A DNA stretch of 64,000 nucleotides from Escherichia phage vB_EcoD-Elw, in the sequence record OR621298; one strand, written 5' to 3'. The translations under genes were made by a program, and so were the position numbers. Numbering within the stretch: position 1 is the first letter of the stretch; the number at the start of each line of letters is the position of its first letter. A model generated the notes under the pieces. It did no database searches. It was not told the DNA's origin and saw nothing but the letters and a program-made list of their open reading frames with translations. Shown here piece after piece: positions 1-64,000 of this stretch.

Positions 1-230
1 TACAAATATATTATACCAATATATACAGTAAAAAGCAACTACAATTTTAAATAAGCCTATGATATTGCATTTAAATAAAAAATTTGCTTGCTTTTAACGT
101 GAGATGTGTGATACTAGATAATCATTTTATATCGCGTGCACGAGTGCGTGATTATACAATTTTTAATAGAAATTGGCAAATAAAATTTTTTGACTCAGAT
201 CATGTTGCAGAACTTTATAGTAAAATATTG

Positions 231-259
231 TTGACATCCGCCCTCGAATGAGTTATAAT
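231..259 (+). promoter_or_regulatory. sigma70 promoter, TTGACA-17bp-TATAAT, upstream of nrdD
   Basis: TTGACA at 231-236 and TATAAT at 254-259 with 17-bp spacing; GGAG-type RBS before the ATG at 289. Confidence 0.75.
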
Positions 260-288
260 AGTAGTCTTAGTTAGAGAAGGAGAGTGTA

Positions 289-2163
289 ATGAATCGTAAT
301 GAAGAACTAAAATATAAAGAAATGCAGGCGTTAATTAGAAACTGCAAAGAGATTATCGAAGGGTCAGCGGATGAAGAGCTGCTGTTTAATAATGCCAATA
401 AACCCTCAGAACGTTTCCCTACACAGAGGGATATGCTTGCAGGTGAATTGAGTAAGTATCTGATTCTAGAAGAAATGCCAATTCAGATTCGAAATGCTCA
501 TATGATTGGGGATATTCATTTCCATGATGCTGATTATGCTGCATTAGGCATGACTAATTGTTGTCTGGTAGCTCTGGAAGATATGTTGAAGAATGGTATG
601 AAGGTTGGTAATGCTGAAATTAGCACTCCAAACTCTATCACTACTGCAGCGGCTATTACTGCTCAGATTATCACTCAAGTTAGCTCCCATCAGTATGGGG
701 GCACTTCCGTGGATCGCCTTGATGAAGTATTAGCTCCTTATGTTCGTAAATCCTATGACAAAAATCATGCGTTTGCAAAACGTTGGACTAAGGATGAAGC
801 CAAAGCATCAGTAATGGCTACGGAGATGACTGAAAAAGAAGTCTATGACGCTTGTCAGGGTTTAGAATATGAAATCAATACCATGTTCAACTCTAATGGT
901 CAGAGTCCATTTATTACCTTTGGTTTTGGTCTAGGAACTTCTTGGGAAGCACGTCTAGTACAGAAAGCAATATTGAAAGTACGCATGGATGGTTTAGGTA
1001 TCAATAAACGTACAGCTATCTTCCCGAAACTGGTATTTGTACTTCGTGATGGCGTAAATATGAAACCAGGGGATGTTAGTTATGACATCAAGAAGTTAGC
1101 TATGAAATGTACTGCTGAACGTATGTATCCAGATTATATCAGCTATGACAAGGTTGTAGAAGTTACTGGAGACTATAAAGTTTCTATGGGCTGCCGTTCA
1201 TTCCTAGCTGCTACAGAAGATGGTGAAACTGCTGGTCGTAATAACTTAGGTGTTGTTTCTGTAAACTTGCCTAGAATTGCTATCGAAGCTGAAGGAAATA
1301 TTGATCTATTCTTTGATTTGCTTGAGCTACGTGTGGATACAGCGTTAAAAGCATTGGAGTGGAGAGTTGATCGCTTAAAATACATCCAAGCTAAAGCTGC
1401 ACCCATCCTCTATATGTCAGGAGCCTTTGGGTTACGCTTGGAGCCTGATGAATATGTATTCGATCATTTCTATAACCGTGCTTCTGTATCTCTAGGATAT
1501 ATTGGTTGCCATGAAATGCTACAGTTCATGTTTGGCAAAGATGTAGATACAATGTCCGAGACCTGCATCAAGTTTGTTCAGCGTGTGCTGCAGTACATGC
1601 GAGATAGAGTCGATCAGAAGAAGGAGGAGACTAAGTTAGGTTATAGCCTGTATGCTACACCGTCGGAATCCCTATGCGATCGTTTTTGTCGTCTAGACCG
1701 TGAATATTTCCCGGAGCATGAAGATATTCTGTCCAAAGGATACTACACTAACTCTCACCACCTTGATGTGGAACGTAAAGTTGCTCCCAACGTGAAATTT
1801 GATTATGAATCTAACTTTACTCCGATTGCTTCTGGTGGGTGTATTTCCTATGTAGAACTACCGGATATGAAACGATTCCCAGATGCACTAGAATGGGTTA
1901 TTAATTATGCTGCTAGTAAAGTTCATTACTTCGGTATTAATACTCCGGTGGATTCTTGTGGTAAATGTGGATTCTTAGGTGAAACAGTAGCATCCGAAGA
2001 TGGGTTTAAGTGCCCTATCTGTGGTAATCATGACCCCGAAACTCTTGAAGTAACTCGTCGAGTTTGTGGGTATCTTGGAAATCCAGGTGCTCGTCCATTT
2101 AACCCAGGCAAACAGCATGAGGTTATGGGCAGAGTGAAACATCAGGATATTCGAGCTAAATAA
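289..2163 (+). CDS. nrdD: anaerobic ribonucleoside-triphosphate reductase (class III RNR)
   Basis: 624 aa; C-terminal glycyl-radical motif RVCGYLG and Zn-ribbon CGKCGF...CPICG. Confidence 0.85.
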   Translation: MNRNEELKYKEMQALIRNCKEIIEGSADEELLFNNANKPSERFPTQRDMLAGELSKYLILEEMPIQIRNAHMIGDIHFHDADYAALGMTNCCLVALEDMLKNGMKVGNAEISTPNSITTAAAITAQIITQVSSHQYGGTSVDRLDEVLAPYVRKSYDKNHAFAKRWTKDEAKASVMATEMTEKEVYDACQGLEYEINTMFNSNGQSPFITFGFGLGTSWEARLVQKAILKVRMDGLGINKRTAIFPKLVFVLRDGVNMKPGDVSYDIKKLAMKCTAERMYPDYISYDKVVEVTGDYKVSMGCRSFLAATEDGETAGRNNLGVVSVNLPRIAIEAEGNIDLFFDLLELRVDTALKALEWRVDRLKYIQAKAAPILYMSGAFGLRLEPDEYVFDHFYNRASVSLGYIGCHEMLQFMFGKDVDTMSETCIKFVQRVLQYMRDRVDQKKEETKLGYSLYATPSESLCDRFCRLDREYFPEHEDILSKGYYTNSHHLDVERKVAPNVKFDYESNFTPIASGGCISYVELPDMKRFPDALEWVINYAASKVHYFGINTPVDSCGKCGFLGETVASEDGFKCPICGNHDPETLEVTRRVCGYLGNPGARPFNPGKQHEVMGRVKHQDIRAK

Positions 2164-2170
2164 GCTAATC

Positions 2171-2203
2171 AGCCGGGTTGCTAGTCGACCTGGCTTTTAT
2201 TTT
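2171..2203 (+). terminator. rho-independent terminator after nrdD
   Basis: 8-bp stem agccgggt/acctggct (one G-U pair) followed by a T-tract. Confidence 0.6.
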
Positions 2204-2205
2204 AT

Positions 2206-2234
2206 TTGCTTTCAGCCAAAAATTTATATATAAT
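2206..2234 (+). promoter_or_regulatory. early sigma70 promoter with conserved leader
   Basis: TTGCTT 2206-2211 and TATAAT 2229-2234, 17-bp spacer; leader ataaatttgagaggag precedes the ATG. Confidence 0.7.
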
Positions 2235-2262
2235 AGATTTATAAATTTGAGAGGAGAAAGAT

Positions 2263-2643
2263 ATGGAATTAAAGCACTATATAGTTGAATCTACATGTGG
2301 TAGTTTCCATCTGGGTGTAGATGATGTTGCTGAGGCTGTCTTTGCTGCCACAGGTGATTACTCGCATATAGAGGGTGTTGGATACCCTACCATTATTGGC
2401 GATTGGGTGGGAACAAATCTAGATGTATCACCTTATAACCCATATTGCTTGTTTGATGAAGACAGAGATGAAGTAAAATGTAATCTTGAATTTGTGTATA
2501 ATAGAGTGTTAAAAGTATACCAACGTAGCCCCAATGGGTACGAAGATATTACTTGGAGTATTAAACAGTATCTTAAAGATGTGTACTCTAGTTTTTCTGA
2601 CGAAGACCTAGAAACAGTTGCAGTGGAGTTTAATAATGACTAA
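2263..2643 (+). CDS. hypothetical early protein
   Basis: 126-aa ORF directly behind a strong promoter and RBS. Confidence 0.55.
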   Translation: MELKHYIVESTCGSFHLGVDDVAEAVFAATGDYSHIEGVGYPTIIGDWVGTNLDVSPYNPYCLFDEDRDEVKCNLEFVYNRVLKVYQRSPNGYEDITWSIKQYLKDVYSSFSDEDLETVAVEFNND

Positions 2644-2842
2644 GAATGTGAAACACCTTAAATATCGCTTAATTTACAACGGACGTATGGAAACAGAAGA
2701 TCTGGCCCAGTTAGCTATTAATTCTAATGAGGTTACGGTGCGTGCGCTGGCAATTGAAAAGTTGCGTGCTTCTTATGAAAATCGTGTTATGGAACTAGAG
2801 GAGAAACTTTATGGCATTCTCGAAGCCGATGCTACCAGATAA
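2618..2842 (+). CDS. hypothetical small protein
   Basis: 74-aa ORF, start overlaps the upstream stop. Confidence 0.35.
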   Translation: MQWSLIMTKNVKHLKYRLIYNGRMETEDLAQLAINSNEVTVRALAIEKLRASYENRVMELEEKLYGILEADATR

Positions 2843-3032
2843 GGGTTTAAACTCCGCTTTGGAAAACGCATTAATGCAGCACTGGGAAACTGGCTATAAG
2901 GATGGTGTTGAATCCTGCGCTACTATGCTAGAAGTTATTGCTAATACCTTAATGGAGAAAGGCAATAAAGAATTAGCTGAGCTATTAGACAGTATTGGGC
3001 AAAACTTCAGAGAACAGGTGAAAAATGCGTAG
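2811..3032 (+). CDS. hypothetical small protein
   Basis: 73-aa ORF in a tightly packed operon. Confidence 0.35.
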   Translation: MAFSKPMLPDKGLNSALENALMQHWETGYKDGVESCATMLEVIANTLMEKGNKELAELLDSIGQNFREQVKNA

Positions 3033-3849
3033 ATTAATTATTATTAGCGGTGCAGGTTTGAGTGTTGAAAGTGGTGTACGAGCTTTTCGTACTGATACTG
3101 CTAGTGGTAAAGCACTGTGGGATGATTATGATCTAGAAGAAGTATGTAATATTCATGCCTTTCGTGGTAATTTTTATCATAAAACCCATATGTTTTACAA
3201 CAAGCGTCGTGAAGAGCTAAAAACTGTTGAACCTAACCTTGCGCATCTTCGTATTGGTGAGTGGTATAAACAATACCCAGGTCAAGTAGTAAACTTGACT
3301 ACCAATGTTGATGACCTTATTGAACGTGCTGGCGTTCCACATAGTGACATTCTGCACATTCACGGATATTTAAAAGAGGTTGTTGTAGCTGACAGCTACA
3401 ATAGTAGTAATAAACGAATTATTGATGTTGGGTATAACTCTATTGACCCAGATGATTATAAATGGGTTAAACCTAATGTAATCTTCTTTGGTGAGCATGC
3501 TCCAGCATATACAGAAATGTACAATGTTTTTGATGGTATTACCAGTCAAGATATGATCATTGTGGTTGGTTGCTCTAACCAAGTAATTAACTTCTACTGG
3601 GAATTATTTCCTGTTCTTAATTTGACTGCTGCCAAATTAATGGTAGTTAACTACTATGATAGTGCCCTAGCGACAGAGCCGGGCTACCAAGGTATGACTC
3701 GTAGTGAGATGTACCAGCTGGAAGAACGCGGTATCCCTTACTGGAGTAAAGGGGCTGTAGATGCCTTCAGTGACCCTGATTTTATTGCTCGTGTAGAAGC
3801 TCATCTAGAGGGTAGACCTTATATGCCGGGGAAACAAATATGTCCATAA
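3025..3849 (+). CDS. SIR2-like NAD-binding protein without a Zn-ribbon
   Basis: Sirtuin motifs ISGAGLSVESGVRAFR, TTNVDDL, IHGY, KPNVIFFGE, VVGCS; no CxxC...CxxC pair. Confidence 0.6.
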   Translation: MRRLIIISGAGLSVESGVRAFRTDTASGKALWDDYDLEEVCNIHAFRGNFYHKTHMFYNKRREELKTVEPNLAHLRIGEWYKQYPGQVVNLTTNVDDLIERAGVPHSDILHIHGYLKEVVVADSYNSSNKRIIDVGYNSIDPDDYKWVKPNVIFFGEHAPAYTEMYNVFDGITSQDMIIVVGCSNQVINFYWELFPVLNLTAAKLMVVNYYDSALATEPGYQGMTRSEMYQLEERGIPYWSKGAVDAFSDPDFIARVEAHLEGRPYMPGKQICP

Positions 3850-4022
3850 TTAAATCTGTGTATACACACCCTGATGATATATTTGTATGGGCGGACGGTA
3901 GTTGGTGTTATCGCTGTGAGTTGTGGGAAATGGACTATAAATCCGATGACTATGGTGTTATATATGTGGATACGGTTGAGTATGATACGTTCTTAGAAAG
4001 GAACAAAAATGGAAATAAGTAA
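3840..4022 (+). CDS. hypothetical small protein
   Basis: 60-aa ORF, coupled starts. Confidence 0.3.
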   Translation: MSIIKSVYTHPDDIFVWADGSWCYRCELWEMDYKSDDYGVIYVDTVEYDTFLERNKNGNK

Positions 4023-4515
4023 TACTCCAATTATTTTTCTAGACATTGATGGGGTGCTCAATTCGAGCATCTCCCACCATCATGCACCTGATGATGAAAA
4101 GATTTTCTTTGGAAGTGACTGGGTTTTCAAACCACTTCTCAAGGCTTTTCAGGACTTTATTCGTCCTTCTCCGATAATGATTGTTGGAGTATCCTCATGG
4201 TTCTCTGTCAGGAATGAGATGGAGAACGTTCAGATTATGACCGGATTAGGTCTTATCGATCGTTTTCTTGGTACAACGGATTTTACCGGGGGTGGATTAT
4301 CTAGGGGTAATTCTGTTCTTCGCTTCGTTGAAAAGCATAAGCTCAAACATTGGTGTGTGCTGGATGATGCCGGTGCTATGATGTATCAGTATCCAACGGT
4401 TATAGTCAATGGTAGAACAGGAATAAATCTTCAGGATTTAAAAGCTGTTAGCTATATGCTAGAATTTAGCCCAGATCTTGAAATGTGTAAATCCTTACAA
4501 CAATTTAAGGTGTAA
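4009..4515 (+). CDS. HAD-like phosphatase (putative)
   Basis: N-terminal IIFLDIDGVLNS (HAD motif I) and a later LDDAG motif. Confidence 0.45.
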   Translation: MEISNTPIIFLDIDGVLNSSISHHHAPDDEKIFFGSDWVFKPLLKAFQDFIRPSPIMIVGVSSWFSVRNEMENVQIMTGLGLIDRFLGTTDFTGGGLSRGNSVLRFVEKHKLKHWCVLDDAGAMMYQYPTVIVNGRTGINLQDLKAVSYMLEFSPDLEMCKSLQQFKV

Positions 4516-4517
4516 AT

Positions 4518-4946
4518 ATGTTCAATAATGTATTCTCTAAAGAAGCTAACCCAATTTTGGTTAACTTTTGGCGTACTCTCCCGGCTAGCCTGTATAATGA
4601 GGCTATTAACTCCTTGAAAATATGGTGTGAGAATAACGAAATCTCCTTTGCTTTTAAAGATGATATTGATGAGGCCCCCTGTATTGGTCTAGTTGTGCAG
4701 GTAGAGGAGGGTCTTGAAGAGATTGTGGGCTGGAAAGAGTTAGACGAAATGGGCTTAGTTTTTGCGTTAAATTATAAGCTGTTTATGCCTGCTAAGCATC
4801 GCCTAGTTGTTAACTATAAAACTAGTGAATCTCCTGGTTTTCAGGTTAATGAACGTTATGGTTGGTCTTACTCACCGGAAGAAGTAAATGATGGTATCCA
4901 AAAACTTCGTCGTTTTGGTTATCAAATTCCGGGTTTAACCGCCTAA
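4518..4946 (+). CDS. hypothetical protein, tandem paralogue A
   Basis: 142 aa; shares DEAPCIGLVV, ELDEMGLVFALNY and YQIPGLT motifs with the next ORF. Confidence 0.5.
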   Translation: MFNNVFSKEANPILVNFWRTLPASLYNEAINSLKIWCENNEISFAFKDDIDEAPCIGLVVQVEEGLEEIVGWKELDEMGLVFALNYKLFMPAKHRLVVNYKTSESPGFQVNERYGWSYSPEEVNDGIQKLRRFGYQIPGLTA

Positions 4947-4955
4947 GGGGGCATA

Positions 4956-5348
4956 ATGGAACAAGTATATTGGCGTCAGATTGATCCTAGTTTGGTGAAG
5001 CGTGCGGAGAAGCTGCTACAACGTTGGTTGGTGGTAAGACAAGTCTCCTTCACTTTTCCGGAGCAGCAAACGGATGATCCATGCATTGGCGTTTTCCTGT
5101 CTGGATATGCCGGGGAATGGGAATTGGATTGGAATGAATTGTCTGCTATGGGCTTGATTGTTGCCCTAAACTTCTCTATATTCCATCCACGTGGTTTGGC
5201 CATATGTCGTGTGCCTGATGACGGTTGTTCGCCCCATCTTTTACAGGTGGAAGATGATATTTGGGAGTACACTCCAGATATTCTCGCAGAAGCTAAAGAA
5301 CAATTAAATCGTGTTGGGATTTATGTTCCGGGCTTAAATGATGGATGA
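4956..5348 (+). CDS. hypothetical protein, tandem paralogue B
   Basis: 130 aa; DDPCIGVF, ELSAMGLIVALNF and IYVPGLN motifs parallel the preceding ORF. Confidence 0.5.
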   Translation: MEQVYWRQIDPSLVKRAEKLLQRWLVVRQVSFTFPEQQTDDPCIGVFLSGYAGEWELDWNELSAMGLIVALNFSIFHPRGLAICRVPDDGCSPHLLQVEDDIWEYTPDILAEAKEQLNRVGIYVPGLNDG

Positions 5349-5439
5349 TTTTTATTAGCTAAACTCTGATTACCGAGTCATTTTGGCTCGGTTTTATCCG
5401 TACTTAAGACCAATGATAGCACCATCCGGAAAATTTTAC

Positions 5440-5468
5440 TTGCATGATGCCCAAAATCTTGATATAAT
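5440..5468 (+). promoter_or_regulatory. early sigma70 promoter with conserved leader
   Basis: TTGCAT 5440-5445 and TATAAT 5463-5468, 17-bp spacer; leader tatttatattgaattgagag. Confidence 0.6.
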
Positions 5469-5965
5469 ATTTATATTGAATTGAGAGACATTAGTAAAAA
5501 TTGATTTTGCTAATTTTTCTTGTTTACAATCCGCGATACGGAACAGTTAGGCTGCCCCATTAAGGGTTGTTTTAACTATTACTAGTGTTTATATTGCATT
5601 AGTTAATCTTCAATTAAGTGATCTGTGTACCCTGAATTCGGAAAGGTAAATCCAAACCGTGCATATTTAGCTCGTTATATAGGCAGAGTTTTATATGGGG
5701 GTGCGAACGAAAAGAGCAGCGAATGGCGGCACGTACAGTAGTCACCTACCAATAGGATAGTGAGGACAAATAGAATCGGCTTAGCGGCCAATGACCTAGG
5801 TTCTATTCTGTATATGAGCGAAGAGAGCACAGCACTGAGATATGATAACTTATTCATATTGCTTGATGATAATTAATGTTTACGTAAATAGTAGTAATAG
5901 TTGTTCTATTCTTTCTGAATAGTCCTAAAGAAAAGATTTCGATTAACCAACACAGGAGTATTGTT

Positions 5966-8755
5966 GTGTTTTCTATTCTCCAAGGTCACGCCGGATTTTC
6001 TCGTGATTTAGCAACAGGTATTTGGCGAGAAATCAAAGCGGAAGATTATACCTTTGCCAAGCGATTCTCGAAAAAGCATCCAGAAGGTAAACCAGCTTCT
6101 ATGCCCTTCAAATTTGATGTAATAGAAGAGCATGACCCGCAAAGCCTTGCCGAAATGTTACCACTTATGAGACGTTTAACGTCTGACCCTCATATCGTTG
6201 CGGTACGAGGTCGATGTCTTGCACCTAAAAATAACGTGCGACGTAAGAAAGGTAACTTTAATGTATCTAATCCTAGTAATATTATTGCTATGGACGTGGA
6301 TGGTATCCTAGATACCGGTGGGTATGACAAGTTTAACCTTGTTGGTATGGCCCGCCACATTATTAAGATGTTGAATAGTATTAGTGAGGACATGTTCCCT
6401 CTTGATGCAGGCTTTATAGCTCATGCATCGTCTTCGGCTGGGCTTAAACCAGGTATCCGAATGCACTTAATGCTAGAATCTAACGTCAAGGTAACTCAGG
6501 GTCAGTTAAAGTTCTTATTTACATCTATCAACGATAGTAGTAAGCAAAAATTTGGTTTTGATATTGCCGACTTAGCTTATTATTCATCTGTCCAGCTCCA
6601 CTATTTTGCCGACCCCTTATTTAGTGATGGTATTGTTGATCCGTTTAAAGCGGAGAGTAAGCCACGTCTGGTGTATGTTAAAGGTTCGAAAGTAAATTTG
6701 CCCAATAATCTGGTTGACTATGAAACAACTAGAGGGGAGTTTAAGGAAGAGTTTTATTCTTTACTTGATCAAATTAAAGGCAAAAAGATCGCGTCTGATA
6801 AAGTAGAAGAAACCATCAGCGAATTGGAAGAAGCTGAGGATGGGGTGTACCTGCGTATTATCCCCAAACTATACCATAGAGCATTAGAGGATGGTGTTGA
6901 TTTTGCATGGCTAGAACGTGAGATTAAACCCGCTTTATCTGAATATATTGCAACTAAAGATAACAGTCGTAATATTCAAGATTACTTTAATAACGGTCGT
7001 AAGCAGGCTCTCAAAGCGTTTGTTAATAATTCTAAACGTGAGATTCCATTAAATCTGAAAGGTGTTCCGCTCAAGAAGTTAGAAGTGGATTCTCCACCAG
7101 AAGTTCCGTACCTGAAGATTAACATTGTGCCTCCAAAAGGCCATATAACATTTGTTAAGGCAAGTCTTGGTACTGGTAAAACTACGGCAGTAACTAAATG
7201 GCTGGACGCAGGTGTTCTTCCTGGCAACTTTTTAGCAGTTACAAATACTAGAGCACTGGTATCTTCAAACGCTAAGAAATTTAGCGCAGGACAATATGAT
7301 AAGTCTGTAGATATGCTCAACTTTAAACGTGGAGCTATTGATCGTATGTCCACAACTATTCACTCTTTGCATAAGTTCAAAAGTTTTATTGGTCAAATAG
7401 ATACCATTTTTATTGATGAATGTGATGCTGTAATGAATGATCTATTATTCGCACCTGTTGTTAAGCAACGTCGCGAATGTATTCAAGTTCTACGTGACAT
7501 CCTCATGACAGCTAAAACTGTAATTCTATCAGATGGTGATATTAGTGCCGAAACTATTGAAGCATATGGTTCTCTAATTGATTTTGATAAACCAGTAGCA
7601 TTTTATAATCATCACCGTAAGATGCTGTCAAAAGCTCATGCTTATGAGTTCCCGGATGAGTCCAGTATTTGGGTTGCACTTCAGACTTCTCTAGAGATGG
7701 GTGAGAAATCTATCCTAGTATCTGATTGTGGGCCGGATGAACTGAATGAGAAGGGCATGGCGTTGCGTCGTAATACGGGTGCATTAGTTAAGGAAATCCA
7801 CTCAAACTCTACGTCTGATGTAGATATTAGACGTATTCTGGATTACACAACTAATGAGCTAATTGACCAACAAATTGATTGCTTATTATGTAGTCCATCT
7901 GTAACGAGTGGTGTTGACTTTAACTATTTTGATAACGTATTCGTTATCACTAGAACTAGCAACCAAGCGCCAAACATGCGTTTCCAAGCAATCAGGCGCG
8001 ACCGTGGTGCTCAGAATATCTATTATTTTATTGATAAATCCACTAGTGGGTTCTCCGCAGGTTCTGAACAATATAATATTGATGAAGGTTGGCTGGAGTT
8101 AGCACAGCAATTATACGCACGTCGCAGAGAACTAGAATCTAGGAACTATACTAGTACTTTACGTTATTACTTGCTTGATCAGGGTGCAACTATTGATATT
8201 TTCAGCGAAAGCTGGGGAACTATTGAAGGTGCTGGTAAAGAATACACAGAAGAGCGAATCAAAGCTATCCTACATTCAACTCCGGATTACTGTGCACCAC
8301 GTCATGCGGATGCGTATGAGGCTAAACTACTTCTTGTTCGCTATTATCATCTTGAGTCTATTAAAGATGTAACAGTTGAGCATGTTGAACAATATATCAA
8401 AGATAAACCGAATGATCGAGCTGCATTCTTCCATAAGATGCACGAGATGTTCTGGGAAGATATTAAGAAGTGTTCAAATGTGACCATTAAACCATTCATA
8501 GAGGCTCTGAAAGGTAAGAAGAAAGACTTCTTCCTTAAAACAGGTCAGAGTGCTAACCCAAAATATGCTAGAATGTATCTTGGTATGATGGGTATTGGTA
8601 AGGATATGAACACTGAAAATATTGTAGACTGGTACAGAACCTATTGTAAAATCGAGTGTATGCCAATCCCATATAAGTTTATGACTGATGAGGAGAAACA
8701 TATGCATGATGAAGCAATGGCAGAGCTAGGTGCTAGAAATGACAGTGAAGAATAA
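5966..8755 (+). CDS. P-loop NTPase, putative helicase or replication-initiation ATPase
   Basis: 929 aa; Walker A SLGTGKTTAV and DEAD-like IFIDECD; GTG start with AGGAG RBS. Confidence 0.55.
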   Translation: MFSILQGHAGFSRDLATGIWREIKAEDYTFAKRFSKKHPEGKPASMPFKFDVIEEHDPQSLAEMLPLMRRLTSDPHIVAVRGRCLAPKNNVRRKKGNFNVSNPSNIIAMDVDGILDTGGYDKFNLVGMARHIIKMLNSISEDMFPLDAGFIAHASSSAGLKPGIRMHLMLESNVKVTQGQLKFLFTSINDSSKQKFGFDIADLAYYSSVQLHYFADPLFSDGIVDPFKAESKPRLVYVKGSKVNLPNNLVDYETTRGEFKEEFYSLLDQIKGKKIASDKVEETISELEEAEDGVYLRIIPKLYHRALEDGVDFAWLEREIKPALSEYIATKDNSRNIQDYFNNGRKQALKAFVNNSKREIPLNLKGVPLKKLEVDSPPEVPYLKINIVPPKGHITFVKASLGTGKTTAVTKWLDAGVLPGNFLAVTNTRALVSSNAKKFSAGQYDKSVDMLNFKRGAIDRMSTTIHSLHKFKSFIGQIDTIFIDECDAVMNDLLFAPVVKQRRECIQVLRDILMTAKTVILSDGDISAETIEAYGSLIDFDKPVAFYNHHRKMLSKAHAYEFPDESSIWVALQTSLEMGEKSILVSDCGPDELNEKGMALRRNTGALVKEIHSNSTSDVDIRRILDYTTNELIDQQIDCLLCSPSVTSGVDFNYFDNVFVITRTSNQAPNMRFQAIRRDRGAQNIYYFIDKSTSGFSAGSEQYNIDEGWLELAQQLYARRRELESRNYTSTLRYYLLDQGATIDIFSESWGTIEGAGKEYTEERIKAILHSTPDYCAPRHADAYEAKLLLVRYYHLESIKDVTVEHVEQYIKDKPNDRAAFFHKMHEMFWEDIKKCSNVTIKPFIEALKGKKKDFFLKTGQSANPKYARMYLGMMGIGKDMNTENIVDWYRTYCKIECMPIPYKFMTDEEKHMHDEAMAELGARNDSEE

Positions 8756-8972
8756 AAAATGGGAAACAAGGAAGTTCCCAGTAAAAGAACGTAAAGTTCC
8801 TGTTTATGATACTTCGGAAAAGCTATGTAGGGTGGTACCACGTAGATTAGCTGGTATCCCTAACATATCCGAGTGGTTACTTAAACAACGGAAAACAAAC
8901 GTGTCTCTTCGCATCGGCTTTGAATTAGATAAAGTCTATGCTGAACTTGCTTCTTTGCTCAAGGAATCGTAA
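8730..8972 (+). CDS. hypothetical small basic protein
   Basis: 80-aa ORF overlapping the preceding stop. Confidence 0.3.
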   Translation: MLEMTVKNKKWETRKFPVKERKVPVYDTSEKLCRVVPRRLAGIPNISEWLLKQRKTNVSLRIGFELDKVYAELASLLKES

Positions 8973-8980
8973 AAATTTAT

Positions 8981-9009
8981 TTGCTTTCAGGAAAAATTTT
9001 CTGTATAAT
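8981..9009 (+). promoter_or_regulatory. early sigma70 promoter with conserved leader
   Basis: TTGCTT 8981-8986 and TATAAT 9004-9009, 17-bp spacer; leader ataaatttgagagaggag. Confidence 0.7.
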
Positions 9010-9040
9010 AGATTCATAAATTTGAGAGAGGAGTTTAAAT

Positions 9041-9745
9041 ATGGCCGGTTCTCGCAGAAAGAAACATATCCATGAAATCCCGGATGAAGTCTTTAAAAAA
9101 GTTATAGAGCATCTGGAGAACGGTGGTACTAAGAAAGCAGCTTGTGAGATGCTCGGCGTATCATCCAATCCAACTATGGAAAGGATGATTGAAGAGTGGC
9201 AAGACCGCCAGATTCAAGTTGCCGAAATGAAGAAAAAGAAACGTGGCACACTCATTGAAGGTATTGAGTTGGCCAACGTTATTGAACAGTATTTATCTGG
9301 TGATTCTTTTGAAGAGATTGCCGATCGTAATTATCGCTCTGTAGCAATGGTTAAATCTGTTCTGGAACGCTATGGTGCTCTGCTTCGTTTGAACGATATT
9401 GTAGACCCGTTGAATCCTCCTATTATTCCTGATGATGCTGTAGCAGAAGAATTTGAAGTTGGTGAGCTTGTTTGGGTTCCTGGATACCAGTGTATCGGTG
9501 AAATCAAAAAAGCAATGGATAATCCTGTTGGTTGCTACCGTGTATGGCTTCTATCGGAAGGCAAACAACAGAACGTTCATTATATGAATTATGAGCTGGC
9601 TTCTGTTAAACACCTGGAAAAGTTAGGAGTTGATGTAAAATCTCTGGGGTATAAATGGACTCGGGAAGAAGTCATTACGTTGATTAACGAAGCTGTTAAG
9701 GCCGCCTTGAAACTTGATAAAGAAAAAGGAAAACGCCGTGAGTAG
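9041..9745 (+). CDS. putative HTH DNA-binding early protein
   Basis: 234 aa; N-terminal HTH-like segment GGTKKAACEMLGVSSNPTMERM. Confidence 0.45.
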   Translation: MAGSRRKKHIHEIPDEVFKKVIEHLENGGTKKAACEMLGVSSNPTMERMIEEWQDRQIQVAEMKKKKRGTLIEGIELANVIEQYLSGDSFEEIADRNYRSVAMVKSVLERYGALLRLNDIVDPLNPPIIPDDAVAEEFEVGELVWVPGYQCIGEIKKAMDNPVGCYRVWLLSEGKQQNVHYMNYELASVKHLEKLGVDVKSLGYKWTREEVITLINEAVKAALKLDKEKGKRRE

Positions 9746-9989
9746 ACTAACTGATTTACTTAAAGATGGGGAAGTAAAAACACTATATCGTAGAAGCTGG
9801 GGTAACGATAATAACGGCTTAGTATTACTAACTTTAGATGCTGACTCGGATGTAGCTACTCAGCATACCTGGGTAGCCGGTAACTATCCATATAGCGAGG
9901 TTGTTTCATTAACAGTATGCGAAGCTATTGCAGACGATTGGGAGGTTGCCAGCATCGAGGATATGCTCGCTGTTGGCCTGGTGGAGTAA
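9714..9989 (+). CDS. hypothetical protein
   Basis: 91-aa ORF. Confidence 0.4.
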   Translation: MIKKKENAVSRLTDLLKDGEVKTLYRRSWGNDNNGLVLLTLDADSDVATQHTWVAGNYPYSEVVSLTVCEAIADDWEVASIEDMLAVGLVE

Positions 9990-10006
9990 CTACTTAAAAA
10001 TTTCAG

Positions 10007-10035
10007 TTGCTTAATCCTATAATTCTTGATATAAT
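10007..10035 (+). promoter_or_regulatory. early sigma70 promoter
   Basis: TTGCTT 10007-10012 and TATAAT 10030-10035, 17-bp spacer. Confidence 0.6.
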
Positions 10036-10092
10036 ATTCTCATAGTTTGAAAGAACTATTCTGTTTAATTCTTAATTAAGGAAATATAAAAT

Positions 10093-10503
10093 ATGACTAC
10101 TCCAACTCAGTGGACTGATGAACTGTTCGAAAAAATGTCTTCCGAATACGTTGCTCGTATGGAGCAATTCCCAGAGGATGAACGTCCTGGTGTTAGCATG
10201 GAAATTGTTAGCGAAATTGCCCAGGAAAATGGTGTAACTCCGAACGGTTTTCGTATGAAGCTAACTAAAGCAGGTTTGTACATCAAGAAAGCTGCTGGCT
10301 CTGCTTCTAAATCTAGTGCATCTACTGGAGAAAAAGCTTCTGGTGGTTCTCGCACTTCTAAAGCTAAAGCTCATGCCGACCTTCGTTCCGCATTCTCTGA
10401 TGCTGGCCTAGCACCAGATTTTCTGGATGATGCAATTATTGACAAACTGACCGGTAAAGCGGCTGCTCATCTGGCAGAAGCAATCCGAGCTATCACTAAG
10501 TAA
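10093..10503 (+). CDS. hypothetical Ala/Ser-rich early protein
   Basis: 136 aa; host-optimal codons suggest high expression. Confidence 0.5.
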   Translation: MTTPTQWTDELFEKMSSEYVARMEQFPEDERPGVSMEIVSEIAQENGVTPNGFRMKLTKAGLYIKKAAGSASKSSASTGEKASGGSRTSKAKAHADLRSAFSDAGLAPDFLDDAIIDKLTGKAAAHLAEAIRAITK

Positions 10504-10540
10504 TTTTTAGATAAATCCACCAACAAAAGGAACTATAGCT

Positions 10541-10837
10541 ATGACTAAAGCTGAAATTATTGCACAGTGCGAAAAATTTGGTGAGTTTTATCTTCATTAC
10601 GAGAAACTTCGTCAGAAAGGAACCACGTACCTTCAGGGTACGATGGAATTTGATCCAGCCCAAGATAAATATCTGGCTGAGCGTATTAAACGTGAACGTA
10701 TTCGTAAAGCGAAAGATGATGAAATTCTTGTCTTCTCTCGTACTAATGATAGTTTCCGTTTTATTCCTGTCGAGAAAGTCCGTCGTGTGACTAGCCTCCA
10801 ATCAGAGTTAGATCGTGCTTCTCCAGTAGGCCGATAA
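10541..10837 (+). CDS. hypothetical protein
   Basis: 98-aa ORF with an AAGGA RBS. Confidence 0.5.
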   Translation: MTKAEIIAQCEKFGEFYLHYEKLRQKGTTYLQGTMEFDPAQDKYLAERIKRERIRKAKDDEILVFSRTNDSFRFIPVEKVRRVTSLQSELDRASPVGR

Positions 10838-10847
10838 GAAACCAATT

Positions 10848-10870
10848 AGCCCCTATATGGGGCTTTTTGT
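10848..10870 (+). terminator. rho-independent terminator
   Basis: agcccc-tatat-ggggct hairpin followed by ttttt. Confidence 0.7.
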
Positions 10871-10887
10871 GTATTTGGGATATGTAA

Positions 10888-11196
10888 ATGAGCGAACAGG
10901 TAAATCAAAACTATGAAGGACACGTTGATGACCAGTCCATCATACTTTGGGAGAAGGAGGGGGAACAAGTAAGATTAACAGTATCTGAATTTCGTGGGAA
11001 TCTATACATGGGTATTCGTTACTGGCTTCTTGATATTAATGATGAATGGTTTCCAACGAAATCTGGCTTCTCTTTTCCTTACACCCTAGAAACAACATCA
11101 CAGCTTTTCTATGCGTTTACACAGATTCTTAGCGAATCTGAGGTTTTACATGAAGTACAGAAACGAGCTGAAGAACTCAAAGCCAAGAATGCCTAG
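10888..11196 (+). CDS. hypothetical protein
   Basis: 102-aa ORF. Confidence 0.5.
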   Translation: MSEQVNQNYEGHVDDQSIILWEKEGEQVRLTVSEFRGNLYMGIRYWLLDINDEWFPTKSGFSFPYTLETTSQLFYAFTQILSESEVLHEVQKRAEELKAKNA

Positions 11197-11212
11197 TTCT
11201 TGGCTTTTTCTT
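11180..11212 (+). terminator. rho-independent terminator
   Basis: 10-bp stem aagccaagaa/ttcttggctt followed by a T-tract; the stop codon sits in the loop. Confidence 0.7.
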
Positions 11213-11223
11213 TATAAATGTAT

Positions 11224-11252
11224 TTGCTTTCAACTCAGTTTTGTTATATAAT
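11224..11252 (+). promoter_or_regulatory. early sigma70 promoter with conserved leader
   Basis: TTGCTT 11224-11229 and TATAAT 11247-11252, 17-bp spacer; leader tatttatataaattgataag. Confidence 0.7.
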
Positions 11253-11281
11253 ATTTATATAAATTGATAAGAGGATCAATT

Positions 11282-11470
11282 ATGAAAGTAACACTTCCAA
11301 AAATTCAAGCAAAGTTAAATCTAGTATCGAATGCTAGAAATAACTATCTAGATAACTTTGGTGGAATCAACGATAAAGCGTACAAAGATGCGTGGTTGAA
11401 AGAAGCACAAGAGTTAGCCGATCTCATTGCTCAGTATAATAAAGAACTACAGGTAGAAATGAATGACTAA
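11282..11470 (+). CDS. hypothetical small protein
   Basis: ATG at 11282 with AGAGGA RBS; the ORF track begins at an upstream TTG. Confidence 0.45.
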   Translation: MKVTLPKIQAKLNLVSNARNNYLDNFGGINDKAYKDAWLKEAQELADLIAQYNKELQVEMND

Positions 11471-12434
11471 TGTAAAAGACTTTATTAAACGTTGCCAAGA
11501 AGCATATTATCAAGGTATGTCTTTAATCTCTGATGAGGAGTATGATTGCCTGGTAAAACGCTTCCCACTAGAAGAAGAGATCGGGCCTAAGGGCGATATT
11601 CCACATCTGTATCGTATGTATTCTTTACAGAAAGTTTATTATAATCGTGGAGATAAACCCCCATTTAACCCATTAGGTCAGGTAGAAACTGACAAGTTAG
11701 ATGGTTGTGCGATTTCTCTACTATATATTAATGGCGAATTTGTTCAAGCACTAACTCGTGGTAATGGTATTCTAGGGAATGATGTCACAAGCAACGTAAG
11801 ATTGCTGAACATTCCTAAAAAGATTTCCCAAAAAGTACCTACTCAAATCACTGGTGAAGTTCTAATTACAAAAGAAGTAGAAAATAAACGTAACTTTGCC
11901 TCTGGTGCTATTAACCTAAAAGATAGTGATGCTTTCGTACAACGTATCGGGGAAGGTGGTTTAATCTTCGTTGCATACGGTATCCAGTGTTCTGCTGAAT
12001 CTGTAGGTATTACAGAATCATATTTAAAAGATATGCTTTGGCTAGAGAATGAAGACTTCTTAACAGTTGTTAATGTGCGTTCCTTCTTTAGATGGATTCC
12101 GACGGACGGTAAAGTTGTTCGTATTAATGACAACAACAAATTCTTCCGAGAAGGCTGGACTAATAAATTCCCTCGCGGGGCGTTCGCTATTAAAGAGGAT
12201 GAAGAAGGAGAGATTACAACTCTTACTAAAGTTGAATGGCAGGTAGGGGCTTCTGGTAAAGTAACTCCAGTTGGTTATTTCGAACCGGTAATTATTGATG
12301 ATGCTACAATTGTTAAAGCGACTCTTAATAACGTTGATTATATTAACTCTCTCGATCTAGAGATCGGTTGCCAGATTCGAGTGATTCGTGCTGGTGGTGT
12401 AATCCCGTGCATAGTAGAGCGAGTATACTATTAA
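11463..12434 (+). CDS. NAD-dependent DNA ligase, N-terminal adenylation subunit (split ligase)
   Basis: 323 aa; KxDG adenylation motif in TDKLDGCAISLLY; a separate ORF carries the C-terminal ligase domains. Confidence 0.6.
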   Translation: MTNVKDFIKRCQEAYYQGMSLISDEEYDCLVKRFPLEEEIGPKGDIPHLYRMYSLQKVYYNRGDKPPFNPLGQVETDKLDGCAISLLYINGEFVQALTRGNGILGNDVTSNVRLLNIPKKISQKVPTQITGEVLITKEVENKRNFASGAINLKDSDAFVQRIGEGGLIFVAYGIQCSAESVGITESYLKDMLWLENEDFLTVVNVRSFFRWIPTDGKVVRINDNNKFFREGWTNKFPRGAFAIKEDEEGEITTLTKVEWQVGASGKVTPVGYFEPVIIDDATIVKATLNNVDYINSLDLEIGCQIRVIRAGGVIPCIVERVYY

Positions 12435-12484
12435 TACATAACCCTTTGCTACCCATCTACCATATAGGAATTATAAAGTGGTTA

Positions 12485-12513
12485 TTGACATTTTCGCCGC
12501 TTAGGTATATACT
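12485..12513 (+). promoter_or_regulatory. sigma70 promoter in the ligase intergenic region
   Basis: TTGACA 12485-12490 and TATACT 12508-12513, 17-bp spacer. Confidence 0.5.
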
Positions 12514-12577
12514 ATTATCATTCAGTTGAGGGATAGAAAGTTATGGCGAGGGTAAGCAAAGTTAGTTAAAATTGTAG

Positions 12578-12606
12578 TTGCTAAATGCTTAAATACTTGC
12601 TATAAT
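12578..12606 (+). promoter_or_regulatory. early sigma70 promoter with conserved leader
   Basis: TTGCTA 12578-12583 and TGcTATAAT ending at 12606; leader tatttatataaattgataag. Confidence 0.65.
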
Positions 12607-12636
12607 ATTTATATAAATTGATAAGGAAGAAATTTG

Positions 12637-13416
12637 ATGAAAATCGAAATTCCAACACAATGTCCCTCTTGTGGTTCTAAGCTAGATCTTGTCAACGGAC
12701 AATTATTCTGTCGTAATAAGTCCAACTGTCCAGCGCAATCAAGCAAGTTAATTGAGAACTTCTGTTCAAAAATGAAGTTAAAGGGCTTTGGCCCAAAAAC
12801 TATTGAGAAGCTGGAGCTGACGAAGATTTCAGAACTATTTTACCTAACCGAAGAAGATTTGGTTAGAGCCGTGGGTAGCAAGGTTGCCGCTAAGTTAATT
12901 AGCGAATTAAATACTAAAGTTCGCGGAGACATTGACTTTGGTTCAGTTCTCGGTTCTTTAGGAATCCCTCTAATTGGAGAGGTTGCAGCAAAGAAATTAT
13001 CCCAAAATTGCACTAGCTTTCACGATGTGAAGGCTGACGGCAAGGCTGGAGAAAATTACAAAGCCTGGCTAAATTCCCCACAAGGCAAGGATGTTATTAA
13101 ACTACCGTGGAAATTTTCAACTGGTATTAAGGGCACTAAAGCTGACGTCATCATTACAGATGAATTAGTTGCCCAGCCAAATGGAATCGCGGTATGTATT
13201 ACCGGATCTTTGCAAGATTTTGCAAATCGAACGGATGCAACAAACTATTTAGAAGGTCTAGGATATACGGTTAAGAAATCCGTTACCAAAGACGTCAAAT
13301 ACCTAATCTGTGAGGATGAATCAAAACGTTCTTCCTCATCTTATAAGAAAGCCGAAACGAATGGGATAGAAATCCTGTCGATTAAAGAACTATTGGAGAA
13401 AAATAATAATGTCTAA
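12637..13416 (+). CDS. NAD-dependent DNA ligase, C-terminal subunit (Zn-finger/HhH/BRCT-like)
   Basis: Cys4 cluster CPSCGSK...CRNKSNCPAQ near the N-terminus; ATG at 12637 with AAGGAAG RBS. Confidence 0.55.
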   Translation: MKIEIPTQCPSCGSKLDLVNGQLFCRNKSNCPAQSSKLIENFCSKMKLKGFGPKTIEKLELTKISELFYLTEEDLVRAVGSKVAAKLISELNTKVRGDIDFGSVLGSLGIPLIGEVAAKKLSQNCTSFHDVKADGKAGENYKAWLNSPQGKDVIKLPWKFSTGIKGTKADVIITDELVAQPNGIAVCITGSLQDFANRTDATNYLEGLGYTVKKSVTKDVKYLICEDESKRSSSSYKKAETNGIEILSIKELLEKNNNV

Positions 13417-14176
13417 ACTGAACTGGAACGTAGAAGGTGTAACCGAGTCTCTGAAAGCAAAAGCCACTGCTCTGGGTGTTTCTGTAATCTCTCAAGAACA
13501 GGTAGCTGCTATCGCTGCTGAACTGGCTGCTGAAACTGGCAAAGATGTTACTGCTCGCTCTGTTGGCTCTAAACTGCGTAAAGAAGGTTTTGAAGTACAG
13601 AAAGCTAACGAAGTACAGAAATCCCCGTGGACTCCTGAGCAGGAAGCTGAACTGGTTGATTTCCTGAACGCTCATGCTGGTCAGTATACCTATGCTGAAA
13701 TCGCTGCTGCTGTAGCTGGTGGTCAGTTCGGTGCTAAGCAGGTACAGGGTAAGATCCTGAGTCTGGAAATGACCGCTTCTGTTAAACCAACTGAAAAAGC
13801 TGCTGCTGTTCGTTCCTTTACTCCGGATGAAGAAACTGATTTTGTTAATCAGGTTGTTGCTGGTGCTACTATTGAAGCTATCGCTGCTCACTTCGGCCGC
13901 AATATCAAGCAGATCCGTGGTAAAGCTCTGAGCCTGCTTCGTGAAGGTCGTATTGCTGCTATGCCGGTACAGGAAACTTCAAGTGCTAAAACTCGTGAAG
14001 ATCTGTTAGAAGGTCTGGATCTGGTTAACATGACTGTTGCTGAGATCGCTGAGAAAACCGGTAAGTCTGAGCGTGGTGTTAAATCTATGCTGTCTCGTCG
14101 TGGTCTGGTTGCTAAGGACTATGATGGTGCCGCTAAGCGTGCTAAACTGGATGCAAAAGCTGCGGCTGCTGAATAA
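13409..14176 (+). CDS. abundant early protein with four tandem HTH-like repeats
   Basis: 255 aa; repeated E(I/A)A...G(K/R)...(V/I)(K/R)...LS motifs; strongly host-optimal codons. Confidence 0.5.
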   Translation: MSKLNWNVEGVTESLKAKATALGVSVISQEQVAAIAAELAAETGKDVTARSVGSKLRKEGFEVQKANEVQKSPWTPEQEAELVDFLNAHAGQYTYAEIAAAVAGGQFGAKQVQGKILSLEMTASVKPTEKAAAVRSFTPDEETDFVNQVVAGATIEAIAAHFGRNIKQIRGKALSLLREGRIAAMPVQETSSAKTREDLLEGLDLVNMTVAEIAEKTGKSERGVKSMLSRRGLVAKDYDGAAKRAKLDAKAAAAE

Positions 14177-14195
14177 TCTGGTAAATTAAACCTAA

Positions 14196-14226
14196 GGGGA
14201 GGGGGCTATGCTCCTTCCCCTTTTTG
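14196..14226 (+). terminator. rho-independent terminator
   Basis: ggggaggggg-ctatg-ctccttcccc stem (with G-U pairs) followed by ttttt. Confidence 0.65.
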
Positions 14227-14258
14227 CATTTAGAAGGCACGAAAGCGTGCAAAGGAGA

Positions 14259-15731
14259 ATGACCTTGTTTAACGTGCAAGCTGTAGTGTTGAAGATGCTT
14301 CTAGCTTCCGAACAGAAGCAAATAGCATTGGAAACATTCTCAAAACTGCATAAAGATCATTTTAATGACGCTTTCTCCTCAATTTACCAAGCCGTCCAGA
14401 ATTATTATAAAAAATATAACACAATGCCGTCCATTGACGCACTTATGCTTGAAGCTAATAGGAACGCCCGCCTTTCTCAAGCTCTAGTCGTCTTAGCTAA
14501 CACTCAAATTCCAGAAGTGAGCATGGAACAGGCACTTGAAGTCCTAGAAGCCGAATATACACAGGATTTATTCCTGAAGCTTCTAGAAACAGACGTGCTT
14601 CAAGATTTAACAATGCTGGATCAGGGAGAAATTCTCAACCGAGTTGCCTCCCTTCACTTAAAATTAGAAGAGAAAGTAACGAATACTGGAAAAGTATTCA
14701 ACGCAGATAACATGCGTATTTTCCAGAGAGAAGAAGATACCAAACTGAACTTAATCGCTCTTGGTATTTGTAATGAGTTCGACGCTCAAATTGGTTTAGC
14801 TCGCACAGAAACGTTACTGCTTGGTGGTTGGCGTGGTACTGGTAAATCCATTATCTGTTCAAACATACAGGTTCAGCAATATTTGAATGGAGATATTGCT
14901 CCATACTTCTCAATTGAGATGAAAGAACACGAAGTATTTAGACGTAATCTAGCCATGTTAGCTGGTGTATCAGCACTAGCAATGCGTAATAATACTCTAG
15001 AAGGTGCAGCTCTGTTGAGATTAGCCAGAACTAGAGCCAGAATGTTTAATGGTGGTGAAGAGCTTTTTGATAACTTCGTTAAACAGTACACGATGGCTAA
15101 GATGAGTGATTTCTACGATATGGAGAGTAAGCTAATAGAGGGATATGAACTACATACTCCTATGATTATCGTTTATGACCCTGAACTGTCCATTACAACA
15201 GTTGACGTAGAATTAAATAAATTAGTTGCTAGATATGGTGATAAAGTTACAGTAGCTTTACTGGACTATATTAACCAAACCCGACTTCCAGATTCTAAAA
15301 CCATTGATATGTATGACTGGAAAGAACAGATGGTTGTTAGCTCGTCTTTCAAATCTATCTGCCAGAAACATAACGTGGCTGGTGTAGCTCCTTACCAGAT
15401 CGATCAAGATGGTAGAACACGTATGTCAAAGGGGATTCTTGATTCCGCAGACATGGCTGCTAATCTTAATGCTGCAAAAGCTGATAATGGTCAAGGTGCT
15501 ATTATGTTTGACTTCGTTAAGACTCGTTCTTCTGATAGCGTGAAGTTTATGCCTAAGATGAACTGGGAAACTCTGCGAATGGATAATACAACTAACCTAG
15601 CAATGGAAGATATATCTCAAATGGAAGCTGAGTTCGTTATCCCTATTGAGAAGGATAAGCCGGCTCAACCTAAACGTGCTAAGAAAGACAAAACTGAAAA
15701 TTTAACAGGTGAACAGGCCAGCGATATATGA
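14259..15731 (+). CDS. DnaB-like replicative helicase (RecA-fold ATPase)
   Basis: Walker A GGWRGTGKS; start moved to the ATG at 14259 (AAAGGAGA RBS) because the track start lies inside the terminator. Confidence 0.55.
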   Translation: MTLFNVQAVVLKMLLASEQKQIALETFSKLHKDHFNDAFSSIYQAVQNYYKKYNTMPSIDALMLEANRNARLSQALVVLANTQIPEVSMEQALEVLEAEYTQDLFLKLLETDVLQDLTMLDQGEILNRVASLHLKLEEKVTNTGKVFNADNMRIFQREEDTKLNLIALGICNEFDAQIGLARTETLLLGGWRGTGKSIICSNIQVQQYLNGDIAPYFSIEMKEHEVFRRNLAMLAGVSALAMRNNTLEGAALLRLARTRARMFNGGEELFDNFVKQYTMAKMSDFYDMESKLIEGYELHTPMIIVYDPELSITTVDVELNKLVARYGDKVTVALLDYINQTRLPDSKTIDMYDWKEQMVVSSSFKSICQKHNVAGVAPYQIDQDGRTRMSKGILDSADMAANLNAAKADNGQGAIMFDFVKTRSSDSVKFMPKMNWETLRMDNTTNLAMEDISQMEAEFVIPIEKDKPAQPKRAKKDKTENLTGEQASDI

Positions 15732-16618
15732 GTAGAATAACAGAACTACTTGATCTGAAAGGCATTGAATATAAAGACACAGGTGGGGACATCCTCATCT
15801 GTTGTCTCAATCCAGATCATGACGATAAACACCCAAGTTTGCGTATTGATCCTGAAACAGGTATTATGCACTGCTTGAGTTGTGGCTTCGGTAAAGGTAT
15901 ACCGAGCATTTACCATTATTTTAATGAGACTCAGTACCGACAGTCTCCAAGACTATCACAGGTACGTAAAAAGATTTCAGAGATTAGGAATGGATCAACG
16001 AATCTTGCAATTCCTGAATCTGCTTACCTTTTCGAAGGTGATTTCCGAGGTATAAGTTCTAAGACCTTGAAGAAATATTTTGCTTTCCAACACCAAGCAG
16101 ACTGGGAAGGCAGAATTGTATTCCCAATCACAGATGCTGTTGGACGCAATATCCTATTTTTGGGTCGTTCTATAAACAGTTCTGCCCCTCCTAAATACTT
16201 AGTAAAACCAAAACAAGTTTCACCGCCAATTTTTCCTGTACGATATAATACTCCAGTTCTTATTCTAGTTGAAGGCATCTTTGATATGCTGAACCTAGAG
16301 GATAATGGTATAGACTATGCTTCTTGCTGCTTTGGTACACATCAGTTTACTTCGGATAACATTGCAGATAAGTTCAGTCCTTATATTATTGCTGGGGTAA
16401 AAGTTGTTGTTATCTTACTAGATAATGATGCTTCTGGTAATAAAGCTGCACAAGCATTGGCTAAGCTAATTCGTACAAAAACGCGTTTAACACCTGTAGT
16501 TGCTAACTTCCTCCTGCCTGAAGGCAAAGATCCAGGTGATTTAAACAAAGATGAAATTGATATGTTAGCAAAACGTATTGAAATTTTAGTTGCTGAATCG
16601 CTTAAAGATTTGGTATAA
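15728..16618 (+). CDS. DNA primase (DnaG-like, Zn-finger plus TOPRIM)
   Basis: CHC2-type Zn finger CCLNPDHDDKHPS...HCLSCGFGKG; TOPRIM-like VEGIFDMLNLED and LLDNDASG. Confidence 0.7.
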   Translation: MSRITELLDLKGIEYKDTGGDILICCLNPDHDDKHPSLRIDPETGIMHCLSCGFGKGIPSIYHYFNETQYRQSPRLSQVRKKISEIRNGSTNLAIPESAYLFEGDFRGISSKTLKKYFAFQHQADWEGRIVFPITDAVGRNILFLGRSINSSAPPKYLVKPKQVSPPIFPVRYNTPVLILVEGIFDMLNLEDNGIDYASCCFGTHQFTSDNIADKFSPYIIAGVKVVVILLDNDASGNKAAQALAKLIRTKTRLTPVVANFLLPEGKDPGDLNKDEIDMLAKRIEILVAESLKDLV

Positions 16619-16680
16619 TATATTGGTAAGTTAGAGAAGAAACACTGAAGTTATACTTACTTACCAAGAGGAGATTAAAT

Positions 16681-19248
16681 TTGAAAATCGCAGTAGTTGA
16701 TAAAGCTCTAAACAACACTCGTTATGATAAACATTTCCAGCTATACGGCGAGGAAGTTGATGTATTCCATATGTGTAACGAGAAGTTATCTGGTCGTTTG
16801 CTTAAAAAGCACATTACTATTGGAACACCAGAAAACCCATTTGATCCGAATGATTATGATTTTGTTATACTAGTAGGTGCTGAACCTTTCCTGTACTTCG
16901 CAGGTAAGAAAGGCATTGGTGACTATACTGGTAAACGTGTAGAGTATAATGGATATGCTAACTGGATTGCGAGTATCAGCCCAGCCCAGTTACACTTTAA
17001 GCCTGAAATGAAACCAGTCTTTGATGCAACAGTAGAGAATATCCACGATATTATCAATGGTCGTGAGAAGATTGCAAAAGCTGGTGATTACCGTCCTATT
17101 ACTAACCCTGACGAGGCGGAAGAATATATCAAGATGGTGTATAATATGGTTATCGGACCTGTAGCATTCGACTCCGAAACCTCAGCACTATACTGTCGAG
17201 ATGGTTATCTGCTTGGCGTTTCTATGTCTCACCAAGAGTATCAGGGTGTATATATCGATTCTGATTGTCTCACAGAGGTTGCAGTATATTATCTCCAGAA
17301 AATTCTGGATAGTGAAAACCACACTATTGTTTTTCACAACTTGAAGTTTGATATGCACTTTTATAAGTACCATCTGGGACTTACTTTTGATAAAGCACAT
17401 AAAGAACGCAGGCTCCATGATACTATGTTGCAGCATTATGTTCTAGATGAGCGTCGTGGTACTCATGGCTTGAAATCTCTAGCAATGAAGTATACCGATA
17501 TGGGCGACTATGACTTTGAACTAGATAAGTTCAAGGATGATTACTGCAAAGCACATAAAATCAAGAAAGAAGATTTCACATATGATTTAATTCCGTTTGA
17601 TATTATGTGGCCTTACGCTGCAAAAGATACAGATGCTACCATACGTTTGCACAACTTCTTCTTACCAAAAATTGAGAAGAATGAAAAACTTTGCAGTCTG
17701 TATTATGATGTTCTAATGCCTGGTTGTGTATTTCTCCAGCGTGTTGAGGATCGTGGTGTACCTATTTCTATTGATCGTTTAAAAGAAGCTCAGTACCAGT
17801 TAACTCATAATCTGAATAAAGCTCGTGAGAAGCTGTATACTTATCCAGAAGTCGTTCAGCTAGAGAAAGATCAGAACGAAGCGTTTAACCCAAACTCTGT
17901 TAAGCAGCTACGTGTTCTTCTGTTTGATTATGTTGGCTTAACCCCAACAGGTAAATTGACGGATACTGGAGCAGACTCTACAGATGCAGAAGCTCTGAAC
18001 GAATTGTCTACGCAGCATCCAATTGCTAAGACTCTACTAGAGATTCGTAAGCTGACTAAGCTGATCTCTACTTACGTTGAGAAGATTCTTCTGAGCATTG
18101 ATGCTGATGGTTGCATTCGTACTGGCTTCCACGAACACATGACTACTTCTGGTCGTCTGAGTTCTTCTGGTAAACTGAACCTGCAACAGTTACCTCGTGA
18201 TGAATCTATTATCAAGGGTTGTGTGGTTGCACCACCTGGATACCGTGTAATCGCATGGGACTTAACAACTGCGGAAGTTTATTATGCTGCTGTTCTATCT
18301 GGTGATAGAAATATGCAACAGGTATTTATCAACATGAGAAATGAACCTGATAAATACCCTGACTTCCACTCTAACATCGCACACATGGTATTTAAGCTCC
18401 AATGCGAACCTCGTGATGTTAAAAAGTTATTCCCAGCTCTGCGTCAAGCAGCTAAAGCAATCACCTTTGGTATTCTGTATGGTTCTGGCCCAGCTAAAGT
18501 AGCTCATTCTGTTAACGAAGCTCTTCTGGAACAGGCTGCTAAGACAGGCGAACCGTTTGTAGAGTGTACTGTTGCAGATGCTAAAGAGTACATTGAAACT
18601 TACTTCGGTCAGTTCCCGCAGCTTAAGCGTTGGATTGATAAGTGCCACGATCAGATCAAGAATCATGGATTTATCTATAGTCACTTTGGTCGTAAACGTC
18701 GTCTGCATAATATCCACTCCGAAGACCGTGGTGTTCAGGGTGAAGAAATCCGTTCTGGATTTAACGCAATCATTCAGTCTGCTTCTTCTGATAGCCTCCT
18801 TTTAGGTGCGGTAGATGCAGATAATGAGATCATTTCTCTTGGCCTAGAACAAGAGATGAAGATTGTTATGCTGGTTCATGACTCCGTAGTTGCTATTGTT
18901 CGTGAGGATTTGATCGACCAATACAATGAAATCCTGATTCGTAATATTCAGAAAGACCGTGGTATCAGTATCCCTGGCTGTCCGATTGGTATTGATTCTG
19001 ATTCTGAGGCTGGAGGTTCTCGTGACTACTCCTGTGGTAAGATGAAGAAACAGCATCCATCAATCGCTTGTATTGATGATGATGAATATACTCGTTATGT
19101 CAAGGGTGTATTACTTGATGCAGAGTTCGAGTATAAGAAACTAGCTGCAATGGATAAAGAGCATCCAGATCATAGCAAGTACAAGGATGATAAGTTTATT
19201 GCTGTATGTAAAGATCTGGATAACGTGAAAAGGATTCTCGGTGCTTAA
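16681..19248 (+). CDS. family A DNA polymerase with 3'-5' exonuclease domain
   Basis: 855 aa; exo motif FDSETSALY; TTG start with AGAGGAGAT RBS; size matches the T5 polymerase as recalled. Confidence 0.85.
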   Translation: MKIAVVDKALNNTRYDKHFQLYGEEVDVFHMCNEKLSGRLLKKHITIGTPENPFDPNDYDFVILVGAEPFLYFAGKKGIGDYTGKRVEYNGYANWIASISPAQLHFKPEMKPVFDATVENIHDIINGREKIAKAGDYRPITNPDEAEEYIKMVYNMVIGPVAFDSETSALYCRDGYLLGVSMSHQEYQGVYIDSDCLTEVAVYYLQKILDSENHTIVFHNLKFDMHFYKYHLGLTFDKAHKERRLHDTMLQHYVLDERRGTHGLKSLAMKYTDMGDYDFELDKFKDDYCKAHKIKKEDFTYDLIPFDIMWPYAAKDTDATIRLHNFFLPKIEKNEKLCSLYYDVLMPGCVFLQRVEDRGVPISIDRLKEAQYQLTHNLNKAREKLYTYPEVVQLEKDQNEAFNPNSVKQLRVLLFDYVGLTPTGKLTDTGADSTDAEALNELSTQHPIAKTLLEIRKLTKLISTYVEKILLSIDADGCIRTGFHEHMTTSGRLSSSGKLNLQQLPRDESIIKGCVVAPPGYRVIAWDLTTAEVYYAAVLSGDRNMQQVFINMRNEPDKYPDFHSNIAHMVFKLQCEPRDVKKLFPALRQAAKAITFGILYGSGPAKVAHSVNEALLEQAAKTGEPFVECTVADAKEYIETYFGQFPQLKRWIDKCHDQIKNHGFIYSHFGRKRRLHNIHSEDRGVQGEEIRSGFNAIIQSASSDSLLLGAVDADNEIISLGLEQEMKIVMLVHDSVVAIVREDLIDQYNEILIRNIQKDRGISIPGCPIGIDSDSEAGGSRDYSCGKMKKQHPSIACIDDDEYTRYVKGVLLDAEFEYKKLAAMDKEHPDHSKYKDDKFIAVCKDLDNVKRILGA

Positions 19249-19738
19249 TTTCAAATTGCCCGTCTATGCGTTACGGGCATTTGTATCAATTGAGCAAGAA
19301 GGTGATTATTCCGTAATTACAACAAGATATAATAAATATGTGCTAGATAACAGGAAGTTGCCTGGCACGTTTTCTCAACGTAGGCTTATTCTATTTGAGA
19401 AACGGAAAGAATTACCATACAAGCTCTATCCTATTAGGGGTAGAATATCAATGTTGTCTCAATTAGTGGGGTCAAAGCGTAACCAATTTATAGATTCTGA
19501 TGGAAATCTTATTAATTGGAAGAAAACTACGTTCTATGATGTTGTCACCTCTAAAGTTTTGCATTCAGCTAGAATTTATAATGGAAAATACCAATGCTAT
19601 GTGGCTAAAGTTCCATATCCATTTGTATTATCCTATGTTCCAGCTTATATAAGCTATATTCTGGTAAATAATAGCCCTGTTATTTATCAAGTCCATCAAG
19701 AGGAGCCTGAAATTCCTAGACTTAGAATAAAATTATGA
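19241..19738 (+). CDS. hypothetical protein (start uncertain)
   Basis: 165-aa ORF from a GTG that overlaps a terminator hairpin; the true start may be the internal ATG near 19451. Confidence 0.35.
   Translation: MLNFKLPVYALRAFVSIEQEGDYSVITTRYNKYVLDNRKLPGTFSQRRLILFEKRKELPYKLYPIRGRISMLSQLVGSKRNQFIDSDGNLINWKKTTFYDVVTSKVLHSARIYNGKYQCYVAKVPYPFVLSYVPAYISYILVNNSPVIYQVHQEEPEIPRLRIKL
19257..19285 (+). terminator. rho-independent terminator after the polymerase gene
   Basis: tgcccgt-ctatgcgtt-acgggca hairpin followed by tttgtatcaatt. Confidence 0.5.
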
Positions 19739-21087
19739 AAGTTGTTATATCTAATAAAGCCTATTTCAAGCCCGATGATGAACTTTGGGATTATTGTAGT
19801 AAGCAAACCACTTATCACATAGAGACAATGACTAGTAAATACCCTATTATGTACAAGAATAGTGGTGTTGTTGCCAAAGAGATTAAGTGGATTCCTATTA
19901 CGCGTCTGGACTTACTAGATGCTAAAGGAGTAAAATACGAATTAGTAGATAAACGCACATTAGCTCCGGTAGCTATACCAGAACCTAAGTTCAAGCTGCG
20001 TGAAGAAGATCAGCTTCCAATATATGAAGAATGTGACGATACCTGTATTATTAATGGTAAACCTGGATTTGGTAAAACTATCCTAGCCCTTGCACTTGCG
20101 TATAAATTTGGCCAGAAAACTTTGGTAATCTGTACAAATACATCTATTCGTGAGATGTGGGCAGCAGAAGTTCGTAAATGGTTTGGGTTTGAACCAGGCA
20201 TAATAGGTTCTGGGAAATATAACATTGATCCACCAATTGTGGTCAGTAATATTCAAACAGTGAATAAACATGCGAATAATCTTTCTAAAGTATTCGGTAC
20301 TGTTATAGTTGATGAAGTTCACCATTGTGTAGCTACAACTTTCACTAACTTCCTAGAAATATCCTGTGCTCGCTATAAAATTGGACTATCCGGCACATTA
20401 AAACGGAAAGACGGTCTACAAGTTATGTTCAAAGATTTCTTTGGATATAAGATATTTAGTCCGCCGGTTAATAATACTGTTGCACCTACAATCCATAGGT
20501 ACTCCGTACCTGTTGAGTTATCAGGAAACCAAAACGTACCATGGGCATTACGTGCTAACGATGTGTATAATCATCCTGAATATCGAGAAACTATTATAAA
20601 CCTAGCACATTTATATGTGAATATGGGGCATAAAGTACTCATTGTAAGTGATAGAACAGAGTTAATCCAAACAGTACTAGAAGCTCTTGCACAGCGTGGT
20701 GTTACAACATATGAAATTATAGGGGCAACCCACTTGGATGACCGATTAAAAATTCAAGAAGATATAGCAAAAGGTGGTCCTTGTGTACTTGCAGCAGCTC
20801 AAAGTATCTTCTCTGAAGGTATTTCCCTTAATGAGCTATCTTGTTTAATAATGGGAAGCCTCATTAATAATGAATCTCTCATTGAACAGCTTGCAGGCCG
20901 TGTTCAACGTATTGTCGATGGTAAACTCGACCCTATTGTTGTAGATCTAATTATGAAAGGTGGTACTGGGCTAAGACAGGCTTCTGGGCGTATGGCAGTA
21001 TATCGTAATAACGGGTGGAAAACTATTACCATGACTCCTGAGAAAGCAGTTCAATTAGCTAAAATTGCATTTGGCAATAGCTCATAA
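19735..21087 (+). CDS. D10: SF2 DNA helicase (D10-like)
   Basis: 450 aa; Walker A GKPGFGKT and DExH-like VDEVHH; sits right after the polymerase as in T5. Confidence 0.7.
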   Translation: MKVVISNKAYFKPDDELWDYCSKQTTYHIETMTSKYPIMYKNSGVVAKEIKWIPITRLDLLDAKGVKYELVDKRTLAPVAIPEPKFKLREEDQLPIYEECDDTCIINGKPGFGKTILALALAYKFGQKTLVICTNTSIREMWAAEVRKWFGFEPGIIGSGKYNIDPPIVVSNIQTVNKHANNLSKVFGTVIVDEVHHCVATTFTNFLEISCARYKIGLSGTLKRKDGLQVMFKDFFGYKIFSPPVNNTVAPTIHRYSVPVELSGNQNVPWALRANDVYNHPEYRETIINLAHLYVNMGHKVLIVSDRTELIQTVLEALAQRGVTTYEIIGATHLDDRLKIQEDIAKGGPCVLAAAQSIFSEGISLNELSCLIMGSLINNESLIEQLAGRVQRIVDGKLDPIVVDLIMKGGTGLRQASGRMAVYRNNGWKTITMTPEKAVQLAKIAFGNSS

Positions 21088-21099
21088 ATGATGTATAAT
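21071..21099 (+). promoter_or_regulatory. early sigma70 promoter with conserved leader, no adjacent ORF
   Basis: TTGGCA 21071-21076 and TATAAT 21094-21099, 17-bp spacer; leader tatatacataaatttgagagag. Confidence 0.6.
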
Positions 21100-21170
21100 A
21101 TATACATAAATTTGAGAGAGAAAGTTTCGGATTGATAAGAAAGTCCGAAGCAGAAAAATAAAAATTTTAG

Positions 21171-21200
21171 TTGCTAAATTCTCTCGAAATCTAGTATAAT
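21171..21200 (+). promoter_or_regulatory. early sigma70 promoter with conserved leader
   Basis: TTGCTA 21171-21176 and TATAAT 21195-21200, 18-bp spacer; leader tatatacataaattcgaggag. Confidence 0.6.
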
Positions 21201-21307
21201 ATATACATAAATTCGAGGAGAAAACAAAAATTAAATTCTTCGATTATGAAAAGCTATACTTACTAGCTAGAGGAAATTCCGACCTAATTATTAAGCTATT
21301 CAAAAGA

Positions 21308-21592
21308 ATGCTTACAGAGCCTGATGCTCATCAATTATTGGTCGGTTCCTCATTCATTTTGAATGAATCAACAATAGTTGATAATCCAAATAAATTGTCT
21401 AATAGACAACTGGCAGAATATCTAGGAATTTTAAGTCTACGAAATTATGCCGAATACAAGTTTACAAACGATCCTAGTTTGGACATACAATATGTTCCAG
21501 TATGGATACCACGTTTAGTAATCGACACTAACCCACTAATCGCAATTAACAAATCGAAATTAATCTTTAAAGAGGAAATAAAATATGGCTAA
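21308..21592 (+). CDS. hypothetical protein
   Basis: 94-aa ORF with a weak RBS. Confidence 0.35.
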   Translation: MLTEPDAHQLLVGSSFILNESTIVDNPNKLSNRQLAEYLGILSLRNYAEYKFTNDPSLDIQYVPVWIPRLVIDTNPLIAINKSKLIFKEEIKYG

Positions 21593-22355
21593 GTCTTGGG
21601 GCGAAACTACTGGCGGTTCTAACGATAAAATCGAATTCCTGAAGTTCAACAACGGTATCACTCGTGTTCGTATCGTTTCTGGTGTTCTTCCACGTTATGT
21701 CTATTGGCTGACTAATAAAGAGGGTAGCGTAGCTCCTTTCGAATGTCTTCGTTTCAACCGTGACAAAGAGAGCTTTGTTCGTGGTAAAGCCGATCCGGTT
21801 CATGAGATGGGCTTCTTTGAGAAAGAGCTGGATAAAGACGGTAATCGTGTTCCGCTGAAACCGAAGAAAAACTATATCGCTTTTGTTATTGACCGTTCTG
21901 ATAACAAGCTGAAAGTAATGGAAGTCAAGGCTACTATTCTGAAAGGCATCCAGTCTATCATGAAGCAGTTGAACCTGGCAACTCCGTTTGATATTGATAT
22001 TTCTATCGAGAAAAAAGGTAAAGGTTTCGATACTGAGTATGATGTACAGCAGATTGCTGCTATGCAGTTCCAGATTAAGCTGCAAGATCCTAACAGTGCG
22101 GAATCTAAGCAATATGCTGCGGATGTAGATCTGATCGGTGAAGCTATGTGTGATGAAGATGGTGACATCATTAAGTTCGAAAAAGTTCCTTCTCTGGAAC
22201 AAACCTATCCGGTTCCTACCTATGAAGAGCAGAAAGAAGCAATTCAAGCCTTCATGGAAGGTCGTGAGAATAAAGATGATGCCAAATCTGGTAACAGCAA
22301 TGCTGGTTCCCAGAAAGGTATTGACCAAGAAGCTGCAAGCGATCTGGACGACTAA
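21585..22355 (+). CDS. putative ssDNA-binding protein (acidic C-terminal tail)
   Basis: 256 aa; acidic tail ending ...EAASDLDD; host-optimal codons. Confidence 0.4.
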   Translation: MAKSWGETTGGSNDKIEFLKFNNGITRVRIVSGVLPRYVYWLTNKEGSVAPFECLRFNRDKESFVRGKADPVHEMGFFEKELDKDGNRVPLKPKKNYIAFVIDRSDNKLKVMEVKATILKGIQSIMKQLNLATPFDIDISIEKKGKGFDTEYDVQQIAAMQFQIKLQDPNSAESKQYAADVDLIGEAMCDEDGDIIKFEKVPSLEQTYPVPTYEEQKEAIQAFMEGRENKDDAKSGNSNAGSQKGIDQEAASDLDD

Positions 22356-22362
22356 TAAATAG

Positions 22363-22386
22363 AGGGGCTTCGGCCCCTTTCTTTTT
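22363..22386 (+). terminator. rho-independent terminator
   Basis: aggggc-ttcg-gcccct hairpin followed by ttcttttt. Confidence 0.7.
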
Positions 22387-22391
22387 AACCA

Positions 22392-23369
22392 ATGAGAATA
22401 TTATTTAGTGCTGATCATCATATCAAACTAGGACAAGATAAAGTTCCAAAGGAATGGCAGAAGCGTCGCTTCCTGATGCTAGGAGAACGGTTAAATGATA
22501 TATTCCATAATCATAACTGTGATCTTCATATTGCTGGTGGTGATATACTTGATGTTGCCGACCCGTCGTCAGAAGAAATAGAACTGCTTGAACAGTTCAT
22601 GTCAAGACTTGACCATCCAGGCAAAATCTTTACTGGAAATCATGAAATGTTAACTAAAACCATTTCATGTCTATATCATTATGCGGGGGTTATTAATAAA
22701 GTAACGAGTGGTAAGTGGGAAGTAATTACCAAACCATATCGTTCCCCTGAATTTGATATTGTTCCATATGATGAGATCCATAAATCCAAATGGAAACCAT
22801 CTGAATCAAAACTATGTTTCACACATGTTCGTGGTGAAATCCCTCCACATGTAAAACCAGAAATTGATCTAACTAAGTACAACTGTTATGATACTGTAAT
22901 TGCTGGCGATTTACATTCTTATACTAATAGCCAGACTATCGGATCTACTAGACTTCTCTACCCAGGATCCCCATTAACTACATCGTTCCATAGAGAACGC
23001 ACAAAAGGTACAAATGGTTGCTTTATCATTGATACCGACACATTAAAAGTAGAATGGATTGAACTAGGTGATTTACCACAACTGATTCGTAAAACAATCG
23101 GAGCTGGTGAAGAGATGGAACCTAGTGATTATGATCGTGTAGTCTATGAAGTTACTGGTGACGTTGTTCAATTAAAGTCTATCAAAGACTCTGATTTATT
23201 AGATAAGAAGATTAATCATCGAGTCACTAAAGACGCTAAGTTAAATCTTGTTGATCTTGATATGTTAGGTGAACTTGAACTTTACTTCCGTGAAGTCGAG
23301 AAGCTATCTCAAGGCGACATTGATAGAATCTTGGCTAGAGCTGCGAAATATGTCAAAGATTACAATTAA
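22392..23369 (+). CDS. SbcD/Mre11-like metallophosphoesterase nuclease (D12-like)
   Basis: N-terminal RILFSADHH, then GDILD and GNHE motifs. Confidence 0.7.
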   Translation: MRILFSADHHIKLGQDKVPKEWQKRRFLMLGERLNDIFHNHNCDLHIAGGDILDVADPSSEEIELLEQFMSRLDHPGKIFTGNHEMLTKTISCLYHYAGVINKVTSGKWEVITKPYRSPEFDIVPYDEIHKSKWKPSESKLCFTHVRGEIPPHVKPEIDLTKYNCYDTVIAGDLHSYTNSQTIGSTRLLYPGSPLTTSFHRERTKGTNGCFIIDTDTLKVEWIELGDLPQLIRKTIGAGEEMEPSDYDRVVYEVTGDVVQLKSIKDSDLLDKKINHRVTKDAKLNLVDLDMLGELELYFREVEKLSQGDIDRILARAAKYVKDYN

Positions 23370-25188
23370 GACACTAAAATTTAGTAACGTTATGTCTTAT
23401 GGTAAGGACATCGTAATTCATTTCGATAAGAATCCAGTTACTCAACTAATTGGTGGCAATGGACTAGGGAAATCCACCATCGCTACGGTTATTGAAGAAC
23501 TATTTTATAATAAGAACTCACGCGGCATTAAGAAGGATGCTCTGTTCTCTTGGTCTTCTCCGAAGAAAGAGTATGATATGCACGCTTACTTCTCGAAAGA
23601 TGAAGATGAGTACGAACTGCATAAAGTAGTTAAGTCAACTGCTAAAGTAACCCTTATTAAGAATGGAGAAGATATTAGTGGACACACGGCAACCCAAACA
23701 TACAAGATGATTGAAGAAATTATGGGTGGTGACTTCCAAACATTCACCAAACTGATTTATCAATCGGTGGGTTCCAATCTAGATTTTCTAAAAGCAACGG
23801 ATGCAACACGTAAGGCTTTTCTGGTTAACTTGTTCAATCAAGAACAGTATAAAGAAATGTCAGAAACTATTAAGGCTGACCGTAAAGAAATAGCAAATAC
23901 CTTAAATAATTTGCAGGGCCAGATGGCTGTAATTACGAAAATCCTTAATGGGAAAAATAATCTAGGTACTTTGCAGGAACCTGTAGAAGTACCGGAGTTT
24001 GATGAAGAGCCATTAGCACAAGAACTTACTGAATCGAAAATTAAGGCGGCATTAGCCAAGTCTCAAGAGGCTAATATTACTAAATTGCGTAATTTGGACA
24101 AAGCTGTACAAGTTGCTGAACAATCTTTCGAGCCTTTCAAAAATTTACCCGCGCCCACTGACCAAAATGAAGAGATCTCAAGTGTTACGCGTGACCTAAC
24201 GATTGTGACCTCACGTGCGGGCGAAGTTAAGAAACGTTATCAGAAGTTCAAGCAAGAGGCTTCAAATACTGAATGTCCTACCTGTGGTACTCATCTGGAT
24301 ACAACTGCTGCGCAAAAAGCAATGGATATGGCTAGAATAGAATATGACCCTCTGTTCAAAGAGAAGCAATCTCTTGAAGCTAAGCTAGAACAGTTGAAGA
24401 AAGAACAACTTGAGTACGTTGCATATACTAGAGCAAAGGATGCTTTGGATAAGGCAGTAGCAGCTAGAGACGAATTCAAAAATTCAATGAGTGATACTTC
24501 TTTTGAAGAACTCAATGTGCAAAACCTACAGGTGCAAATCCGACAATTAGAACAGGAAATAGCTGATGGCCGTTCTAAGGTTGCAATTGCCAAAGAGCAT
24601 AATGCAAATGTTGAATTAGCCAATGCAAAATATAAAGCGAAACTAGAACAGATTGAGAAAGCTGAGGCAGAAATGTCTGAGATTACTTCTAAACTGGATG
24701 AGGTATCAGAAGCTGTTGCTGATCTCGATATTCTGATCGCTGCATTAAAGAATCTAGTAGGATATAAACTAGAGCATAGTGTGAAAGTATTTGAAGAGCT
24801 TATCAATAAATATCTTTCCATTATGACTGGCGGTAAGTTCGCACTTGGATTTGAACTTGATGAAACAAAATTACAAGTAGTAATTTTCAATGATGGAAAC
24901 CGTACCAGTATGGAGAACTGCTCTACTGGTCAGCAAAGTCGAATCAACCTAGCAACCCTGTTAGCTATTCGAATGCTACTAACATCTATTAGTAAAGTTA
25001 ATATTAATCTTCTATTCCTTGATGAAGTAATTAGCTTTATTGATACTAAAGGACTTGACACTCTTGTTGAACTATTAAATGAGGAAGAAAGTCTAAACTC
25101 TATCATTGTTTCTCATGGGCATACGCATCCTTTAGCTCATAAGATTACTGTCAAAAAAGATGCAGAAGGATTTTCCTACTTAGAATAA
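23350..25188 (+). CDS. SbcC/Rad50-like ATPase (D13-like)
   Basis: Walker A GGNGLGKST, long coiled-coil with central CPTCG hook, C-terminal LLFLDE; start placed at ATG 23350. Confidence 0.7.
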   Translation: MSKITIKTLKFSNVMSYGKDIVIHFDKNPVTQLIGGNGLGKSTIATVIEELFYNKNSRGIKKDALFSWSSPKKEYDMHAYFSKDEDEYELHKVVKSTAKVTLIKNGEDISGHTATQTYKMIEEIMGGDFQTFTKLIYQSVGSNLDFLKATDATRKAFLVNLFNQEQYKEMSETIKADRKEIANTLNNLQGQMAVITKILNGKNNLGTLQEPVEVPEFDEEPLAQELTESKIKAALAKSQEANITKLRNLDKAVQVAEQSFEPFKNLPAPTDQNEEISSVTRDLTIVTSRAGEVKKRYQKFKQEASNTECPTCGTHLDTTAAQKAMDMARIEYDPLFKEKQSLEAKLEQLKKEQLEYVAYTRAKDALDKAVAARDEFKNSMSDTSFEELNVQNLQVQIRQLEQEIADGRSKVAIAKEHNANVELANAKYKAKLEQIEKAEAEMSEITSKLDEVSEAVADLDILIAALKNLVGYKLEHSVKVFEELINKYLSIMTGGKFALGFELDETKLQVVIFNDGNRTSMENCSTGQQSRINLATLLAIRMLLTSISKVNINLLFLDEVISFIDTKGLDTLVELLNEEESLNSIIVSHGHTHPLAHKITVKKDAEGFSYLE

Positions 25189-25191
25189 AAC

Positions 25192-25674
25192 ATGGCTGTA
25201 GATAGTAGAGAGAAGGGTAAACGTGGAGAATATCAAGTAAGAGATATTTTACGCGAACGTACAGGTCTTGAGTGGGAACGTGTTCCAGGCTCTGGTGCTT
25301 TTGGCCAGAGCCATGGACTGAAGGGCGACATCTACCTTCCACCACAAAGCGGACACATTAGTAAATACTGCTTCGAGGTTAAGTGGTATAAAGATGATAA
25401 TATATCAAGTAATTTATTTAATGTTGGTGAATCCACTCTAGAGAAGTGGTGGCAGCAGTGCTCACGTGAAGGTGAGCAGATGAACTCCAAGCCTGCATTA
25501 ATATTCAAAAAAGACAGAGGACAGTGGTTAATAGCTTTGGATAGCTCAGACCCGATGGTTGACAACTTAATGAGTCGTACCCATATGGTGTTAAATAAGA
25601 AAGACATGGAAATCGTAATTGGTTTATTTGAGCCGTGGCTACATCATGCATCTGTTGAGGACTTAATTAAATAA
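25192..25674 (+). CDS. putative Holliday-junction resolvase-like PD-(D/E)xK nuclease (D14 position)
   Basis: 160 aa; GKRGEY...SG...GDIY...FEVK pattern resembling Hjc/RecU-type resolvases. Confidence 0.4.
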   Translation: MAVDSREKGKRGEYQVRDILRERTGLEWERVPGSGAFGQSHGLKGDIYLPPQSGHISKYCFEVKWYKDDNISSNLFNVGESTLEKWWQQCSREGEQMNSKPALIFKKDRGQWLIALDSSDPMVDNLMSRTHMVLNKKDMEIVIGLFEPWLHHASVEDLIK

Positions 25675-26549
25675 TGAGTAAATCCTGGGGAAAATTTATT
25701 GAAGAAGAGGAAGCTGAAATGGCTTCCCGTCGTAACCTAATGATTGTCGATGGAACTAACTTAGGCTTTCGCTTCAAACATAATAATAGTAAAAAACCAT
25801 TTGCCTCAAGTTATGTTTCCACTATTCAATCTCTTGCAAAATCTTATTCTGCTAGAACTACAATAGTTTTAGGAGATAAGGGGAAGTCTGTATTCCGCTT
25901 AGAACATCTCCCCGAGTATAAAGGGAACCGAGATGAGAAATACTCGCAGCGTACGGAAGAGGAGAAAGCGCTAGATGAGCAGTTCTTCGAGTATTTGAGA
26001 GATGCTTTCGAATTATGTGAAACTACATTCCCAACTTTCACCATTCGTGGTGTAGAAGCAGATGATATGGCGGCTTATATTGTTAAACTCATTGGGCATC
26101 TATATGATCATGTTTGGTTAATCTCTACAGACGGTGACTGGGATACTTTACTAACAGATAAAGTTTCTCGCTTCTCTTTCACAACACGTCGTGAATATCA
26201 TCTTCGTGATATGTATGAGCATCATAATGTTGACGATGTAGAGCAGTTCATCTCTCTAAAGGCAATTATGGGTGATTTAGGGGATAATATCCGAGGTGTT
26301 GAAGGTATTGGGGCAAAACGCGGATATAATATTATTCGTGAATTTGGTAACGTTCTGGATATTATTGATCAGCTTCCACTGCCTGGAAAACAGAAATATA
26401 TACAGAATTTAAATGCTTCGGAAGAATTGCTTTATCGAAACCTAATTCTGGTTGATTTACCTACCTACTGTGTGGATGCTATTGCTGCTGTAGGTCAAGA
26501 CGTATTAGATAAGTTTACAAAAGATATTTTGGAGATTGCAGAACAATGA
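25674..26549 (+). CDS. D15: flap endonuclease / 5'-3' exonuclease (D15-like)
   Basis: 291 aa; FEN-family acidic motifs (IVDGTNL, EADD, STDGD); position after SbcCD as in T5. Confidence 0.75.
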   Translation: MSKSWGKFIEEEEAEMASRRNLMIVDGTNLGFRFKHNNSKKPFASSYVSTIQSLAKSYSARTTIVLGDKGKSVFRLEHLPEYKGNRDEKYSQRTEEEKALDEQFFEYLRDAFELCETTFPTFTIRGVEADDMAAYIVKLIGHLYDHVWLISTDGDWDTLLTDKVSRFSFTTRREYHLRDMYEHHNVDDVEQFISLKAIMGDLGDNIRGVEGIGAKRGYNIIREFGNVLDIIDQLPLPGKQKYIQNLNASEELLYRNLILVDLPTYCVDAIAAVGQDVLDKFTKDILEIAEQ

Positions 26550-26992
26550 TTAAAATTAAATTAACTCATCCAGATTGTATGCCTAAGATCGGTTCCGAAG
26601 ATGCCGCAGGTATGGATCTGCGAGCATTCTTTGGTACTAACCCTGCTGCAGATTTACGTGCTATTGCACCAGGCAAATCCTTAATGATTGACACCGGTGT
26701 CGCGGTGGAAATTCCGCGAGGCTGGTTCGGTTTGGTAGTTCCACGTAGTTCTTTAGGTAAACGCCATCTGATGATTGCAAATACCGCAGGGGTGATCGAC
26801 TCAGACTATCGTGGGACTATTAAGATGAACCTGTTCAACTACGGTTCTGAAATTCAAACTCTGGAGAATTTTGAAAGACTTTGTCAGCTAGTAGTAGTAC
26901 CACACTACTCAACTCATAATTTTGAAATCGTTGACGAATTAGGGGAGACTGATCGTGGGGAAGGCGGATTTGGAAGTTCGGGAAGCAAATAA
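26546..26992 (+). CDS. dut: dUTPase
   Basis: 148 aa; dUTPase motifs AAGMDL, RSSLG, GVIDSDYRG and C-terminal GGFGSSG. Confidence 0.85.
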   Translation: MIKIKLTHPDCMPKIGSEDAAGMDLRAFFGTNPAADLRAIAPGKSLMIDTGVAVEIPRGWFGLVVPRSSLGKRHLMIANTAGVIDSDYRGTIKMNLFNYGSEIQTLENFERLCQLVVVPHYSTHNFEIVDELGETDRGEGGFGSSGSK

Positions 26993-27218
26993 TTTTACTG
27001 ATCCTAATATGATCGGTGTTGATACTAGTATGTCAACTTATCAGATTAAAACTGCTGAACCAGAAACGTTGGTGCTAAAAACAGATAAAGAAGGTAATGT
27101 TACTTTCTGGGACCCTGAAGGTTTTGTAGAGCTTTGTACTAATACGGATAATGAGCAGTTAAAATTACTACTAACTATTTATAATCTTGGTGTTATAGAA
27201 GGTTGTAGAAGCAAGTAA
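26955..27218 (+). CDS. hypothetical small protein
   Basis: 87-aa ORF from a GTG with AGGGGA RBS, overlapping the dUTPase 3' end. Confidence 0.35.
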   Translation: MGKADLEVREANNFTDPNMIGVDTSMSTYQIKTAEPETLVLKTDKEGNVTFWDPEGFVELCTNTDNEQLKLLLTIYNLGVIEGCRSK

Positions 27219-27226
27219 TAGAAAAA

Positions 27227-27258
27227 CCCCGGTGGACAAAATCCACCGGGGTTTCTTT
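27227..27258. terminator. bidirectional rho-independent terminator between early and late modules
   Basis: ccccggtgga-caaaat-tccaccgggg stem with A-tract upstream and T-tract downstream, between convergent genes. Confidence 0.8.
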
Positions 27259-27274
27259 GTACTATGTATATGTA

Positions 27275-30043
27275 CTATGAGTTATCTGGCTTAATAAGCT
27301 CGCTAACAAGTTTCTTCAGTTCGGTTAATTCTTGCTCAAGTTTGTTAACTTTATCAGCTTGATAACGAAATGCGCAAGCTAGATCTGCCATAATGACGTT
27401 GTTATCAAGCGCTAATGTGTCATCCGCTTTGTCAACAACAATTTGACGATCTACATACTCTTCACCCTCATCGTTAACACCTATAACATCTGCAAAGATG
27501 TCCCCGCCAGGAATTAATTTTACATATTCCGGATCTATTTTTAGCAGGTCTTGGGCTATTAAGCCGAACCGCTGAATGTCGCTGCCGTTGTATTTAAACA
27601 TTGTTGGCAGCCACTGCATAACTCGGTCATAGCTTTCTTTTCCGTCCGTATAGATGATATCATGTTTTAAGTCTCTGTCAGAGGAAGCAGCCTTTTGAAA
27701 AACGTAGTTACCAGTGGAGGACCATGTTGTTATATCATTTGACGCTGGTTGAAACTGGAAGTTGCAGAAAAACTCACCATCGCCACGAAGCCTTAACGAG
27801 CAAAAAGGCCAATTATTATTACCTTGTGCAATAAGACCCCATGTTGCGCGAAGTGGATATCCACCAGTGGATTGTGTACCCCATGAAAGGCCAGGTGCCC
27901 ATCCACCATCATTGTTAGGAATAATCTCGCCCCAAACAAGAGCATTACCCCAATAGTTAGGATCATCCCATCCCATTTGTTTGGTTTTGCCAGTGTATTG
28001 AGCAGAATGCGTTCTGCCGTCAGGGTAAAACTTGTGCATATAGGACTGTATCCCTGCTTGATACAACTCTATTCCAAAAGATTCAACGTGTGTGTCGCCT
28101 CTTCTGATTAAACCAGCGATAGCGTAATCGTCATACCAGTTGTAACGACTTACACCAGTCCATGTGTTTATTGGTGGATTCATGATTGAAAATAGTTGTG
28201 ACGCATTGCGTTCATTCCCATCTGCATAAATACCAGCCCCAGGAGCTAAGGAAATACTTTTCGCTCCTGAAAAAGTACCATTTTCATTAAACTGATAATA
28301 CTGTGATGCCCCATTATGAAATACGCCTATTGTATGCTTTCCTACGCCTACTTGAGTCTCAAAATAAGACTGAGAAGAACCAATATCTTCGCCTTGTGTA
28401 TTCTTTAATTTTGAATGATATATACCTGCATTTGCAGTAGTTGCATTTTCCGTTTCGTTTTCAACATTAAGACTTAGGAACTTTGGTGCATGTTTCTCAC
28501 CAAGCCCTATATTATTTCTGATACCATTCGCATCCTTAGCACCTGTACCACCAAATTGAATACCTAGTGGTATCCATTGATTGGTTGTAGCATCATAAAC
28601 GCCCCAATGATCCCCCTCATCTGGAATGGTTAGATACTTGTTTTTATTTGGAGAATATAAAACTGTTTCCCCAGAATTCTGAAACAGCCTATCAACTCCT
28701 AAATTATATCTAGCACCTTCAGGAGTATCTGCTCCTGTACCACCAGCCGCAGTTGATAATGGAAGAGTTTCCCATGATATTCCGTCACCTTTTGTATCTC
28801 TCTGAAGTACAATAAGACCATCATCTCTAATAACAAATCTATATAATCTATTATGTGAGTATAGAAAAGTATGAACCCCATCTTGTACAAGTGAGTCTAT
28901 AAGGAGTGTCTGACGAGAAGCATTGATATTTGACAGATCTGAGAGATTATTTTCTTTTAGTAACGATTTACTAATGATACCTTCAGCTTTTCCAGCAGCC
29001 ACTTCTGCGCGTCCGGCATCTGTAAATGCACTTTGTGCGCTACCAGCAGCATTGCCAGCTTGTTGTCCTGCTTCGATAGCGCTATTACTTGCTTGTGCAG
29101 CTGAAGCAGCAGCAGCATCTTTTAGCACTGTAGTTTCTGTTACTGCGCTATCTTTAATACTCTGTGTATCTATTTTTAATTGCTCAACATCAGATTTTAA
29201 AGCCGTTGTTTCACTTATAGTGCTGTCTTTAATTAGTTGAGTATCTGTTTTTAATTGCTCAACATCTGATTTTAAGCCTTGAATAGTAGTTACTGATTGG
29301 CTAGCTGAGGCTGCGGAATGGGCTGCATTAGTCTCACTAGTTTTTGCATTAGTCTCACTAGTTTTAGCATTTGTTTCACTAGTTTTAGCATTTGTTTCCG
29401 AGGTTTTTGCAGCAGATGCTGATGCGCCGGCTTGTGCAGAGAATATCTCCGCCTCATCTCTATAACCTTTAGAATCCGAAGCAGAAGCAGCAGCATTAGT
29501 TTCACTAGATTTTGCCTTATCTTCACTAGCTTTTGCTGCAATAGCAGAAGCAGCAGCATTAGTTTCACTAGATTTTGCCTTATCTTCACTAGCTTTTGCA
29601 TTAGTCTCACTAGTTTTTGCATTAGTCTCACTAGTTTTAGCATTTGTTTCACTAGCCTTTGCCTTATCTTCACTAGTTTTTGCGTTAGTTTCTGATACTT
29701 TAGCTGCTGCGGCTGATTCTGCAGATCTATCAGCTGATGCAGCAGATTGAGTAGCAGATGTAGCGGACTGAGCGGCAGAGGCTTCAGAAGCTCCAGCAGA
29801 AATAGCAGCTTCCTGTTCAGAGTTCTTAGCGTTAAGCTCCGAGGTTTTAGCCGCTATCTCAGAATCTTTTGCAGCAGCAGCAGACTTAGCTGCTGCCTCA
29901 ATAGAAGATACTAATTCACTTGCAGTAATAGAGCTAATAGAATTACCTAGAGTTACTGTATATCTAGGAAACTTACTAGCAGTAGCTTTAGTATCATCAA
30001 TATTTAATATTTGTTGTACAATAATTTTAGTAGTTACTGCCAT
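27275..30043 (-). CDS. ltf: L-shaped tail fibre with C-terminal intramolecular chaperone domain
   Basis: 922 aa; N-terminal Ala/Ser-rich TSETNAK repeats; C-terminal chaperone-like segment DRDLKHDIIYTDGKESYDRVMQWLP...GLIAQDL. Confidence 0.7.
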   Translation of the reverse strand: MAVTTKIIVQQILNIDDTKATASKFPRYTVTLGNSISSITASELVSSIEAAAKSAAAAKDSEIAAKTSELNAKNSEQEAAISAGASEASAAQSATSATQSAASADRSAESAAAAKVSETNAKTSEDKAKASETNAKTSETNAKTSETNAKASEDKAKSSETNAAASAIAAKASEDKAKSSETNAAASASDSKGYRDEAEIFSAQAGASASAAKTSETNAKTSETNAKTSETNAKTSETNAAHSAASASQSVTTIQGLKSDVEQLKTDTQLIKDSTISETTALKSDVEQLKIDTQSIKDSAVTETTVLKDAAAASAAQASNSAIEAGQQAGNAAGSAQSAFTDAGRAEVAAGKAEGIISKSLLKENNLSDLSNINASRQTLLIDSLVQDGVHTFLYSHNRLYRFVIRDDGLIVLQRDTKGDGISWETLPLSTAAGGTGADTPEGARYNLGVDRLFQNSGETVLYSPNKNKYLTIPDEGDHWGVYDATTNQWIPLGIQFGGTGAKDANGIRNNIGLGEKHAPKFLSLNVENETENATTANAGIYHSKLKNTQGEDIGSSQSYFETQVGVGKHTIGVFHNGASQYYQFNENGTFSGAKSISLAPGAGIYADGNERNASQLFSIMNPPINTWTGVSRYNWYDDYAIAGLIRRGDTHVESFGIELYQAGIQSYMHKFYPDGRTHSAQYTGKTKQMGWDDPNYWGNALVWGEIIPNNDGGWAPGLSWGTQSTGGYPLRATWGLIAQGNNNWPFCSLRLRGDGEFFCNFQFQPASNDITTWSSTGNYVFQKAASSDRDLKHDIIYTDGKESYDRVMQWLPTMFKYNGSDIQRFGLIAQDLLKIDPEYVKLIPGGDIFADVIGVNDEGEEYVDRQIVVDKADDTLALDNNVIMADLACAFRYQADKVNKLEQELTELKKLVSELIKPDNS
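29290..29700. repeat. tandem in-frame repeats inside the tail-fibre gene
   Basis: Repeated ~24-nt units (tttgcattagtctcactagtttt variants) encoding (K/A)(T/S)SETNAK. Confidence 0.8.
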
Positions 30044-30465
30044 TATTTAGTTACCCCATCACTGATAAATACTTTACCCTCCATTATACGAAAGGAGCTA
30101 ATTGCAGATCCTATAACATCTCTAGTCATAATTATATCATAGTATCCTGCGAATCGCTGACGAGGGTTATATTTATCTCTATCTTTAGATGCTTTAGCCC
30201 CTATATTTTCCACAGATTCTACTGGCAAACTTATAGCTACAGCCCCTTGAGCAGCATCAATAATTTTAGTAGTAAAAGATGCCAATATCTCCGCATTCTC
30301 ATCTAGACTATTTTTTACAGTACCTCTTAGAGAATATCCAGTTAAGTTAACTGGGGTATCTGTAGACGGGTAAGTACTATCATCAACGTCTAAAAACTGC
30401 ATCATTAAACCATATGGTACATTTTCGTCTATTACTAAGTCTATAACTCTATTTTCAGTACTCAT
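30043..30465 (-). CDS. tail tip collar protein (p132-like)
   Basis: 140 aa; position between fibre and pb4-like gene matches T5 order as recalled. Confidence 0.5.
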
Positions 30466-30468
30466 TAT

Positions 30469-32541
30469 TTACCTTATATGAATATACCCGTTTTGCAGGT
30501 CTATCTTCATTCTGTAATAGGCTTCCGGATTATCAGATAATGCAGCGTTTCTATCATAAATAACGTTAACACCGATCTGAGATAAGAAGGCATTATTTGC
30601 TACAATCTTACTGGCAGTTACCGTACCGTTAACTATCATATCACCATGCAGTACCATTGCTGGATTAATCCAACCGGAACCATTCCATTGACGAGTAAAC
30701 GCAGATTGCGGAGCATTACTATTAAACTCAGTCAATACGTCATATCTAACTGGTGGGCTACCAAAGTTATTCTGGAAGAAGGTATTAGCTTGCCCATCAT
30801 CCCAACCACCAAGACCTGGAATACCTAAGGAATACATGCCAGGACCTCTTTGCCCATCTGCACCGATAGTACCTTCAGTACCACTCCATTGAACTACATC
30901 AGACCAGCTAGTACCCGCAAGTAGCTTATTAGTTACTGGATCAAGCGTGCCTGTAGTCACATAGATATTTTGAGTCATATCTGTGCGATTAGGTGGGGTT
31001 TTAGACCAACCAGGAGGTGGATAATCTTGTTCTAGTGGTTTTGCTGGAAGTGCAGTTGCTAGCTTATAAACAAATACTGTTTGCTTGCCCTGTATACCTG
31101 TTTGGATATCTACATCGCCATTTGGTGTTCCAATTACTACACCACTAGAAATACGCAGAGTAGTACCATCATAACGAATCCATTGTGTAGCGTTACCAAT
31201 GTCTAATTTAGCTTTGGCAGAGGTATTATCCATACCCATCCAAATACCAGAGTTATTATCACCCCAAGATTTACCTTGAGTGTAAATTGCTGGGTTATCC
31301 TTACCAGATAAGTTGGTCATTATAAAATTCGCAGCGTTAATATCTCTAGTAATTACTTTACCATCAACGTTAACAACACGGTTTATAGGATCAAAAGAAA
31401 TAGGTGCTTTTCCCTCTTCATCTAGCAGACCAATGTTAATAGCCCCAGTAGCTGCGTCGATTAAGAATGTCTGTCTCCATATTTCTCCATCTTTCATGCT
31501 GCCCTTAATAAAGGCATAGTTAACATCAATACCCGTCTCATTGACAAAGCTGTTGTCTAGAGGGGTATCTTCATTTAATATAAATGTTACAGGAGCTGAT
31601 TCTGTTATATCTTGTTTATTTGGTCCCCAGGCAATTGACGAAACCTTAAAGGTATGTTCAACTTTCCACGGGAATGATATAATCGTTGCAGCTCTAGCAG
31701 CACCAACGTTTATCTTTTGAGCTTTAGTCCAGCCAGTCTTAGCGTATTCTTCAGAATTTATATAAGTAACCAAGAACTCACGAACATTAGCACCAGCTCC
31801 GCGTTCCCAATCCCACTCAATTCTAACATCATAGCGTTCTTTACCATCAGCAATTCGTGCAGCTTTAAAAACAATATTGATAGGTGCAGTAGGAGGAACA
31901 AAATTATAAGCTACTGTTAAAATATTAGGGAATTCATAGTACCCAGAGGAATCAACTGTAACACCATCAGGCATAGTTACTTGACCGGATATTCTGATCT
32001 TATAATCTCCGATAGGAACTCCACCAAATTTAATAGTAGAACCTAAAGCCCCCATGTAATACTTAGTCCAAGGACTGTCTTCAGTAGCTGTACTTTTTAA
32101 CTCAATAGTACAATAGCTCGCTTCACCAGTTGTTTCTACGACAACTATCGGTGCACCTACCCCAACATCCACAGGTTCTGATTCAGATCTTGCTGCAACA
32201 ATTGTTGGCTTCTCTTTTGTCTTAAAGTTGGTTTCATTAGATAGATTGATACCAATTTTAGCCTCTAGTAATTCAGAATCTATAATAGAATCATAAAAAG
32301 CCCCTTGAATCTCGTAAGAGGTTGAAGGGGTTAGATTATTAATCATTACGAAAAAAGTATCTATACCGGTATAATCACGTCTATCTATACTTTCTCCCCT
32401 CTTTAACCAAAAAGATCTACCAATAACATCATAGTCAGTATATATAGAGTGCTGGACATACGCCATTGTATATCCAGTCATTATACTATTTAAGACCATT
32501 TTGGCTGGTGCATTATTCGAAATCATTAAATGGATGCCCAC
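30469..32541 (-). CDS. central straight fibre / baseplate protein (pb4-like)
   Basis: 690 aa; synteny and size. Confidence 0.55.
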   Translation of the reverse strand: MGIHLMISNNAPAKMVLNSIMTGYTMAYVQHSIYTDYDVIGRSFWLKRGESIDRRDYTGIDTFFVMINNLTPSTSYEIQGAFYDSIIDSELLEAKIGINLSNETNFKTKEKPTIVAARSESEPVDVGVGAPIVVVETTGEASYCTIELKSTATEDSPWTKYYMGALGSTIKFGGVPIGDYKIRISGQVTMPDGVTVDSSGYYEFPNILTVAYNFVPPTAPINIVFKAARIADGKERYDVRIEWDWERGAGANVREFLVTYINSEEYAKTGWTKAQKINVGAARAATIISFPWKVEHTFKVSSIAWGPNKQDITESAPVTFILNEDTPLDNSFVNETGIDVNYAFIKGSMKDGEIWRQTFLIDAATGAINIGLLDEEGKAPISFDPINRVVNVDGKVITRDINAANFIMTNLSGKDNPAIYTQGKSWGDNNSGIWMGMDNTSAKAKLDIGNATQWIRYDGTTLRISSGVVIGTPNGDVDIQTGIQGKQTVFVYKLATALPAKPLEQDYPPPGWSKTPPNRTDMTQNIYVTTGTLDPVTNKLLAGTSWSDVVQWSGTEGTIGADGQRGPGMYSLGIPGLGGWDDGQANTFFQNNFGSPPVRYDVLTEFNSNAPQSAFTRQWNGSGWINPAMVLHGDMIVNGTVTASKIVANNAFLSQIGVNVIYDRNAALSDNPEAYYRMKIDLQNGYIHIR

Positions 32542-35375
32542 TCCACAGACTGTTCTCCATCATCTCCTTCTGCTCTAATACGAAAATATAGTTTTCTATT
32601 GATTCCTAGAGCATCACTATTATGAAGAGCAAAATCTGCCTTATTATACATTAATAAATAGTCATAAGTATACTGATTTTCAATACGTACACTTCTTAGC
32701 ATTCTATTCTGGGAATCATAGATTTCCAGAGTATAGAATATACTTTCTATTATATCTTCTTCGGGTATCCTATCCCAAGCTAGTTTTACATCTGGGCCTA
32801 CAAATTCAGTTACATCCCCAGAAGCCGTATTAGTTACCCTAAAATTAGATACTACGCTTAGGTTTTTAGCAGAGTTAAGTTCTATAGATAATGTTACTGG
32901 AGAGCTTCTTCTACCGTTTATATCCACAGCCCTTATTTCAAATATTGCTAAACCTGCGGGCTCTCCAATTATCTCTTGTATCATGCGTTCATTGGGATTT
33001 GTTTCTAGTTGCTGCACAATATAAGGTTCAGCATGACCGGAATGCACGATAGAGTAATAAACTACGTTATTAGTTAAGCTTGGAAGCCAAGATAACTCAC
33101 CATTTTTTCCTATAGAACCAACTAAACCACCTGGTGTCGGGGTATATTTAAAATCTCTAGGAGGAAGAACGTTGTTACTAATATCTGGTATATCATTACC
33201 ACTATTATCTACTTGATCAGAGTTGATAAATACATCTTCCCCATATTCCTGTAGAGTAACATTTATCTTTCCTTCTCTAGAGTTTTCTACTTCATCTACT
33301 AAAAAGTACTTCTTATCCCATCCGTAACGGTCGTATGTAAATGCAATAGCATCGTTAGGCTCAATACCAATGAATTGATATGGTAAAGAAAATGAGAGGG
33401 TTCTAGAATACCTAGATTTCTTAAGTTCTCTGTCTGCAAAACTTCTAGCAGTATAGTAGTTAGTTATATTTGCAAAAGATAATTGTAATTTTTTGTCTAA
33501 ATTTTTATCTTGTTCTTTATATTTAGAGTTGTAAAAGGTAATAGAGTTAGTTTTCCAGCTAAGAGCTGGGTCTACGATGGATGCTTGAACTGAGTTGAAT
33601 TTATTTCTACCAGTAGTATCTGATAGCTCTAAATCACCATAAGTATCCAGAAAATTAATCTCTAATGGAGTATTAGAATATTTTTCTACAGTAATCCTAT
33701 ATTGACCAGATAAGTTGTTAATAGCCCCACCGTAGGACTCTAGCAAACCTTGCACGTTTTTAAATACTGATTCAGACGTATCTAGAATAGTATTCATTTG
33801 TACTATTTGTCTATTTTCTGCTAATGGATCAGTCCACCCAACATATCTCCAGTATGGCTGCCAGGATACTTGGTAAGATTCATCTATAATATCTAAAATA
33901 GCTGCTTCCTGTATTAATTGCTGAAGGGGGAACTGATCAATGGTAATATTAGCGCCATATCTATCAGAGGTTAAGTAATCAAGTGTTTGCCAAATACCAT
34001 TTAAACTAGTACTATTAGCAGTTACTCTACCATCAGAATGATAGACTTTTACTTTTTTACCTTGAATTTCAGCACTAACTTCAGGAATCTCAGTCCTATT
34101 TTCATTAATAGTGAAACGCACCACTGCGTATGCAGTATCTAGTAGTTTATACCTAGCATCCCAGTACTCCGGTCCATTGCCATTCATATTCTGAAGGTAG
34201 AACCCACGTTCTTTAGCTATATCTACTAGTACTTCAGAAGCCGTTTGGTCAGGTTTTCCATGATACGTCCAAATCCTTATATCACCATTACCATCATTAT
34301 ACTTATATTCCTGACCATGCACAGAAGGACTACTAGAAGATATTCCTGATGCTATTCTTTGCATGGTGTCTCCGGCTACTTTTTTAACACCGAAACAGGT
34401 TCTAGCAGAGCTATCATTAGAGTCCATACAAATCATAGGGTTATCCCCAAAGGAAAAGTCAAGAAAACCGTCTATCTCTCCTTCAGCAAAAGCATATACT
34501 ACGTAAACTATATTAGGATTGTGTAATTCCGTATCCGCAAAAATAGGTATTCCAGGTATTTTCTGTACACCATAAACTACTGGTAGATACTTAGCAGCAA
34601 GGTTAAAGTCTATATCTACTTCTTTAGTAACAGTCTCGTAATACTTTTTAAGACTATAACTTCTAGATAGTCCAAATAGCTTTTTCTTAGACTTTAGCTT
34701 GTATCTTTCTTCCTGTACCTGATACTTTGCTAGAATAGAGATACTTTTATTGGCATGAAAGAAACCGTAGTCTTCTTGGTACTCAAGTCTTTTAGCCCCG
34801 TTAGATGGAAGTAATTGTCCTGCTACAACTTCAAGCCCTCTATGAGAAGCATCATCAGTAAATCTACCATTAACCCTATCAAAATCATAGAATTGGTTAG
34901 AACAATTCCAAGTAATTGTGGAGGTTCCAACTCCCGAAGTGCTAATATTATCCTTAATACCCCCACCAGTAATTCTACCTCTAAAGTATAATAAAGGCCC
35001 ATTTGTGTCTGGGTCTACAGGTAAAATAGAACCATCTTCTGTAATAATTGCTTGGTGAATTGATACTAATCTATCTAAAAAAGACACACCATTCTGCACT
35101 AATTTCAGTACTTCATCATGCGCTGTACCTGTAATAGTAAAAGATAGGCTGCCAATAGATAAATCTCTATTTTGTTTATGTGTGCTAATAGACTTAACTT
35201 TACCGGCCTGGTACAAAATACCATTATATAGTACATCTCTAAAATAGTCAGTTAAGTAAATAAAAGCAGTACTAGTACCAGTAGAGCCGGGTAATTCTAG
35301 AGAAATTAGACTAGCAGTTTTTATTCTGCTATTATTTTTTAAGTAGTTTCTAGCACTATCTAATATTTTTTTCAT
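32526..35375 (-). CDS. baseplate hub protein (pb3-like)
   Basis: 949 aa; synteny and size. Confidence 0.6.
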   Translation of the reverse strand: MKKILDSARNYLKNNSRIKTASLISLELPGSTGTSTAFIYLTDYFRDVLYNGILYQAGKVKSISTHKQNRDLSIGSLSFTITGTAHDEVLKLVQNGVSFLDRLVSIHQAIITEDGSILPVDPDTNGPLLYFRGRITGGGIKDNISTSGVGTSTITWNCSNQFYDFDRVNGRFTDDASHRGLEVVAGQLLPSNGAKRLEYQEDYGFFHANKSISILAKYQVQEERYKLKSKKKLFGLSRSYSLKKYYETVTKEVDIDFNLAAKYLPVVYGVQKIPGIPIFADTELHNPNIVYVVYAFAEGEIDGFLDFSFGDNPMICMDSNDSSARTCFGVKKVAGDTMQRIASGISSSSPSVHGQEYKYNDGNGDIRIWTYHGKPDQTASEVLVDIAKERGFYLQNMNGNGPEYWDARYKLLDTAYAVVRFTINENRTEIPEVSAEIQGKKVKVYHSDGRVTANSTSLNGIWQTLDYLTSDRYGANITIDQFPLQQLIQEAAILDIIDESYQVSWQPYWRYVGWTDPLAENRQIVQMNTILDTSESVFKNVQGLLESYGGAINNLSGQYRITVEKYSNTPLEINFLDTYGDLELSDTTGRNKFNSVQASIVDPALSWKTNSITFYNSKYKEQDKNLDKKLQLSFANITNYYTARSFADRELKKSRYSRTLSFSLPYQFIGIEPNDAIAFTYDRYGWDKKYFLVDEVENSREGKINVTLQEYGEDVFINSDQVDNSGNDIPDISNNVLPPRDFKYTPTPGGLVGSIGKNGELSWLPSLTNNVVYYSIVHSGHAEPYIVQQLETNPNERMIQEIIGEPAGLAIFEIRAVDINGRRSSPVTLSIELNSAKNLSVVSNFRVTNTASGDVTEFVGPDVKLAWDRIPEEDIIESIFYTLEIYDSQNRMLRSVRIENQYTYDYLLMYNKADFALHNSDALGINRKLYFRIRAEGDDGEQSVEWASI

Positions 35376-35986
35376 AGACTTTCCCGTAAATTTAATGAGA
35401 TGTTGGAGTATGTTCCGTTATTATTTAGTGTAGATCCAAAAGCATCACCATTCATGAGTTTTGTTCTAAATAGTATTCCATTAAATACTGGCTTCTCCGC
35501 TCCAGTAGTAGTTATAAATAAATCAGGGTATAAGTTTATAGACCATGTATTACCTGATTTGTTAAATGATGTTATTTTATATACTTTTGGGTGGTTAGAC
35601 AGCTTAAATAGATCCCCCGGTTTTGGAGTACCTGTAAGAAGTCCTTTTGTATCCATAGTTATATTAGAACCCTTCTGTCCAGCAGGTATATTTACTAGAC
35701 TAGTATTACCTCTAACTCTAAAAGCTTCGTATTGGGGTAATATAACATCTATATAACCACCAGTCCTTTTGTATTCTAGAATAAAAGCATCTAGAACACT
35801 ATATTCATCTGGAAATAATTCTGGATAAGAAATATTTATACCCCAGTATTGAGCAGATACCTTAACTTCGTTAACTTTACCATTTGGTAACTCATCACGA
35901 ATTACTGGGTCATTATCAATCAGGTTAACACTTTCGAATCCTAAGCCTGAAAGTTCTGGATTCGTGTATGGGTCTGGTAATCTCAT
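35372..35986 (-). CDS. distal tail protein (pb9-like)
   Basis: 204 aa; immediately downstream of the tape measure gene. Confidence 0.55.
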   Translation of the reverse strand: MRLPDPYTNPELSGLGFESVNLIDNDPVIRDELPNGKVNEVKVSAQYWGINISYPELFPDEYSVLDAFILEYKRTGGYIDVILPQYEAFRVRGNTSLVNIPAGQKGSNITMDTKGLLTGTPKPGDLFKLSNHPKVYKITSFNKSGNTWSINLYPDLFITTTGAEKPVFNGILFRTKLMNGDAFGSTLNNNGTYSNISLNLRESL

Positions 35987-36065
35987 AGTTAATTTCTCCT
36001 CTTTAATAACAATATTATAATAGTATTAGAAAATTTTATCAAGAAATTTTTATTTTTCCATAAAG

Positions 36066-36092
36066 AAAAGGAGGACTCAAAGTCCTCCTCCA
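36066..36092 (-). terminator. rho-independent terminator downstream of the tape measure gene
   Basis: ggaggact/agtcctcc stem; on the minus strand it is followed by a U-tract. Confidence 0.6.
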
Positions 36093-36095
36093 GTT

Positions 36096-39000
36096 TTAAG
36101 AATTTCCTAATGTTTTCAGACTAGCACCGTTCTCATTCAGAGCTAATTCTACTGCGTCTCTTAGAGCACCACTATTACTAGAAGCAAACTCTCTAAAACT
36201 TGCAGCATCCATAGCACTAATATTCAAGATGATAGGTCTTCCTGAAGTTGAGTTAGATGAGGTTTTTAGCTCATCATTAGGCGTAGCTTTCATAGGAACC
36301 ATAGGGGTAACTACTTCTGTACCATGCTCACCCATTTGATAGCTAACCCCAGGGTACATATTACCACCCTCAGCACGAGGAACGAAAGAGTTAGCACCGC
36401 CTATGCCTTTATCACCACGGATATAAGATAATTCACCAGCATTAGCAGACATAGACACATCTATATTCTTCTGACGCTCTCCTAAGGTTAGGTAACTAGT
36501 TGTATCCGCTCCAGAATCAGCAATACTTGACATACCAGATGCAGAAGATGCTTGTGCTAATGCCAATGCACCCGCTAAACCTGCCGCAACCATTAGTGGA
36601 ATAGAGAACGGATATGGAACAGCGGTGGCTGCCTGCATTACAGCTACTGCAGTTTGGATGATAATCTGCTTCTTAGCTGCGTCTTGTTGAATCTTCAGCT
36701 TTTCAGCTTCCAACTTCTTCAACTTAGCTTTAGATGCTTCTGATTTACCATCACGTTTCTGCTCTGCTGCAATAGCCTGATCAATTGCACTAACCTGCTG
36801 GTTGGTACTATACTGTATCATAGAAGATACGGTTTGCATACCAGAAGCAATCAGGGAAGTAGTATCTAAAGACCCCTGGGAGAACTGGATCATGGCATTA
36901 GTTAGATTACCCATACTTTGAGCCACAGCGGTTGCTTCAGAGTTTAGCTCAGATAATTTAGAGATTGCCTGGTCATAAGAAGCCATTCTATTTTGCATAT
37001 CAGCAAAATCTTTATCTTCTCCAGATAGTCCAGTTGTAGGAGTATATACAGCACCTACAGAAGATCCAACAGAAGCTTGCATCTCCGCATTTCTCTGTGC
37101 CCTTAAACCTGCTAGTTGTGCCCTAGTTTCAGCTATCTTTTTATTATACTCCGCTTGTGCCGCAGCATTACCTAATGTTTTCTGCTTTAAGTCTTCATAT
37201 AATTTTAGCTGTTCCTGTAAGCGCTCCGCATTTCCCATTAATGGTTTAGTAGTAAATTGTCTTTGCTGTTCTTCCTCTCTACCAGCAGCCATTGAAGCAA
37301 TCTGATCTTGGCGGAATTTCCAGATTTCACGTTCAATTTGGGCTTGAGCACGTCTAGACTGTTCCGCCTCCTTCTGTTTATCAGCTTGTTTTGTATACCA
37401 TTCGTACTTCTCTTTTTCAATGGTCAATTCAAGATTTAACTGTGCTAGACGATACTGAGTATCTGTCATAGTACGGTTATTTAAGAGAGCTATCTCACGA
37501 TCTACACCCAGGATTTTATCTGTATAATCCTTAACCTTCTTCTGGGCCTCCATACCCTGATTGGTAAGTTTAAGTTTCTCCAGCTGAATTTTTTCAATTT
37601 CTTTCTCAACAGCTTTATTTCCCTGGTTTGTTTGAAGAACACGGCGTAAAGCAGCTTCTTGCTCTTCTAACTGTTGGAGTTCTAAACGCCTACCGGCTTC
37701 CTGTGCTTTTTCTTTATCCTTAGTTTGGTTATATACATCAGCTATCTTCTGTTGAACTGCTAACTGATTTTTAGTTTCATTACCAGTTAGTTTAACATAC
37801 TCAGATAGAGCCTGAGATGCAGTTTTCATTTCAGACAGGGTGTTATAACCCAGATTAAGGTTTTTAACATATTCATCAGCACTCTTACCAGTACCTAGAG
37901 ATAGAGATTCTATGTTTTTTATAGCATCTGCTAAAGTAGCACTAGTTTTAGCAGCAGTATCTGTATTCTGAGCAACGTTCTGTATGTCATTAGCTAAGTC
38001 ACTAGCCGTTTTCTTAGTCTGATTGTACGCTTTCTGCTGCTCAGTTAGTCCTTTTAATACAGTAGAGTTAAAATCGTATACAGCATCAGGATCAGTAGTA
38101 TCTCTCTGTAGATTAATTTGCTTCTGAAACTCTGGACTAGCCTTTGCAGCAGCGGCCCCAGCAGCTTGATACGCTGATTTCCAAGCATTGAGATTCTCTG
38201 TAGAATCCTCTACTTCCTTACCAAGTCTAGTTACTTGTAGACCCATAGCTGCAGTTTCTGCTACAAATTGCTTATTGGCCTCCGAAGCACCTGCTGCTGC
38301 AAGACCAACAGGAATACCTTCACCAACTTGACGTATAGCTAATTTTGTATAGAAATCTGCTTGTTCCATTCGTTTATCGAACTCAGATTTTAGCTTATTA
38401 CGCTTATCAAGAGATTCCTTATACATATCTAGAGCTTTATTATACCCTTCTTCAGAAGCGGCTAAACTTAAAGCAACAGCACCAACGTTGGTAGGATCTA
38501 TCTGTCTATTAGTTTTTTCTTGAGCTCTAGCTGCTTCAGCAGATACAGAAGCCTGAGAAGTATAAAATACTGTGTTGATAGCATCAATTACGGGCCCTAA
38601 GTATTTAGCAGCAGCCTGCTGAATCTTTCTCAGTGCGGCATCAGCATTAGCGGCAAATTGCTCCCACGGAGTAGCACGTAAAACTTCATCTAAGTAGCCA
38701 AAACGTTTAGTAGACTCTGCTATAACAGCATTAGCATACGCCTGCTGTTTCTGGAAAGTAGTAAGGCTGTTAATATTATATGTTATACCTGTGTTTGCAG
38801 CATTTAACTGCTTAACGTAATCAGCATAAGCATCATTAAGACGAATAGTAACACCAAGTTCATCCAGAAGTTCGATTTCTTGTTTAGATACACCCTTAAT
38901 TACACGGTTAAGTGCATCAGTCATATCAACGCCAAGAACAGCAGCAGCACGACGAGCTACTAAACCAAATTTATTAAGTTGTTCGGCGTCAAATCCATAA

Positions 39001-39776
39001 GCGGACGCTGAGGATGCTTGCCTCATAGCTTCTTCAAAAGAGATTGCATAGCCAGCTGCCTCTTGTAGTGATCTAGCAAGGGACTGAACAGGAGTACCTG
39101 TCTGAGTACCTACTATAACACCAAATTTTTCTAGACGATTTAGCTGATCACCTAGTTTAAGTTGTTCAAATGCTGATTGCAAAACGAAGATGTTGGAAGC
39201 AAGAGCTGCGTACATAATAGGTAGACTACCACCGATCTTAGCCATTGCCGCAAAATCACGAGTTGCACCACGTGCTGAACCAGAAGTATTACCAATAGCT
39301 CTAGAAGCTCTACCAGCGGCACCAGCAGTATCATTAAAACCCCTAGCTGTGCCACCTAATGCTCTATTAGTATCATATAATCTATCCTGGACTTTTTCTG
39401 TTGCAGCTGCAACATCATTACCCATTGTTTTAACAGATCTAGAAACTCCATCGAATCCAATTTCTAGTTTATCTGTTACTTCAATAAGCTGGATAGCCAG
39501 GTAGTCTAGCTTATCACCAATACCATCAATGGATTTAGTGATACCAGCCATACCCCTACTAGCTTGCATTTTAGTAAGACTTTTCGCTGCTCTATCTGCT
39601 GCCCTCTCAATGGAATAAAGAGTTCTGGGCATTTTACCTAACTGCTCATTTGTCAGTTCGGAAGCAGCAGCAGCATTTTCCAACGCATCAGATACGTTTT
39701 CAATAGACTTTGCAGTACGAGTTGCCCCCTTCTGTTTAACGTCTATTAGTAATTCTCGTATTAGCTTATCAGTCAT
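36096..39776 (-). CDS. tail tape measure protein (pb2-like)
   Basis: 1226 aa; long Ala/Gln-rich coiled-coil; largest ORF in the tail module. Confidence 0.8.
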   Translation of the reverse strand: MTDKLIRELLIDVKQKGATRTAKSIENVSDALENAAAASELTNEQLGKMPRTLYSIERAADRAAKSLTKMQASRGMAGITKSIDGIGDKLDYLAIQLIEVTDKLEIGFDGVSRSVKTMGNDVAAATEKVQDRLYDTNRALGGTARGFNDTAGAAGRASRAIGNTSGSARGATRDFAAMAKIGGSLPIMYAALASNIFVLQSAFEQLKLGDQLNRLEKFGVIVGTQTGTPVQSLARSLQEAAGYAISFEEAMRQASSASAYGFDAEQLNKFGLVARRAAAVLGVDMTDALNRVIKGVSKQEIELLDELGVTIRLNDAYADYVKQLNAANTGITYNINSLTTFQKQQAYANAVIAESTKRFGYLDEVLRATPWEQFAANADAALRKIQQAAAKYLGPVIDAINTVFYTSQASVSAEAARAQEKTNRQIDPTNVGAVALSLAASEEGYNKALDMYKESLDKRNKLKSEFDKRMEQADFYTKLAIRQVGEGIPVGLAAAGASEANKQFVAETAAMGLQVTRLGKEVEDSTENLNAWKSAYQAAGAAAAKASPEFQKQINLQRDTTDPDAVYDFNSTVLKGLTEQQKAYNQTKKTASDLANDIQNVAQNTDTAAKTSATLADAIKNIESLSLGTGKSADEYVKNLNLGYNTLSEMKTASQALSEYVKLTGNETKNQLAVQQKIADVYNQTKDKEKAQEAGRRLELQQLEEQEAALRRVLQTNQGNKAVEKEIEKIQLEKLKLTNQGMEAQKKVKDYTDKILGVDREIALLNNRTMTDTQYRLAQLNLELTIEKEKYEWYTKQADKQKEAEQSRRAQAQIEREIWKFRQDQIASMAAGREEEQQRQFTTKPLMGNAERLQEQLKLYEDLKQKTLGNAAAQAEYNKKIAETRAQLAGLRAQRNAEMQASVGSSVGAVYTPTTGLSGEDKDFADMQNRMASYDQAISKLSELNSEATAVAQSMGNLTNAMIQFSQGSLDTTSLIASGMQTVSSMIQYSTNQQVSAIDQAIAAEQKRDGKSEASKAKLKKLEAEKLKIQQDAAKKQIIIQTAVAVMQAATAVPYPFSIPLMVAAGLAGALALAQASSASGMSSIADSGADTTSYLTLGERQKNIDVSMSANAGELSYIRGDKGIGGANSFVPRAEGGNMYPGVSYQMGEHGTEVVTPMVPMKATPNDELKTSSNSTSGRPIILNISAMDAASFREFASSNSGALRDAVELALNENGASLKTLGNS

Positions 39777-39778
39777 GT

Positions 39779-39799
39779 TTTATTTTTCCCAATAAAAAA
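39779..39799 (-). promoter_or_regulatory. conserved 21-nt element (copy 1) just upstream of the tape measure start
   Basis: Minus-strand TTTTTTATTGGGAAAAATAAA, identical to the copy at 44795-44815, preceded by a GC hairpin. Confidence 0.5.
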
Positions 39800-39824
39800 G
39801 GCTCTGGGCAAATCACCCAGAGCC
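39787..39824 (-). terminator. terminator-like hairpin immediately upstream of the tape measure gene
   Basis: ggctctgg/ccagagcc stem followed (minus strand) by cttttttatt. Confidence 0.55.
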
Positions 39825-39859
39825 AAGCCTCATCGTGGAACGCCCATTGGAGGAAACTT

Positions 39860-40228
39860 TTACCGTGCACGAGATCTAGCATGTGGCTTAACGTTAGGAA
39901 TCCTTCCGTTTTGCGGTTTATGCTTCTCAGCACGTTTACGTGCAGCATCTACAGCTTTAGCATCAAATATATTGATAATGTGTAGAACAAATTCTTTCTC
40001 TATAGGATCAGTAATCCCATAAATATCAAATAAAACACCTAGAGCAGCCTTATCTTTACCTATAAAGATAGGAAAGTCACCTGGTATGAAGCAGTCAATT
40101 AGACTGTTATAAATATTCATACTAGTAGCTACAATAGGTGGAAAGTCTTCAAGTTCAACAGGCATGGCCTTAGGATCAGGCTCTATACCCATTGATTCAC
40201 AAAGTATTAAATATTGTTGTTTAGTCAT
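39860..40228 (-). CDS. putative tail assembly chaperone (downstream ORF of pair)
   Basis: 122 aa; directly upstream of the tape measure gene; no clear SD; its frame is open upstream into the preceding ORF. Confidence 0.45.
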   Translation of the reverse strand: MTKQQYLILCESMGIEPDPKAMPVELEDFPPIVATSMNIYNSLIDCFIPGDFPIFIGKDKAALGVLFDIYGITDPIEKEFVLHIINIFDAKAVDAARKRAEKHKPQNGRIPNVKPHARSRAR

Positions 40229-40289
40229 TTTAGATGCTGAGCTTTTAATACACTTATCTGCAAAATCAGCAATAGCATCTAGGAGTTCT

Positions 40290-40709
40290 TTACGCTTTTG
40301 GGCTACGAAAAGTGTCTAAGTGGAACACTGTCTGGTTGATCCAAGAATCAAACGCAGCAGAGTTCTGCATGAGCATTACAGCATTATCGCGGCTAAAAGG
40401 AACTTCAGTAGCAGGATCAGCATCTGTTTCAATCAGCATCAGTTTTTCAACGTCACCTACAGTCAAACCGGTCCAACCTTTAATAGCTGCGTCAACGAAG
40501 GCTTCAATGAACTTATCATCATCCTGTACCTGAATCAAAGTACCATTAACCCATTCATCGCGTTTAGCAGAAGAAATAACACGTTTAGAGGTAGCACGAG
40601 ACATATAGTTAAGTTCTAATTTAAAGTTCGGCATACCTGGGTAGGAAAGAGTAATAGTACGAGTATCAAGAGTAATATCTTTTAAATTAATCATTTTTAA
40701 TTTCTCCAA
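40290..40709 (-). CDS. putative tail assembly chaperone (upstream ORF of pair)
   Basis: 139 aa; position between tail tube module and tape measure. Confidence 0.45.
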   Translation of the reverse strand: MEKLKMINLKDITLDTRTITLSYPGMPNFKLELNYMSRATSKRVISSAKRDEWVNGTLIQVQDDDKFIEAFVDAAIKGWTGLTVGDVEKLMLIETDADPATEVPFSRDNAVMLMQNSAAFDSWINQTVFHLDTFRSPKA

Positions 40710-41589
40710 AGAAATCTATTCTCACTGGGTCTGAAGAAGCAGTAGGTATAATATCCCACTCAACTCTATACACATCTGAGAAATCTAGGCGTTTTGTAAT
40801 ACGTGCTGAAGGAAAATCTATAGAAATATTATTATTTCTTATATTTAAAGGTACATCTGTCTCCGGTTCGATATTGTAAACCATATCTCCTGCAAAACGT
40901 TTTAAGTAATATAGAGAAATGGTTGCCGAAGCATTCATTTCATTTACATAAGCTCTTTTATTATTATAAATTTTATTTATATCAAAAACACTCTTATCCT
41001 CTCTCCAGGAGCACTGCTGTTGGAAAGATAAAGAGGCAGAAATAAGACCGGGTAAGATGCTGCCATTAGTAGAAGCTATTACTGGGCTGTAAGACATTAC
41101 TTCACCCTGTATAATAGAAGCTGCTTCTCTATAGGTAGATACTTCTGAGAATTTCCCAGACTCAATACCAACATTAAGAATTGGTATGTTCTTATCTAAA
41201 GAAAAATCTACCGTAGATACATAACAGTTTTCAAAATATGCACAGTTATTATCTTTATTTACTATATAGATATTGAACATAATAGGTTCAATATTACTAC
41301 TATATAGTGGGAGTAAGAAAGTATTACCTTTTCTATCAAAACCTAACCATTCAAAGAAGTTAGCCTCTGTAAGAGTATTACTGAAATTTATTGCTAGAGA
41401 GATAGAAGAGGGGGTTTGAGCATTTATAATAGAGTCTGCATAGTTAGTTCTACGATGAACAGTCCTACGAAGAGTCTTGAATTCCTCGTATGAAGTCTGT
41501 ATATCATAGTTTGATAGGGCATCAAAATGAAATGCCCTACCATCATACTCAACTATAACTTTTGACTCTCGCATTAGAGAGTAGTACAT
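40687..41589 (-). CDS. baseplate tube protein (p140-like)
   Basis: 300 aa; synteny and size. Confidence 0.45.
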   Translation of the reverse strand: MYYSLMRESKVIVEYDGRAFHFDALSNYDIQTSYEEFKTLRRTVHRRTNYADSIINAQTPSSISLAINFSNTLTEANFFEWLGFDRKGNTFLLPLYSSNIEPIMFNIYIVNKDNNCAYFENCYVSTVDFSLDKNIPILNVGIESGKFSEVSTYREAASIIQGEVMSYSPVIASTNGSILPGLISASLSFQQQCSWREDKSVFDINKIYNNKRAYVNEMNASATISLYYLKRFAGDMVYNIEPETDVPLNIRNNNISIDFPSARITKRLDFSDVYRVEWDIIPTASSDPVRIDFFGEIKND

Positions 41590-41593
41590 TTAT

Positions 41594-43000
41594 TTAACCA
41601 CCAGCACTAACTGTGATAGTTTTAGTACCTTCTACACCAGAACCATCTTTAGCTACAGCCTTCACAGTAACTGCACCAGTTTTAGAGGCATCAGCTGTTA
41701 ATAACCCAGATTCTGCATCAATTGTAGCTGCGTTACCACTAGAAATAGACCAAGTTACAGCCTTATTAGTAGCTTCTGAAGGTGTTACCTCAACAGACAT
41801 CTGTAAAGTATTACTATTTGTTACAGAAACAGCCTCACCTGCCGACTTAACTGTAATGGATTTAACGGGAACTGGAGGAGTTTTAGCACCATCCCCCGTA
41901 GCAATCAGATTAGCCACAGTAGTTTTTGTATACTTGTTAGAAAATCCAAGATAACCTTCGTCACCAGTATCCAAATCAGTAGGAATAGCTTTAAACTCTA
42001 CTGAAGTACCAAGTACATCATCAGTCTCAATAGTAGGGATATTAACGTGCGCCTGTTTAGCAACTAACACAGCTGCCGGACGTTCCTCGTCATATTCTCC
42101 ACCCAAAATAAGTGCGATTTCAAAACGGTTAACTACCTTAAGGGTTTTAATCAGATCTTTGTACAGTTCCATAGAACCAAGAGACTTATCATTAAGGTAA
42201 GCTGTCAAAGAACCCGTTAACTCAAACGCACCCGTAAATGAGCCGATTGGAATATTTACACGTGACATAATATTCGGGGTTAGGTACGTGATGTTGTTAT
42301 TAATGGTAAAAGTACCACCAGTAATAGGAATATCATATGCCTTATCAGAATCCATATCCTTAATTTTTAGGATAGTTAACTTGTTCTTAATGTAAGAACT
42401 CTGAATAGTCATATAAGTTTCATCATCAATGCCTAATGCATCAGGGTCAAATGGTTGGCTATCTAACGGAATGAGCTGATTACCGTTACCAGACCAAGTT
42501 ACACGACCAATATCTTCAATATCAACGTTAACTTCTGCCTGGTTGATCTGGCAAGAGTCAATGTAACTCCACGCATTGTCAGTTAGAATGTAAATATGCA
42601 GCATAGCCAGTTCGTGATATGCGTTATCTTTGAAGTTAACCATGAAGTTAGTAGCATTATTATGTGCTCCAGTATCTCCATCAAGGTTAATAGCTTTACC
42701 ACTAGAAAGTGCATGCCATAACATATAGTCAGGAACAATTTGTTTGCTAGTAGTTTTATCCATGTATGGCAGGATATAGGTGGAGAAGCTCCACTCAGCT
42801 GCATTCAAGGAATCGTTAAAACGTTTAGAACCACGAGTAGGACGCGGACCAGCTTCGTTAACAGTAATATCTGTTGAGTTACTGTCCTGACCCCAAGAAA
42901 TATCATCCTGAACTAGAATCTCTTGCGTGTTGGTCTTATCGTGACCAGTCTTAACCGTAGACACGAAGATTCGAGTATTACGTAATAGTTGTAAAGACAT
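41594..43000 (-). CDS. tail tube protein with C-terminal Ig-like domain (pb6-like)
   Basis: 468 aa; C-terminal Ig-like stretch VKSITVKSAGEAVSV...KTITVSAGG. Confidence 0.7.
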   Translation of the reverse strand: MSLQLLRNTRIFVSTVKTGHDKTNTQEILVQDDISWGQDSNSTDITVNEAGPRPTRGSKRFNDSLNAAEWSFSTYILPYMDKTTSKQIVPDYMLWHALSSGKAINLDGDTGAHNNATNFMVNFKDNAYHELAMLHIYILTDNAWSYIDSCQINQAEVNVDIEDIGRVTWSGNGNQLIPLDSQPFDPDALGIDDETYMTIQSSYIKNKLTILKIKDMDSDKAYDIPITGGTFTINNNITYLTPNIMSRVNIPIGSFTGAFELTGSLTAYLNDKSLGSMELYKDLIKTLKVVNRFEIALILGGEYDEERPAAVLVAKQAHVNIPTIETDDVLGTSVEFKAIPTDLDTGDEGYLGFSNKYTKTTVANLIATGDGAKTPPVPVKSITVKSAGEAVSVTNSNTLQMSVEVTPSEATNKAVTWSISSGNAATIDAESGLLTADASKTGAVTVKAVAKDGSGVEGTKTITVSAGG

Positions 43001-43026
43001 TTAATTATTTTCTCCTAATCTGTAAC

Positions 43027-43512
43027 TTATCTGCGAAGTGACCTACGTGGAGGCTGATACCTCACTGTTACATTTATTTCTGCTAAACCATATGGGGCCA
43101 GTAGACCCTCATCTGTACTAACTGATGTAATGCTCATATCAGTCGCCTCACATGGGAAGGTCGATCCATTAGGTTTACTAACAGTATATTCTAAATTTCC
43201 ACCTGTGTCAATAACGGTTTTTATATCCGCTACGAGTTTTTCAAGTTGCTCTTGAATGTCTGTTTTCTCTTTATCATACACCAGGATAGGAAGTTCTAAA
43301 AACATCCACTGTTGACCTGAGGGAAGATACTGCCCAGTTTCAGTTCCGATATGAACTGCAACATAAGGAAACTCTCGTATCTCCTCAAACTTATAAGTTT
43401 GACGTGAGACGTTTCCATACAAGTTATTAAAATATTCATCTGGTTGAGAGCCATCCATTTGTTTGGCTATTCGATCAACCAGAGCTTGTGCTATACTTGT
43501 TCTGTGATCCAT
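43027..43512 (-). CDS. tail terminator protein (p142-like)
   Basis: 161 aa; synteny and size. Confidence 0.5.
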   Translation of the reverse strand: MDHRTSIAQALVDRIAKQMDGSQPDEYFNNLYGNVSRQTYKFEEIREFPYVAVHIGTETGQYLPSGQQWMFLELPILVYDKEKTDIQEQLEKLVADIKTVIDTGGNLEYTVSKPNGSTFPCEATDMSITSVSTDEGLLAPYGLAEINVTVRYQPPRRSLRR

Positions 43513-43515
43513 TTA

Positions 43516-44283
43516 TTAGGTTCCTTGATTAACCTTAATTTTGTATCTGGAGTGAATTAAGTCTCTTGCAGCTTTAGCTATCGCCTCTCCAATTAGTCTT
43601 TGAGGGTTTCTAGCACCTGGGTAGGGTCGTAGTGACAATCTTCGATATGTAGATACTGCAGGATTAAATACTGAATATGGACGTACCATATAATTATATG
43701 TAACGTTTAATTCCGGAGCACCTTTGCTAGTTCCAGCATCTCTAAGCATAACATCTTTAACTTTTAGAGAGTTTGCAAAACGACCTGTTCTAAATTTAAG
43801 TGGAGCTCCTGCTTTTTTCATATCCTTTATTAAGTATTCTTTAGCAACCAACTCCAGAATAACCTTCATATTACTATTTGATACAAAACGACCAGAAGCA
43901 CCTGTTACTGCACCAGAATATCCATCTTCTACGTCTCTAGGATCCCCAAAGTTTACTTGAACTCTACCAGTAGAACGTTTTTTACCTACAGCAGATTTTT
44001 TACCAGCGGTTGCTTGTATTAAATTCTCTAGAGCACCTAAATCTCCTGTTAGATCTAAGCTAGAAGAAACTGCTTTTAGAATAGAAGCGGTCCTAACATT
44101 AAGGAGATCTTGGGATACAGGTTTTGAGAATTTAAAAGATACCTGAGCAACAGTACCATCTCTAGTAGGATCTTTCAGTCCTGTTTCAACAGAATATACA
44201 ACAGTATTCTTATTGTTCTCGGAACGCCCAACATTATCTAGCTGCTCCTTAATAATTTGTGTAGCTAAATCAGAAAGAGACAT
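43516..44283 (-). CDS. tail completion protein (p143-like)
   Basis: 255 aa; synteny and size. Confidence 0.5.
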   Translation of the reverse strand: MSLSDLATQIIKEQLDNVGRSENNKNTVVYSVETGLKDPTRDGTVAQVSFKFSKPVSQDLLNVRTASILKAVSSSLDLTGDLGALENLIQATAGKKSAVGKKRSTGRVQVNFGDPRDVEDGYSGAVTGASGRFVSNSNMKVILELVAKEYLIKDMKKAGAPLKFRTGRFANSLKVKDVMLRDAGTSKGAPELNVTYNYMVRPYSVFNPAVSTYRRLSLRPYPGARNPQRLIGEAIAKAARDLIHSRYKIKVNQGT

Positions 44284-44795
44284 TATACTCTCCTGTAAAC
44301 TTCAATAATAGTACGAATATGCTCTGGAATACCAGACTTAGTATTATTAAAAGTAACTGTTTCTCCGCCAATTGTTTTAGCTTGACGGTAATCCTGTTTA
44401 TGCCAATGATCTACTAGCATACATGCTGCAAGTTTGAGATCCTCAGGTATTGGATTAAATCCACCTTGTGTGTATTCTACATCCATATAACCTTCTGGGG
44501 GATTAAATTTAAGAAGTATAACCCCATCAGAATACAACTTATATTGTTCTGGATCTATCTCCTTGTCGTTAATAGTCATTTTGGTTACTGAAGTAGCCGA
44601 GGGAGAACTTAAGAAGTATTTTTTACGAGTAGGTTTTGTATTGATTAACTGGTCTACCGCATCAGCATCATCCATACCTAAAAGGCTAGTAATCAGCGCA
44701 TTGGCAGCAGTAATCATCATCTCTACTCCAGATTCTAGTTCAGGTCGTTTTAACCCACCATATAATCTATAGTCTTCAGCTGTGATTATTTGCAT
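44283..44795 (-). CDS. head completion protein (p144-like)
   Basis: 170 aa; synteny and size. Confidence 0.5.
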   Translation of the reverse strand: MQIITAEDYRLYGGLKRPELESGVEMMITAANALITSLLGMDDADAVDQLINTKPTRKKYFLSSPSATSVTKMTINDKEIDPEQYKLYSDGVILLKFNPPEGYMDVEYTQGGFNPIPEDLKLAACMLVDHWHKQDYRQAKTIGGETVTFNNTKSGIPEHIRTIIEVYRRV

Positions 44796-44815
44796 TTATT
44801 TTTCCCAATAAAAAA
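44795..44815 (-). promoter_or_regulatory. conserved 21-nt element (copy 2) overlapping the p144-like start codon
   Basis: Minus-strand TTTTTTATTGGGAAAAATAAA, identical to the copy at 39779-39799. Confidence 0.5.
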
Positions 44816-44833
44816 GGAGAGCCGAAGCTCTCC
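44808..44833 (-). terminator. rho-independent terminator downstream of the major capsid gene
   Basis: ggagagc-cgaa-gctctcc hairpin followed (minus strand) by a U-tract. Confidence 0.7.
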
Positions 44834-44854
44834 TTATCGGCTGAAAAGCCTGTA

Positions 44855-46231
44855 TTAAGATGCAGCGTAAGCACCAGATACAACGCCATTTGCAAAGTAA
44901 CGTTGCAGGTTAACACGCTGAGTAACGTAGTATGCGTCACGCTGTTTACCAGCTTGGCGCTCACGTTCAACAGTAACAGCACGCTGGCGTGGCATTACGA
45001 AGTTATCTTTATAAACAATAACTGCGAACTCTGCGGAAGTAGCTTTAGCTGGGAAGTACTCAGAAACTACAACCGGCAGACCATAAATACGACCAACCTG
45101 ACCCTGCAGTTTAACAGCATCATTACCAACTTGGGCAACATCCTGCCATTCTTCATCTTCCAGCAGATCATAGTAAGCATCCATAGATACAATCAGTACC
45201 AGTTTGCTCAGTTTCAGACCATGACGGCCCAGTTTACGACGCAATTTAGAGATAGTTTTAGCAGTTACCAGTACGGAACCATCAGCTTTAGCTTCAGTAA
45301 TAACTTTAGCACTATCTTCACTAGCAAGAGTCAGCAGACCTTTCGGTTTACCGGAACCATCACCAGTCATGAAGGCTTCTTCAATAGAAACAGCGTGTGC
45401 TTCGATCAGACGCTTACGAAGCAGTGGCAGCAGGGAGAAGATTGCATCTTCTTCAGTTTCATCAGTAATGAAGGACTTAGCAGCCAGTTTGTAAGTACTG
45501 AAGTGGATTTCTTTAAGAGCACCTTTAACTTCATCACCAGTAGTTGCATCAGTACCATAAGTAGAAGCAGCAACCCAAGTAGCTTTACCAGCATCCGGTT
45601 CAACCAGCATAGTAAGAATCTTACTGGACATCGGCAGTTCTTCGAACAGTGCGCCAACTACAAGCTCTTTCTGCAGGTCACGGATAATACGCTGAGAGAA
45701 AATAGTTTCATAGCTTTCACTAGAAACTTCTACAGAAGAAGACTGATTCACTGCTTTCAGGTGTTTTTGACCGTGTTCGGTCTCGAATACGCCCTTTTCC
45801 ATTACATAAGATAACAGAACCAGTTTTTCAACTTCATCTTCAAAGTTTTCCTGAGTACCGTATAGTGCTTTAGCAACACTATCACCAACGAAGGAACGAC
45901 CTTCACGAGCTGTCAGCAGAGATTTAATTTCATCCTGAAGACCAACAATAGTTTCCTGTTGTTTTTCTACAGTTTGTGCAAACAGTTCTGCGCTCTTCTT
46001 AGATTTCTCATCCAGAGACTTAACCAGATCCAGAGCCTCTTCCAGACGCTTACGATCTTCGCCAACTGCTTTAGAAACCAGGTCATTCATACGAGCCAGT
46101 TCTTTTTCTTCCTGCTCTTTACGCATACGTTCAGCTTCCTGAGCTTTCTGAGCAGCGGTCAGACCTTCCAGAGATTTAGCCAGATCACCCAGACCAAGTT
46201 CTTCTTTCAGCTTATTAATATCAATAGTCAT
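44855..46231 (-). CDS. major capsid protein (pb8-like, HK97 fold)
   Basis: 458 aa; host-optimal codons; position after protease and decoration genes. Confidence 0.8.
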   Translation of the reverse strand: MTIDINKLKEELGLGDLAKSLEGLTAAQKAQEAERMRKEQEEKELARMNDLVSKAVGEDRKRLEEALDLVKSLDEKSKKSAELFAQTVEKQQETIVGLQDEIKSLLTAREGRSFVGDSVAKALYGTQENFEDEVEKLVLLSYVMEKGVFETEHGQKHLKAVNQSSSVEVSSESYETIFSQRIIRDLQKELVVGALFEELPMSSKILTMLVEPDAGKATWVAASTYGTDATTGDEVKGALKEIHFSTYKLAAKSFITDETEEDAIFSLLPLLRKRLIEAHAVSIEEAFMTGDGSGKPKGLLTLASEDSAKVITEAKADGSVLVTAKTISKLRRKLGRHGLKLSKLVLIVSMDAYYDLLEDEEWQDVAQVGNDAVKLQGQVGRIYGLPVVVSEYFPAKATSAEFAVIVYKDNFVMPRQRAVTVERERQAGKQRDAYYVTQRVNLQRYFANGVVSGAYAAS

Positions 46232-46248
46232 TTTTAAATAATTCTCCG

Positions 46249-46881
46249 TTATTCTTTAACGTAGCCTAAAGCTATCGCAAGTTTTTCTAGTTCAGAAAGA
46301 TTACGTTCTTGAGCTGGGACAGCTTTAGAACTTATTGCAGTAAAAGATTTACGCCATTCAGTATAATCATGACCATTCATGCTCTTAGCGAGATTGAACG
46401 TTGAGTCCTGATTACAAGGTACAGAAACTACCGAAACTTCGTATAGTTCTAAATCTTTAATAATAAATATATCAGTAGCTTCATCCCACTCTGCATCTAG
46501 GCAGCGGAATCCGATACTAAAAGTTTTCAGTACACCGTTTTTAATTAGTGAAAAGATAGCCGGGTCAGAACTTTCATAGATCTCGCATTCGATTTCGAGA
46601 CCCATTTCAGTAGGGTTAAGATCAATACACTTACCGATTGGACGACGATGATCGTGTCCGAAAAGAATAATCGGGTTTTTCATATAGTTAGTAAGTGCAT
46701 TAGATGTTTTCCACGCAGAAGCCGGAATTACATCACCAGCGCGATCTTTACTAATTGTATTAGCGAATCCACGGATTTTTACAACGCCCTCTTTGGATTC
46801 GCTATCAATAGATTTAATATAAGCATCTAAATGAACGGGTGCTGATTTTAACTTGTTATAGTCAATAGCAGCTTGTGTCAT
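46249..46881 (-). CDS. prohead protease (pb11-like)
   Basis: 210 aa; immediately upstream of the capsid gene. Confidence 0.65.
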   Translation of the reverse strand: MTQAAIDYNKLKSAPVHLDAYIKSIDSESKEGVVKIRGFANTISKDRAGDVIPASAWKTSNALTNYMKNPIILFGHDHRRPIGKCIDLNPTEMGLEIECEIYESSDPAIFSLIKNGVLKTFSIGFRCLDAEWDEATDIFIIKDLELYEVSVVSVPCNQDSTFNLAKSMNGHDYTEWRKSFTAISSKAVPAQERNLSELEKLAIALGYVKE

Positions 46882-46884
46882 TTA

Positions 46885-47379
46885 TTAGCCTCCAGGAACA
46901 GTAGGATTAACTGTCACAGCACATGCAGTAGAATCCTTACTTACTTGCTTACTATCTGTTACAGTTACTTTATAAGAGCCGGCATCCTCTGCTGCTGCTG
47001 TAGGCTTAGTATAGGTAGCTCCTGAAGCTTCCGGAATAGGAGAACCATCTTTAGTCCATGCATAAGTATATGGACTAGTACCACCAGTTGCAGTAACAGA
47101 AAGTGTTAATGCTGCTCCCTCTTCAACTGACATGCTCGCAGTTAAATCTTTAGAAAGAGTTAATGGTGGAGCCGGTGGAGCAGGAGGAACTGCTTTACCA
47201 TAAGCCTCTACAAATTTCTTCCATACTTTACGGTTAGTATGCGCAGATGAAAGCCCTAGTTCTCTACGCAGAAAAGCATAGCTAGGAACATATTTATGCG
47301 CAGCAACCGTAGCAAAGAAGATATGAGATTCTGGTAGTTTTTCACCAAAAATGGTCTTTAGACCATTATAATCAATCAT
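46885..47379 (-). CDS. capsid decoration protein with Ig-like domain (pb10-like)
   Basis: 164 aa; Ig-like segment SVTATGGTSPYTYAWTKDGSPIPEASGATYTKP. Confidence 0.65.
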   Translation of the reverse strand: MIDYNGLKTIFGEKLPESHIFFATVAAHKYVPSYAFLRRELGLSSAHTNRKVWKKFVEAYGKAVPPAPPAPPLTLSKDLTASMSVEEGAALTLSVTATGGTSPYTYAWTKDGSPIPEASGATYTKPTAAAEDAGSYKVTVTDSKQVSKDSTACAVTVNPTVPGG

Positions 47380-48593
47380 TCTTTATCTCCCTCGGTGGAA
47401 CCTTGAGGTCTACCACCTTCTTGACCAGATACACCTGTTGCAGAACCAGCAACGTTAGCAGGAATACGAATCCTATCCATCTGCTCATCATCTAAAGGTT
47501 CAAGGTTCAGCTCTAAACGAGCTTCGTTACCAGTCATAATACCATTATTAACCAATGAGGTTAAATGTTTAGCCTCAGCTTCTTTATCTGGTGTTAATGC
47601 AGCTACCTCCTTAGTATTAGGAGTAATCTTATAACCAAAAAAGAAAGTAAGAGAACTAGTCAGTTTGTTCAGCATAGGAATGATAGTCATATAATAGAAC
47701 AATTCGATGTTTGGTCGAATATTCGCGTTATTACCACCATCAAGCAGTACTTGCGGAACTCCAAAGGCTAGACAAATAGATTTATTAAATCCTTCGATGT
47801 CTTCCTTAAAGTCTAGATCTTTAAAAGAGGATATTTGGGAGTACGGTTTAGCTTTCATACCACCATCTAGAATCAGGACAGAAGACTGACCAGTACTAGG
47901 ATTATAATCGAGTTGTAATTCTTCTTGTTTACGCTCACGCAATTTCTTGTTCAGGATTTCATCCGTTTCAAGAATAAGACCAATCACGGTTCCGTTATCG
48001 AGGAATTTCTCTTTAAAGTTAAGCATCTTAGAACGCTTCTCAAGAGAATCAATAACAGTAGCAACACGAGATTGTCCAGAAATTTGAGAATTTGTGCCAC
48101 ACACGTAACTGTTATCCTTTATAAAGATAATCTCATCTACGCGATAGTCTATCTGATTATTAAATATAAATTTTTTGATAAACTTATTGGCATCTGCCTC
48201 GACCTGCATAAGAGCAGCCGGGACGTGGTAAAGCGATGTGCCATCCCAATAGATGTATGCACAACCTTCAAAAAGTAGGTCAGTGACTACAAGTCTACGG
48301 AATGTGCTTATATCCATGAATGGATTAGGTCGTACATTTAAGAGAGTGTCTAGAGTCTTTGTTTTGACGCCATTAGCGTACGTAACAATATTATATTTAT
48401 CTCCGACAGTATAAGAACACTCCGCCGCACTATCTATAACCATATTAGCAGTTCTATTGAGAATCTCAATTTTACTGTAGGCTTGTCCAGTGGTAAAAGG
48501 CTTACGGTTAGTGCGATGACTAACTGGTTCCATGTCTCTTATAATACGTTGACCCGGATTTAGCTTTTCAGTAATCCAGCTTTTAAAACCCAT
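47376..48593 (-). CDS. portal protein (pb7-like)
   Basis: 405 aa; sits between terminase and head genes. Confidence 0.7.
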   Translation of the reverse strand: MGFKSWITEKLNPGQRIIRDMEPVSHRTNRKPFTTGQAYSKIEILNRTANMVIDSAAECSYTVGDKYNIVTYANGVKTKTLDTLLNVRPNPFMDISTFRRLVVTDLLFEGCAYIYWDGTSLYHVPAALMQVEADANKFIKKFIFNNQIDYRVDEIIFIKDNSYVCGTNSQISGQSRVATVIDSLEKRSKMLNFKEKFLDNGTVIGLILETDEILNKKLRERKQEELQLDYNPSTGQSSVLILDGGMKAKPYSQISSFKDLDFKEDIEGFNKSICLAFGVPQVLLDGGNNANIRPNIELFYYMTIIPMLNKLTSSLTFFFGYKITPNTKEVAALTPDKEAEAKHLTSLVNNGIMTGNEARLELNLEPLDDEQMDRIRIPANVAGSATGVSGQEGGRPQGSTEGDKE

Positions 48594-49030
48594 TATAAGA
48601 ACCTTGCGAATCCTGATTTTGTTTCAGTCTTGACTTGTGTCTTTTCTTGAGGATTCTGTAATTTGTCTTTCTGCTTTTGAACCCACACTTTTTGCTTATT
48701 AGCAGAAAATAAAGGAGGTTCTTTTGTGTAAACCTTATGTAATAATTGGTGATGGTGTACACAGAGGGTAACAGTGTCTTCTACTAGCTCATGCCTATAT
48801 CGATCATAGAATGCCGTCCTATTTGAAAGGACTGTTTCTTCGTCAGTGAAATCCAATTGGAGTTCTTTAGCAAATTTTTTAACTAGTAGAGACACCGTAT
48901 GGTAATGATGAAGCTCTAATTCTTCAGCACAACCGCAGATAGCACATTGAGAGTCTTTTTTATATTGACTTTTTATTCCGTCTCTCATAAGGGATATAGC
49001 ATCGCGTTTATATTTTATATTGCTTGCCAT
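48593..49030 (-). CDS. HNH-like zinc-binding endonuclease-family protein
   Basis: CAICGC...ELHHYH...CVHHHQLLH motifs; start placed at the internal ATG with GAGGAG RBS. Confidence 0.45.
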   Translation of the reverse strand: MASNIKYKRDAISLMRDGIKSQYKKDSQCAICGCAEELELHHYHTVSLLVKKFAKELQLDFTDEETVLSNRTAFYDRYRHELVEDTVTLCVHHHQLLHKVYTKEPPLFSANKQKVWVQKQKDKLQNPQEKTQVKTETKSGFARFL

Positions 49031-49144
49031 AGTGTTCTCCTCAACTGTATGAATATAGTATACATAATCGTATCGAATTTGTAAAGGGGATTTTAAAATA
49101 CAGGAATGGGATACCAACTGAGTAGTATCCCATCCTATACTTAT

Positions 49145-50461
49145 TTATTTACCACGGGAAATAGAATAAATTCCATAGCGGAGCGCATCACAAAGGTGAG
49201 AGTTAGCATCATGACGTGGTTTTTCACGTGATAATTTCTCTTCACCTTCTTGGAAGTCCCACTTGTAATTCTGCAATGCATGAATTAAGGAGGAACATGA
49301 GGCATTTACAATAATCTTGCCCTGTTGGAACAGTGCTTGCAGGCATGCTAGGCCATCTAGGACAGATTTTTTAGCTGGAGCTGAGGCAATTTCATGCTCA
49401 TAAGCTAAGTCCTGGCGGAACTGAGCTGCTGCAGAGTCAACAAAAATACGATCAACTTTATAACGATCTATACAGTGCTGAATATAAGCAGCATGCTGAG
49501 CTGTAGTTTTCTCCGCCTGCTGGTACTCTTCTAATACATAGTAAGTATCCGTATCGTAATGATATTTAATAGTAAGAACTGCTGTAGGATCACGATAACC
49601 AACGTCAATACCAAGCAACGTTTCGAATGCTTCATCATCTTTAAAGAAGTGACGCATACCTTTGAGATCTTTAACATGATCGATAGCATTAAAGGTATCA
49701 AATATCTGTCCTTCGAATACAGAGAAGTCAGCTTCGTATTCTTGGCGGAAGTAGTTTTTACTAACCGTACGGCGTGCCTCCTCAATGTCATTCAAATCAG
49801 CACGTGGGTTATCACGATATGTACCATGAATAGACACCCAGTTAGGTAACGTATCATCGAATCCGTAGGCGTAAAACTCTTTAAACCAGTTACCTCCGCG
49901 AGGGGTGGAAATAAATAGAGCCTTAGAATTAGGCTTATCTAGGGTAGGACGCAGCTGAACCCTGAAGGCATCACCACCCACATCGGAAATTGCCGCCTCG
50001 TCAAAGATGATAAAATCATATGAACGTCCAACCGCGGAGTCAGCCTGAGCCGCGGAAGCTAGTTTAAATAGAGAACCATTAGCTAACTCAATCTCTTTAT
50101 CTTTAGCGTTTTCACGTTCGGTTTGTAGGCCGTACTTCTTAATAAGACCACGAATCTGAGACCATCCGATATTAGCTAGTGAATAGTTAGGGGCAACTAC
50201 TAGTACCTTCACATTAGGTTCCAGCAATTTTAGGAACCCAAGTGTATACGCTATAAAAGATTTACCTACACGGCGTGATACACATGCCGTTACAAAACGA
50301 TGTCTAGGGTCTTCTAGGGCATTGATAATTGCTATTTGAGGGCCATTAGGTGTGATACCCTCTTGTGCTAGTATTCCGGAAACGGGTAAACGAAAGAAAC
50401 GCTTATCTATTCCGAAATCAATAACATCTACTGTATTAACATAGGGTCTTGATACTTCCAT
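49145..50461 (-). CDS. terminase large subunit
   Basis: 438 aa; P-loop-like VSRRVGKS in the N-terminal half; synteny. Confidence 0.75.
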   Translation of the reverse strand: MEVSRPYVNTVDVIDFGIDKRFFRLPVSGILAQEGITPNGPQIAIINALEDPRHRFVTACVSRRVGKSFIAYTLGFLKLLEPNVKVLVVAPNYSLANIGWSQIRGLIKKYGLQTERENAKDKEIELANGSLFKLASAAQADSAVGRSYDFIIFDEAAISDVGGDAFRVQLRPTLDKPNSKALFISTPRGGNWFKEFYAYGFDDTLPNWVSIHGTYRDNPRADLNDIEEARRTVSKNYFRQEYEADFSVFEGQIFDTFNAIDHVKDLKGMRHFFKDDEAFETLLGIDVGYRDPTAVLTIKYHYDTDTYYVLEEYQQAEKTTAQHAAYIQHCIDRYKVDRIFVDSAAAQFRQDLAYEHEIASAPAKKSVLDGLACLQALFQQGKIIVNASCSSLIHALQNYKWDFQEGEEKLSREKPRHDANSHLCDALRYGIYSISRGK

Positions 50462-50943
50462 TACTTCTTACCTCCAGTAGCTAGGGAAGTAATTAAATCC
50501 ATGTAGTTTTGATCCCCGGCTCCAGCAATAATGTTATTCTGGATATTAGTCTGATTAGCAGGAGCTCGGACGGCAGCTTTAGCTTTTTCTAACTCCACCA
50601 TCATCTTCATTTCTTCCATCTTCATTTTGTGTGCTTTCCAGAGAATATCCATAATATCCTGGTCAGAACCCATGCCAGTTTCTTCTAGTTCCTCCAGCTT
50701 ACGCTTAATAACTTCATCCAGAACACCAAATAAACGATCCCTATTACGGAAACCACTCTCCATAAAAATATCATTTAAGTAGTTCTTAACCTCACTACGA
50801 TTCATAATATCTCGGAAAGCAATTTCGGACATTCCAAGACTACGTGCGGCAGAAGGCACATCGCTGCCGCACTGTAAATAAGCTTCAATTACATCCATCC
50901 CTTCAGGGGACATAAGATCTGGTACTAATACATCATTTGCCAT
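50461..50943 (-). CDS. putative terminase small subunit
   Basis: 160 aa; upstream of and coupled to the large-subunit gene; AGGAGG RBS. Confidence 0.45.
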
Positions 50944-50953
50944 ATTTCCTCCT

Positions 50954-52876
50954 TTAGGTAAGGCGTTGAATTATAAGTTTAATATTTGGTAAGCATGCTT
51001 TCATGCCAATTATATTGCTCATAGAGGATTCTAACCAAATAGAGATATTATTATTTCCATCATTTCTCATATAGTATGTTAGAGTATAGTAACCCGTTTG
51101 ACCTACGGATCCTGGCAACCCAGATACCCAGTACGGAGTTGGAGTATACCCAGCAGCCTGTAATTTACAAGCATTTACTACAGTACCTTTAATAGTAAAA
51201 AATGGTACATATTCTCCTGCAGGTAGGGACAATATTTGGTGAAGTTTTTTATCAATAGTATTGCCACCCATTCTAAACCTACTATCGCCATATTCAGCGC
51301 CTTTAGATAGCATTTCCGTAGGATTAAAGCAGCCAATACCTCCTGCAGACAACCATGTGTCATCTAGGAACTCCATAGTACATACAATTGCACCATTTCT
51401 ACTACTATTAAGATCTAGTCCCACGGTACCAACATGCACGGAACCATTACCCTGAAATACTATGTTACCAGATAGTACAGTACTTCCGCTACCACCTAGA
51501 AGTCTTAAAGGTAGAAGATTTTCACTCCAAACGTCCCCATAATTACTCCCTATTTTTGGAGGATTACTAGAAACATACCAAGATGCTGAAGGTAAAAAGT
51601 TATAAATACTAACTACATTAGTATTTAAACCACCAACGTTACCACCCTTAATACTTGGTGCGTTATTGCTTTCTGTGGTTGGTAGTCCAAATGTTGCTAT
51701 GCCAGAGATCCCAGTAGAGGGGCCACCCATACTCAAGTTACACCCAACATCACGAAAATCAGCTCTGCTCCCTACATTAAAGTTTTTCTCAACAAAGTTG
51801 ATAAACTTCCAAGATGTATTATTAACGTTAATACCTTTAATAATAAATTCAGTGGGGCTTAATTTTATATCATTACCTGTAAATAATCCAGCATCAATAC
51901 TATAACCTGAACCATTATACACTAAGTTAGTAACATACCAGGTAATTTTAGATGGATAAATACCGAGGTGCTCACTATATATACCTATGGGCCCATTAGC
52001 AGCATCATTCGGATCACCCATACTTTCCCAATACGCATAGTTAGTGGGATCAGCACGTGCGAAACCTACAGAGTACTTAGGAGCCGAGGGATTGCTAGGA
52101 TTAGACATAAAGTTAAGAGCCCCTGAACTCGACGCCCCATGTACAGCTCCAGCAGTGGTGTAGTTGGGCCCTTCCATACCATAAAGAACTCTATTACAAG
52201 ACCTACCACGAACATATATGGCGTTAAATCCAAAGTTTCTAGCTCCGGGATGCCTAACGTAGTCGCTAGGGATAGTTAGAGTTCCTGAATCCGGCACTAC
52301 ATATCCTGAACCATCCCAGGCAGACTTATAAAGAGCGGCACCCCCTAAATACATTGCACTAGATGCAAACCCTCTACGCCCACTAAAGGCGCCAAACATA
52401 TGCTGACATCCAGTACCGTCTCTTAATTTCTGGGGGATCGTACCGCTAGTACCACTATTAAAATAGCCTACATCAAGAGATAGATCAGCACTAGCTGTTA
52501 TTTGTGTTTTTAAACCACCTTGAGACATGACCTGCGGATTTATAATTCCATACGCTTTAGCTCCTACCCCCATAGACATGCCAGATAGCATATGTCTAGA
52601 GCCATCTGAGAACTCAATCTCTGTCAGCACAACCCTATTAGGATCATTATTATGTAACTGGGTAATTCTGCTAGGCATATCAGACCAGTAGTAATCTCCA
52701 GCACCTTGATCTAGCCTCAACCCTGTGGAGTGAGTTTCTGTTATGATAACATGGGGCATATCTGAATGGAATATGGTCTGAGAGTCAGGATTAATATGTT
52801 GATTAGTATCTCCGCCACTACCCCTGCGTAGAGAGAGTATAGATTTGTTATTTAGCTTGCCAGCGAAAAAACTCAT
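50954..52876 (-). CDS. oad: receptor-binding tail protein (pb5-like)
   Basis: 640 aa; Gly/Ser/Asn-rich beta-type sequence; last late gene, beside an llp-like lipoprotein gene as in T5. Confidence 0.7.
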
Positions 52877-52895
52877 AAGTTCTCCAAAAATTTAA

Positions 52896-52924
52896 TTGCT
52901 TATGTTGCTATAATTCTGTATAAT
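52896..52924 (+). promoter_or_regulatory. sigma70 promoter for the llp-like gene
   Basis: TTGCTT 52896-52901 and TATAAT 52919-52924, 17-bp spacer; leader ataaattaaacagaggag. Confidence 0.65.
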
Positions 52925-52955
52925 AGTATTATAAATTAAACAGAGGAGAATGTAA

Positions 52956-53189
52956 ATGAAAAAATTATTTTTAGCTATGGCAGTGGTACTTCTTTCGGCT
53001 TGCTCTACTTTTGGGCCTAAAGATATTAAATGTGAGGCCTACTATGTACAAGATCATGTGAAATATAAGGCTAATGTTTTTGATAGAAAAGGGGATATGT
53101 TCCTGGTGGCACCAATCATGGCCTATGGATCTTTCTGGGCTCCAGTAAGCTACTTTACCGAGGGGAATACATGTGAAGGAGTTTTCTGA
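52956..53189 (+). CDS. llp: lipoprotein Llp-like (receptor-blocking superinfection exclusion)
   Basis: 77 aa; lipobox LLSAC; convergent with the receptor-binding gene. Confidence 0.75.
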   Translation: MKKLFLAMAVVLLSACSTFGPKDIKCEAYYVQDHVKYKANVFDRKGDMFLVAPIMAYGSFWAPVSYFTEGNTCEGVF

Positions 53190-53301
53190 GGAGAATCCCT
53201 CCCATAAACCCATGCCACTTAGGGTGGATCCTAGGTCAAAACTAGTTCACAATGCAATTGAGGTCATTCAGAACACCATATAAGATAAAATGTTATGACT
53301 T

Positions 53302-53487
53302 GTGCAATTGCTAGAATATTCCAAATACCACATTTACGGGAGTATGAAAGACATGTCAAACGGCAACAAAAGAAAGAACAGACGTGGAGAAGTGTACGAT
53401 AGCTGGATTAATAGCTTTGGGTTCGGAACTATTCTATTCTTTATTTTCGTAGGTTTTTGGTTAGCAGCTATGGCGGGGTGGATCTAA
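53302..53487 (+). CDS. small membrane protein (start uncertain)
   Basis: 61 aa with a C-terminal hydrophobic helix; internal ATG at 53344 is an alternative start. Confidence 0.4.
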   Translation: MQLLEYSKYHIYGSMKDMSNGNKRKNRRGEVYDSWINSFGFGTILFFIFVGFWLAAMAGWI

Positions 53488-53594
53488 TGGACTGGGTAAT
53501 TATTGCACTACTGGGGATTGTGATTATTGGGCAATGTATCTTAGATAATCACTTAGCTAGAATCGAAACCTTACTATCGGAGAAACGTAAATGA
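53487..53594 (+). CDS. small membrane protein, 35 aa (not in ORF track)
   Basis: ATG 53487 overlaps the upstream TAA; encodes MDWVIIALLGIVIIGQCILDNHLARIETLLSEKRK. Confidence 0.35.
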   Translation: MDWVIIALLGIVIIGQCILDNHLARIETLLSEKRK

Positions 53595-53785
53595 TGGAAG
53601 TGGCAATTACACTAATGGTAATATTAGTCTGGGCAGTTTTCATTATTTATTACACCGTGTACGTTCGCCTAAAAACGCTAGAAGCTCAAGTGAAGCAACA
53701 GCAATTTGCTATAGAAAAACTATCAGAATTGCAACGTTGTGATAGTACCCGTATTCTGCAAATTGGGAGGGAATTAGATGTTTAG
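53591..53785 (+). CDS. small membrane protein
   Basis: 64 aa; N-terminal TM helix; ATGA overlap with the upstream stop. Confidence 0.4.
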   Translation: MMEVAITLMVILVWAVFIIYYTVYVRLKTLEAQVKQQQFAIEKLSELQRCDSTRILQIGRELDV

Positions 53786-54023
53786 TATTGTAATTGCTTT
53801 TATTATCGGGATACTCGCGGGGGTTTTCGGGACAACTGCGGCAATCAACAAGCATCGTAAATATATTGCGGGAGTGACGCGGGAGATTGCGGAAAGGGAG
53901 CGGAAGTTTGACGAGAAACGTGCGGAGTTTGAGCGAGAATGGTCGGATGGATCTCGGGCGTCGCGGAAGAGATTTCGTGAGTTTAGACCTGAACATCTGT
54001 TTGATGACCCTTCTATGCGCTAA
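53778..54023 (+). CDS. small membrane protein with charged C-terminus
   Basis: 81 aa; N-terminal TM helix and Arg/Glu-rich tail; may straddle a terminal-repeat boundary. Confidence 0.35.
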   Translation: MFSIVIAFIIGILAGVFGTTAAINKHRKYIAGVTREIAERERKFDEKRAEFEREWSDGSRASRKRFREFRPEHLFDDPSMR

Positions 54024-54174
54024 TTTGACTTTTGCCAAATTTCATAAGATTACACATGGAGGTGTGTCCACTGGCTGGCTAGATGAGAATGAGTCTCATT
54101 ACCGCCCGGTACTTAGCAGGCTAATAGTCACGGCATGTTATCATTACACACCGTGACTATTTCAACTTTAATTA

Positions 54175-54909
54175 TTACGCAACTTTTAATTTCTCAATAT
54201 ATTGTTGCGGGCTGCAACTATATTCTGCGCGTTCTTCCTCGGTCATACTTTCCCAACATAATTGCAGGCGGTCGGCTAGGAACTGATAATCATTATCATC
54301 CTCAAGAGATTCATCAATAAAGGTTTCACCTATCAATGTAACCCCAATCGATAGAATATCGTTAACGGCTTGCGCGTCCAGCGTTTTAAATCCGTATGAT
54401 GCCGCCGCTGATAGCACGCCTTTATGATCATCAATCATCGTGAAATCAGCGTTCGGATATAATTGTTTAAATAACTCAAAGTAATGGCTTTTATAAATAG
54501 CGTCTTTGCTGTGGTATATCTCGCTAACTTTATCAGCCTCAAAATATTTGTGTAGTGTATCGCGGGAAAATACACGGATATTACTATCCCCACGCCCTCG
54601 CAATCCTTGTTTGCGCAAATAATAATAATCCGACTTGCTCATTAGTCGAGCGGTGCAAATAATGTTTAACGTGTTAACGTCATTCATACATTGGCGCATA
54701 TATGTAACAAGGGGCAATAGTGTATCTTGCATTATTAAATCATGTTTGCAGGCTTCATTTTTATACTTATTTAAATCTAAATTGCCCTCGCTATCAAAGC
54801 AAGGCGCTACGCGATGGAAAGAATTAATGATAGTGCCGTCCAGATCCCAAATCATGACGCGGGAAATATGCGGGAAATTACGGGTAATATTCGTTTTAAC
54901 TTGATTCAT
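54175..54909 (-). CDS. dmp: HAD-family 5'-deoxyribonucleotidase (dmp-like)
   Basis: 244 aa; HAD motif I WDLDGTII and C-terminal MIDDHKG; first gene of the pre-early block. Confidence 0.7.
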   Translation of the reverse strand: MNQVKTNITRNFPHISRVMIWDLDGTIINSFHRVAPCFDSEGNLDLNKYKNEACKHDLIMQDTLLPLVTYMRQCMNDVNTLNIICTARLMSKSDYYYLRKQGLRGRGDSNIRVFSRDTLHKYFEADKVSEIYHSKDAIYKSHYFELFKQLYPNADFTMIDDHKGVLSAAASYGFKTLDAQAVNDILSIGVTLIGETFIDESLEDDNDYQFLADRLQLCWESMTEEERAEYSCSPQQYIEKLKVA

Positions 54910-54989
54910 TTTGTTACGTTCTCCATTTAAGGGATTAGATTAATTCAGCATTACCCGCTATTTATAAGCGGGTAATAATAAATTAACTA

Positions 54990-55382
54990 TTAAAGACCAT
55001 ACGCCAACGCATCAGCAATAAAACTAATATCTTCACCAGATACACCGGAACGAATGCCCGCGCAGGTATATACCTTTGCGCTGGTCAATTGATCATCGAG
55101 GCAAGCGGGGCAAGGCGCGACAACTGCAAAGGCTAGGCCGGATTTTACGGCGTCGATGATAATCGTTTCTTGTTTCACAGTGTCAACATAAACACCTTTT
55201 GCTTTAATATGGCTAGTTAGTTTACCTTGCGTATAGGCAAAGGTAGTAACCTGCAAAGCGTCGTTAAAGTCCAATAGCTCATCAATAACGTGCCCCGCCT
55301 CGACGTGGTAACGTTCACCATTAGAATAAACCAGAACAATGGAAGATTGAGCGCGATCGAATGGGATATTTTGCTTTTTCAT
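54990..55382 (-). CDS. hypothetical pre-early protein
   Basis: 130-aa ORF. Confidence 0.45.
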   Translation of the reverse strand: MKKQNIPFDRAQSSIVLVYSNGERYHVEAGHVIDELLDFNDALQVTTFAYTQGKLTSHIKAKGVYVDTVKQETIIIDAVKSGLAFAVVAPCPACLDDQLTSAKVYTCAGIRSGVSGEDISFIADALAYGL

Positions 55383-55422
55383 ATTTATAAAACTCCAATT
55401 AATTTAATAAAGGGTATTTAAT

Positions 55423-55680
55423 TTACTTGATAATAATCTGCATTTGATACGGCGTTAATTCACCATTTACGGGTAAATTATTATCGCTTAGCCACTCATA
55501 AAAAGCGTCATCATCGTCAAAAGGGATAATATCATTATCACGATAATCGACCGTAATAATCCCATCCGTATTAGTTTTGGCGGCTAGGATAGGCCCGAAG
55601 CTGTAAACTTTATCGGATTCCATTTCATCCGGTGAAATAAATGCTTTTTCGTCCAGCGTTTTGGGTAATGTAACTTTCAT
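55423..55680 (-). CDS. hypothetical acidic pre-early protein
   Basis: 85-aa ORF. Confidence 0.45.
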   Translation of the reverse strand: MKVTLPKTLDEKAFISPDEMESDKVYSFGPILAAKTNTDGIITVDYRDNDIIPFDDDDAFYEWLSDNNLPVNGELTPYQMQIIIK

Positions 55681-55736
55681 TCTAATTTAGCTCCTATAAT
55701 AGCGGCTATATTTCAAGCCGCTAGGGTATTAATTAT

Positions 55737-57401
55737 TTACGCAAAAAATTTACCGTTCTTAAAATCGATCAAAGTACGCTGACCATTTGCATAGGTAATT
55801 AAATGCGTTTGTGTCCAGCTTGACGCGCCAACGTTGTAACCCATGTCCAGACTACCAGCCACGCCAGCGGTATATACCCCGCCGTAAATGCTGGCGGTAT
55901 GAGTGTGCCCCGTGTTTAATTTGCCCAATTTCTTAAACTGTTTCGGATTGCCACGGCTGCCGTTTATGCCATTGTGACCGTGTACGCCGCATTCAATGCC
56001 TGCAATTTTAAATGATTGGTCAGTCGTTAGGAAAATGGCGTTAAACTCGCAACCTGCAACCTTACGCAGCGCATAATCTAGCACGTTGAAAGTATCGTCT
56101 TTTTCTGCAATAGCTCCGTAAATCGCGGCATTCAGGCGGTGATATAGTTCCGCGTTCGCTGGGTCGTCTTTAATGTTAGCATTACGATCATCAAGCCAAC
56201 GGGATAGCGCCAAATCGTGATTCGATTCAACAATGATTGTTTGCGAGAAATCGCGCTCCATTGATTCCAGTACGCGCCCCGTATCGATGAGATCATCCAG
56301 AACTTTATCACGTCCGGCGGCGTATTGTTTTGCTAGGAATACACCCGAAGCGCGGTTGTGATGGTTGCGTGATGTAAAATCGTGAACGTCATGGATAAAC
56401 TGATATTTTGGTTTAAGAATATCAAGCAAGCTATTTTCGCCAGCCCATGACGCAATGGCACAATCATCATCAAGTTTTTCGGCGTGTATGTCGCCATATT
56501 GCAAGCCTAAAACATGCCCCGATGTTTCATAGCATCCGGCGGGAGTAGCGCAAACATTCAGATCATAAAACACCCCGCTTTCGTCCATTGTTTCAAGCTG
56601 GCGAACAAAAAACTCACCGTCTTCGTCGAACTCAACAATCAGCGCACCGAAGTTATGCAGTGCTTCCGCTTTCTGTCCTGCTTTCTGCTGGATGTAATTT
56701 TTAAGCGTTGCCGTGCCAGTTGAATACATGCGGCGCACTACTTCACCTTTTAAAGCTGGCACGCTTTCGGCGGTGATTTTAGCGTGACCAATTGCCAGAC
56801 CTTCCAGATTAAGCGCGGTTGCAGTTTCAGCGAATCCAGAAAGCGGATAATCTGCGGTGGGCAAAACATTAATTTCAGCCATGAAAGCAAAACGGCGATT
56901 ATTCAAAAACACGTTTTTGCTGCAAATATATTTATCGAACGCGGAATCATATTTTATTCCATCCGCGCCCTCGCCATTTTGGAATCCGTTTTTATTATAA
57001 ATATACTTGCTAACCAGCAAATCAGCGCCGATATATTTAGCAAATTGCTCCAGTGAGGCTAAAAAGTTTTTATGCGGGAACGTATTATTCTGAATCGATG
57101 TAATAATAAAGCGTTTGCCTTGTTTTACTTCCCAGCTTTCCACCGTGCTAGAAACAATCCCCGCCGCTTCTGGGCGCTCATCGTTTTTAATGGCTTTTGC
57201 TACTTTCGCCGCTTTCGGTTTCGCTGGTTTATTTGCTTCCAGCCAATCACAAATAGCGGTGGAATGTTTTGGAGTATCGTAAACCGCTTTTGATATATCG
57301 TCACAAACTTCCAATTTAGTGGCGCGCAGGCGTTTACCGTAGAAATTAAAGTCAGCGGCCATTTTCAGGATAACGGTTTGTTTTTCTGCGGAAATAATCA
57401 T
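55737..57401 (-). CDS. A1: A1-like pre-early protein, metallophosphoesterase-fold nuclease
   Basis: 554 aa; calcineurin-like motifs GDIH, ESNHD, HGH, GHTH; size close to the 556 aa I recall for T5 A1. Confidence 0.7.
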   Translation of the reverse strand: MIISAEKQTVILKMAADFNFYGKRLRATKLEVCDDISKAVYDTPKHSTAICDWLEANKPAKPKAAKVAKAIKNDERPEAAGIVSSTVESWEVKQGKRFIITSIQNNTFPHKNFLASLEQFAKYIGADLLVSKYIYNKNGFQNGEGADGIKYDSAFDKYICSKNVFLNNRRFAFMAEINVLPTADYPLSGFAETATALNLEGLAIGHAKITAESVPALKGEVVRRMYSTGTATLKNYIQQKAGQKAEALHNFGALIVEFDEDGEFFVRQLETMDESGVFYDLNVCATPAGCYETSGHVLGLQYGDIHAEKLDDDCAIASWAGENSLLDILKPKYQFIHDVHDFTSRNHHNRASGVFLAKQYAAGRDKVLDDLIDTGRVLESMERDFSQTIIVESNHDLALSRWLDDRNANIKDDPANAELYHRLNAAIYGAIAEKDDTFNVLDYALRKVAGCEFNAIFLTTDQSFKIAGIECGVHGHNGINGSRGNPKQFKKLGKLNTGHTHTASIYGGVYTAGVAGSLDMGYNVGASSWTQTHLITYANGQRTLIDFKNGKFFA

Positions 57402-57442
57402 AGTAATAAAACTCCATTAAAGGGATTAAAAAACGTTTGTTA

Positions 57443-57486
57443 TTGGCAAATATTGCCAAATATAACGCCTATTATTTGAGGCGTTA
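57443..57486. promoter_or_regulatory. two palindromes upstream of the A1-like gene
   Basis: ttggcaa-ata-ttgccaa (57443-57459) and taacgcct-8nt-aggcgtta (57463-57486). Confidence 0.4.
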
Positions 57487-57498
57487 TAATTTGCAACA

Positions 57499-57744
57499 TT
57501 AATTTAAAGGCATAAGGCTAGAACTAACACCACAAACAACGGCGGCAATAAAACAAATCAGACCTAAACGCTTTGCTAACTTAGATTTACGTTTAAAATA
57601 ATATGAATCTAAATCATTTTGAAAATAAGCGAATAGTAATGAGGCCGCCATAATAAATAAGCCTAGAATTAAGGATTCAGTAGGGTAAAAGATCATTTTA
57701 ATAACTCCAGTCAAAGGGAAATTATAGTGGGGAATATTCCCCAC
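57499..57744 (-). CDS. small two-helix membrane protein
   Basis: 81 aa with two hydrophobic segments. Confidence 0.45.
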   Translation of the reverse strand: MGNIPHYNFPLTGVIKMIFYPTESLILGLFIMAASLLFAYFQNDLDSYYFKRKSKLAKRLGLICFIAAVVCGVSSSLMPLN

Positions 57745-57753
57745 TAATTAAAT

Positions 57754-58170
57754 TTATTCGCCTGCGGCTTGTTTCACTTCATCGGCAACGCCTAACAGTT
57801 GCGCCACGGCGTCCAGCGTTTCCAGTTTTGCGCTTTCCAGTGATGCCAGATCGTCGGCGTCTTTGATAATGCCGGAATCGATAGCGTGTTTTGCAATAAC
57901 GCGCACATAATGCGCTTTGCGGATTGAGCTACCGCCGCCAACTTTGCGCGGCTTATCGCTTTTCTGATACGCTTTTGCGCTGGTCAATTTTGAGCGAACG
58001 GACACGGGGGAGGCCGCGCCAACTGCTTTTGCAATCTCTTTCAGGCCGTCGCTATTTGCGAAATCTAAACCGTTTTCATTAATTAACTGCTGGTACATGG
58101 TAACAGCTTTTTGGGTGTTTTCTTCATTCCATGCAAATTTTGCGGATTTTTCGGTTTTAACGTTAGCCAT
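57754..58170 (-). CDS. A2-like pre-early protein (putative)
   Basis: 138 aa; position directly upstream of A1; assignment by synteny only. Confidence 0.4.
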   Translation of the reverse strand: MANVKTEKSAKFAWNEENTQKAVTMYQQLINENGLDFANSDGLKEIAKAVGAASPVSVRSKLTSAKAYQKSDKPRKVGGGSSIRKAHYVRVIAKHAIDSGIIKDADDLASLESAKLETLDAVAQLLGVADEVKQAAGE

Positions 58171-58269
58171 GATTGTAGCTCCTATTAGTTTAATTTAAGG
58201 GATAAGATTAACATAATGTTAATCGTTATATCCCCCGAACTACTAGGGGGATATAAAGTTAACACTAAA

Positions 58270-58521
58270 TTATAAAACAGCTTCCCATTTTTCGTTACGC
58301 TGGACAACCTTTACAACGTCGCCGGATTTAACGCGAACGCTAAAAACGGTTTTGCCGTTGTTACTCCGTTCCGTTTCAGCGTATACCGCGTCGATTGTAT
58401 CGAACGGCATAAGCGCCGCGCCTTTAATGCGTTCGGCCTTTCCGGTTAATTCATCCGTTTTAGTAACGAAAGGAATAAAAACGGATTGACCAACTTTCGG
58501 CGCGGTAATAACGTTTTGCAT
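58270..58521 (-). CDS. hypothetical pre-early protein
   Basis: 83-aa ORF with AGGAG RBS. Confidence 0.45.
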   Translation of the reverse strand: MQNVITAPKVGQSVFIPFVTKTDELTGKAERIKGAALMPFDTIDAVYAETERSNNGKTVFSVRVKSGDVVKVVQRNEKWEAVL

Positions 58522-58556
58522 AATATAAACTCCTAGTTATTTGGGGATTGTTCCGC

Positions 58557-58586
58557 ATTACCTGCTAGAAAGTAACAGCAGGTAAT
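58557..58586. promoter_or_regulatory. palindrome upstream of the 83-aa ORF
   Basis: attacctgct-agaaagtaac-agcaggtaat, perfect 10-bp arms, no U-tract. Confidence 0.4.
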
Positions 58587-58719
58587 AAGTAACAATCCGC
58601 TCGCCAATATAATCAATTTAAAGAACTCCACGCAGGCCGCTATATCCCAGTTAGGGGGCGGGGCACATTATGGTAAGTGCCGACCGTCAAATTTTATCAA
58701 GTTATCGCTCTTATCGAAC

Positions 58720-58744
58720 TGGGTACATCTTAAAGCCTATCGGC
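58720..58744. repeat. 25-bp perfect inverted repeat, copy A
   Basis: tgggtacatcttaaagcctatcggc; exact reverse complement of 58988-59012. Confidence 0.85.
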
Positions 58745-58751
58745 TAGGGTG

Positions 58752-58955
58752 TCAAACAATTTTTTGCAGTTTTTTATGATTTTCTTTTAAGTCAATCATA
58801 ATATTACGCCAGATCATTTCCAGACCTTGCTGGCGGCCTTTCTTGTACTGCTTAAATCGATATTTTACCGATCTTTGCGCTACTGTCAACAAATTTTTTG
58901 TTTTGCTGTCCAGTGCCTTGCTAGGTTTACCAGTGATCAATAAAGTTTGTTTCAT
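58752..58955 (-). CDS. small basic protein enclosed by the 25-bp inverted repeats
   Basis: 67 aa, Lys/Arg-rich; ATGA-type overlap with the upstream ORF. Confidence 0.4.
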   Translation of the reverse strand: MKQTLLITGKPSKALDSKTKNLLTVAQRSVKYRFKQYKKGRQQGLEMIWRNIMIDLKENHKKLQKIV

Positions 58956-59242
58956 ATCGTCGATTCCTTATAATGTATAAGTTTACCGCCGATAGGCTTT
59001 AAGATGTACCCAATTTTTAAAGAGCGCGGCGGTAAACTTCCCGCCGTGTAGTTCGTCATTGCCGCCCTACGAGATAAATAATAGGGGATTCCCGAAAATG
59101 GCGCAACCTTATTTTTGTAAAGAAATGTAAAGACAAACGCCACCGGACACCATGCGGCGACCGGGGCGCGGCGCATTAAAATTAAAAGAAACGGGCGCGC
59201 GAATACCATAAAACCCAGCAGGTTGGCAAGTAATTTTTTCAT
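58952..59242 (-). CDS. hypothetical protein with N-terminal hydrophobic segment (doubtful)
   Basis: 96-aa ORF; weak RBS; its coding sequence contains inverted-repeat copy B. Confidence 0.3.
   Translation of the reverse strand: MKKLLANLLGFMVFARPFLLILMRRAPVAAWCPVAFVFTFLYKNKVAPFSGIPYYLSRRAAMTNYTAGSLPPRSLKIGYILKPIGGKLIHYKESTI
58988..59012. repeat. 25-bp perfect inverted repeat, copy B, with nested local stem
   Basis: gccgataggctttaagatgtaccca; flanked by gtttaccgcc (58981-58990) and ggcggtaaac (59028-59037). Confidence 0.85.
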
Positions 59243-59411
59243 TTATATTTGCCTTGCCCTACTTGACAAAACTTAAAAAGCTCGTGGTAGCGATAAACGA
59301 GGGTAGGCAATGCAATGGCATGGCTAAAACTTTCATCGCGTTCTAGGGCGTTTTAGGCGCATTCTAGCCTTGTTGATAACTTATCCCCAAAAGCAAAAAT
59401 GAAATTTTCCT

Positions 59412-59448
59412 AGTTATCCACTTGACTTTTATTTTCCAGTGGATAACT
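59412..59448. promoter_or_regulatory. inverted pair of DnaA-box-like sites
   Basis: agttatccac-17bp-gtggataact; each half is TTATCCACt, one mismatch from the consensus TTATCCACA. Confidence 0.5.
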
Positions 59449-59594
59449 ACTTATTTTATGAAATAAATTAATTGACTTTTATTTGTTAGTATGCATCGGA
59501 AGAATAGCAGACTAATAATTACTAGAATAATAATCATGCTGGTGGATTGTAACGGCCTAAACTATCAGCAGACTATTAATCACGAAAAATCTCG

Positions 59595-59625
59595 TTAGCT
59601 AACTAACTATTTCATGATGTATAAT
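59595..59625 (+). promoter_or_regulatory. candidate sigma70 promoter with early-type leader
   Basis: TATAAT at 59620-59625 followed by atacatataaatt, as in the early promoters; -35 weak. Confidence 0.35.
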
Positions 59626-59741
59626 ATACATATAAATTAATGAGAAATAATAATTATAATAAATAATAACTACAGTAAATAATAACTATAAGAAACTATC
59701 GGCCTAAGTGAGAACCACTATCATTTAAGTTATACACAAAG

Positions 59742-59811
59742 TTATCCACAGCACTTTTTGACTTTACACGATAGGCGGCGATATAAGGACTTTTACACAG
59801 ACTTATCCACA
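59742..59811 (+). promoter_or_regulatory. two consensus DnaA boxes bracketing a candidate promoter
   Basis: TTATCCACA at 59742-59750 and 59803-59811; TTGACT 59758-59763 and TATAAG 59782-59787 lie between them. Confidence 0.5.
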
Positions 59812-60104
59812 GGTTATTCCACTGTATAAATATACAGGGTAAAAAGGTAGTGTTAACAACTGCAATCAATTTTAAGCGGCTTAAATCGCATTCTAACGAG
59901 CTAAACGCTGCGGGGTAATATTAAAGTAAAGCCTTAATGCGTCACCCTGGTGGCTTCGCCGTGGTTTGCTCTTTATTGCACCGCTGCGCGGTTAGCATAA
60001 AAATAGGCGCTAGGCAAGGAAAATAAAAAGGTAAAATAATATTTGCCTATGCTAGAAATTTACCTTTATCATTCACTCACCGATTAACGAGGGAGGCCGA
60101 ACAA

Positions 60105-61115
60105 ATGAGGCTTTATAAACCTGATAATGCCACCGTTTTAAAAGGTGCATTGCGCAACCTGCTGGATGGTAGCAAGTCAACCAGCATTAAACATTTTATT
60201 AACAAGATTGAAACTATTCATCAAAACTTTTTTGATGATTATGACGCTTATGATATGGATAGTTTTCTACCCTTATATAGACAAGGGGCAACGCTAGTTT
60301 TATATAATCGGGATTGCCATATCTTTACAGGCAGGGGAGCGGGGCCGGATACCGATTTTATTGTTGCGCAGGGTAATAATATTGTTGCGTATCATAGCAA
60401 TTCAGGCCGTCAATCATTTAATATAAATAGTTTTGAGCTTATTGGACTTGATCTGATAAATGGACTTTCTAGCATTGAGGGATTTTTAGATGTTATCTGG
60501 AAGTATTTACCCGCTGGATGGCATAAGCCGGATAACGACGGATCTCAATATACCGGTATAATGGCTTTTGATGGCGACGGTAATTTTTTGTTACCACGGG
60601 AGCTATACCCATATATTTATGATGGGGATATAGAAAGCGCTGGTTTTTCTTTCTGGAAAGATGAAGATCAGATTATTGACAGCGTAGAAAACCATGCTGT
60701 AAATTCTAACACTCAAAGCGTTAACACTCAAACTACTGAAAACAAAGGAAAAAACACTATGACCAAGATTGCTAACATCGTTGCCGCTAATAAATCCGCC
60801 GTTGTAAATGCTGCAAAACTGGAAGCGGGTAAAATTGCACTGACTCAAATTACGAAAGTAGCGGCTAAAAAAGCACCGTTTATGATTAAAGGTTATATTG
60901 ATACACCTATCGGTCGAGTAGTGATTGCCAACCTGCTGGGCGTAGCGGTTGACCAGTACGCCACAAGTAACCAAAAGGCGAAAGCGGTGGCAGGTGCAGC
61001 TATGGAAGCGGCTATGTTAGAAATGGTGCAAAGTTTTAACATCGCTGAGATGATTGATGAAATGGTAAAAGGTATTGATATTTCTACTTTTACCACTAGC
61101 ACCGAAAGCGAGTAA
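60105..61115 (+). CDS. hypothetical pre-early protein
   Basis: 336 aa; first gene of the rightward cassette; GGGAGG RBS. Confidence 0.55.
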   Translation: MRLYKPDNATVLKGALRNLLDGSKSTSIKHFINKIETIHQNFFDDYDAYDMDSFLPLYRQGATLVLYNRDCHIFTGRGAGPDTDFIVAQGNNIVAYHSNSGRQSFNINSFELIGLDLINGLSSIEGFLDVIWKYLPAGWHKPDNDGSQYTGIMAFDGDGNFLLPRELYPYIYDGDIESAGFSFWKDEDQIIDSVENHAVNSNTQSVNTQTTENKGKNTMTKIANIVAANKSAVVNAAKLEAGKIALTQITKVAAKKAPFMIKGYIDTPIGRVVIANLLGVAVDQYATSNQKAKAVAGAAMEAAMLEMVQSFNIAEMIDEMVKGIDISTFTTSTESE

Positions 61116-61180
61116 TAATATTAAGCGGGGATTGTTACCCCGCTTTACTATTCCCTTGTTAACTAATAGGAGGCTAATAA

Positions 61181-61675
61181 ATGGCTGATGAAAAATATGG
61201 CTTCTCACTGGGAGAAGTGAGCACGGCAAAACATGATATGATCATTTTGGTCGATTGTCATACTGGCTATTGCGGGGAAGGGAACACCGAGGAATATTTT
61301 GTTCCTGCTGGTACGGATCTGGACGCTTTCGCTCAGGAAATGGCTATTGATAATGCTTCTCGTTTTGGTAGCGATGGTTACGAAGACGAAGAAACTGGCG
61401 AATGGTATGAAAATGAAAACGTATATGCAAGCCTTTATCATTATCAATTAAGTAAATCCGGCACATATGTAAACGGCGGCGATCCTATTAATTCCGTCAT
61501 GAGATTAATTATTAAATATGGCGGCGTCGAGATAGTTGGTAACAAAGCGGTAATATACGCAAATCGATTAAAACAGCTTGTTTATATTCCTGATAGTACC
61601 CGATGGGATGAATATGCTGTTTTGCATGACGAATTGAAACGATGTTTCAATATTGAATCCTTACAAGTAGTCTAA
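61181..61675 (+). CDS. hypothetical strongly acidic pre-early protein
   Basis: 164 aa, about 29 Asp+Glu versus 11 Lys+Arg; AGGAGG RBS. Confidence 0.55.
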   Translation: MADEKYGFSLGEVSTAKHDMIILVDCHTGYCGEGNTEEYFVPAGTDLDAFAQEMAIDNASRFGSDGYEDEETGEWYENENVYASLYHYQLSKSGTYVNGGDPINSVMRLIIKYGGVEIVGNKAVIYANRLKQLVYIPDSTRWDEYAVLHDELKRCFNIESLQVV

Positions 61676-61780
61676 TGTAAAGTTTTGTAAAGGTCGCCTT
61701 TTATGGTGGCCTTTTTTGTTATAATGCCTTTACACCGTTTGAGGACGGTTGAAAATTTTCCCAAAAATTGGAGGCTTAAA

Positions 61781-62011
61781 ATGGTTGCTTATTCTTCTGC
61801 TAGTCATCTGTTCACCGCTCAAGGCTGGGTATCTAACCGCGTTATTATTCACGAAATGGTGCAAGAATATGGCATTGCTAAAACATACAATACCATTCAG
61901 GCGCTTTATGATAATGATCAAATCGATCAGCAAACGGCGGGCTTTTTGCTGGATACCCTGAAAGCAGAACATTGCACCAAAAAACAAGCGGCTAAAATTG
62001 TTTTAATGTAA
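61781..62011 (+). CDS. hypothetical small protein
   Basis: ATG at 61781 with GGAGG RBS; the ORF track starts further upstream. Confidence 0.45.
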   Translation: MVAYSSASHLFTAQGWVSNRVIIHEMVQEYGIAKTYNTIQALYDNDQIDQQTAGFLLDTLKAEHCTKKQAAKIVLM

Positions 62012-62052
62012 TTAATAACGGGGCGTTATTTTCGCCCCACTAACTAGGGGGA

Positions 62053-62208
62053 ATGAAAATGGTTATTTTTCGAGCTATTTTAGCGGGTATCTTGGGCGCT
62101 ATTTTATCGTTGTTTGCAATAGCTTTCGGCGTTCACGCGGTTATTATTGGCGCGGGTATCGCTGCATTTTCTTATCTGCTGGGCTGCATGACTAGTAAAG
62201 GAGAATAA
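62053..62208 (+). CDS. small hydrophobic membrane protein, 51 aa (not in ORF track)
   Basis: ATG 62053; MKMVIFRAILAGILGAILSLFAIAFGVHAVIIGAGIAAFSYLLGCMTSKGE. Confidence 0.4.
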   Translation: MKMVIFRAILAGILGAILSLFAIAFGVHAVIIGAGIAAFSYLLGCMTSKGE

Positions 62209-62210
62209 AA

Positions 62211-62423
62211 ATGATCCGCAATGTTTCCCTTGCCCGTTCGAAAGGCTTTAAGCTGGTGGATGTTAACACGTTCGAGCGTGAAGATTGTAAAATCGAATAT
62301 GTAGCACGTAATAAGAATGCCTTTCGTGTTACAGAAAAGAAATTTGACAAGCGCGGCAACGTGATCGCTGAAACGGTTAAACACTTTGCCACCTTTTACG
62401 CTGCGTTTCGTGGGGTGTTATAA
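62211..62423 (+). CDS. hypothetical small protein
   Basis: 70 aa; AAAGGAGAA RBS. Confidence 0.5.
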   Translation: MIRNVSLARSKGFKLVDVNTFEREDCKIEYVARNKNAFRVTEKKFDKRGNVIAETVKHFATFYAAFRGVL

Positions 62424-62424
62424 A

Positions 62425-62769
62425 ATGGTTATTTATGAGGGCAACCGCTTTGTTGCTAATTGCCGCCCTGCATTGCTAGCAAATTACTTAAATCAGCTTT
62501 CACCAGCTTATAAGGGCGTTATTAATATTTATGAAGGCAAGGCGCATTATAAAATCAATGCGGTCGTTGCCCGTGAACTAGCGTTTCAATTTTTGACCTT
62601 TGCATCTTGTGACGTTCAGGTCATGGGTGAAGCGTTAATTGCAGAAAATGAAGATGATTTTATTAATATTTTTCGCAAGATATGCACCGAGCGCCTGATA
62701 ATGAAAGGCGCTTATATTCAATCCACTGCGGATAGTATTGAAACAGCGTTTCGAAAGGTGGCGCAATGA
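62425..62769 (+). CDS. hypothetical protein
   Basis: Start placed at ATG 62425, just after the upstream stop. Confidence 0.45.
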   Translation: MVIYEGNRFVANCRPALLANYLNQLSPAYKGVINIYEGKAHYKINAVVARELAFQFLTFASCDVQVMGEALIAENEDDFINIFRKICTERLIMKGAYIQSTADSIETAFRKVAQ

Positions 62770-62969
62770 GCAATAAAATTGTTGTAACCAAAATCAGTAC
62801 AATGGTTGATGTTTTTTACGTGCCCGATACGCCGGAAAACCGGCAAGCGGTCGAGCGTGGCGAGTATGATAAAGTGATTTATGATCACGATGGTTATTAT
62901 CAGCATTTGGTCGATTCCTATGGGGAAGAGGAAAAGATCACGCATCAATTACCGGAGGATGGTTTATGA
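62766..62969 (+). CDS. hypothetical small acidic protein
   Basis: 67 aa; overlapping start and stop. Confidence 0.45.
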   Translation: MSNKIVVTKISTMVDVFYVPDTPENRQAVERGEYDKVIYDHDGYYQHLVDSYGEEEKITHQLPEDGL

Positions 62970-63221
62970 AACGATGGTTTAATCACTGGTATAAGCGGTT
63001 TTTAGTACGCCGTCGCAAATCTAGACATCAAGATGAGTGGCGGGAGTGGGCAAAGCGTAACGGTTGCCCGCTACTCTGAGAACGACGGGGATTAGCTCCC
63101 CGTTTTTCCATGCCTCCAGTTAAATACCCCCTTGTTTTAGTATCCCCACCAAAATTAAACGCGTTAGAATGCGATCTAGGACGTTTTAGCGGTATATTAG
63201 AATTATTCACTACATAGGAAT

Positions 63222-63332
63222 ACTGTATATTTATACAGTAGGATAAGCTGTGGATAAGTCTGTTAATAACGCCTCAAAATGGCTAGGATTCTGTCAAGTC
63301 AAATCGTGCTGTTAATAAGTCTGTGGATAACT
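63222..63332. promoter_or_regulatory. DnaA boxes (inverted orientation) and palindrome
   Basis: TGTGGATAA at 63249-63257 and 63322-63330; palindrome actgtata-tt-tatacagt at 63222-63239. Confidence 0.55.
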
Positions 63333-63344
63333 TAAATAATAGTG

Positions 63345-63506
63345 TTTCTCACTTCCATTCTTAAATGCAAATCATTATCATTCGCATTTCACTTTCTAAA
63401 TGAGAATCATTTCACTTCTTGAATAGTTCTCATTTCACTTTTTAAATGCGAATTATTATCATTCTCATTTCGCTTTTTAAATGATTCTTATTATCATTCG
63501 CATTCA
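63345..63506. repeat. five degenerate ~30-bp direct repeats
   Basis: Units of form tt(t/c)tTAAATG(c/a)gAAT(t/c)ATTATCATTCGCATTTCAC, imperfect, no unique spacers. Confidence 0.7.
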
Positions 63507-63509
63507 GGC

Positions 63510-63536
63510 GCGCAGGGCAATTGCCCTGCGCTTTTG
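63510..63536 (+). terminator. GC-rich palindrome with T-tract
   Basis: gcgcagggc-aatt-gccctgcgc followed by tttt. Confidence 0.45.
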
Positions 63537-63757
63537 TGCAAATCCGACATTGCTCCACGGGTGTTACGTGCGGGCGTGTATGTGCGAATCCGACAATTTT
63601 TGGTAGTGTGCAAATCCGACCCGAAAAATTTTTATAGTGTGCAAATCCGACAATGAATTTTCCCAAAAACTCCAGCAATCCGATGCTGCGCATCAATCCT
63701 GTGGAATTAGCTAGAATATGTGCAAATCCGACATGGGTTTATTTGTGCGAATCCGAC
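63536..63757. repeat. six direct 13-bp iterons GTGC(A/G)AATCCGAC
   Basis: Copies at 63536, 63582, 63608, 63639, 63720 and 63745, same orientation; degenerate copy near 63674. Confidence 0.75.
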
Positions 63758-64000
63758 AAGATTTTTGTGACTTTGATTGGAGGGTGTGTGATTGTATGGG
63801 TTTGAGGAGAAGATGAGAGAGCGAGAAAAATTTGAGGGAACTGTGAGAGGGGCGCAGGATTGGTGCGGAGCACCTGATTTGCGGGGATTTTGGGGAAGAG
63901 TTGAGATAATTTGGGAAGATTTGGGATAGGTGCAGATAAAGTAAAATTTTATTAGCAAAACGAGGCAAAATAGCTTGACAAGTGAAAATTTCTGTGGCTC

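Follow-up and report, generated by a model that had tools for sequence, protein, structure and literature searches.

A T5.159–T5.162-like cassette of four small membrane-protein genes beside llp in Escherichia phage vB_EcoD-Elw, with a possible accessory role at the inner membrane

The four small overlapping ORFs (o1 to o4) that follow llp in the window, the whole 64,000-nt stretch of DNA of the T5-like Escherichia phage vB_EcoD-Elw analysed here (record OR621298), are almost certainly genuine genes and the orthologues of phage T5 genes T5.159–T5.162. The cassette is not new, as its T5 annotation dates back to 1994/2004. The most likely view of its role is that of an accessory complex in the inner membrane. 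The best overall explanation, that of an orthologous cassette with a dispensable accessory function exerted at the cytoplasmic face or in the core of the inner membrane, is one to which we give slightly better than even weight. T5 is a classical model phage, and the cassette lies beside its well-studied llp/pb5 module. The practical gain of the analysis is a cleaner gene model, which concerns the start of o1, the remnant of an additional gene (o0) and the optional nature of o3.

T5.159–T5.162 are also named ORF148–151 in AY587007 and orf1–4 in X75922, the llp sequence of 1994, and each of them is annotated in T5 as 'contains single transmembrane domain'. The amino acid identities of o1, o2, o3 and o4 to their T5 counterparts are 95, 91, 81 and 86%, respectively. 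Gene order, strand, the location from llp to the right terminal repeat and the stop/start overlaps are all identical in T5 and in the window, with only minor differences: in the window, o1 has 2 additional residues and o4 departs from its T5 counterpart over the last ~8 residues. Each ORF matched a PHROG family (Table 1) over the whole profile, with E-values of 1.7e-30 (o1), 3.5e-25 (o2), 8e-31 (o3) and 5.1e-47 (o4).

The junctions, as read from the sequence, are TAATG for o1/o2 (1-nt overlap), ATGA for o2/o3 (4 nt) and an 8-nt overlap for o3/o4. Shine-Dalgarno-like motifs (GGGAG, GGTGGA, GGAG and GGGAGGG, from o1 to o4) are located 5–10 nt before each start and, like the overlaps, are conserved. 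Comparison of 24 loci (T5 and 23 IMG/VR relatives) bore out the conservation that the earlier note had proposed to check: o1 and o2 are intact in 24/24 and the junctions are kept in 24/24, including loci with three-gene and five-gene variants of the cassette. Sequence variation falls mostly at third codon positions. Pooled dN/dS extends from 0.12 to 0.38 over the four genes (Table 1), with 0.34 for full-length o4 and a lower value for its core (residues 1–66), while o1 and o2 read in shifted frames gave omega values of 0.36–3.2. As judged by this pattern, o1–o4 are protein-coding and under purifying selection, and four real, overlapping small ORFs on the same strand are present as first described. 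That some or all of them could be fortuitous and non-coding, with the last one an artefact of the repeat junction, is hardly credible: all four are of very small size, o4 is overlapped by an antisense ORF of 109 aa (53709–54038) and o1 or o4 is left unannotated in some public records, but purifying selection is confined to the annotated frames, the reading frames are intact across hundreds of genomes and o4 variation was calculated to sit where the antisense ORF would have its first codon positions, a conservation pattern by which we regard the non-coding reading as refuted.

The suspicion raised earlier that the last ORF might be fortuitous or run across a terminal-repeat boundary is likewise not borne out. 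This ORF has the best PHROG match of the four, its core shows purifying selection and 41 bp separate its stop from the T5-equivalent start of the repeat downstream, a boundary placed by T5 homology. In T5, Kenya-K44 and chee24, the annotated repeat likewise begins past the position of the o4 homologue. This alignment places the cassette in unique sequence, a short distance before the right terminal repeat. The location observed, with llp on one side and the pre-early block (dmp, the T5.002/T5.003 homologues and A1) on the other, is as claimed.

Table 1. Cassette genes and neighbouring features, in positions of the 64,000-nt window
Feature	Position	Strand	Basis
Sigma-70-like promoter before llp (TTGCTA-16-TATTAT)	52905..52932	+	Consensus scan; T5 early llp promoter at equivalent place
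llp, FhuA-blocking lytic-conversion lipoprotein, 77 aa	52956..53189	+	97.4% aa identity to T5 Llp
o0, decayed fifth gene	53173..53402	+	Fragments 53173–53283 and 53295–53402; three-frame translations
o1, T5.159 orthologue, 44 aa	53353..53487	+	PHROG 8596; conserved start; dN/dS 0.12
o2, T5.160 orthologue, 35 aa	53487..53594	+	PHROG 6369; intact in 24/24 loci; dN/dS 0.18
o3, T5.161 orthologue, 63–64 aa	53591..53785	+	PHROG 5851; dN/dS 0.30–0.38
o4, T5.162 orthologue, 81 aa	53778..54023	+	PHROG 6447 'membrane protein'; core dN/dS 0.22
T5-equivalent terminal-repeat start	54065..54073	+	T5 left-end TGTCCACTG aligned; T5 right-repeat junction
Terminator-like hairpin, 11 + 3 bp stem then U-rich stretch	54123..54161	+	RNA fold z = -2.69
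dmp, deoxynucleoside-5'-monophosphatase, first pre-early gene of the repeat	54175..54909	-	98% aa identity to T5 Dmp

Concerning gene limits, the lengths of 35, 64 and 81 aa given in the earlier note for the last three ORFs stand, and the 61 aa given for the first does not. In the mechanical listing of + strand ORFs, o1 started at a GTG (53302–53487, 61 aa), o2 at an ATG (35 aa), and o2, o3 (64 aa) and o4 (81 aa) had the limits shown in Table 1. The ATG at 53353 is the sole o1 start conserved in the 24 loci and gives a protein of 44 aa, compared to 42 aa in T5. Further upstream, neither ATG 53344 nor GTG 53302 is conserved, and the 61-aa form was rejected as an over-extension.

A single 17-residue hydrophobic window (Kyte-Doolittle mean 2.2–2.8) was found in each protein, in agreement with the one helix per ORF initially noticed. 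In o1, this TM helix is C-terminal and preceded by a basic N-terminal tail carrying a conserved RRGEVY(D/E)SWIN; in o2, it is N-terminal and followed by a short basic C-tail (LARIETLL). The o3 protein reads as an N-terminal TM helix with a ~44-aa tail, helical or coiled-coil in appearance. Similarly, o4 includes an N-terminal TM helix and a highly charged tail, of which the last ~14 residues, beyond the core, are mosaic; its AlphaFold2 model is a single helix covering residues 2–69 (pLDDT 70).

The N-termini of o2–o4 carry no positive charge and their basic residues come after the TM helix, whereas o1 has its basic tail at the N-terminus and only 4 residues beyond the helix. Uncharged N-termini combined with basic tails lead us to predict a C-in orientation: o2, o3 and o4 would insert N-out, with their basic or helical tails facing the cytoplasm, and o1 would insert N-in as a tail-anchored protein. 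The soluble tails are thus predicted to be cytoplasmic, with almost nothing in the periplasm. Translational coupling would bring o1–o4 together to the inner membrane, where they may well assemble into a hetero-oligomer with an o1-o2-o4 core, o3 and an o2 paralogue (see below) being optional subunits. For such an inner-membrane hetero-complex, we consider the chances evenly balanced.

In terms of distribution, o1, o2 and o4 are core genes and o3 is optional. o3 is absent from 7/24 loci and truncated in L016, and phage records with o3 number 193, compared to 447 with a tblastn match to o1, so that o3 is missing in over half. Some relatives carry a tandem 51-aa paralogue of o2 (hhalign of o2 against the 51-aa ORF, 95%), whereas a common ancestry of o2 and o3 was unsupported by hhalign (17–30%). 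The variant cassettes of Markadamsvirinae (bas31_0187–0191 of Bas31, NBSal005-like and STG2-type, e.g. L025) share the o1-o2-o4 core with identical coupling and include three-gene versions without o3 and five-gene versions with the o2 paralogue. In these cassettes the C-terminal variants of o4 go together with downstream insertions, which include HNH genes and take the place of the o4 C-terminal tail. Natural internal deletions of o4 also occur.

Many of these variants also have an intact upstream o0 of 104 aa (at 2323–2637 in the L025 copy), of which only a remnant is present in the window. By tblastn, 248 phage records match o0, 235 of them with at least 80% query coverage; in oldekolle, the closest record for the region, the match is limited to residues 65–104 (38% of the query). 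The cassette itself is conserved whichever receptor/llp module the phage has, and in phages with a different llp homology picks up again ~40 bp upstream of o1.

Beyond these phages, members of the o4 family were sought among 5.8 billion proteins by word index and, exhaustively, among 1.84 billion representatives with an HMMER profile. The family is confined to E. coli/Salmonella T5-like phages, the only other hits being two low-complexity false positives, and no remote homologue can lend it a function. Positional analogues were found in the Klebsiella Sugarlandvirus DevonBitter, where CDS0173 (74 aa) and CDS0172 (153 aa), between the RBP gene and dmp, occupy the location that o1–o4 have in the window. 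Like the window proteins, both show an uncharged N-terminal TM helix (starting MEVVI/MTIVL) followed by a charged helical tail. However, there are only two genes; similarity of CDS0173 to o3 is marginal (hhalign probability 62%), CDS0172 shows none to o4 by hhalign and the annotation of the DevonBitter stretch examined includes no counterpart of o1 or o2. Among distant Demerecviridae, Proteus Novosibvirus has no positional analogue, an array of soluble proteins of ~115–126 aa being present instead, and nothing comparable was found in Vibrio PG07.

In the window, o1–o4 probably form one early unit with llp. They would share a transcript that starts at the early promoter of llp and ends at the hairpin within the repeat. 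The sigma-70-like promoter detected before llp likely drives the whole llp–o4 unit. The T5 annotation shows the same layout, with early promoter P41 before llp, no promoter in the interval from llp to ORF148 and a terminator past ORF151. No terminator-like structure was detected in the llp–o1 spacer (RNA fold z = -0.29), and the hairpin of Table 1 is situated inside the repeat, between the convergent o4 and dmp. At the equivalent place T5 has a hairpin of different sequence, annotated as a putative rho-independent terminator. The o1 gene could have a promoter of its own in a conserved TA(G/A)AAT box located ~35 nt before it; the box has no -35 element and its region overlaps the decayed o0 frame.

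Published RNA-seq data for phage Bas33 give access to the timing of expression (PMC13250531 Dataset S1); the Bas33 genes were assigned here by matching gene lengths and overlaps to Bas31, not by Bas33 sequence. At 20 min, TPM values are ~130–220 for the llp homologue, 140–160 for the o2 paralogue and 410–460 for o3. When infection is arrested after first-step transfer, all three fall to ~0 TPM (PMC13250531 Dataset S1) and the pre-early genes are unaffected (PMC13250531). The Bas33 cluster is therefore transcribed only after second-step DNA transfer. Counts are very uneven, with o1 and o2 near 1 TPM and o4 at 13–22 (PMC13250531 Dataset S1). The near-zero o1 and o2 values may result from a read-assignment problem with overlapping genes of ~110–130 nt; alternatively, the differences could reflect uneven expression.

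These data bear directly on an involvement of the cassette in the pre-early functions of the terminal repeat or in the two-step injection of the phage's own DNA, an injection-related role being among those envisaged in the earlier note. We consider such a role very improbable. The genes are immediate neighbours of the pre-early block and encode membrane proteins, but they lie outside the repeat, ride on the last DNA to enter and, in Bas33, yield no transcripts upon first-step arrest. In addition, T5.159–162 were all scored 'Not Fit' by CRISPRi-ART in T5, i.e. knock-down had no measurable fitness cost, whereas A1 and A2 were the top Fit genes (PMC11879866). The injection or pre-early reading is effectively refuted by these results.

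Since CRISPRi-ART overlooks some essential genes, 'Not Fit' is no proof of dispensability. The natural loss or truncation of o3 and the internal deletions in o4 also count towards it. We found no functional study of T5.159–162 in the literature, and the T5 growth-inhibitor screen covered T5.002–T5.017 only. PHROGs label the cassette families as unknown-function or 'membrane protein' only. No similarity to known exclusion, holin, spanin or defence-related families was found in PHROGs, Pfam, NCBIfam, PADLOC or PDB: PADLOC returned nothing, and Pfam, NCBIfam and PDB gave sub-threshold matches only, of the 'TM plus charged helix' kind.

Among the functions that an accessory inner-membrane complex might have, superinfection exclusion is the likeliest single candidate, though in itself still rather doubtful. 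The cassette would block DNA entry of superinfecting T5-like phages without receptor dependence and would complement the receptor-specific block exerted by Llp at the outer membrane. The llp product of the window matches PHROG 1119, 'Cor superinfection exclusion protein' (E 1.4e-18). Because almost nothing is predicted in the periplasm, incoming DNA could only be blocked within or beneath the membrane. The cassette adjoins llp in the same orientation, is expressed after second-step transfer, appears dispensable and is kept across receptor/llp modules, which all fit with exclusion. Llp alone is reportedly enough for the lytic-conversion phenotype. In its boldest form, the proposal is that of a receptor-independent inner-membrane exclusion complex of 3–5 co-translated mini-proteins acting on any T5-like superinfector or, more broadly, of a small-protein complex acting on a host inner-membrane machine; we regard this as unlikely, if conceivable. 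If a second exclusion layer or host-membrane effector were borne out, T5 biology would gain a mechanism based on small proteins, with a bearing on the design of T5-like phage cocktails.

A host-takeover or anti-defence module, which would inhibit an inner-membrane protein of the host by binding to it and matter only in particular hosts or conditions, is also an unlikely explanation, though one with several points in its favour. Proposed targets range from proteases and transporters to division or envelope-assembly factors and abortive-infection effectors anchored in the membrane. The cassette appears dispensable on a laboratory K-12 host, its lineage restriction and variable gene content are those of accessory or counter-defence loci, and cytoplasmic tails would suit protein-protein contacts. 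There is also a sub-threshold architectural likeness to bitopic regulators (LapA_dom, DivIC, FtsL and ZapG-like). However, the Pfam and NCBIfam matches all fall short of the curated cut-offs and a TM helix followed by a charged helix accounts for them, the PADLOC search brought no hit and o1 and o2, both core genes, show high conservation (dN/dS 0.12–0.18) instead of fast diversification.

The regulation of lysis timing, by antiholin-like or holin-modulating proteins that would target the T5 holin either from within the membrane or from its cytoplasmic side, had also been suggested and is disfavoured here as quite improbable. Lysis regulators are typically small proteins that span the membrane once, and loss of the cassette would go tolerated in plaque or fitness screens; moreover, T5.041, the T5 holin, also has a single TM segment, which makes a membrane-anchored cytoplasmic partner conceivable. 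Nevertheless, the T5 lysis cassette is complete and located ~90 kb away, at 19.9–23.2 kb (lys T5.040, holin T5.041, Rz-like spanins T5.044/045), holin, antiholin and spanin families were unmatched in PHROGs or Pfam, and the predicted topology includes no periplasmic sensor domain. An identity as i-spanin (Rz-like) was considered separately and rejected: the predicted orientation is C-in and not N-in/C-out, T5 already has T5.044/045 and no spanin PHROG was matched.

The accessory inner-membrane complex that we prefer can be compared with two sets of known proteins. Bitopic regulators (LapA/YciS, FtsB/DivIC, FtsL and ZapG) share the layout of a TM helix and a juxtamembrane helix, but all matches were under the family cut-offs; in particular, o4 against LapA_dom (LapA/YciS, PF06305) reached 21.9 bits (E 1.6e-4) and fails the Pfam gathering threshold of 28 bits. 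FtsB and FtsL also form periplasmic coiled coils, whereas the tails of the cassette proteins are predicted to be cytoplasmic. The second set, T4 Imm and Sp, HK97 gp15 and P22 SieA, comprises small, membrane-embedded and dispensable proteins encoded beside or alongside other exclusion functions. No sequence or profile similarity to these proteins was detected. In contrast to them, the cassette is a multi-protein and coupled set of single-pass proteins with predicted cytoplasmic tails. It resembles them in that its products are small, membrane-embedded and apparently dispensable, and in having an exclusion function as a neighbour, in this case Llp.

The ORF listing and similarity searches identify the window as DNA of a T5-like siphophage (Demerecviridae, subfamily Markadamsvirinae). 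Both also agree with the earlier note in placing the four small ORFs (o1 to o4) between llp, the gene of the FhuA-blocking lytic-conversion lipoprotein, and the minus-strand pre-early genes, of which dmp (deoxynucleoside-5'-monophosphatase) is the first. The closest DNA match to 52900-54200 was Salmonella phage oldekolle (91%), and T5 matched over the full length at 84%. The four ORFs are the T5.159, T5.160, T5.161 and T5.162 orthologues (amino acid identity 95, 91, 81 and 86%, respectively). Each of these is labelled 'hypothetical protein; contains single transmembrane domain' in AY543070, and the same four genes are ORF148-151 in AY587007 and orf1-orf4 in X75922, the 1994 llp/oad/dmp sequence. 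Annotation of the feature thus predates this analysis, and the window supplies only one more orthologous copy of known genes. In several GenBank records, mini-gene or llp homologues carry plainly wrong product names (among them 'lysozyme', 'tail fiber protein', 'tail assembly protein', 'H-N-H endonuclease', 'receptor blocking protein'), and o1 or o4 is unannotated in others (oldekolle, chee24). The 130-aa gene beside dmp is a homologue of T5.002 (hypothetical protein) and not A2, which lies on the far side of A1 in the T5 map.

The four ORFs were found as described, with overlapping starts and stops (o1/o2 TAATG, o2/o3 ATGA, o3/o4 8 nt, as read from the sequence) and a Shine-Dalgarno-like motif ahead of each start. 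The proposal of one hydrophobic helix per protein was borne out by a single strong 17-residue window in each (Kyte-Doolittle mean 2.2-2.8), and each protein matched its own PHROG family across the full profile (E 3.5e-25 to 5.1e-47). Conservation was assessed in T5 and 23 IMG/VR relatives (24 loci): o1, o2 and o4 were whole at all 24 and the junctions were kept. Substitutions in o1-o4 cluster at third codon positions. Pooled dN/dS in this sample was 0.12 for o1, 0.18 for o2, 0.38 for o3 (0.30 leaving out one divergent sequence) and 0.34 for o4 (0.22 for residues 1-66 alone), and omega in shifted frames of o1 and o2 was 0.36-3.2. Chance ORFs are effectively excluded as a reading of o1-o4. The length of 61 aa given to the first ORF was not upheld, as the sole start kept across relatives is ATG 53353; neither GTG 53302 nor ATG 53344 is conserved, and in one relative the o1 frame opens right at the conserved ATG. 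From this start o1 has 44 aa in the window and 42 aa in T5. A 109-aa antisense ORF overlapping o4, similar to one in L025, is spurious and non-coding by its substitution pattern, because the variable columns of o4 are its would-be first codon positions; the abundance of GAR/AAR/CGN codons in o4 keeps it open.

The suggestion that o4 might cross a terminal-repeat boundary does not hold. In the alignment, the start of the T5 genome (TGTCCACTG...) falls on window 54065, 41 bp past the o4 stop. The T5 right repeat is annotated 42 bp after T5.162, and the repeats annotated for Kenya-K44 and chee24 likewise begin beyond the position of the o4 homologue. Two hairpins lie just within the T5-equivalent repeat start, the first of them, right at the boundary, having two sequence types among relatives. 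The T5 sequence at the second, terminator-like one differs, yet equivalent pairing is kept. T5 annotation gives a putative rho-independent terminator after ORF151, within the repeat, and an early promoter before llp, with none ahead of ORF148. The llp-o1 spacer showed no significant structure (fold z = -0.29). A second promoter might lie at a conserved TA(G/A)AAT box some 35 nt ahead of o1; this box lacks a -35 element, and a decayed reading frame runs across it.

Locations of features in the window and, where a locus is named, in relatives
Feature	Location	Strand	Basis
pb5/oad, receptor-binding protein gene	50954-52876	-	ORF listing + similarity
llp promoter-like site	52905-52932		scan of window
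llp	52956-53189	+	ORF listing + similarity
llp-o1 spacer with decayed o0 remnants	53173-53402 (fragments 53173-53283, 53295-53402)		
o1	53353-53487 (53302-53487 in the ORF listing)	+	ORF listing
o2	53487-53594	+	ORF listing
o3	53591-53785	+	ORF listing
o4	53778-54023	+	ORF listing
Antisense ORF, 109 aa	53709-54038	-	
Hairpin at repeat boundary	54070-54110		
Strong hairpin then U-rich stretch, terminator-like	54123-54161		RNA fold
dmp, pre-early	54175-54909	-	ORF listing + similarity
T5.002 and T5.003 homologues, pre-early	beyond dmp (130-aa T5.002 homologue 54990-55382)	-	ORF listing + similarity
A1, pre-early	55737-57401	-	ORF listing + similarity
o0, whole copy	L025 2323-2637		
Extra 51-aa ORF	L015 and L016 2555-2710; Bas31 bas31_0190 (L034 2242-2397)		
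Insert 3' of o4 (HNH gene in L020)	L015, L018, L020, around 3243-3716		

The cassette has o1-o2-o4 as its core and o3 (T5.161) as an optional member. In tblastn searches o1 matched 447 phage records and o3 only 193. The latter was cleanly absent from seven of the 24 loci (L004, L005, L007, L014, L020, L021, L023), where a 34-aa o2 variant is coupled straight to o4, and carried a premature stop in another (L016). Conversely, L015, L016 and Bas31 have an extra 51-aa ORF between o1 and o2, TAATG-coupled, making a five-gene cassette; it is a clear tandem paralogue of o2 (hhalign 95%, E 2e-8). The last ~14 residues of o4 (compared over 53975-54023) occur in at least five versions, and some homologues have internal deletions or a frameshift. 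Several alternative tails coincide with another gene inserted directly downstream: in L020 an HNH endonuclease gene whose start overlaps the o4 stop, with which L015 and L018 align, while in L017 and L023 the inserted gene is a different one. L021 keeps an alternative tail without insert. The cassette is kept whatever receptor/llp module a phage has; where llp differs, homology restarts ~40 bp before o1.

Upstream of o1, many relatives carry a fifth gene, o0; its 3' end and the o1 start overlap in different frames. Its 104-aa product is acidic with a basic C-terminus and an AIAR(I/V)(F/Y)QIPHL motif, and tblastn matched it in 248 phage records (235 at 80% or more query coverage). L021 has a frameshifted copy, T5 and the window keep fragments of the gene, and oldekolle matches residues 65-104 only. 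In L020, another HNH gene lies between the o0 remnant and o1.

In the o1 protein, a strictly conserved RRGEVY(D/E)SWIN motif marks the basic N-terminal tail, and the TM helix lies at the extreme C-terminus, followed by only 4 residues; this protein is therefore predicted to be N-in and tail-anchored. The other three open with the TM helix; no positive charge precedes it and basic residues follow, and these proteins are therefore predicted to be N-out/C-in. The o4 tail is strongly charged (17 K/R in 64 residues), and AlphaFold2 gave residues 2-69 as one unbroken helix (mean pLDDT 70). All four are predicted to show the periplasm almost nothing, so that any activity would lie inside the membrane or on its cytoplasmic side.

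In a transcriptome-wide CRISPRi-ART screen of T5, T5.159-T5.162 were all 'Not Fit' (fitness -3.86, -3.55, -4.11 and -3.60, respectively; P 0.24-0.91), A1 and A2 being the top Fit genes (PMC11879866). This is good, not absolute, evidence of dispensability, because CRISPRi-ART misses some essential genes. For RNA-seq of the Tequintavirus Bas33, genes were assigned by lengths and overlaps (129/156/108/195/246 nt, identical to Bas31). At 20 min the assigned llp-like gene, o2 paralogue and o3 had TPM of roughly 130-460, o4 had 13-22, and o1 and o2 were near 1; upon daunorubicin arrest after first-step transfer, the assigned llp-like and cassette genes were at ~0 and pre-early genes were unaffected (PMC13250531). 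For the two shortest genes, the near-zero values may be an artefact of how reads were counted. Our literature search found no paper on these four genes, and a T5 growth-inhibitor screen covered T5.002-T5.017 only.

The evidence best fits a dispensable accessory set expressed only after second-step transfer. Through translational coupling the o1-o4 products would be made together, and they probably come together in the inner membrane, tails on the cytoplasmic side. No sequence feature of the cassette hints at an unusual mechanism. Among specific functions, receptor-independent superinfection exclusion ranks first, as a tentative candidate of low probability, because the cassette adjoins llp in the same orientation, is dispensable and is conserved with the phage backbone, not with the receptor module. 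Second, and somewhat more doubtful, is a role in anti-defence or host takeover. Lysis regulation, suggested previously, appears distinctly unlikely, since T5 has a complete lysis gene set elsewhere (lys T5.040, holin T5.041, Rz-like spanins T5.044/045) and the predicted topologies include no periplasmic domain. That the genes serve the phage's own injection is effectively excluded.

A search of 5.8 billion proteins with o4 gave 82 clusters, each of them from T5-like phages or contigs of these, and an exhaustive HMMER profile search of 1.84 billion representatives returned only family members and two low-complexity matches. The records matching o1 are nearly all Salmonella and Escherichia phages, whereas dmp occurs in 908, Vibrio, Klebsiella and Proteus phages included; the cassette is therefore specific to Markadamsvirinae. 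Comparable genes were looked for in Proteus and Vibrio relatives and none was found. Klebsiella Sugarlandvirus has two genes like the cassette in architecture and position, whose similarity to o3 is marginal at best. In Klebsiella phage DevonBitter these are CDS0172/0173 (L035 3861-4550); they sit between the RBP gene and dmp, and their products have an uncharged N-terminal TM helix and a charged helical tail; the 74-aa protein begins MEVVI, as o2 and o3 do, and its profile similarity to o3 is marginal (62%).

Follow-up and report, generated by a model that had tools for sequence, protein, structure and literature searches.

The G-rich tract at 53800-54000 of the window (the whole stretch of 64,000 nucleotides analysed in this study) is, with a probability of about 0.88, coding DNA for the charged tail of a homologue of the phage T5 gene T5.162 (ORF151), located beside the inferred boundary of the terminal repeat and not forming it. 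The coding status of this DNA, its homology and the T5-type position of the boundary were established after comparison with T5 and its relatives, and both the 81-aa gene and the repeat boundary are already known from the annotation of T5. According to this explanation, the tract would encode a cytoplasmic and highly charged alpha-helix, the tail of a single-pass membrane protein of 81 residues, and the richness of the tract in G and purines would come from two sources, the amino acid composition of the protein (Arg, Glu, Ala, Gly and Lys) and a preference of the whole family for G-ending codons; this gene would be the last one in unique DNA, and the repeat would start directly past a 28-nt junction block. 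The sequence-only reading had taken the tract itself for a possible repeat boundary or terminal sequence, but this proposal was abandoned, because the tract is included in a conserved coding gene, in unique DNA, at a spacing to the boundary that varies among relatives.

Base composition of the G-rich tract

The shift in base composition noted near 53.8 kb was confirmed in 200-nt bins, with a GC content of about 0.37 at 53600-53800, 0.52 at 53800-54000 and again 0.39 past 54000, as compared with 39% across the whole 64-kb window. On the plus strand, the tract consists of 25% A, 16% C, 35% G and 23% T (61% purines), with a GC skew of +0.365. With a G fraction exceeding the mean by 4.2 SD, it ranks second for G among the 200-nt bins of the whole window, next to the bin at 63731-63960 that contains another G-rich tract (63780-63935, hereafter the second tract), and it ranks third for GC skew and about eleventh for purine content. 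The motifs of gcggga/gagcg type that had been pointed out in the tract are also present: GCGG appears eight times (at 53817, 53838, 53868, 53879, 53889, 53900, 53922 and 53963), from a total of 143 on the plus strand of the whole window. The 4.2-SD excess of G, the second rank and the eight GCGG motifs together indicate that the compositional anomaly is correct and no chance fluctuation. The ratio of observed to expected CpG is 1.8 in this tract versus 0.93 in the second tract. Within 53800-54000 the GCGG motifs are spaced at multiples of about 10.5 nt, which appears to reflect the i, i+4, i+7 arrangement of Ala and Arg (residues 31, 35, 38, 42 and 49), that is, the periodicity of an amphipathic helix in the protein.

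No RNA structure was detected in or around the tract (z -0.46), except for a single stem-loop at 54124-54160 (see below), and the search for Rfam families over 52500-64000 gave nothing credible. Canonical G-quadruplex motifs are absent from the 64-kb window. GGA motifs show a modest excess in 53800-54000 (11 observed versus 6.4 expected) and are no more frequent in the second tract than its composition predicts, and the ideas of a CsrA sponge and of G-quadruplexes were dropped on these grounds.

The T5.162 homologue

The region is 87-93% identical to T5-like phages (Tequintavirus), and the best DNA identity among the top matches in the phage collection is 93-97.5%. The genes are arranged in the order pb5/oad (50954-52876, minus strand), llp (52956-53189, plus strand), four small membrane-protein ORFs (plus strand), dmp (54175-54909, minus strand), A1 (55737-57401, minus strand) and A2 (57754-58170, minus strand). 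Of these, dmp (deoxynucleoside-5'-monophosphatase), recognized as an ORF with annotated homologues, is the first pre-early gene inside the repeat, and its product is 100% identical to that of phage NBEco002. The flagged tract corresponds to codons 8-75 of the ORF at 53778-54023 (plus strand), mainly the Arg/Glu/Ala-rich charged helix. This ORF, the translation of which is MFSIVIAFIIGILAGVFGTTAAINKHRKYIAGVTREIAERERKFDEKRAEFEREWSDGSRASRKRFREFRPEHLFDDPSMR (81 aa), is the last plus-strand gene of the llp-T5.159-162 cluster and is located in unique DNA, 3' of llp and 5' of the right repeat and dmp, as in the maps of T5 and chee24.

All 81 residues of the protein match positions 1-81 of the profile phrog_6447 ('membrane protein') with an E-value of 5.1e-47, and its relatives, 82 clusters with E-values down to 3.6e-44, all belong to T5-like phages or their metagenomic kin. 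Since no homologue was found outside T5-like phages among these 82 relatives, a foreign origin of the gene was dismissed. A match to the Pfam LapA domain was also rejected, its score of 21.9 bits being below the curated cut-off of 28 bits. The counterpart in T5, T5.162 in NC_005859 and ORF151 in AY587007, has the same length of 81 aa, 86% protein identity and the same N-terminal hydrophobic helix plus charged tail, and occupies the same place: it is preceded by llp and three other genes for small membrane proteins, closes this plus-strand series and is followed by the repeat at 42 nt. The T5 gene is likewise G-rich (G 0.31, third-position G 0.34), and the few substitutions between the two proteins mostly fall within the C-terminal 14 residues (EFRPEHLFDDPSMR in the window versus EFRPKYGVDDHSMR in T5).

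The protein includes 12 Arg, 9 Glu, 8 Ala, 5 Gly and 5 Lys. Residues 1-23 are hydrophobic and are followed by the charged tail (...REIAERERKFDEKRAEFEREWSDGSRASRKRFR...); the membrane anchor is read from the sequence and from the annotation of T5.162 as a membrane protein that 'contains single transmembrane domain'. In an AlphaFold2 model of moderate confidence (mean pLDDT 68.6), built with 20 homologues, residues 2-68 form a single uninterrupted helix, and we read the protein as a putative membrane helix followed by a charged helix.

In a set of 22 homologous DNA sequences, 26, 19 and 43 of 67 sites were variable at the first, second and third codon positions, respectively, the third being the most variable, and the mean dN of 0.075 and mean dS of 0.34 gave a dN/dS ratio of about 0.2. 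Length variants of the charged tail in homologues stay in frame, with 7 aa lost or 4 aa gained. The segment 53778-54023 is a genuine protein-coding gene under purifying selection. An ORF of 109 aa on the opposite strand (53709-54038) was dismissed; it stays open because the sense frame carries no TTA, CTA or TCA codons.

Several homologues (P0017, P0074, P0079, P0072 and P0080) carry in-frame deletions of 7 aa (21 nt) and 17 aa or a duplication of 4 aa in the charged helix, and these indels sit between direct repeats of CGGRAG type; P0080, a 129-aa variant, reads on in the +2 frame past a frameshift. The C-terminus of the family is mosaic from about codon 67 (about 53979-54023 in the window), with EFRPEH..., MSESGDKPVDRRSS, AKVSDEE and IDGKS as the alternatives. 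The lineages with alternative tails that were examined contain extra ORFs between the T5.162-family gene and the repeat boundary: L027 has one of 71 aa, and those of L019 and L026 comprise 165-184 aa and show a motif resembling that of HNH endonucleases.

Preference for G-ending codons

The charged helix is spelled with the G-ending codons GCG, CGG, GAG, GGG and TCG, and the extreme preference is carried by codons 25-67. The third-position G content of 53778-54023 is 0.383 versus 0.156 +/- 0.037 for the long ORFs of the window, none of which exceeds 0.23. After simulation of the same protein with the codon usage of the window, a G content of 0.247 +/- 0.011 and a third-position G content of 0.143 +/- 0.031 were expected, as compared with 0.325 and 0.383 observed. 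The G content of this gene exceeds what its amino acid composition would give by itself. CGG is used for 4 of its 12 Arg codons (2% window-wide) and GCG for 6 of its 8 Ala codons (10% window-wide). The bias extends over the family, for which the four-fold degenerate sites are 59% G and less than 1% C (12% each in the long ORFs of the window), and third-position G is 0.33-0.43 in every homologue. The 64-kb window contains no tRNA genes that could account for the rare codons.

The silent G of GCG, CGG and TCG codons was less polymorphic than the remaining four-fold sites (Fisher p = 0.005), with a minor allele in at least three sequences at 0 of 12 sites versus 7 of 13, which leaves room for some pressure at the nucleotide level. 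The dS value within the tract, 0.26, is slightly lower than that of the neighbouring genes (0.32-0.42), and the nucleotide diversity (0.04-0.07) is similar to that of dmp. In a rut-like scan of 78-nt windows for C over G, the antisense C/G ratio of 53800-54000 was 3.8, only the eighth in the window, and a rut-like signal in this tract was rejected accordingly. The values of dS and diversity, the lack of RNA structure in the tract and this antisense rank argue against a strong hidden signal at the DNA level. We regard the G-ending bias as genuine and as common to the whole family; a relic of the origin of the gene or of slippage is one possible cause, and a weak strand-specific pressure is another.

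Probable boundary of the right terminal repeat

In the two records of T5, the right repeat starts 42 nt past the stop of the homologous gene (111490 to 111532 and 111572 to 111614, respectively). Alignment to T5 puts the start of the repeat in the window at 54065, in ...CACATGGAGGTG/TGTCCACTGG... (the slash marks the boundary), and the right terminal repeat most likely begins at 54065/54066, 42-43 nt past the stop codon of the 81-aa gene, with either TGTCCACTGG or GTCCACTGG as its predicted start in this genome. A repeat start of T5 type had been expected near the flagged site, and both T5, the termini of which are defined experimentally, and other records support it, at a place about 65 nt beyond the tract. 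The predicted right repeat (54065-64000), including dmp, A1, A2 and the injection-stop region by homology to T5, would thus be about 9,936 bp in length and run to the last base of the window, versus 10,139 or 10,219 bp for the terminal repeat of T5. The long direct terminal repeats of T5 and BF23 have the same left junction, right terminal sequence, dmp, A1, A2 and injection-stop repeats, that of BF23 being 9,743 bp in length (PMC10644984).

The genome starts of six records, T5 included, map to the boundary base within 3 nt. For T5, NBEco002, NBSal005 and three further records, the start is at ...AGGTG/TGTCCA or one to three bases later: TGTCCA forms the first bases of T5 and of the 108,640-bp record; GTCCAG, one base later, forms those of NBEco002, NBSal005 and the 118,452-bp record; the 117,842-bp record starts at its own corresponding base (GCCCAG) and the 108,853-bp record three bases further in. 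The sole deviating record is chee24 (MF431730; L002/L052), in which the repeat is annotated about 95 nt further right, at the stop region of dmp, a probable consequence of the way in which the ends were defined and not a biological difference. None of the 20-mers of 54065-64000 recurs in 1-54064, the window representing the right 64 kb only, so that the other copy of the repeat would lie outside the window; we infer the duplication itself, and with it the presence of a second copy in this genome, from homology.

The distance from the stop codon of the T5.162-family gene to the conserved block at the junction (see below) is 42-43 nt in 13 lineages and 48-53 nt in two, but increases to 248-260 nt in two lineages, one of which shows an extra 71-aa ORF, and to more than 1150 nt in six, with HNH-endonuclease-like ORFs after the gene in both of the two examined. 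Among relatives, the tract thus has no fixed position with respect to the cut site. This variable distance, together with the Klebsiella phage GZ8 that has no such gene, indicates that the tract lies next to the boundary because of the order of the genes and is no component of it.

Inside the repeat, a stem-loop with an 11-bp stem was predicted by folding at 54124-54160 (plus strand), between the convergent T5.162 homologue and dmp. It is a probable transcription terminator, and a putative rho-independent terminator is annotated at the equivalent place in the T5 record AY587007. A scan for the terminator consensus made no call at 54124-54160, the hairpin being missed by this simple search because its loop is longer than 8 nt. 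The hairpin of T5 at this place has a different sequence and also a stable stem, and the occurrence of stable stems in both suggests that the structure was kept through replacement of the sequence.

Conserved blocks at the two ends

Directly left of the inferred repeat start, a block of 28 nt, AAATTTCATAAGATTACACATGGAGGTG (54037-54064, plus strand), was identified by its conservation in most T5-like lineages and in GZ8 (Sugarlandvirus), both of its flanks being variable. Judging from this pattern, it appears to be the 28-nt block, and not the G-rich tract, that marks the repeat boundary, and the block is a candidate for the context of the terminase cut at the left end of the repeat. At the other end, the last 26 nt of the window, TTGACAAGTGAAAATTTCTGTGGCTC (63975-64000, plus strand), are identical to the right terminus of T5, and the last 100 nt align with the right end of T5. 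Five IMG/VR genome contigs containing both copies of the repeat end with the same 26-mer; the window ends in ...TTTCTGTGGCTC, the sequence of the right terminus; and the alignment of 62500-64000 to 8375-10219 of T5 finishes precisely where the T5 terminal repeat does. The identity of the last 26 nt with the T5 terminus identifies the end of the window as the physical right terminus of the genome, in agreement with the sequence-only reading, which had supposed an end near the genome terminus.

GZ8 is more distant, with a dmp protein about 61% identical to that of the window and with no homologue of the 81-aa gene. At the annotated start of its repeat it carries AAATTTCATAAAGTTACACGTGAAGGTGTG, and its genome ends with ...CCTGTGGCTC (the ending is also given as TTGACACAGAAAAAATTCCTGTGGCTC), and left of its repeat the enrichment of G is weak, G reaching only up to 0.33 and the skew at most 0.22. 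The blocks at 54037-54064 and 63975-64000, which are conserved from Tequintavirus to Sugarlandvirus between variable flanks, are proposed as candidate recognition contexts of the inferred terminase cut sites. The right block contains TTGACA, a hexamer resembling a -35 element. An inverted motif, CCAC/CWGTGG, noticed by eye at both ends was not conserved elsewhere (CCAG, CCAA) and was attributed to chance.

The second tract near the right end

The second tract (63780-63935, plus strand) is a non-coding, C-depleted and G-rich segment, recognized by its composition and by its homology to iss of T5, and lies 65-220 nt from the right terminus. With 43% G, 6% C and a skew of +0.74, it is the most skewed stretch of the window, and this composition is shared by 12 T5-like records (G 0.42-0.46, C 0.05-0.08) and by GZ8 (G 0.45), although the sequence itself has changed. 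When relatives are compared, its indels have lengths not divisible by three, as expected for non-coding DNA, and its antisense C/G ratio of 14.2 is far above that of any other 78-nt window. The claim that this tract is similar to the flagged one holds in part: the tract is real and even more extreme, but the likeness is in composition only, and the second tract is a different, non-coding element. Local alignment of the two gave a score of 22 against 20 +/- 2.7 for shuffled sequences, with one common 9-mer, and homology between them was rejected.

In T5, the untranslated iss is annotated at 9140..10149, and the second tract, homologous to its right-hand part, contains copies 2-3 of direct repeat A. 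By this homologous position in iss (Repeat Region 3), the second tract alone, and not the flagged one, belongs to the injection-stop region. It comes after six repeats of DRD type and palindrome J. The DRD repeat, GTGCRAATCCGAC, is present at 63536, 63582, 63608, 63639, 63720 and 63745, and palindrome J, GCGCAGGGCAATTGCCCTGCGC (63510-63531), carries the motif of the major 7.9% single-strand nick of T5; the nick motif (GCGC on the minus strand after the nick) was considered for both tracts and discarded, as it maps to this palindrome instead. Near 63257 and 63330, the minus strand contains two matches to the DnaA box. Of the two tracts, the second is of greater interest.

Alternative explanations

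The idea that the tract 53800-54000 itself serves as the terminal-repeat boundary, or as a terminal or packaging recognition sequence, agrees with the 65-265 nt that separate it from the inferred repeat start on its right, with the occurrence of the sole richer-G stretch at 65-220 nt left of the other repeat end, and with the regular phasing of GCGG, and it counts against the coding explanation that the two top G bins of the window are both within about 300 nt of a repeat boundary. However, the tract is contained wholly in a gene under purifying selection and, lying left of the repeat start shared by T5 and five further records, belongs to unique DNA; it resembles the second tract in nothing but composition; inserted genes break its spacing to the boundary in many lineages; GZ8 keeps the junction and terminal blocks without the gene and with weak enrichment of G (at most 0.33); and the phasing of GCGG is probably that of Ala and Arg in an amphipathic helix. 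On this evidence, a role of the tract as the boundary or its signal is highly improbable. Coding and signalling might also be combined, if the gene carried a superimposed strand-specific signal, for G and against C at silent sites. In one candidate form, a C-rich, G-poor antisense transcript would act as a Rho-dependent stop for read-through from the dmp operon, and the second tract would likewise stop leftward early transcripts entering the left repeat. This agrees with the abundance of G and near absence of C at four-fold sites (59% and less than 1%), the nearly invariant silent G of codons in CGG context, the lack of a T-run in the minus-strand sequence of the hairpin after dmp, the antisense C/G ratio of the second tract that no other 78-nt window approaches, and the transcription of T5.018 and T5.019 leftward, toward the left repeat. 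Against it stand the low rank of the flagged tract in the same scan (eighth, at 3.8), a dS near that of neighbouring genes and the absence of the feature at the equivalent position in GZ8; in addition, pre-early promoters are reportedly shut off early in infection. We consider such a superimposed signal quite unlikely.

The G-ending bias could also be a historical relic, left by acquisition of the gene, or of its charged-tail segment, from a source of different composition or by expansion through slippage of a CGGRAG-type unit, with drift to T5 usage still incomplete. The 21-nt deletions and the 12-nt duplication between CGGRAG repeats in homologues and the restriction of the family to certain lineages are consistent with this, and so is the dS of only about 0.3, at which little amelioration is expected. 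No donor is indicated, however, among the homologues, none of which was found outside T5-like phages; the bias is toward G alone and not toward G plus C (third-position C less than 1%), unlike that of genes from GC-rich genomes; and it persists in both Tequintavirus-type and more divergent MFSFVAIF-type lineages, so that a relic is an unlikely source. More broadly, the G-rich, C-poor composition at both repeat boundaries, the second tract included, might represent a selected strand-specific cis signal, a speculation that we hold to be unlikely. If it were true, the second tract would be part of a site for packaging initiation or end formation at the right terminus, or a Rho-type insulator against leftward transcripts, and the G-ending codons of the T5.162 homologue would result from the same pressure acting via silent sites. 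Coding for the charged tail of the T5.162 homologue remains the preferred explanation of the flagged tract.

Relation to known systems and significance

The repeats, palindromes and DnaA boxes of T5 Repeat Region 3 are listed in the part of the account by Davison available to us (bioRxiv 10.1101/866236), and the C-depleted, G-rich composition is unmentioned in that part. The second tract is homologous to the right-hand part of this region, of which the flagged tract forms no part. Short repeat arrays also flank the terminal repetition of phage T7, and like GCGG in the flagged tract, these are short motifs clustered beside the boundary of the terminal repeat. Unlike the T7 arrays, the flagged tract is coding, the spacing of its motifs has the period of a helix, and its distance to the boundary is variable.

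For the annotation of this genome, the gain is a likely repeat start at 54065/54066 and the assignment of the end of the window as the physical end of the genome. The G-ending codon bias of a small membrane-protein gene is a minor oddity, but the case indicates that a compositional anomaly near a landmark of a phage genome can be a gene with unusual amino acid and codon content. We know of no account that works out how T5-like terminases make their ends, and the candidate blocks shared across genera at both cut sites, together with the C-depleted last 220 nt or so of the genome, may be useful for studies of end formation in T5-like phages.

Follow-up and report, generated by a model that had tools for sequence, protein, structure and literature searches.

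The stretch at 53810-59300 of Escherichia phage vB_EcoD-Elw (sequence record OR621298) stands out by a sharp switch of oligonucleotide signature at the boundary of the terminal repeat, rather than by its GC content. Within the repeat G/C neighbours G/C and A/T neighbours A/T, and the synonymous sites follow their neighbours, whereas the rest of the genome does the opposite. The GC content of the stretch is a by-product of this compartment-wide signature, which acts at the level of the DNA. The analysis covered a window of 64,000 nucleotides (the whole stretch of DNA under study) and made use of ORF-based gene calls.

Identity and gene content of the region

On sequence grounds the phage is classed as T5-like (Tequintavirus). 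The block is a portion of the ~10-kb terminal repeat, the first-step-transfer (FST) DNA, and the pre-early region of Tequintaviruses shows 91-95% nucleotide identity to it. The genes dmp, A1 and A2 lie in conserved order on one strand and adjoin the receptor-binding protein/llp end of the late region; their PHROG matches, together with the synteny with T5, oldekolle and chee24, place them in the pre-early module of the Demerecviridae. The distal non-coding repeats, which contain DnaA boxes and a repeat array of the injection-stop signal, are present as in the T5-type FST module, a layout that agrees with the description in bioRxiv 10.1101/866236. The start of the repeat (~54160) was inferred from relatives, i.e. 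from the right terminal repeat of chee24, which is annotated as starting 16 bp ahead of the dmp stop codon, and from the left terminal repeat of T5 (1-10219). The window holds a single copy of the repeat and the layout as direct repeats at both genome ends was taken from relatives. Two-step DNA transfer and pre-early expression are known from the literature as experimental properties of T5, BF23 and Bas33. The FST DNA would enter the cell alone and be read by unmodified host RNA polymerase; it encodes dmp, A1 and A2 as well as roughly a dozen small proteins for host takeover. The features are as follows (o/e, observed over expected).

53778-54023, plus strand: ORF for a small membrane protein of 81 aa, so annotated in oldekolle; GC 48.4%, GC3 0.476, CpG o/e 1.72
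54160-64000 (end of the window), no strand: terminal repeat, by homology; full extent of the distinct oligonucleotide signature
54175-54909, minus strand: dmp, deoxynucleoside-5'-monophosphatase (phrog_415, E=1e-56; syntenic with T5.001); GC merely 39.3%, but CpG o/e 1.56 and GpC o/e 1.66
54990-55680, minus strand: two short pre-early ORFs of 130 aa and 85 aa, corresponding to T5.002 and T5.003 by synteny with T5 and oldekolle; CpG o/e 1.37 and 1.77; GC 44.8% for the ORF at 54990-55382
55737-57401, minus strand: A1, DNA-transfer/host-DNA-degradation protein, predicted metallophosphatase (phrog_1745, E=9e-244); 98.9% identity to an annotated A1; GC 44.9%, GC3 0.432, CpG o/e 1.48
57499-57744, minus strand: small membrane protein, counterpart of T5.005 by synteny; GC 32.9%; the real start probably lies later than the ORF start
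57754-58170, minus strand: A2, DNA-binding protein for second-step transfer (phrog_1725, E=2e-51); GC 48.7%
58270-58521, 58752-58955 and 58952-59242, minus strand: three small pre-early ORFs, syntenic with T5.007-009; CpG o/e 2.39, 0.83 and 1.74, respectively
59243-60104, no strand: non-coding divergent-promoter/repeat region with DnaA-box-like sites, separating the two pre-early arms; TTATCCACA at 59742 and 59803; GC 35%, yet GpC o/e 1.75 and CpG o/e 1.12; lag-1 S/W autocorrelation 0.165
60105-62969, plus strand: plus-strand pre-early genes (phrog_4263, phrog_4227; synteny with T5.011-017), namely a T5.011-like ORF of 336 aa, followed by 61181-61675, 61703-62011, 62053-62208, 62211-62423 (Ung-dependent nickase), 62386-62769 and 62766-62969; GC3 0.370, CpG o/e 0.92-1.71
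62970-64000, no strand: non-coding repeat region, equivalent of the T5 injection-stop signal (T5 has its iss annotated at the same place); minus-strand DnaA boxes at 63249 and 63322; four copies of the 14-mer TGTGCAAATCCGAC at 63535-63719

The ORF at 53778-54023 lies just beyond the inferred repeat boundary, yet has a signature of the repeat type, and is too short for a conclusive call. The ORFs at 57499-57744 and 58752-58955 have a GC content of about 33-35%. All four occurrences of TTATCCACA fall in the terminal-repeat region. A2 and the early gene D3 are paralogues: the two share 30% identity and the family phrog_1725, and contain 38 (A2) versus 16 (D3) CpG.

The oligonucleotide signature and its boundary

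The repeat over-represents CpG, GpC and AA/TT and under-represents AG/CT, GA/TC, AC/GT and AGA/TCT, the last being 2.5-fold rarer than elsewhere. CpG o/e amounts to 1.37 in the repeat, 0.79 in the early and 0.64 in the late region, and GpC o/e to 1.57, 1.10 and 1.19, respectively. The separation holds in windows of 2 kb (CpG o/e 1.10-1.53 in the repeat versus 0.44-0.93 elsewhere) and per gene (medians of 1.51 for pre-early, 0.77 for early and 0.62 for late genes; p=6e-8). The word GCGC occurs 60 times in the 9.8-kb repeat and 32 times in the remaining 54 kb, making it ~10-fold denser. A Markov model trained on the T5 repeat gave a log-likelihood above zero in all ten 1-kb bins between 54 and 64 kb and below zero in all other 54 bins, and the change point of the signature was located at 53792. 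In T5 itself the signature stops at about 9886, close to the injection-stop region.

The enrichment and the depletion are seen in all three codon frames. CpG at codon 3-1 junctions stands at 1.35 in the repeat versus 0.72-0.77 elsewhere, and the lag-1 S/W autocorrelation of intergenic DNA at 0.178 in the repeat versus 0.079 in other intergenic DNA. Considering that the effect is independent of frame and present in non-coding DNA, translation cannot be the full story. The neighbour dependence is strong: GC3 in pre-early genes is 0.657 between G/C neighbours and 0.224 between A/T neighbours, an effect that is reversed in the early (0.26 and 0.39) and late genes (0.22 and 0.31).

The Karlin distance of the repeat to the early and late DNA of the same phage is very large (218 and 233). 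Measured against E. coli, the repeat (145) does no better than the early region (149 or 111); its signature is shifted in the direction of E. coli but overshoots. Diagnostic words also differ from those of E. coli, CTAG being over-represented (1.8x expectation) and CCWGG near-absent. The commonest 7- to 8-mers in the repeat are A/T-rich words. A single over-represented long motif was not found in the repeat; the only repeat-specific words were the DnaA boxes and the repeats of the iss region.

GC content

An earlier note on this DNA had described the block as more GC-rich than the remainder, which is true (42.1% for 53810-59300, 38.9% outside it and 39.2% over the window as a whole). The gap of ~10 points, estimated there by eye, was overstated and comes to ~3 points when computed. 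The proposed 45-50% GC applies to A1 and A2 only and not to dmp, and the 35-40% proposed for the early and late modules corresponds to computed values of 39.5% and 38.9%, at the upper end of that range. A sliding-window comparison placed the block above all windows of the same length: it is the GC-richest 5.5-kb stretch, its GC content being matched by 0.09% of such windows (mean 39.2%, sd 1.2%). The left edge of the block as first delimited agrees with the change point, but its right edge does not, as the anomaly runs on through the repeat to 64000.

The GC excess sits wholly in the third codon positions; GC3 has a median of 0.390 in pre-early, 0.333 in early and 0.265 in late genes (Mann-Whitney, pre-early above early p=2e-4, pre-early above late p=8e-7), and no difference between pre-early and other genes was found for GC1 and GC2. 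In the Klebsiella phage Kpn2-P1 the GC3 of pre-early and early genes is equal (0.455 and 0.468) and the signature switch is still there. The GC content is a by-product of the signature because the switch can thus occur without a difference in GC3.

Codon usage

Relative synonymous codon usage (RSCU) differs significantly between the temporal classes; with average E. coli genes it correlates at 0.63 (pre-early), 0.26 (early) and 0.02 (late). The suggestion that genes translated before phage takeover have a host-like composition therefore holds in the sense that their codons are closer to those of average E. coli genes; they are not host-optimal. Scored against 28 ribosomal-protein, EF and rpoA genes of E. 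coli K-12, a reference from which the phage's own host may differ, pre-early genes have a codon adaptation index (CAI) only marginally above that of early and late genes (p=0.06 and 0.03); pooled, the two pre-early arms score 0.397 and 0.381, the early genes 0.381 and the late genes 0.344. In addition, the pre-early genes use ACG, GCG and CCC, which are shunned by highly expressed E. coli genes. The block cannot be called host-optimal because the CAI is barely raised and these codons are in use.

The host-rare codons for which T5-type phages have their own tRNAs are depleted in pre-early and enriched in later genes. AGA, ATA, CTA and GGA together make up 28 per 1000 codons in pre-early, 48 in early and 68 in late genes, and AGA accounts for 3%, 19% and 36% of the Arg codons, respectively. 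The shift from AGA to CGC was also found in four relatives. The set and position of the tRNAs are those of T5, where the genes are found at 28-41 kb, not in the FST DNA but in the DNA that enters at the second step; no tRNA genes were found within the 64-kb window, and the tRNA set of the present phage lies beyond it.

Four early and late genes had been singled out before as using host-optimal codons, consistent with high expression, and this reading was right: they rank first to fourth by CAI among the 73 ORFs scored.

10093-10503, plus strand: D3 DNA-binding protein, early (phrog_1725; T5.113); CAI 0.61
13409-14176, plus strand: D5 DNA-binding/transcription regulator (phrog_323, D5-like; T5.118); CAI 0.78, the maximum of the window
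21585-22355, plus strand: D11 single-strand DNA-binding protein, early (phrog_1607; T5.126); CAI 0.68
44855-46231, minus strand: major capsid protein, late (phrog_10, major head protein); CAI 0.72

Conservation and equilibrium

In a sample of five Demerecviridae genomes, T5 and the Klebsiella and Serratia relatives showed the signature in their homologous regions, and the Vibrio relative showed it more weakly. The tetranucleotide profiles of the repeats correlate with one another at 0.86-0.96 and with those of their own genomes at about 0. Polarised substitutions at third positions are balanced (180 W>S and 168 S>W), implying an equilibrium GC3 of 0.42 versus the present 0.405, and the gains and losses of CpG number 57 and 72. 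The signature is at substitution equilibrium, i.e. it is maintained and not a relic. Divergence is faster in the repeat than in the early region, with identities of 87-93% versus 93-96% in the same four genomes. The homing-endonuclease gene hegG, which is found in the T5 repeat of some phages only, is without the signature (GC3 0.237).

A signature switch was found neither in the early (class I) genes of T7 nor in the terminal repeat of SPO1. T7 expresses Ocr first and SPO1 has modified DNA, i.e. these phages have other anti-restriction strategies.

Avoidance of restriction sites and palindromes

The sites of EcoKI, EcoAI, EcoR124I, EcoR124II, EcoBI, EcoRI, EcoRV and Eco29kI are all absent from the repeat, versus ~14 sites expected from dinucleotide-preserving shuffles. 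CCWGG occurs once versus 8.3 times expected in the repeat, and 62 versus 57.6 times in the remainder of the window. Of the 64 six-bp palindromes 34 are missing from the repeat, and the observed/expected ratio of palindromes is 0.71 versus 0.79-0.89 elsewhere. Bipartite motifs resembling Type I targets, a class that was set after inspection of the data, have fewer than two sites in 79% of cases in the repeat versus 67% in control segments. The gain in absent 6-mers is small (12.7% versus 9.5%, z=1.6), and the G/C-only words GCGC and CGCG, which are possible restriction targets, are strongly enriched in the repeat. It has been established by experiment that Tequintaviruses are restricted only via sites in the FST DNA (PMC10644984).

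Possible causes of the signature

We propose that selection may act only on that DNA which would have to survive and be expressed 'naked' in an intact host. Such selection would comprise the loss of restriction-modification recognition sequences and short palindromes, and the loss of host-rare codons whose phage tRNAs would come only from the second-step DNA. Each of the two depletions is itself observed; that both pressures jointly give rise to and maintain the nearest-neighbour signature is our inference, a plausible reading that falls somewhat short of probable. A counterpoint to selection is that the nearest-neighbour effect is equal in coding and non-coding DNA, as a context-dependent mutation bias would give.

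Such a region-specific, context-dependent bias in mutation or repair, with the signature as its neutral equilibrium, is a possible explanation that we place on the unlikely side. It could stem from host enzymes, which would repair or nick-translate the nicked FST DNA at a time when phage enzymes do not yet exist, or from heteroduplex repair during repeat-mediated concatemer formation. In line with this, the S/W autocorrelation falls from 0.19 at lag 1 to about 0 at lag 3 and beyond, making the signature strictly nearest-neighbour, without a 10-11 bp periodicity; the signature is strand-symmetric, frame-independent and equally strong in intergenic and coding repeat DNA. The equilibrium composition and the faster divergence of the repeat fit as well, and the lack of the signature in hegG is what a slow build-up would give. 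E. coli deviates in the same direction (lag-1 autocorrelation 0.09) and has an equal excess stacking energy, -0.022 kcal/mol per step. However, no known mechanism makes host enzymes the main source of mutation here, and the phage polymerase replicates the repeat as it does all other phage DNA. The long terminal repeat of SPO1 does not show a switch, so that the status of a repeat is insufficient, and the hallmarks of E. coli repair are missing, considering the counts of CTAG and CCWGG given above. A simple GC-biased conversion was excluded, as the two-fold families ending in C/T (Asp, Asn, Tyr, Phe) hardly shift.

A purely translational cause, i.e. adaptation to the tRNA pool and codon-pair preferences of the host while phage tRNAs are not yet there, seems quite improbable to us. 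The correlation of RSCU with average E. coli genes, the depletion of AGA, ATA, CTA and GGA, the location of the T5 tRNA genes outside the FST DNA and the AGA-to-CGC shift in relatives are all in its favour. Other phages are moreover known to differ in codon usage between their early and late genes (PMC5683454), and the repeat genes of SPO1 also have a raised GC3 (0.428 versus 0.354). Nevertheless, the CAI is hardly up, and the codons that gain (ACG, GCG, CCC and GGG) are not the preferred ones of highly expressed E. coli genes, which species moreover has genes nearly without neighbour dependence of GC3 (0.62 versus 0.56). BF23, a close relative, is without tRNA-Arg (PMC10644984). As non-coding FST DNA, out-of-frame positions and codon junctions carry the signature, translation is at most a partial cause.

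Alternatively, the signature could be a mark of self-identity, for instance in the form of dense GCGC/CGC clusters, that allows A1 or A2 to bind the FST DNA or spares it from A1-dependent degradation. This would explain the survival of the FST DNA during the destruction of the host chromosome. The escape of unmodified T5 DNA from A1 has been named as an open question (bioRxiv 10.64898/2026.04.02.716235). The signature was found together with A1 and A2 in five of the five Demerecviridae examined, T7 and SPO1 have neither A1 nor the signature, and the latter spans exactly the DNA that is present while host DNA is degraded. Such a mark is nonetheless highly doubtful, as a deviation in the same direction as host DNA makes a poor discriminator and a single over-represented long motif was not found.

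Very improbable indeed is a separately acquired, horizontally transferred module that has kept the composition of its donor, as the earlier note had considered: the break in composition is sharp, as the Karlin distances to this phage's early and late regions testify, and homologues of A1 occur in phages of GC-rich hosts (Caulobacter, Rhizobium, Rhodobacter), but none of the Demerecviridae genomes examined is without the module and its signature, not even that of a Vibrio phage with an A1 of only 33% identity, and the synonymous sites would long since have ameliorated. The balanced substitutions likewise speak against amelioration, GC1 and GC2 are like those elsewhere in the genome, and neither flanking mobility genes nor, within the window, tRNA genes were found. 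The presence of the signature in the T5, Klebsiella, Serratia and Vibrio relatives, together with the substitution equilibrium, led us to reject a recent foreign origin; an ancient one is possible but would leave the maintenance of the signature unexplained.

Relation to known systems

The codon usage of early versus late genes of T4 and its relation to T4-encoded tRNAs were reportedly treated by Cowe and Sharp in 1991. A survey of codon usage in the temporal classes of 14 phages is available (Mioduser et al. 2017, PMC5683454); its main text does not contain the term 'Phage T5'. As in these phages, synonymous codons vary with the time of infection and later genes favour the codons of phage tRNAs. 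The present case differs in that the signature is a nearest-neighbour property of the DNA, reverses sign and extends to out-of-frame and non-coding positions, and in that it coincides with a physical compartment, the first-injected DNA, beyond the expression class.

Avoidance of restriction sites within the FST DNA of T5 and BF23 has been described by Skutel et al. 2023 (PMC10644984) and, as cited there, by Davison & Brunel 1979, and the present FST DNA likewise is without sites for EcoRI, EcoRV, EcoKI and similar enzymes. That literature tallies single sites, whereas the signature reported here is global; a di- or tetranucleotide signature, an enrichment of CpG and GpC or a reversed neighbour dependence of synonymous sites is not described in it, the 1979 study being considered as far as it is cited in the later one.

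The abrupt shift in GC3, RSCU, di- and tetranucleotide signatures within one replicon resembles that of compositional genomic islands. Unlike such islands, the module is at equilibrium and syntenic in all relatives examined, and neither a patchy distribution nor mobility or tRNA genes at its borders were found. The class I genes of T7 (with Ocr) and the terminal-repeat module of SPO1 are similar in being the DNA that is expressed first, by host RNA polymerase, and in encoding functions for host takeover and anti-defence; in contrast to the FST DNA, their dinucleotide signature and negative neighbour dependence are those of their own genomes.

Implications for the Demerecviridae

The FST DNA of the Demerecviridae may constitute a distinct 'sequence compartment', with a family-wide signature that is adaptive for the DNA itself, as camouflage or as a mark; we offer this as a speculation that is more likely wrong than right by a wide measure. 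If true, camouflage would reduce the chance of mixed-composition, adenine-containing restriction, BREX or Type I targets, and would cover the only 10 kb that are unprotected. Alternatively, the signature would be a physical or recognition mark by which the FST DNA outlives the A1-driven destruction of the host chromosome.

A dinucleotide signature of the terminal repeat

The discontinuity between the pre-early DNA of Escherichia phage vB_EcoD-Elw (OR621298) and the rest of the window is far greater in the dinucleotide odds ratios than in GC content. The main compartments, with genes called as open reading frames (ORFs) and placed by synteny with annotated relatives, are as follows.

Compartments of the window
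1-27.2 kb, plus strand: early replication genes
27.3-52.9 kb, minus strand: late structural and packaging genes, the last encoding the receptor-binding protein (50954-52876)
52956-54023, plus strand: a handful of small genes, llp among them
~54160 to window end, both strands: terminal repeat

Positions 1-25000 match the replication module of NBEco002, oldekolle, chee24 and other Tequintaviruses at 96-97% identity, and the 64-kb window contains no tRNA genes. The corresponding repeat of T5 constitutes its first-step-transfer (FST) DNA, which enters the cell first. There the minus-strand genes dmp, A1 and A2 are followed by a non-coding repeat region, small genes forming a plus-strand arm and, last, the injection-stop region. 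Since the layout here is that of T5, and PHROG matches back the identities of dmp, A1, A2 and the Ung-dependent nickase, the pre-early block comprises ~54160-64000, a boundary inferred from relatives with a single repeat copy in the window. The block delimited in the earlier note, 53810-59300, shares 91-95% identity with pre-early regions from many Tequintaviruses (such as NBEco002, oldekolle and chee24) but covers only part of the pre-early DNA. Four perfect DnaA boxes (TTATCCACA; 59742 and 59803 on the plus strand, 63249 and 63322 on the minus strand) are confined to two non-coding parts of the repeat, with inverted orientation between them, and, close to the window end (63535-63750), one strand carries four copies of a 14-mer (TGTGCAAATCCGAC). 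Both agree with Davison's description of the injection-stop signal (iss) region of T5 (bioRxiv 10.1101/866236).

Dinucleotide odds ratios in the repeat, early and late regions
CpG: 1.37, 0.79, 0.64
GpC: 1.57, 1.10, 1.19
AA/TT: 1.24, 1.03, 0.97
AG/CT: 0.75, 1.09, 1.22
GA/TC: 0.78, 1.04, 0.96
AC/GT: 0.77, 0.90, 0.91

The observed/expected ratio (o/e) of CpG was 1.10-1.53 in the 2-kb windows of 54-64 kb, versus 0.44-0.93 in all windows before 54 kb. The 9.8-kb repeat contains 60 GCGC sites against 32 in the remaining 54 kb; relative to the rest, CGC/GCG is enriched 3.8-fold and CGCGC 28-fold, whereas AGA/TCT is depleted 2.5-fold. A second-order Markov classifier trained on T5 alone and applied to 1-kb bins scored all bins of 54-64 kb positive and all bins of 0-53 kb negative, with a change point at 53792. 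In the reciprocal test on T5 the signature ended at ~9886, beside the injection-stop region and short of 10219, where the repeat ends. Per gene, the median CpG o/e was 1.51 for pre-early genes (13 of 16 above 1), 0.77 for early and 0.62 for late genes (p=6e-8), and dmp reaches 1.56 although it is not GC-rich. No single repeated motif underlies the signature in the repeat: the commonest 7- to 8-mers are A/T-rich words, the only repeat-specific words are the DnaA boxes and the iss-region repeats, and the GCGC sites are scattered over the entire repeat, most densely in the minus-strand arm.

GCGC, the core of the nick-site consensus given in the T5 record, is under-represented in the early region (1-27218; 10 observed versus 22.6 expected under a maximal-order Markov model). 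The change point at 53792 coincides with the start of an 81-residue membrane-protein ORF (53778-54023, plus strand) just beyond the inferred repeat boundary, which is already of the repeat type (GC 48%, CpG o/e 1.72); either the repeat has an earlier start than that of chee24 or the ORF is under the same constraint. The sole non-repeat segment of T5 near repeat-type values is a 2-kb stretch of the L-shaped tail-fibre gene ltf (38000-40000; GC 47%, CpG o/e 1.08, 18 GCGC/CGCG), which may be mosaic.

The signature is a property of the DNA

The signature extends beyond codon choice. CGC/GCG enrichment and AGA/TCT depletion are seen in all three sense-strand reading frames of the repeat, and CpG across the codon 3-1 junction stands at 1.35 in pre-early genes versus 0.72-0.77 elsewhere. 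Moreover, the probability of G/C at the third position (GC3) depends on the neighbouring bases, and the sign of this dependence is reversed between the two compartments.

GC3 between two G/C and between two A/T neighbours
Pre-early genes: 0.657 and 0.224
Early genes: 0.26 and 0.39
Late genes: 0.22 and 0.31
E. coli: 0.62 and 0.56

G/C versus A/T showed a lag-1 autocorrelation of 0.19 in the repeat, compared with -0.05 to 0 outside it and 0.09 in E. coli, and this had vanished by lag 3; the lag-1 value was nearly the same in intergenic (0.178) and coding (0.189) repeat DNA, against 0.079 in other intergenic DNA. The paralogues A2 (57754-58170, minus strand) and D3 (10093-10503, plus strand), both phrog_1725 and 30% identical, lie one in each compartment: in ~415 nt A2 has 38 CpG and D3 has 16, and residues common to both are encoded by GGC/AGC/GCG/CGC in A2 but by GGT/TCT/GCT/CGT in D3.

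RNA secondary structure was rejected as a cause, being no different between compartments, as was DNA curvature: A-tracts and G/C runs showed no 10-11 bp periodicity, the clustering being limited to lags 1-2. The excess nearest-neighbour stacking energy was estimated at -0.022 kcal/mol per step, equal to that of E. coli; this small effect merely restates the signature.

GC content and codon usage

The earlier note had drawn attention to a GC excess of about 10 points. The stretch 53810-59300 is indeed the GC maximum among all windows of its length, but the difference is 3 points (42.1% versus 38.9% for the remainder); A1 (44.9%) and A2 (48.7%) fit the estimated 45-50%, whereas dmp (39.3%) and two small ORFs (33-35%) fall short of it. 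The excess is restricted to third codon positions, GC1 and GC2 being equal between classes. Pooled GC3 was 0.419 and 0.370 in the two pre-early arms, 0.323 in early and 0.266 in late genes, and per gene the pre-early values exceeded both early (Mann-Whitney, p=2e-4) and late ones (p=8e-7).

The codon adaptation index (CAI), with weights from 28 E. coli K-12 genes (ribosomal proteins, EF-Tu, EF-G, rpoA), was only marginally higher in pre-early than in early and late genes (p=0.06 and 0.03). That part of the earlier note which concerns single genes is fully borne out: the four singled out there for host-optimal codons have exactly the four highest values among 73 scored ORFs: D5 (0.78), the major capsid protein (0.72), the single-strand DNA-binding protein D11 (0.68) and D3 (0.61), all abundant stoichiometric proteins. 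In pre-early genes, relative synonymous codon usage (RSCU) correlated with that of 36 ordinary E. coli genes at 0.63 (early 0.26, late 0.02), but no better than that of early genes with highly expressed ones (0.45 versus 0.47); these reference sets are small, and the natural host could be E. coli or Salmonella.

RSCU of genes in the pre-early, early and late classes
AGA: 0.20, 1.15, 2.16
CGC: 2.67, 0.65, 0.50
GCG: 1.21, 0.37, 0.32
GGC: 1.57, 0.66, 0.47
AGC: 1.81, 0.65, 0.51
ACG: 1.09, 0.38, 0.26

In T4, too, early and late genes reportedly differ in the codons they use, in relation to phage tRNAs. In T5-type phages the tRNA genes, for AGA, ATA, CTA, GGA and a number of A-ending codons, lie in the second-step DNA, the part that enters later. 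Pre-early genes contain the host-rare codons AGA, ATA, CTA and GGA at a combined 28 per 1000, early genes at 48 and late genes at 68, and this depletion of tRNA-dependent codons, like the RSCU correlation, supports the suggestion that a host-like composition suits translation before takeover. Early versus late differences tied to phage tRNAs were already known (PMC5683454). Nevertheless, the barely raised CAI and the use of ACG, GCG and CCC, which are not translationally optimal, do not fit a host-optimal choice of codons. As two-fold C/T-ending families are also nearly unchanged between classes, neither a uniform GC shift nor optimisation accounts for the pattern. GC-biased gene conversion was rejected together with a uniform mutational GC shift, given these static families and a GC3 between A/T neighbours that is below that found elsewhere in the genome.

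Restriction-site avoidance

T5-like phages resist most restriction systems unless the target lies within the first 8% of the genome, and experiments have shown that Tequintaviruses are restricted only through sites in the FST DNA (PMC10644984). In agreement with this, the panel of that study (EcoKI, EcoAI, EcoR124I/II, EcoRI, EcoRV, Eco29kI), with EcoBI added, has no site in the repeat, where ~14 are expected from dinucleotide-preserving shuffling. CCWGG (EcoRII/Dcm) occurs once (59946) versus 8.3 expected, compared with 62 versus 57.6 in the rest of the window. Of all six-bp palindromes 34/64 are missing from the repeat, which has no EcoRI, HindIII, BamHI, PstI, EcoRV, SalI, KpnI, SacI or PvuII site; ClaI (ATCGAT) is 9-fold denser there than in 1-54159. 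Thus FST-specific avoidance is directly observed. Six-bp palindromes are also avoided genome-wide (o/e 0.79 early, 0.89 late), most strongly where the first base is C or G, which means that a degree of restriction avoidance reaches beyond the FST DNA. The clustering of G/C with G/C and of A/T with A/T makes mixed-composition, adenine-containing half-sites less frequent. Type-I-like bipartite motifs, a class picked after the data were seen, had fewer than two sites in 79% of cases in the repeat versus 67% in 23 control segments, and the gain across all 6-mers was small.

Relatives, host and other phages

Among the five genomes of Demerecviridae (the T5-like family) compared, a small sample, the same switch is found in T5, in Klebsiella phage Kpn2-P1 (A1 73% identical) and Serratia phage Kamaji (A1 61%), and, more weakly, in Vibrio phage Chester (A1 33%). 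The GC excess is incidental, because Kpn2-P1 has equal GC3 in its pre-early and its early genes (0.455 versus 0.468) and yet the neighbour rule is reversed (0.65 and 0.30 in pre-early genes versus 0.40 and 0.55). The Karlin distance (x1000) of a repeat to its own genome is ~200-280 in the T5-like and Serratia phages, and 24-90 among the repeats of enterobacterial phages. In their tetranucleotide log-odds the repeats resemble one another (correlations of 0.81-0.96) more than E. coli (0.48), and the correlation with their own genomes is ~0. The homing-endonuclease gene hegG inside the T5 repeat (T5 5411-5929) is missing from vB_EcoD-Elw; it lacks the signature (GC3 0.237), which indicates that location in the repeat does not rapidly impose it.

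True host mimicry was rejected: the Karlin distance to E. coli is not below that of the early region, and CTAG and CCWGG in the repeat behave unlike those of E. coli. Since T7 and SPO1 lack the switch, it is no general trait of long terminal repeats or of DNA that enters first and is transcribed by the host. Class I and class II genes of T7 show no switch, class I keeping the T7 genome signature. In the Bacillus phage SPO1 the repeat with the host-takeover genes (1-13185) and the unique region have similar CpG o/e (0.48 versus 0.42), and the dinucleotide signature is unchanged even though GC3 is higher in repeat genes than in adjacent unique genes (0.428 versus 0.354). T7 has Ocr and SPO1 has hydroxymethyluracil DNA; these other solutions to restriction are consistent with the absent switch.

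Maintenance of the signature

Singleton differences were polarised by parsimony in an alignment of the window with three other Tequintaviruses, oldekolle, chee24 and T5. At third positions of the repeat, changes from A/T to G/C (180) and the reverse (168) are balanced, implying an equilibrium GC3 of 0.42 (current value 0.405), with 57 gains and 72 losses of CpG; the early region (532 versus 440) has its own lower set point of 0.37. With this balance, the conservation throughout the family, the equal GC1 and GC2 and the lack of mobility genes at the flanks of the block, the recent acquisition of a separate module, which had been raised as a possibility, is rejected. The signature is actively maintained.

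The best explanation, held tentatively, is selection on DNA that must work unprotected in an intact host. Such selection would combine the avoidance of defence sites with a reliance on host tRNAs. Both pressures are observed; their link to the nearest-neighbour signature is one that we infer.

The main rival, a region-specific, context-dependent bias of mutation or repair, seems to us less probable: it would come without a mechanism and does not reproduce the hallmark words of E. coli. Nonetheless, such a bias would fit an effect that is purely nearest-neighbour, strand-symmetric and equally strong in coding and non-coding repeat DNA, and it would also fit the faster divergence of the repeat (54160-64000; 87-93% identity among the four Tequintaviruses, versus 93-96% for 1-27218), where singleton density is ~2.4-fold that of the early region at codon positions 1+2 and in non-coding DNA and 1.3-fold at position 3. 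A signature serving A1 or A2 as a mark of self would be an appealing answer to the acknowledged question of how FST DNA escapes A1. Against it stand the lean of the signature toward that of the host and the failure to find a specific motif.

Implications

The avoidance of restriction sites in FST DNA was already known (PMC10644984). No description of a compartment-wide signature or a reversed neighbour rule was found in the literature searched, to which the Davison 2015 review and the 2005 T5 genome paper did not belong; an earlier mention in either is possible. Many T5-like genomes have been assembled with their terminal repeats collapsed, and in these the signature could serve to locate the limits of the FST DNA; whole-genome GC, CAI and k-mer host predictions for these phages, which average two unlike compartments, should be read with care. 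A 2026 preprint (bioRxiv 10.64898/2026.04.02.716235) calls unresolved how FST DNA escapes both host nucleases and the A1-dependent DNA degradation that the phage itself brings about. It is exactly this first-entering DNA that has a separate signature in five genomes, at equilibrium in the four Tequintaviruses tested. If its cause is mutational, one small viral chromosome would harbour two mutational regimes, a rare situation.

Follow-up and report, generated by a model that had tools for sequence, protein, structure and literature searches.

A T5-type inverted repeat around hdi: promoter core in one arm and candidate long-range RNA helix between the two

The pre-early gene hdi of Escherichia phage vB_EcoD-Elw lies between the arms of a 25-bp perfect inverted repeat, and the complementarity of these arms, which is kept across genera, suggests a long-range RNA helix. 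The favoured reading, to which we assign a probability of roughly 0.45, is that read-through pre-early transcripts form a selected helix with the hdi cistron in its loop, and that this helix probably serves as a substrate of RNase III. The repeat, the gene that it encloses and the promoters had been known before. The present analysis contributes three points: compensatory evolution of the arms throughout the family, the exact match of one arm to the core of a promoter, and the finding that a nested stem is without support. Throughout, the window refers to the whole stretch of DNA that was analysed, 64,000 nucleotides of sequence record OR621298.

Positions 58720-58744 (TGGGTACATCTTAAAGCCTATCGGC) are the exact reverse complement of 58988-59012, with 243 nt in between. 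In a scan of the whole 64-kb window this 25-mer was the longest perfect inverted repeat at spacings of up to 1 kb. The next-longest were 17-nt overlapping palindromes, and by our own arithmetic the chance expectation of a 25-mer inverted repeat within 300 nt is ~1e-8. The scan confirms the exactly complementary 25-bp arms of the original prediction as real and non-random, and the 67-aa reading frame that it placed between them (58752-58955) is present on the minus strand. The arm motif occurs at these two sites only in the window, and a search of Rfam returned no relevant match. Beyond its perfect part the repeat extends imperfectly to 39 nt with 87% complementarity (58706-58744 / 58988-59026), and in phages SE7, rokbiter and fuchur this outer extension is close to perfect, at 35-39 nt. 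The portion next to arm A' shows almost no diversity among close relatives (pi 0.005), and the motif that it holds, GCTCTTTAAAAA, has a single occurrence in the window.

The T5 record AY587007 in GenBank annotates an 'inverted repeat A' at 4682-4706 and an 'inverted repeat A'' at 4950-4974, each of 25 bp and separated by 243 bp. T5 IRA is 100% identical to 58720-58744 and IRA' is 96% identical to 58988-59012. The arms of T5 itself have one mismatch and a perfect run of 16; the copy in the window is perfect. Judged by arm homology, spacing and gene context, and agreeing in all defining features tested, the repeat in the window is the orthologue of T5 IRA/IRA' of Repeat Region 1. Both share a position between gene 007 and T5.009, around T5.008/hdi, with no structural difference between them. 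The window covers the pre-early (first-step-transfer) region of a T5-like phage, which is matched by more than 440 T5-like phage genomes, and the features discussed here are collected in Table 1. T5 IRC/IRD, with their DnaA boxes, map to 59707-59837 and their partners to 63223-63353, so the window carries the whole first-step-transfer repeat architecture. In Davison's comparison of T5-like phages, the left terminal repeat has a 'Repeat Region 1' that contains IRA, IRA' and IRB, and no function is given for these repeats (bioRxiv 10.1101/866236); in the literature this region counts as 'untranslated'.

Table 1. Features of the hdi region and its surroundings, in coordinates of the window.
Feature	Position	Strand or sense	Basis or remark
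A1 homologue	55737-57401	-	T5 pre-early gene homology
A2 homologue	57754-58170	-	T5 pre-early gene homology
Gene 007 homologue	58270-58521	-	T5 pre-early gene homology
Outer extension of arm A, imperfect	58706..58719		Pairs with 59013-59026
Arm A, T5 'inverted repeat A'	58720..58744	downstream arm in minus (transcribed) sense	Perfect inverted repeat
P1, TTGACA-17-TAAGAT	58727..58755	-	Putative promoter; sigma-70 scan, 10/12 matches
hdi (T5.008 homologue), 67-aa host division inhibitor	58752..58955	-	88% identity to T5.008
P_H22 core, TTGACA-16-TAAAAT	58862..58889	-	Inside hdi; sigma-70 scan, 11/12 matches
96-aa ORF	58952..59242	-	Residues 1-59 match a 61-aa phage family (phrog_17446)
Nested stem, 13 perfect bp	58979-58991 / 59027-59039	-	Encloses arm A' (35-nt loop)
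Arm A', T5 'inverted repeat A''	58988..59012	upstream arm in minus sense	Perfect inverted repeat
Outer extension of arm A'	59013..59026		Holds motif GCTCTTTAAAAA (minus sense)
GC hairpin, CGGCGG-N8-CCGCCG	59027..59046	-	In MFE and centroid structures; just upstream of arm A'

The enclosed reading frame matches phrog_4718 (E=1.7e-40), and record AY543070 annotates T5.008 between the arms. Among 31 close relatives its diversity by codon position follows the order 3 > 1 > 2, with a value of 0.195 at third positions. The product of T5.008, Hdi, inhibits division of the host and acts on FtsZ, and a T5 mutant lacking hdi is viable but is outcompeted by the wild type (PMC10714956). As the deletion mutant is viable, any effect of the repeat on Hdi would be quantitative. 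The 96-aa ORF upstream is composite, with T5.009 mapping to 58952-59059 at 97% identity. Beyond the residues that match a phage family, the remainder is the T5.009 frame, which crosses arm A' and ends in an ATGA overlap with the start of hdi. At the other end of the gene, the TGA stop codon of hdi falls within the -35 TTGACA of the promoter P1. The ribosome-binding site of hdi lies ~21 nt inside the loop rather than in the arms, which makes the translational trap envisaged for this ORF in the original prediction unlikely.

Of two sigma-70 promoters, one is located between the arms and one on an arm. The region's best sigma-70 match, at 58889-58862, maps to 'promoter P-H 22' of AY543070, and P_H22 is an active pre-early promoter in vivo as determined by primer extension (PMC7472727). 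P1 maps to T5P1, which is Wang's 'putative pre-early promoter' in AY587007. Arm A begins 5 nt past the -35 of P1 and corresponds to its ~-25 to +1 region, taking in 12 nt of the spacer, the -10 TAAGAT and the start region. Transcription from P1 would begin near 58720/58719, where the perfect repeat has its outer end. The sequence of P1 also agrees with what we take to be the published sequence of the promoter P_D/E20. According to a 2026 preprint, hdi is overlapped by two strong promoters, fully by P_H22 and partially by P_D/E20 (bioRxiv 10.64898/2026.04.02.716235). Because of this partial overlap, taken together with the agreement in sequence, P1 is probably P_D/E20; the annotation of AY543070 gives P-D/E20 at 4338-4664, just downstream. 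A literature search with the arm sequence found no paper.

The minus-strand -35/N17/-10 layout of P1 is common to all lineages examined. In every one of them the downstream arm lies ~5 nt past TTGACA and the upstream arm changes in step with it, and the -10 within the downstream arm varies by lineage (TAAGAT, TAAAAT, TAATAT, TATTAT, TATGAT). Two other roles for the arms were considered and rejected. Arm A' as a plus-strand promoter has no acceptable -35 on inspection by hand and gave no hit in the scan, and an intrinsic terminator at the arms fails in that neither structure is followed by a U-run.

The position of the promoters determines which RNAs contain the arms. The original prediction assigned both arms to one minus-strand transcription unit; this holds only in part, as two sigma-70 promoters (58889-58862 and 58755-58727) are located between or on the arms. 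Transcripts from P1 contain no arm A and those from P_H22 contain arm A only, so that both arms are carried only by transcripts starting upstream of 59012. The annotated upstream promoters of T5 (T5P3, 5938-6012) have no match in the window, and a sigma-70 scan combined with mapping of T5 promoters identified no promoter feeding hdi with confidence in the window.

Relatives were used to follow the evolution of the arms. A total of 57 distinct versions of the region was assembled from IMG/VR, metagenomes and GenBank, of which 55 could be analysed for both arms. A metagenome pattern, GCTCTTTAAAAA-N35-60-TATAAGGA, proved too loose, returning at least 120 loci that were mostly due to chance, with 12 T5-like loci among the matches listed, and a second scan of viral contigs added almost no further phages. 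An unbiased search for the best inverted repeat returned the homologous pair in 55/55 regions. In all relatives examined, which include Tequintavirus, Epseptimavirus, Sugarlandvirus and Pectobacterium phage My1, the inverted repeat brackets the hdi cassette. The pairing is retained where the arm sequences themselves have diverged, as in TrudiGerster (31 nt at 94%) and in Klebsiella Sugarlandvirus (30 nt at 93%; ATTGGGATTCTATAAAAAAGCGTTATCGGC / GCCGATAACGCTTTATTATAGAATCTCAAT). In My1, which belongs to another subfamily, a repeat of 16 nt at 94% surrounds the hdi-like My1_013 together with My1_012, and a second inverted repeat of 38 nt surrounds the neighbouring My1_014.

In a pair count over 22 distinct arm haplotypes, the paired cells amount to 96.2%, versus 89.5% in shuffles. 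Compensatory double changes affect 11 of the 25 pairs and 0/500 shuffles reach the observed values, to be read with the pair-count tool's warning that related sequences can exceed shuffles. Controls in which the register was slid are 27-44% paired. In one relative, L076, the two arms carry matched insertions of 1 nt. Nucleotide diversity among the 31 close relatives is 0.034-0.035 in each arm versus 0.111 in hdi and 0.10-0.15 in the flanks, making the arms ~3x more conserved than the flanks. The promoter-spacer part of the arm is the best conserved, with 99% paired. Both arms thus evolve under purifying selection, though one alone is a promoter, and the pairing between them is actively maintained; the low diversity extends into the promoter spacer, on which sigma-70 normally places no constraint. 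Conservation and co-variation of the arms in relatives, the comparison proposed with the original prediction, were therefore both found. Perfect arms occur in only 6/55 relatives, and single mismatches recur across many lineages. An excess of G.U over A.C on one strand would point to RNA, but the lean towards G.U that is seen here is not robust. When read in the minus sense, mismatched pairs are G.U vs A.C at 23 vs 5 per haplotype, or ~8 vs 6 by distinct sites, a comparison that is blurred by asymmetric background substitutions on the minus strand (69 vs 103 sites); in the second inverted repeat of My1 the ratio is 2 vs 2.

Elsewhere in the operon, a local hairpin in the leader of gene 007 (58545-58598) also covaries, suggesting that structured RNA elements recur in it.

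Folding of the minus-strand transcript, a further check that had been proposed, was run on a 371-nt RNA (59060-58690), and its MFE and centroid structures each contain the long-range helix. The predicted fold has an energy of -123.8 kcal/mol vs -72 for shuffles (z = -9.4) and is dominated thermodynamically by this helix, which is predicted to comprise ~28-31 contiguous bp followed by 7 more bp beyond an internal loop. The predicted fold thus contains an uninterrupted dsRNA helix of at least ~20 bp, and its pairing is conserved by compensatory change, as in an RNase III processing helix. The plus-strand RNA also folds into the long-range helix, so folding alone does not pick the strand.

The original prediction further described a local 10-bp stem around the second copy of the repeat and a design of mutually exclusive structures. 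The stem exists, although its length is 13 perfect bp, and it shares only 4 nt with arm A' (58988-58991). At least 11/13 of its pairs are present in 46/55 relatives, and it is absent in 9/55 that keep the long-range inverted repeat. All changes within it are uncompensated, including a G-to-A change that gives A.C in 23 sequences, and it does not form in the predicted 371-nt minus-strand fold. The stem was therefore rejected as a conserved competitor, and the mutually exclusive design with it; it is a lineage-restricted sequence feature and not a supported structure.

The GC hairpin upstream of arm A' is mutually exclusive with this nested stem. In two relatives the loop of the hairpin is inverted, which destroys the nested stem, and Klebsiella phage K32PH164C1 retains a comparable GC stem whose loop differs (GGCGG-N8-CCGCC). 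Because CGCUCUUUAAAAAUU comes after it, the hairpin may act as a weak terminator, and a terminator-like structure directly upstream of arm A' could limit read-through.

Under the favoured reading, any transcript encoding Hdi would have its start upstream of arm A' and continue through to arm A. The hdi mRNA is expected to carry both arms because no promoter fits into the 32 nt between the end of arm A' and the hdi start codon, and because no terminator fits into the 7 nt between the hdi stop codon and arm A. Both arms would be co-transcribed at useful levels in read-through transcripts, where they would pair and close the hdi cistron, along with one small ORF in some phages, into a loop of 220-440 nt. 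A perfect helix of such length is expected to be a substrate of RNase III, and the host enzyme would cut it. The cut would separate the toxic hdi message from the RNA upstream and from the 007-A2-A1 message downstream, which has strong promoters of its own. Either the cleavage or the paired ends may then set the stability and the dose of the hdi message. Transcripts from P1 and P_H22, which never carry both arms, would escape the helix. As the arms are conserved and co-vary, and the helix is present in the MFE and centroid structures, a functional RNA duplex that is plausibly an RNase III substrate is a reasonable reading. A more specific proposal can be offered tentatively, in which IRA/IRA' is dual-coded. 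As DNA, one arm would be the -25..+1 core of a strong pre-early promoter, and as RNA, the two arms would form a family-wide helix of 16-40 bp that yields a monocistronic 'closed-loop' hdi message, either cut by RNase III or stabilised by its paired ends.

Covariation can be mimicked by gene conversion between the arms or by paired protein sites that co-evolve, and explanations at the level of DNA stand as rivals to the helix. The contents of the cassette bear on the first of these. Most phages have hdi alone between the arms, four relatives (L076 among them) have a 52-aa ORF and hdi, and TrudiGerster has a 63-aa ORF and hdi. In Sugarlandvirus a 55-aa and a 62-aa ORF are found, and in DT571/2 an unrelated 56-aa ORF is present without hdi and without P_H22. 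The arms, together with the GC hairpin and GCTCTTTAAAAA motif and the promoter, might be conserved regulatory linkers, with homologous recombination between co-infecting T5-like phages swapping cassettes of small pre-early genes, as PeSL elements do in T4-type phages, and with occasional conversion, rather than selection for pairing, keeping the arms complementary. This variation in content between homologous arms is as expected for module boundaries, as are the two adjacent bracketed cassettes of My1 and the much stronger conservation of the arms than of the sequence that they flank. Klebsiella phage Boggle matches the window at 98.7% identity, but solely over 59009-59083, which places an inter-genus recombination junction at the outer border of arm A'. 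With a promoter on one arm and a hairpin beside the other, the arrangement is also a composite similar to PeSLs (PMC2839356, PMC4122927). However, recombination linkers need no inversion, and PeSLs repeat in the direction of the genes. A crossover between inverted arms would invert the cassette, whereas no inverted cassette is found among the 55 distinct relatives' regions, and the arm motif is confined to its two sites in the window. Homogenisation also appears to be infrequent given the rarity of perfect arms, and at 16-31 bp the arms offer little length for efficient gene conversion. The persistence of identical mismatches across lineages disfavours frequent conversion in particular. Overall we consider regulatory linkers an unlikely explanation of the repeat, though the most probable of the rivals.

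A second possibility is that the arms are paired protein-binding sites. A DNA-binding protein of phage or host, such as A2 or the A1/RNA polymerase machinery of pre-early shut-off, would bind both arms and repress P1, and P_H22 by looping, and the covariation would reflect co-evolution of the sites and the protein. The shut-off of pre-early promoters is known to be A1-dependent, and the DNA-binding protein A2 is a dimer (bioRxiv 10.1101/866236; bioRxiv 10.64898/2026.04.02.716235). Arm A coincides exactly with the -25..+1 stretch of a strong promoter, a classical operator position, with the other site upstream of hdi, and the strong conservation of the promoter-spacer part would suit such a site. 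Against this, essentially all 25 positions are complementary, including those that a protein would hardly contact. As nearly every position stays paired, those in the promoter spacer included, an RNA structure is favoured. The distance between the arms is also informative. From start to start it ranges from ~245 to 470 bp, and the loop length ranges from 217 to 436 nt among relatives with no conserved helical phase, so an RNA stem suits the data better than DNA looping. Neither My1 nor Sugarlandvirus conserves the local dyad symmetry within an arm. None of the window's other pre-early promoters has the motif, and the arm as a general operator at such promoters was rejected on this basis. Binding of a protein to both arms is accordingly held to be improbable as the source of their complementarity.

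The last alternative, a relic, mobile or invertible element in which MITE-like terminal inverted repeats or an inverton carry P_H22 and hdi, takes its appeal from 25-bp perfect repeats around a 243-bp segment with a strong promoter, but it is largely refuted and very improbable: there is no target-site duplication at the 25-nt (flanks GAAC / ATTT) or the 39-nt arms, each genome has one copy at a constant locus with no empty site or presence-absence polymorphism in any relative, the MITE-like remnant raised in the original prediction has no other copies in the window, a single orientation is found in 55/55 distinct relatives' regions and 285/452 GenBank matches are collinear over at least 80% of the region, we know of no transposase or invertase in the region, and compensatory changes across subfamilies argue against decay.

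The pre-early region of T5 is a classic but poorly understood host-takeover module whose repeat regions have been catalogued since 2005. The hdi/009 locus is its one part that recent reverse genetics could not manipulate, having resisted cloning and deletion, which were blocked by P_H22 and P_D/E20 (bioRxiv 10.64898/2026.04.02.716235). Complementarity that is kept from Tequintavirus to Myunavirus, together with an arm that is a promoter core, leads to the specific hypothesis that the hdi message is processed or stabilised in an RNase III-dependent manner. If the dual-coded proposal is true, the T5 pre-early programme would gain its first defined RNA-processing element, and the repeat would exemplify a promoter sequence evolving under a base-pairing constraint. 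If the RNA hypothesis is wrong, reading the arms as cassette boundaries would still explain the swaps of small pre-early genes among T5-like phages.

Three kinds of known system invite comparison. Invertons and MITEs resemble the repeat in that short perfect inverted repeats bound a segment of a few hundred bp, here with a promoter, and they differ in that no orientation polymorphism, target-site duplication, other copies or recombinase accompany it. PeSLs of the T4 type also place a sigma-70 promoter and a stem-loop at the flanks of small, swappable, non-essential host-takeover ORFs, but occur as many dispersed copies oriented with the genes, each with a local terminator stem-loop (PMC2839356, PMC4122927). 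The cassette around hdi shares with them a promoter and an adjacent stem-loop flanking variable small ORFs, whereas it has a single inverted pair per cassette where PeSLs have numerous copies facing one way, giving one pair in the window and two in My1, and its flanks pair with each other.

The closest likeness to the proposed RNA is found in helices cut by RNase III. In E. coli this enzyme cuts the long-range stems that flank 16S and 23S rRNA in their precursors, and in phage T7 its sites between the early genes are local hairpins with internal loops. As in these systems, a stable helix of at least 20 bp would bracket a functional RNA within a polycistronic transcript, and as in T7, the operon is an early phage operon read by the host polymerase. 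The T7 early region also carries an FtsZ inhibitor, gp0.4, as cited in PMC10714956. The T7 sites are local, whereas the arms of the predicted helix are 240-440 nt apart and their cleavage is proposed by analogy. Unlike the helices of both rRNA precursors and T7, one arm of the repeat around hdi doubles as a promoter core. The repeat is thus a genuine, selected feature of T5-like phages but not a new kind of system.

A stretch of 75 nt just outside arm A' of the T5 inverted repeat A/A' (window 59009-59083) shares 98.7% identity with positions 1501-1575 of the corresponding region of Klebsiella phage Boggle, while the surroundings of the two have all diverged. Boggle is a Klebsiella Sugarlandvirus-type phage, whereas the window is Tequintavirus-like. 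The match suggests that the two genera recombined recently, the junction lying at the outer edge of arm A'. The motif GCTCTTTAA(A/C)AA adjoins the repeat arms in several genera, lying at 59014-59025 in the window and at equivalent places in five relatives (L203, L204, L208, L212 and L216, the last being Pectobacterium phage My1). Its position varies between upstream of A' and downstream of A, both orientations are found, and a GC-rich hairpin often precedes it. One possibility is that the motif forms the tail of a terminator; another is that it serves as a recombination linker.

My1 carries two neighbouring cassettes at 6363-7046 of its version of the region, each bracketed by an inverted repeat. 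The first has a 16-nt repeat around My1_012 and My1_013, the latter resembling the host division inhibitor gene hdi, and its downstream arm falls within a promoter, TTGACA-17-TATGAT. The second has a separate 38-nt repeat (84%) around My1_014, which is not related to hdi. In phage EPS7 the hdi frame is broken, leaving only a 43-aa ORF, and both arms are intact; hdi is a genuine pseudogene there, or else the break reflects a sequencing error, the genome being an early one.

Arm A' is itself crossed by a 96-aa ORF, which appears to be a fusion of a part matching phrog_17446, a 61-aa phage family, with the T5.009 frame. The latter part runs through the GC hairpin (CGGCGG/CCGCCG) and arm A' and terminates by overlapping the start of hdi in an ATGA. 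Translation across arm A' could be coupled to hdi; alternatively, the T5.009 frame may be open merely as a by-product of DNA conservation that has some other cause. In two relatives (L010 and L020) the 8-nt loop of the GC hairpin, at window 59027-59046, is inverted, reading GGTAAACTTCCC in place of GGGAAGTTTACC, a palindrome-mediated micro-inversion that removes the nested 13-bp stem from both phages.

The gene 007 homologue has a further hairpin in its 5' leader, ending ~23 nt before the start codon. Among 11 diverse T5-like phages, compensatory double changes affect 6 of the hairpin's 15 predicted pairs, and no U-run follows it. The structure might serve as an RNase III site of the T7 kind or stabilise the 5' end.

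Positions of the ORF, motif, hairpin and repeat features (window coordinates except for My1)
Feature	Position	Strand	Details
96-aa ORF	58952-59242	minus	residues 1-59 match phrog_17446; remainder is T5.009 reading frame
Motif GCTCTTTAA(A/C)AA in My1	about 6740-6760 and 7040-7060		
Local hairpin, 5' leader of gene 007 homologue	58545-58598	minus	~22 bp, 86% complementary, 10-nt loop
T5 inverted repeats C and D	59707-59837		
Partner repeats C' and D'	63223-63353		
Overlapping palindrome, 17 nt	57725-57746		between A2 homologue and small membrane-protein gene

Elsewhere in the window, 59365-59850 and 63223-63353 carry an arrangement in which DnaA-box-like sequences (TTATCCACA, TGTGGATAA and variants) accompany the C and D repeats at 59707-59837, with the partners C' and D' at 63223-63353. 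It corresponds to the injection-stop architecture proposed for T5. Unlike T5, in which the HNH endonuclease gene hegG is inserted between Repeat Regions 1 and 2, the window lacks hegG. In its intergenic position the overlapping palindrome matches the annotated 'palindrome B' of T5.
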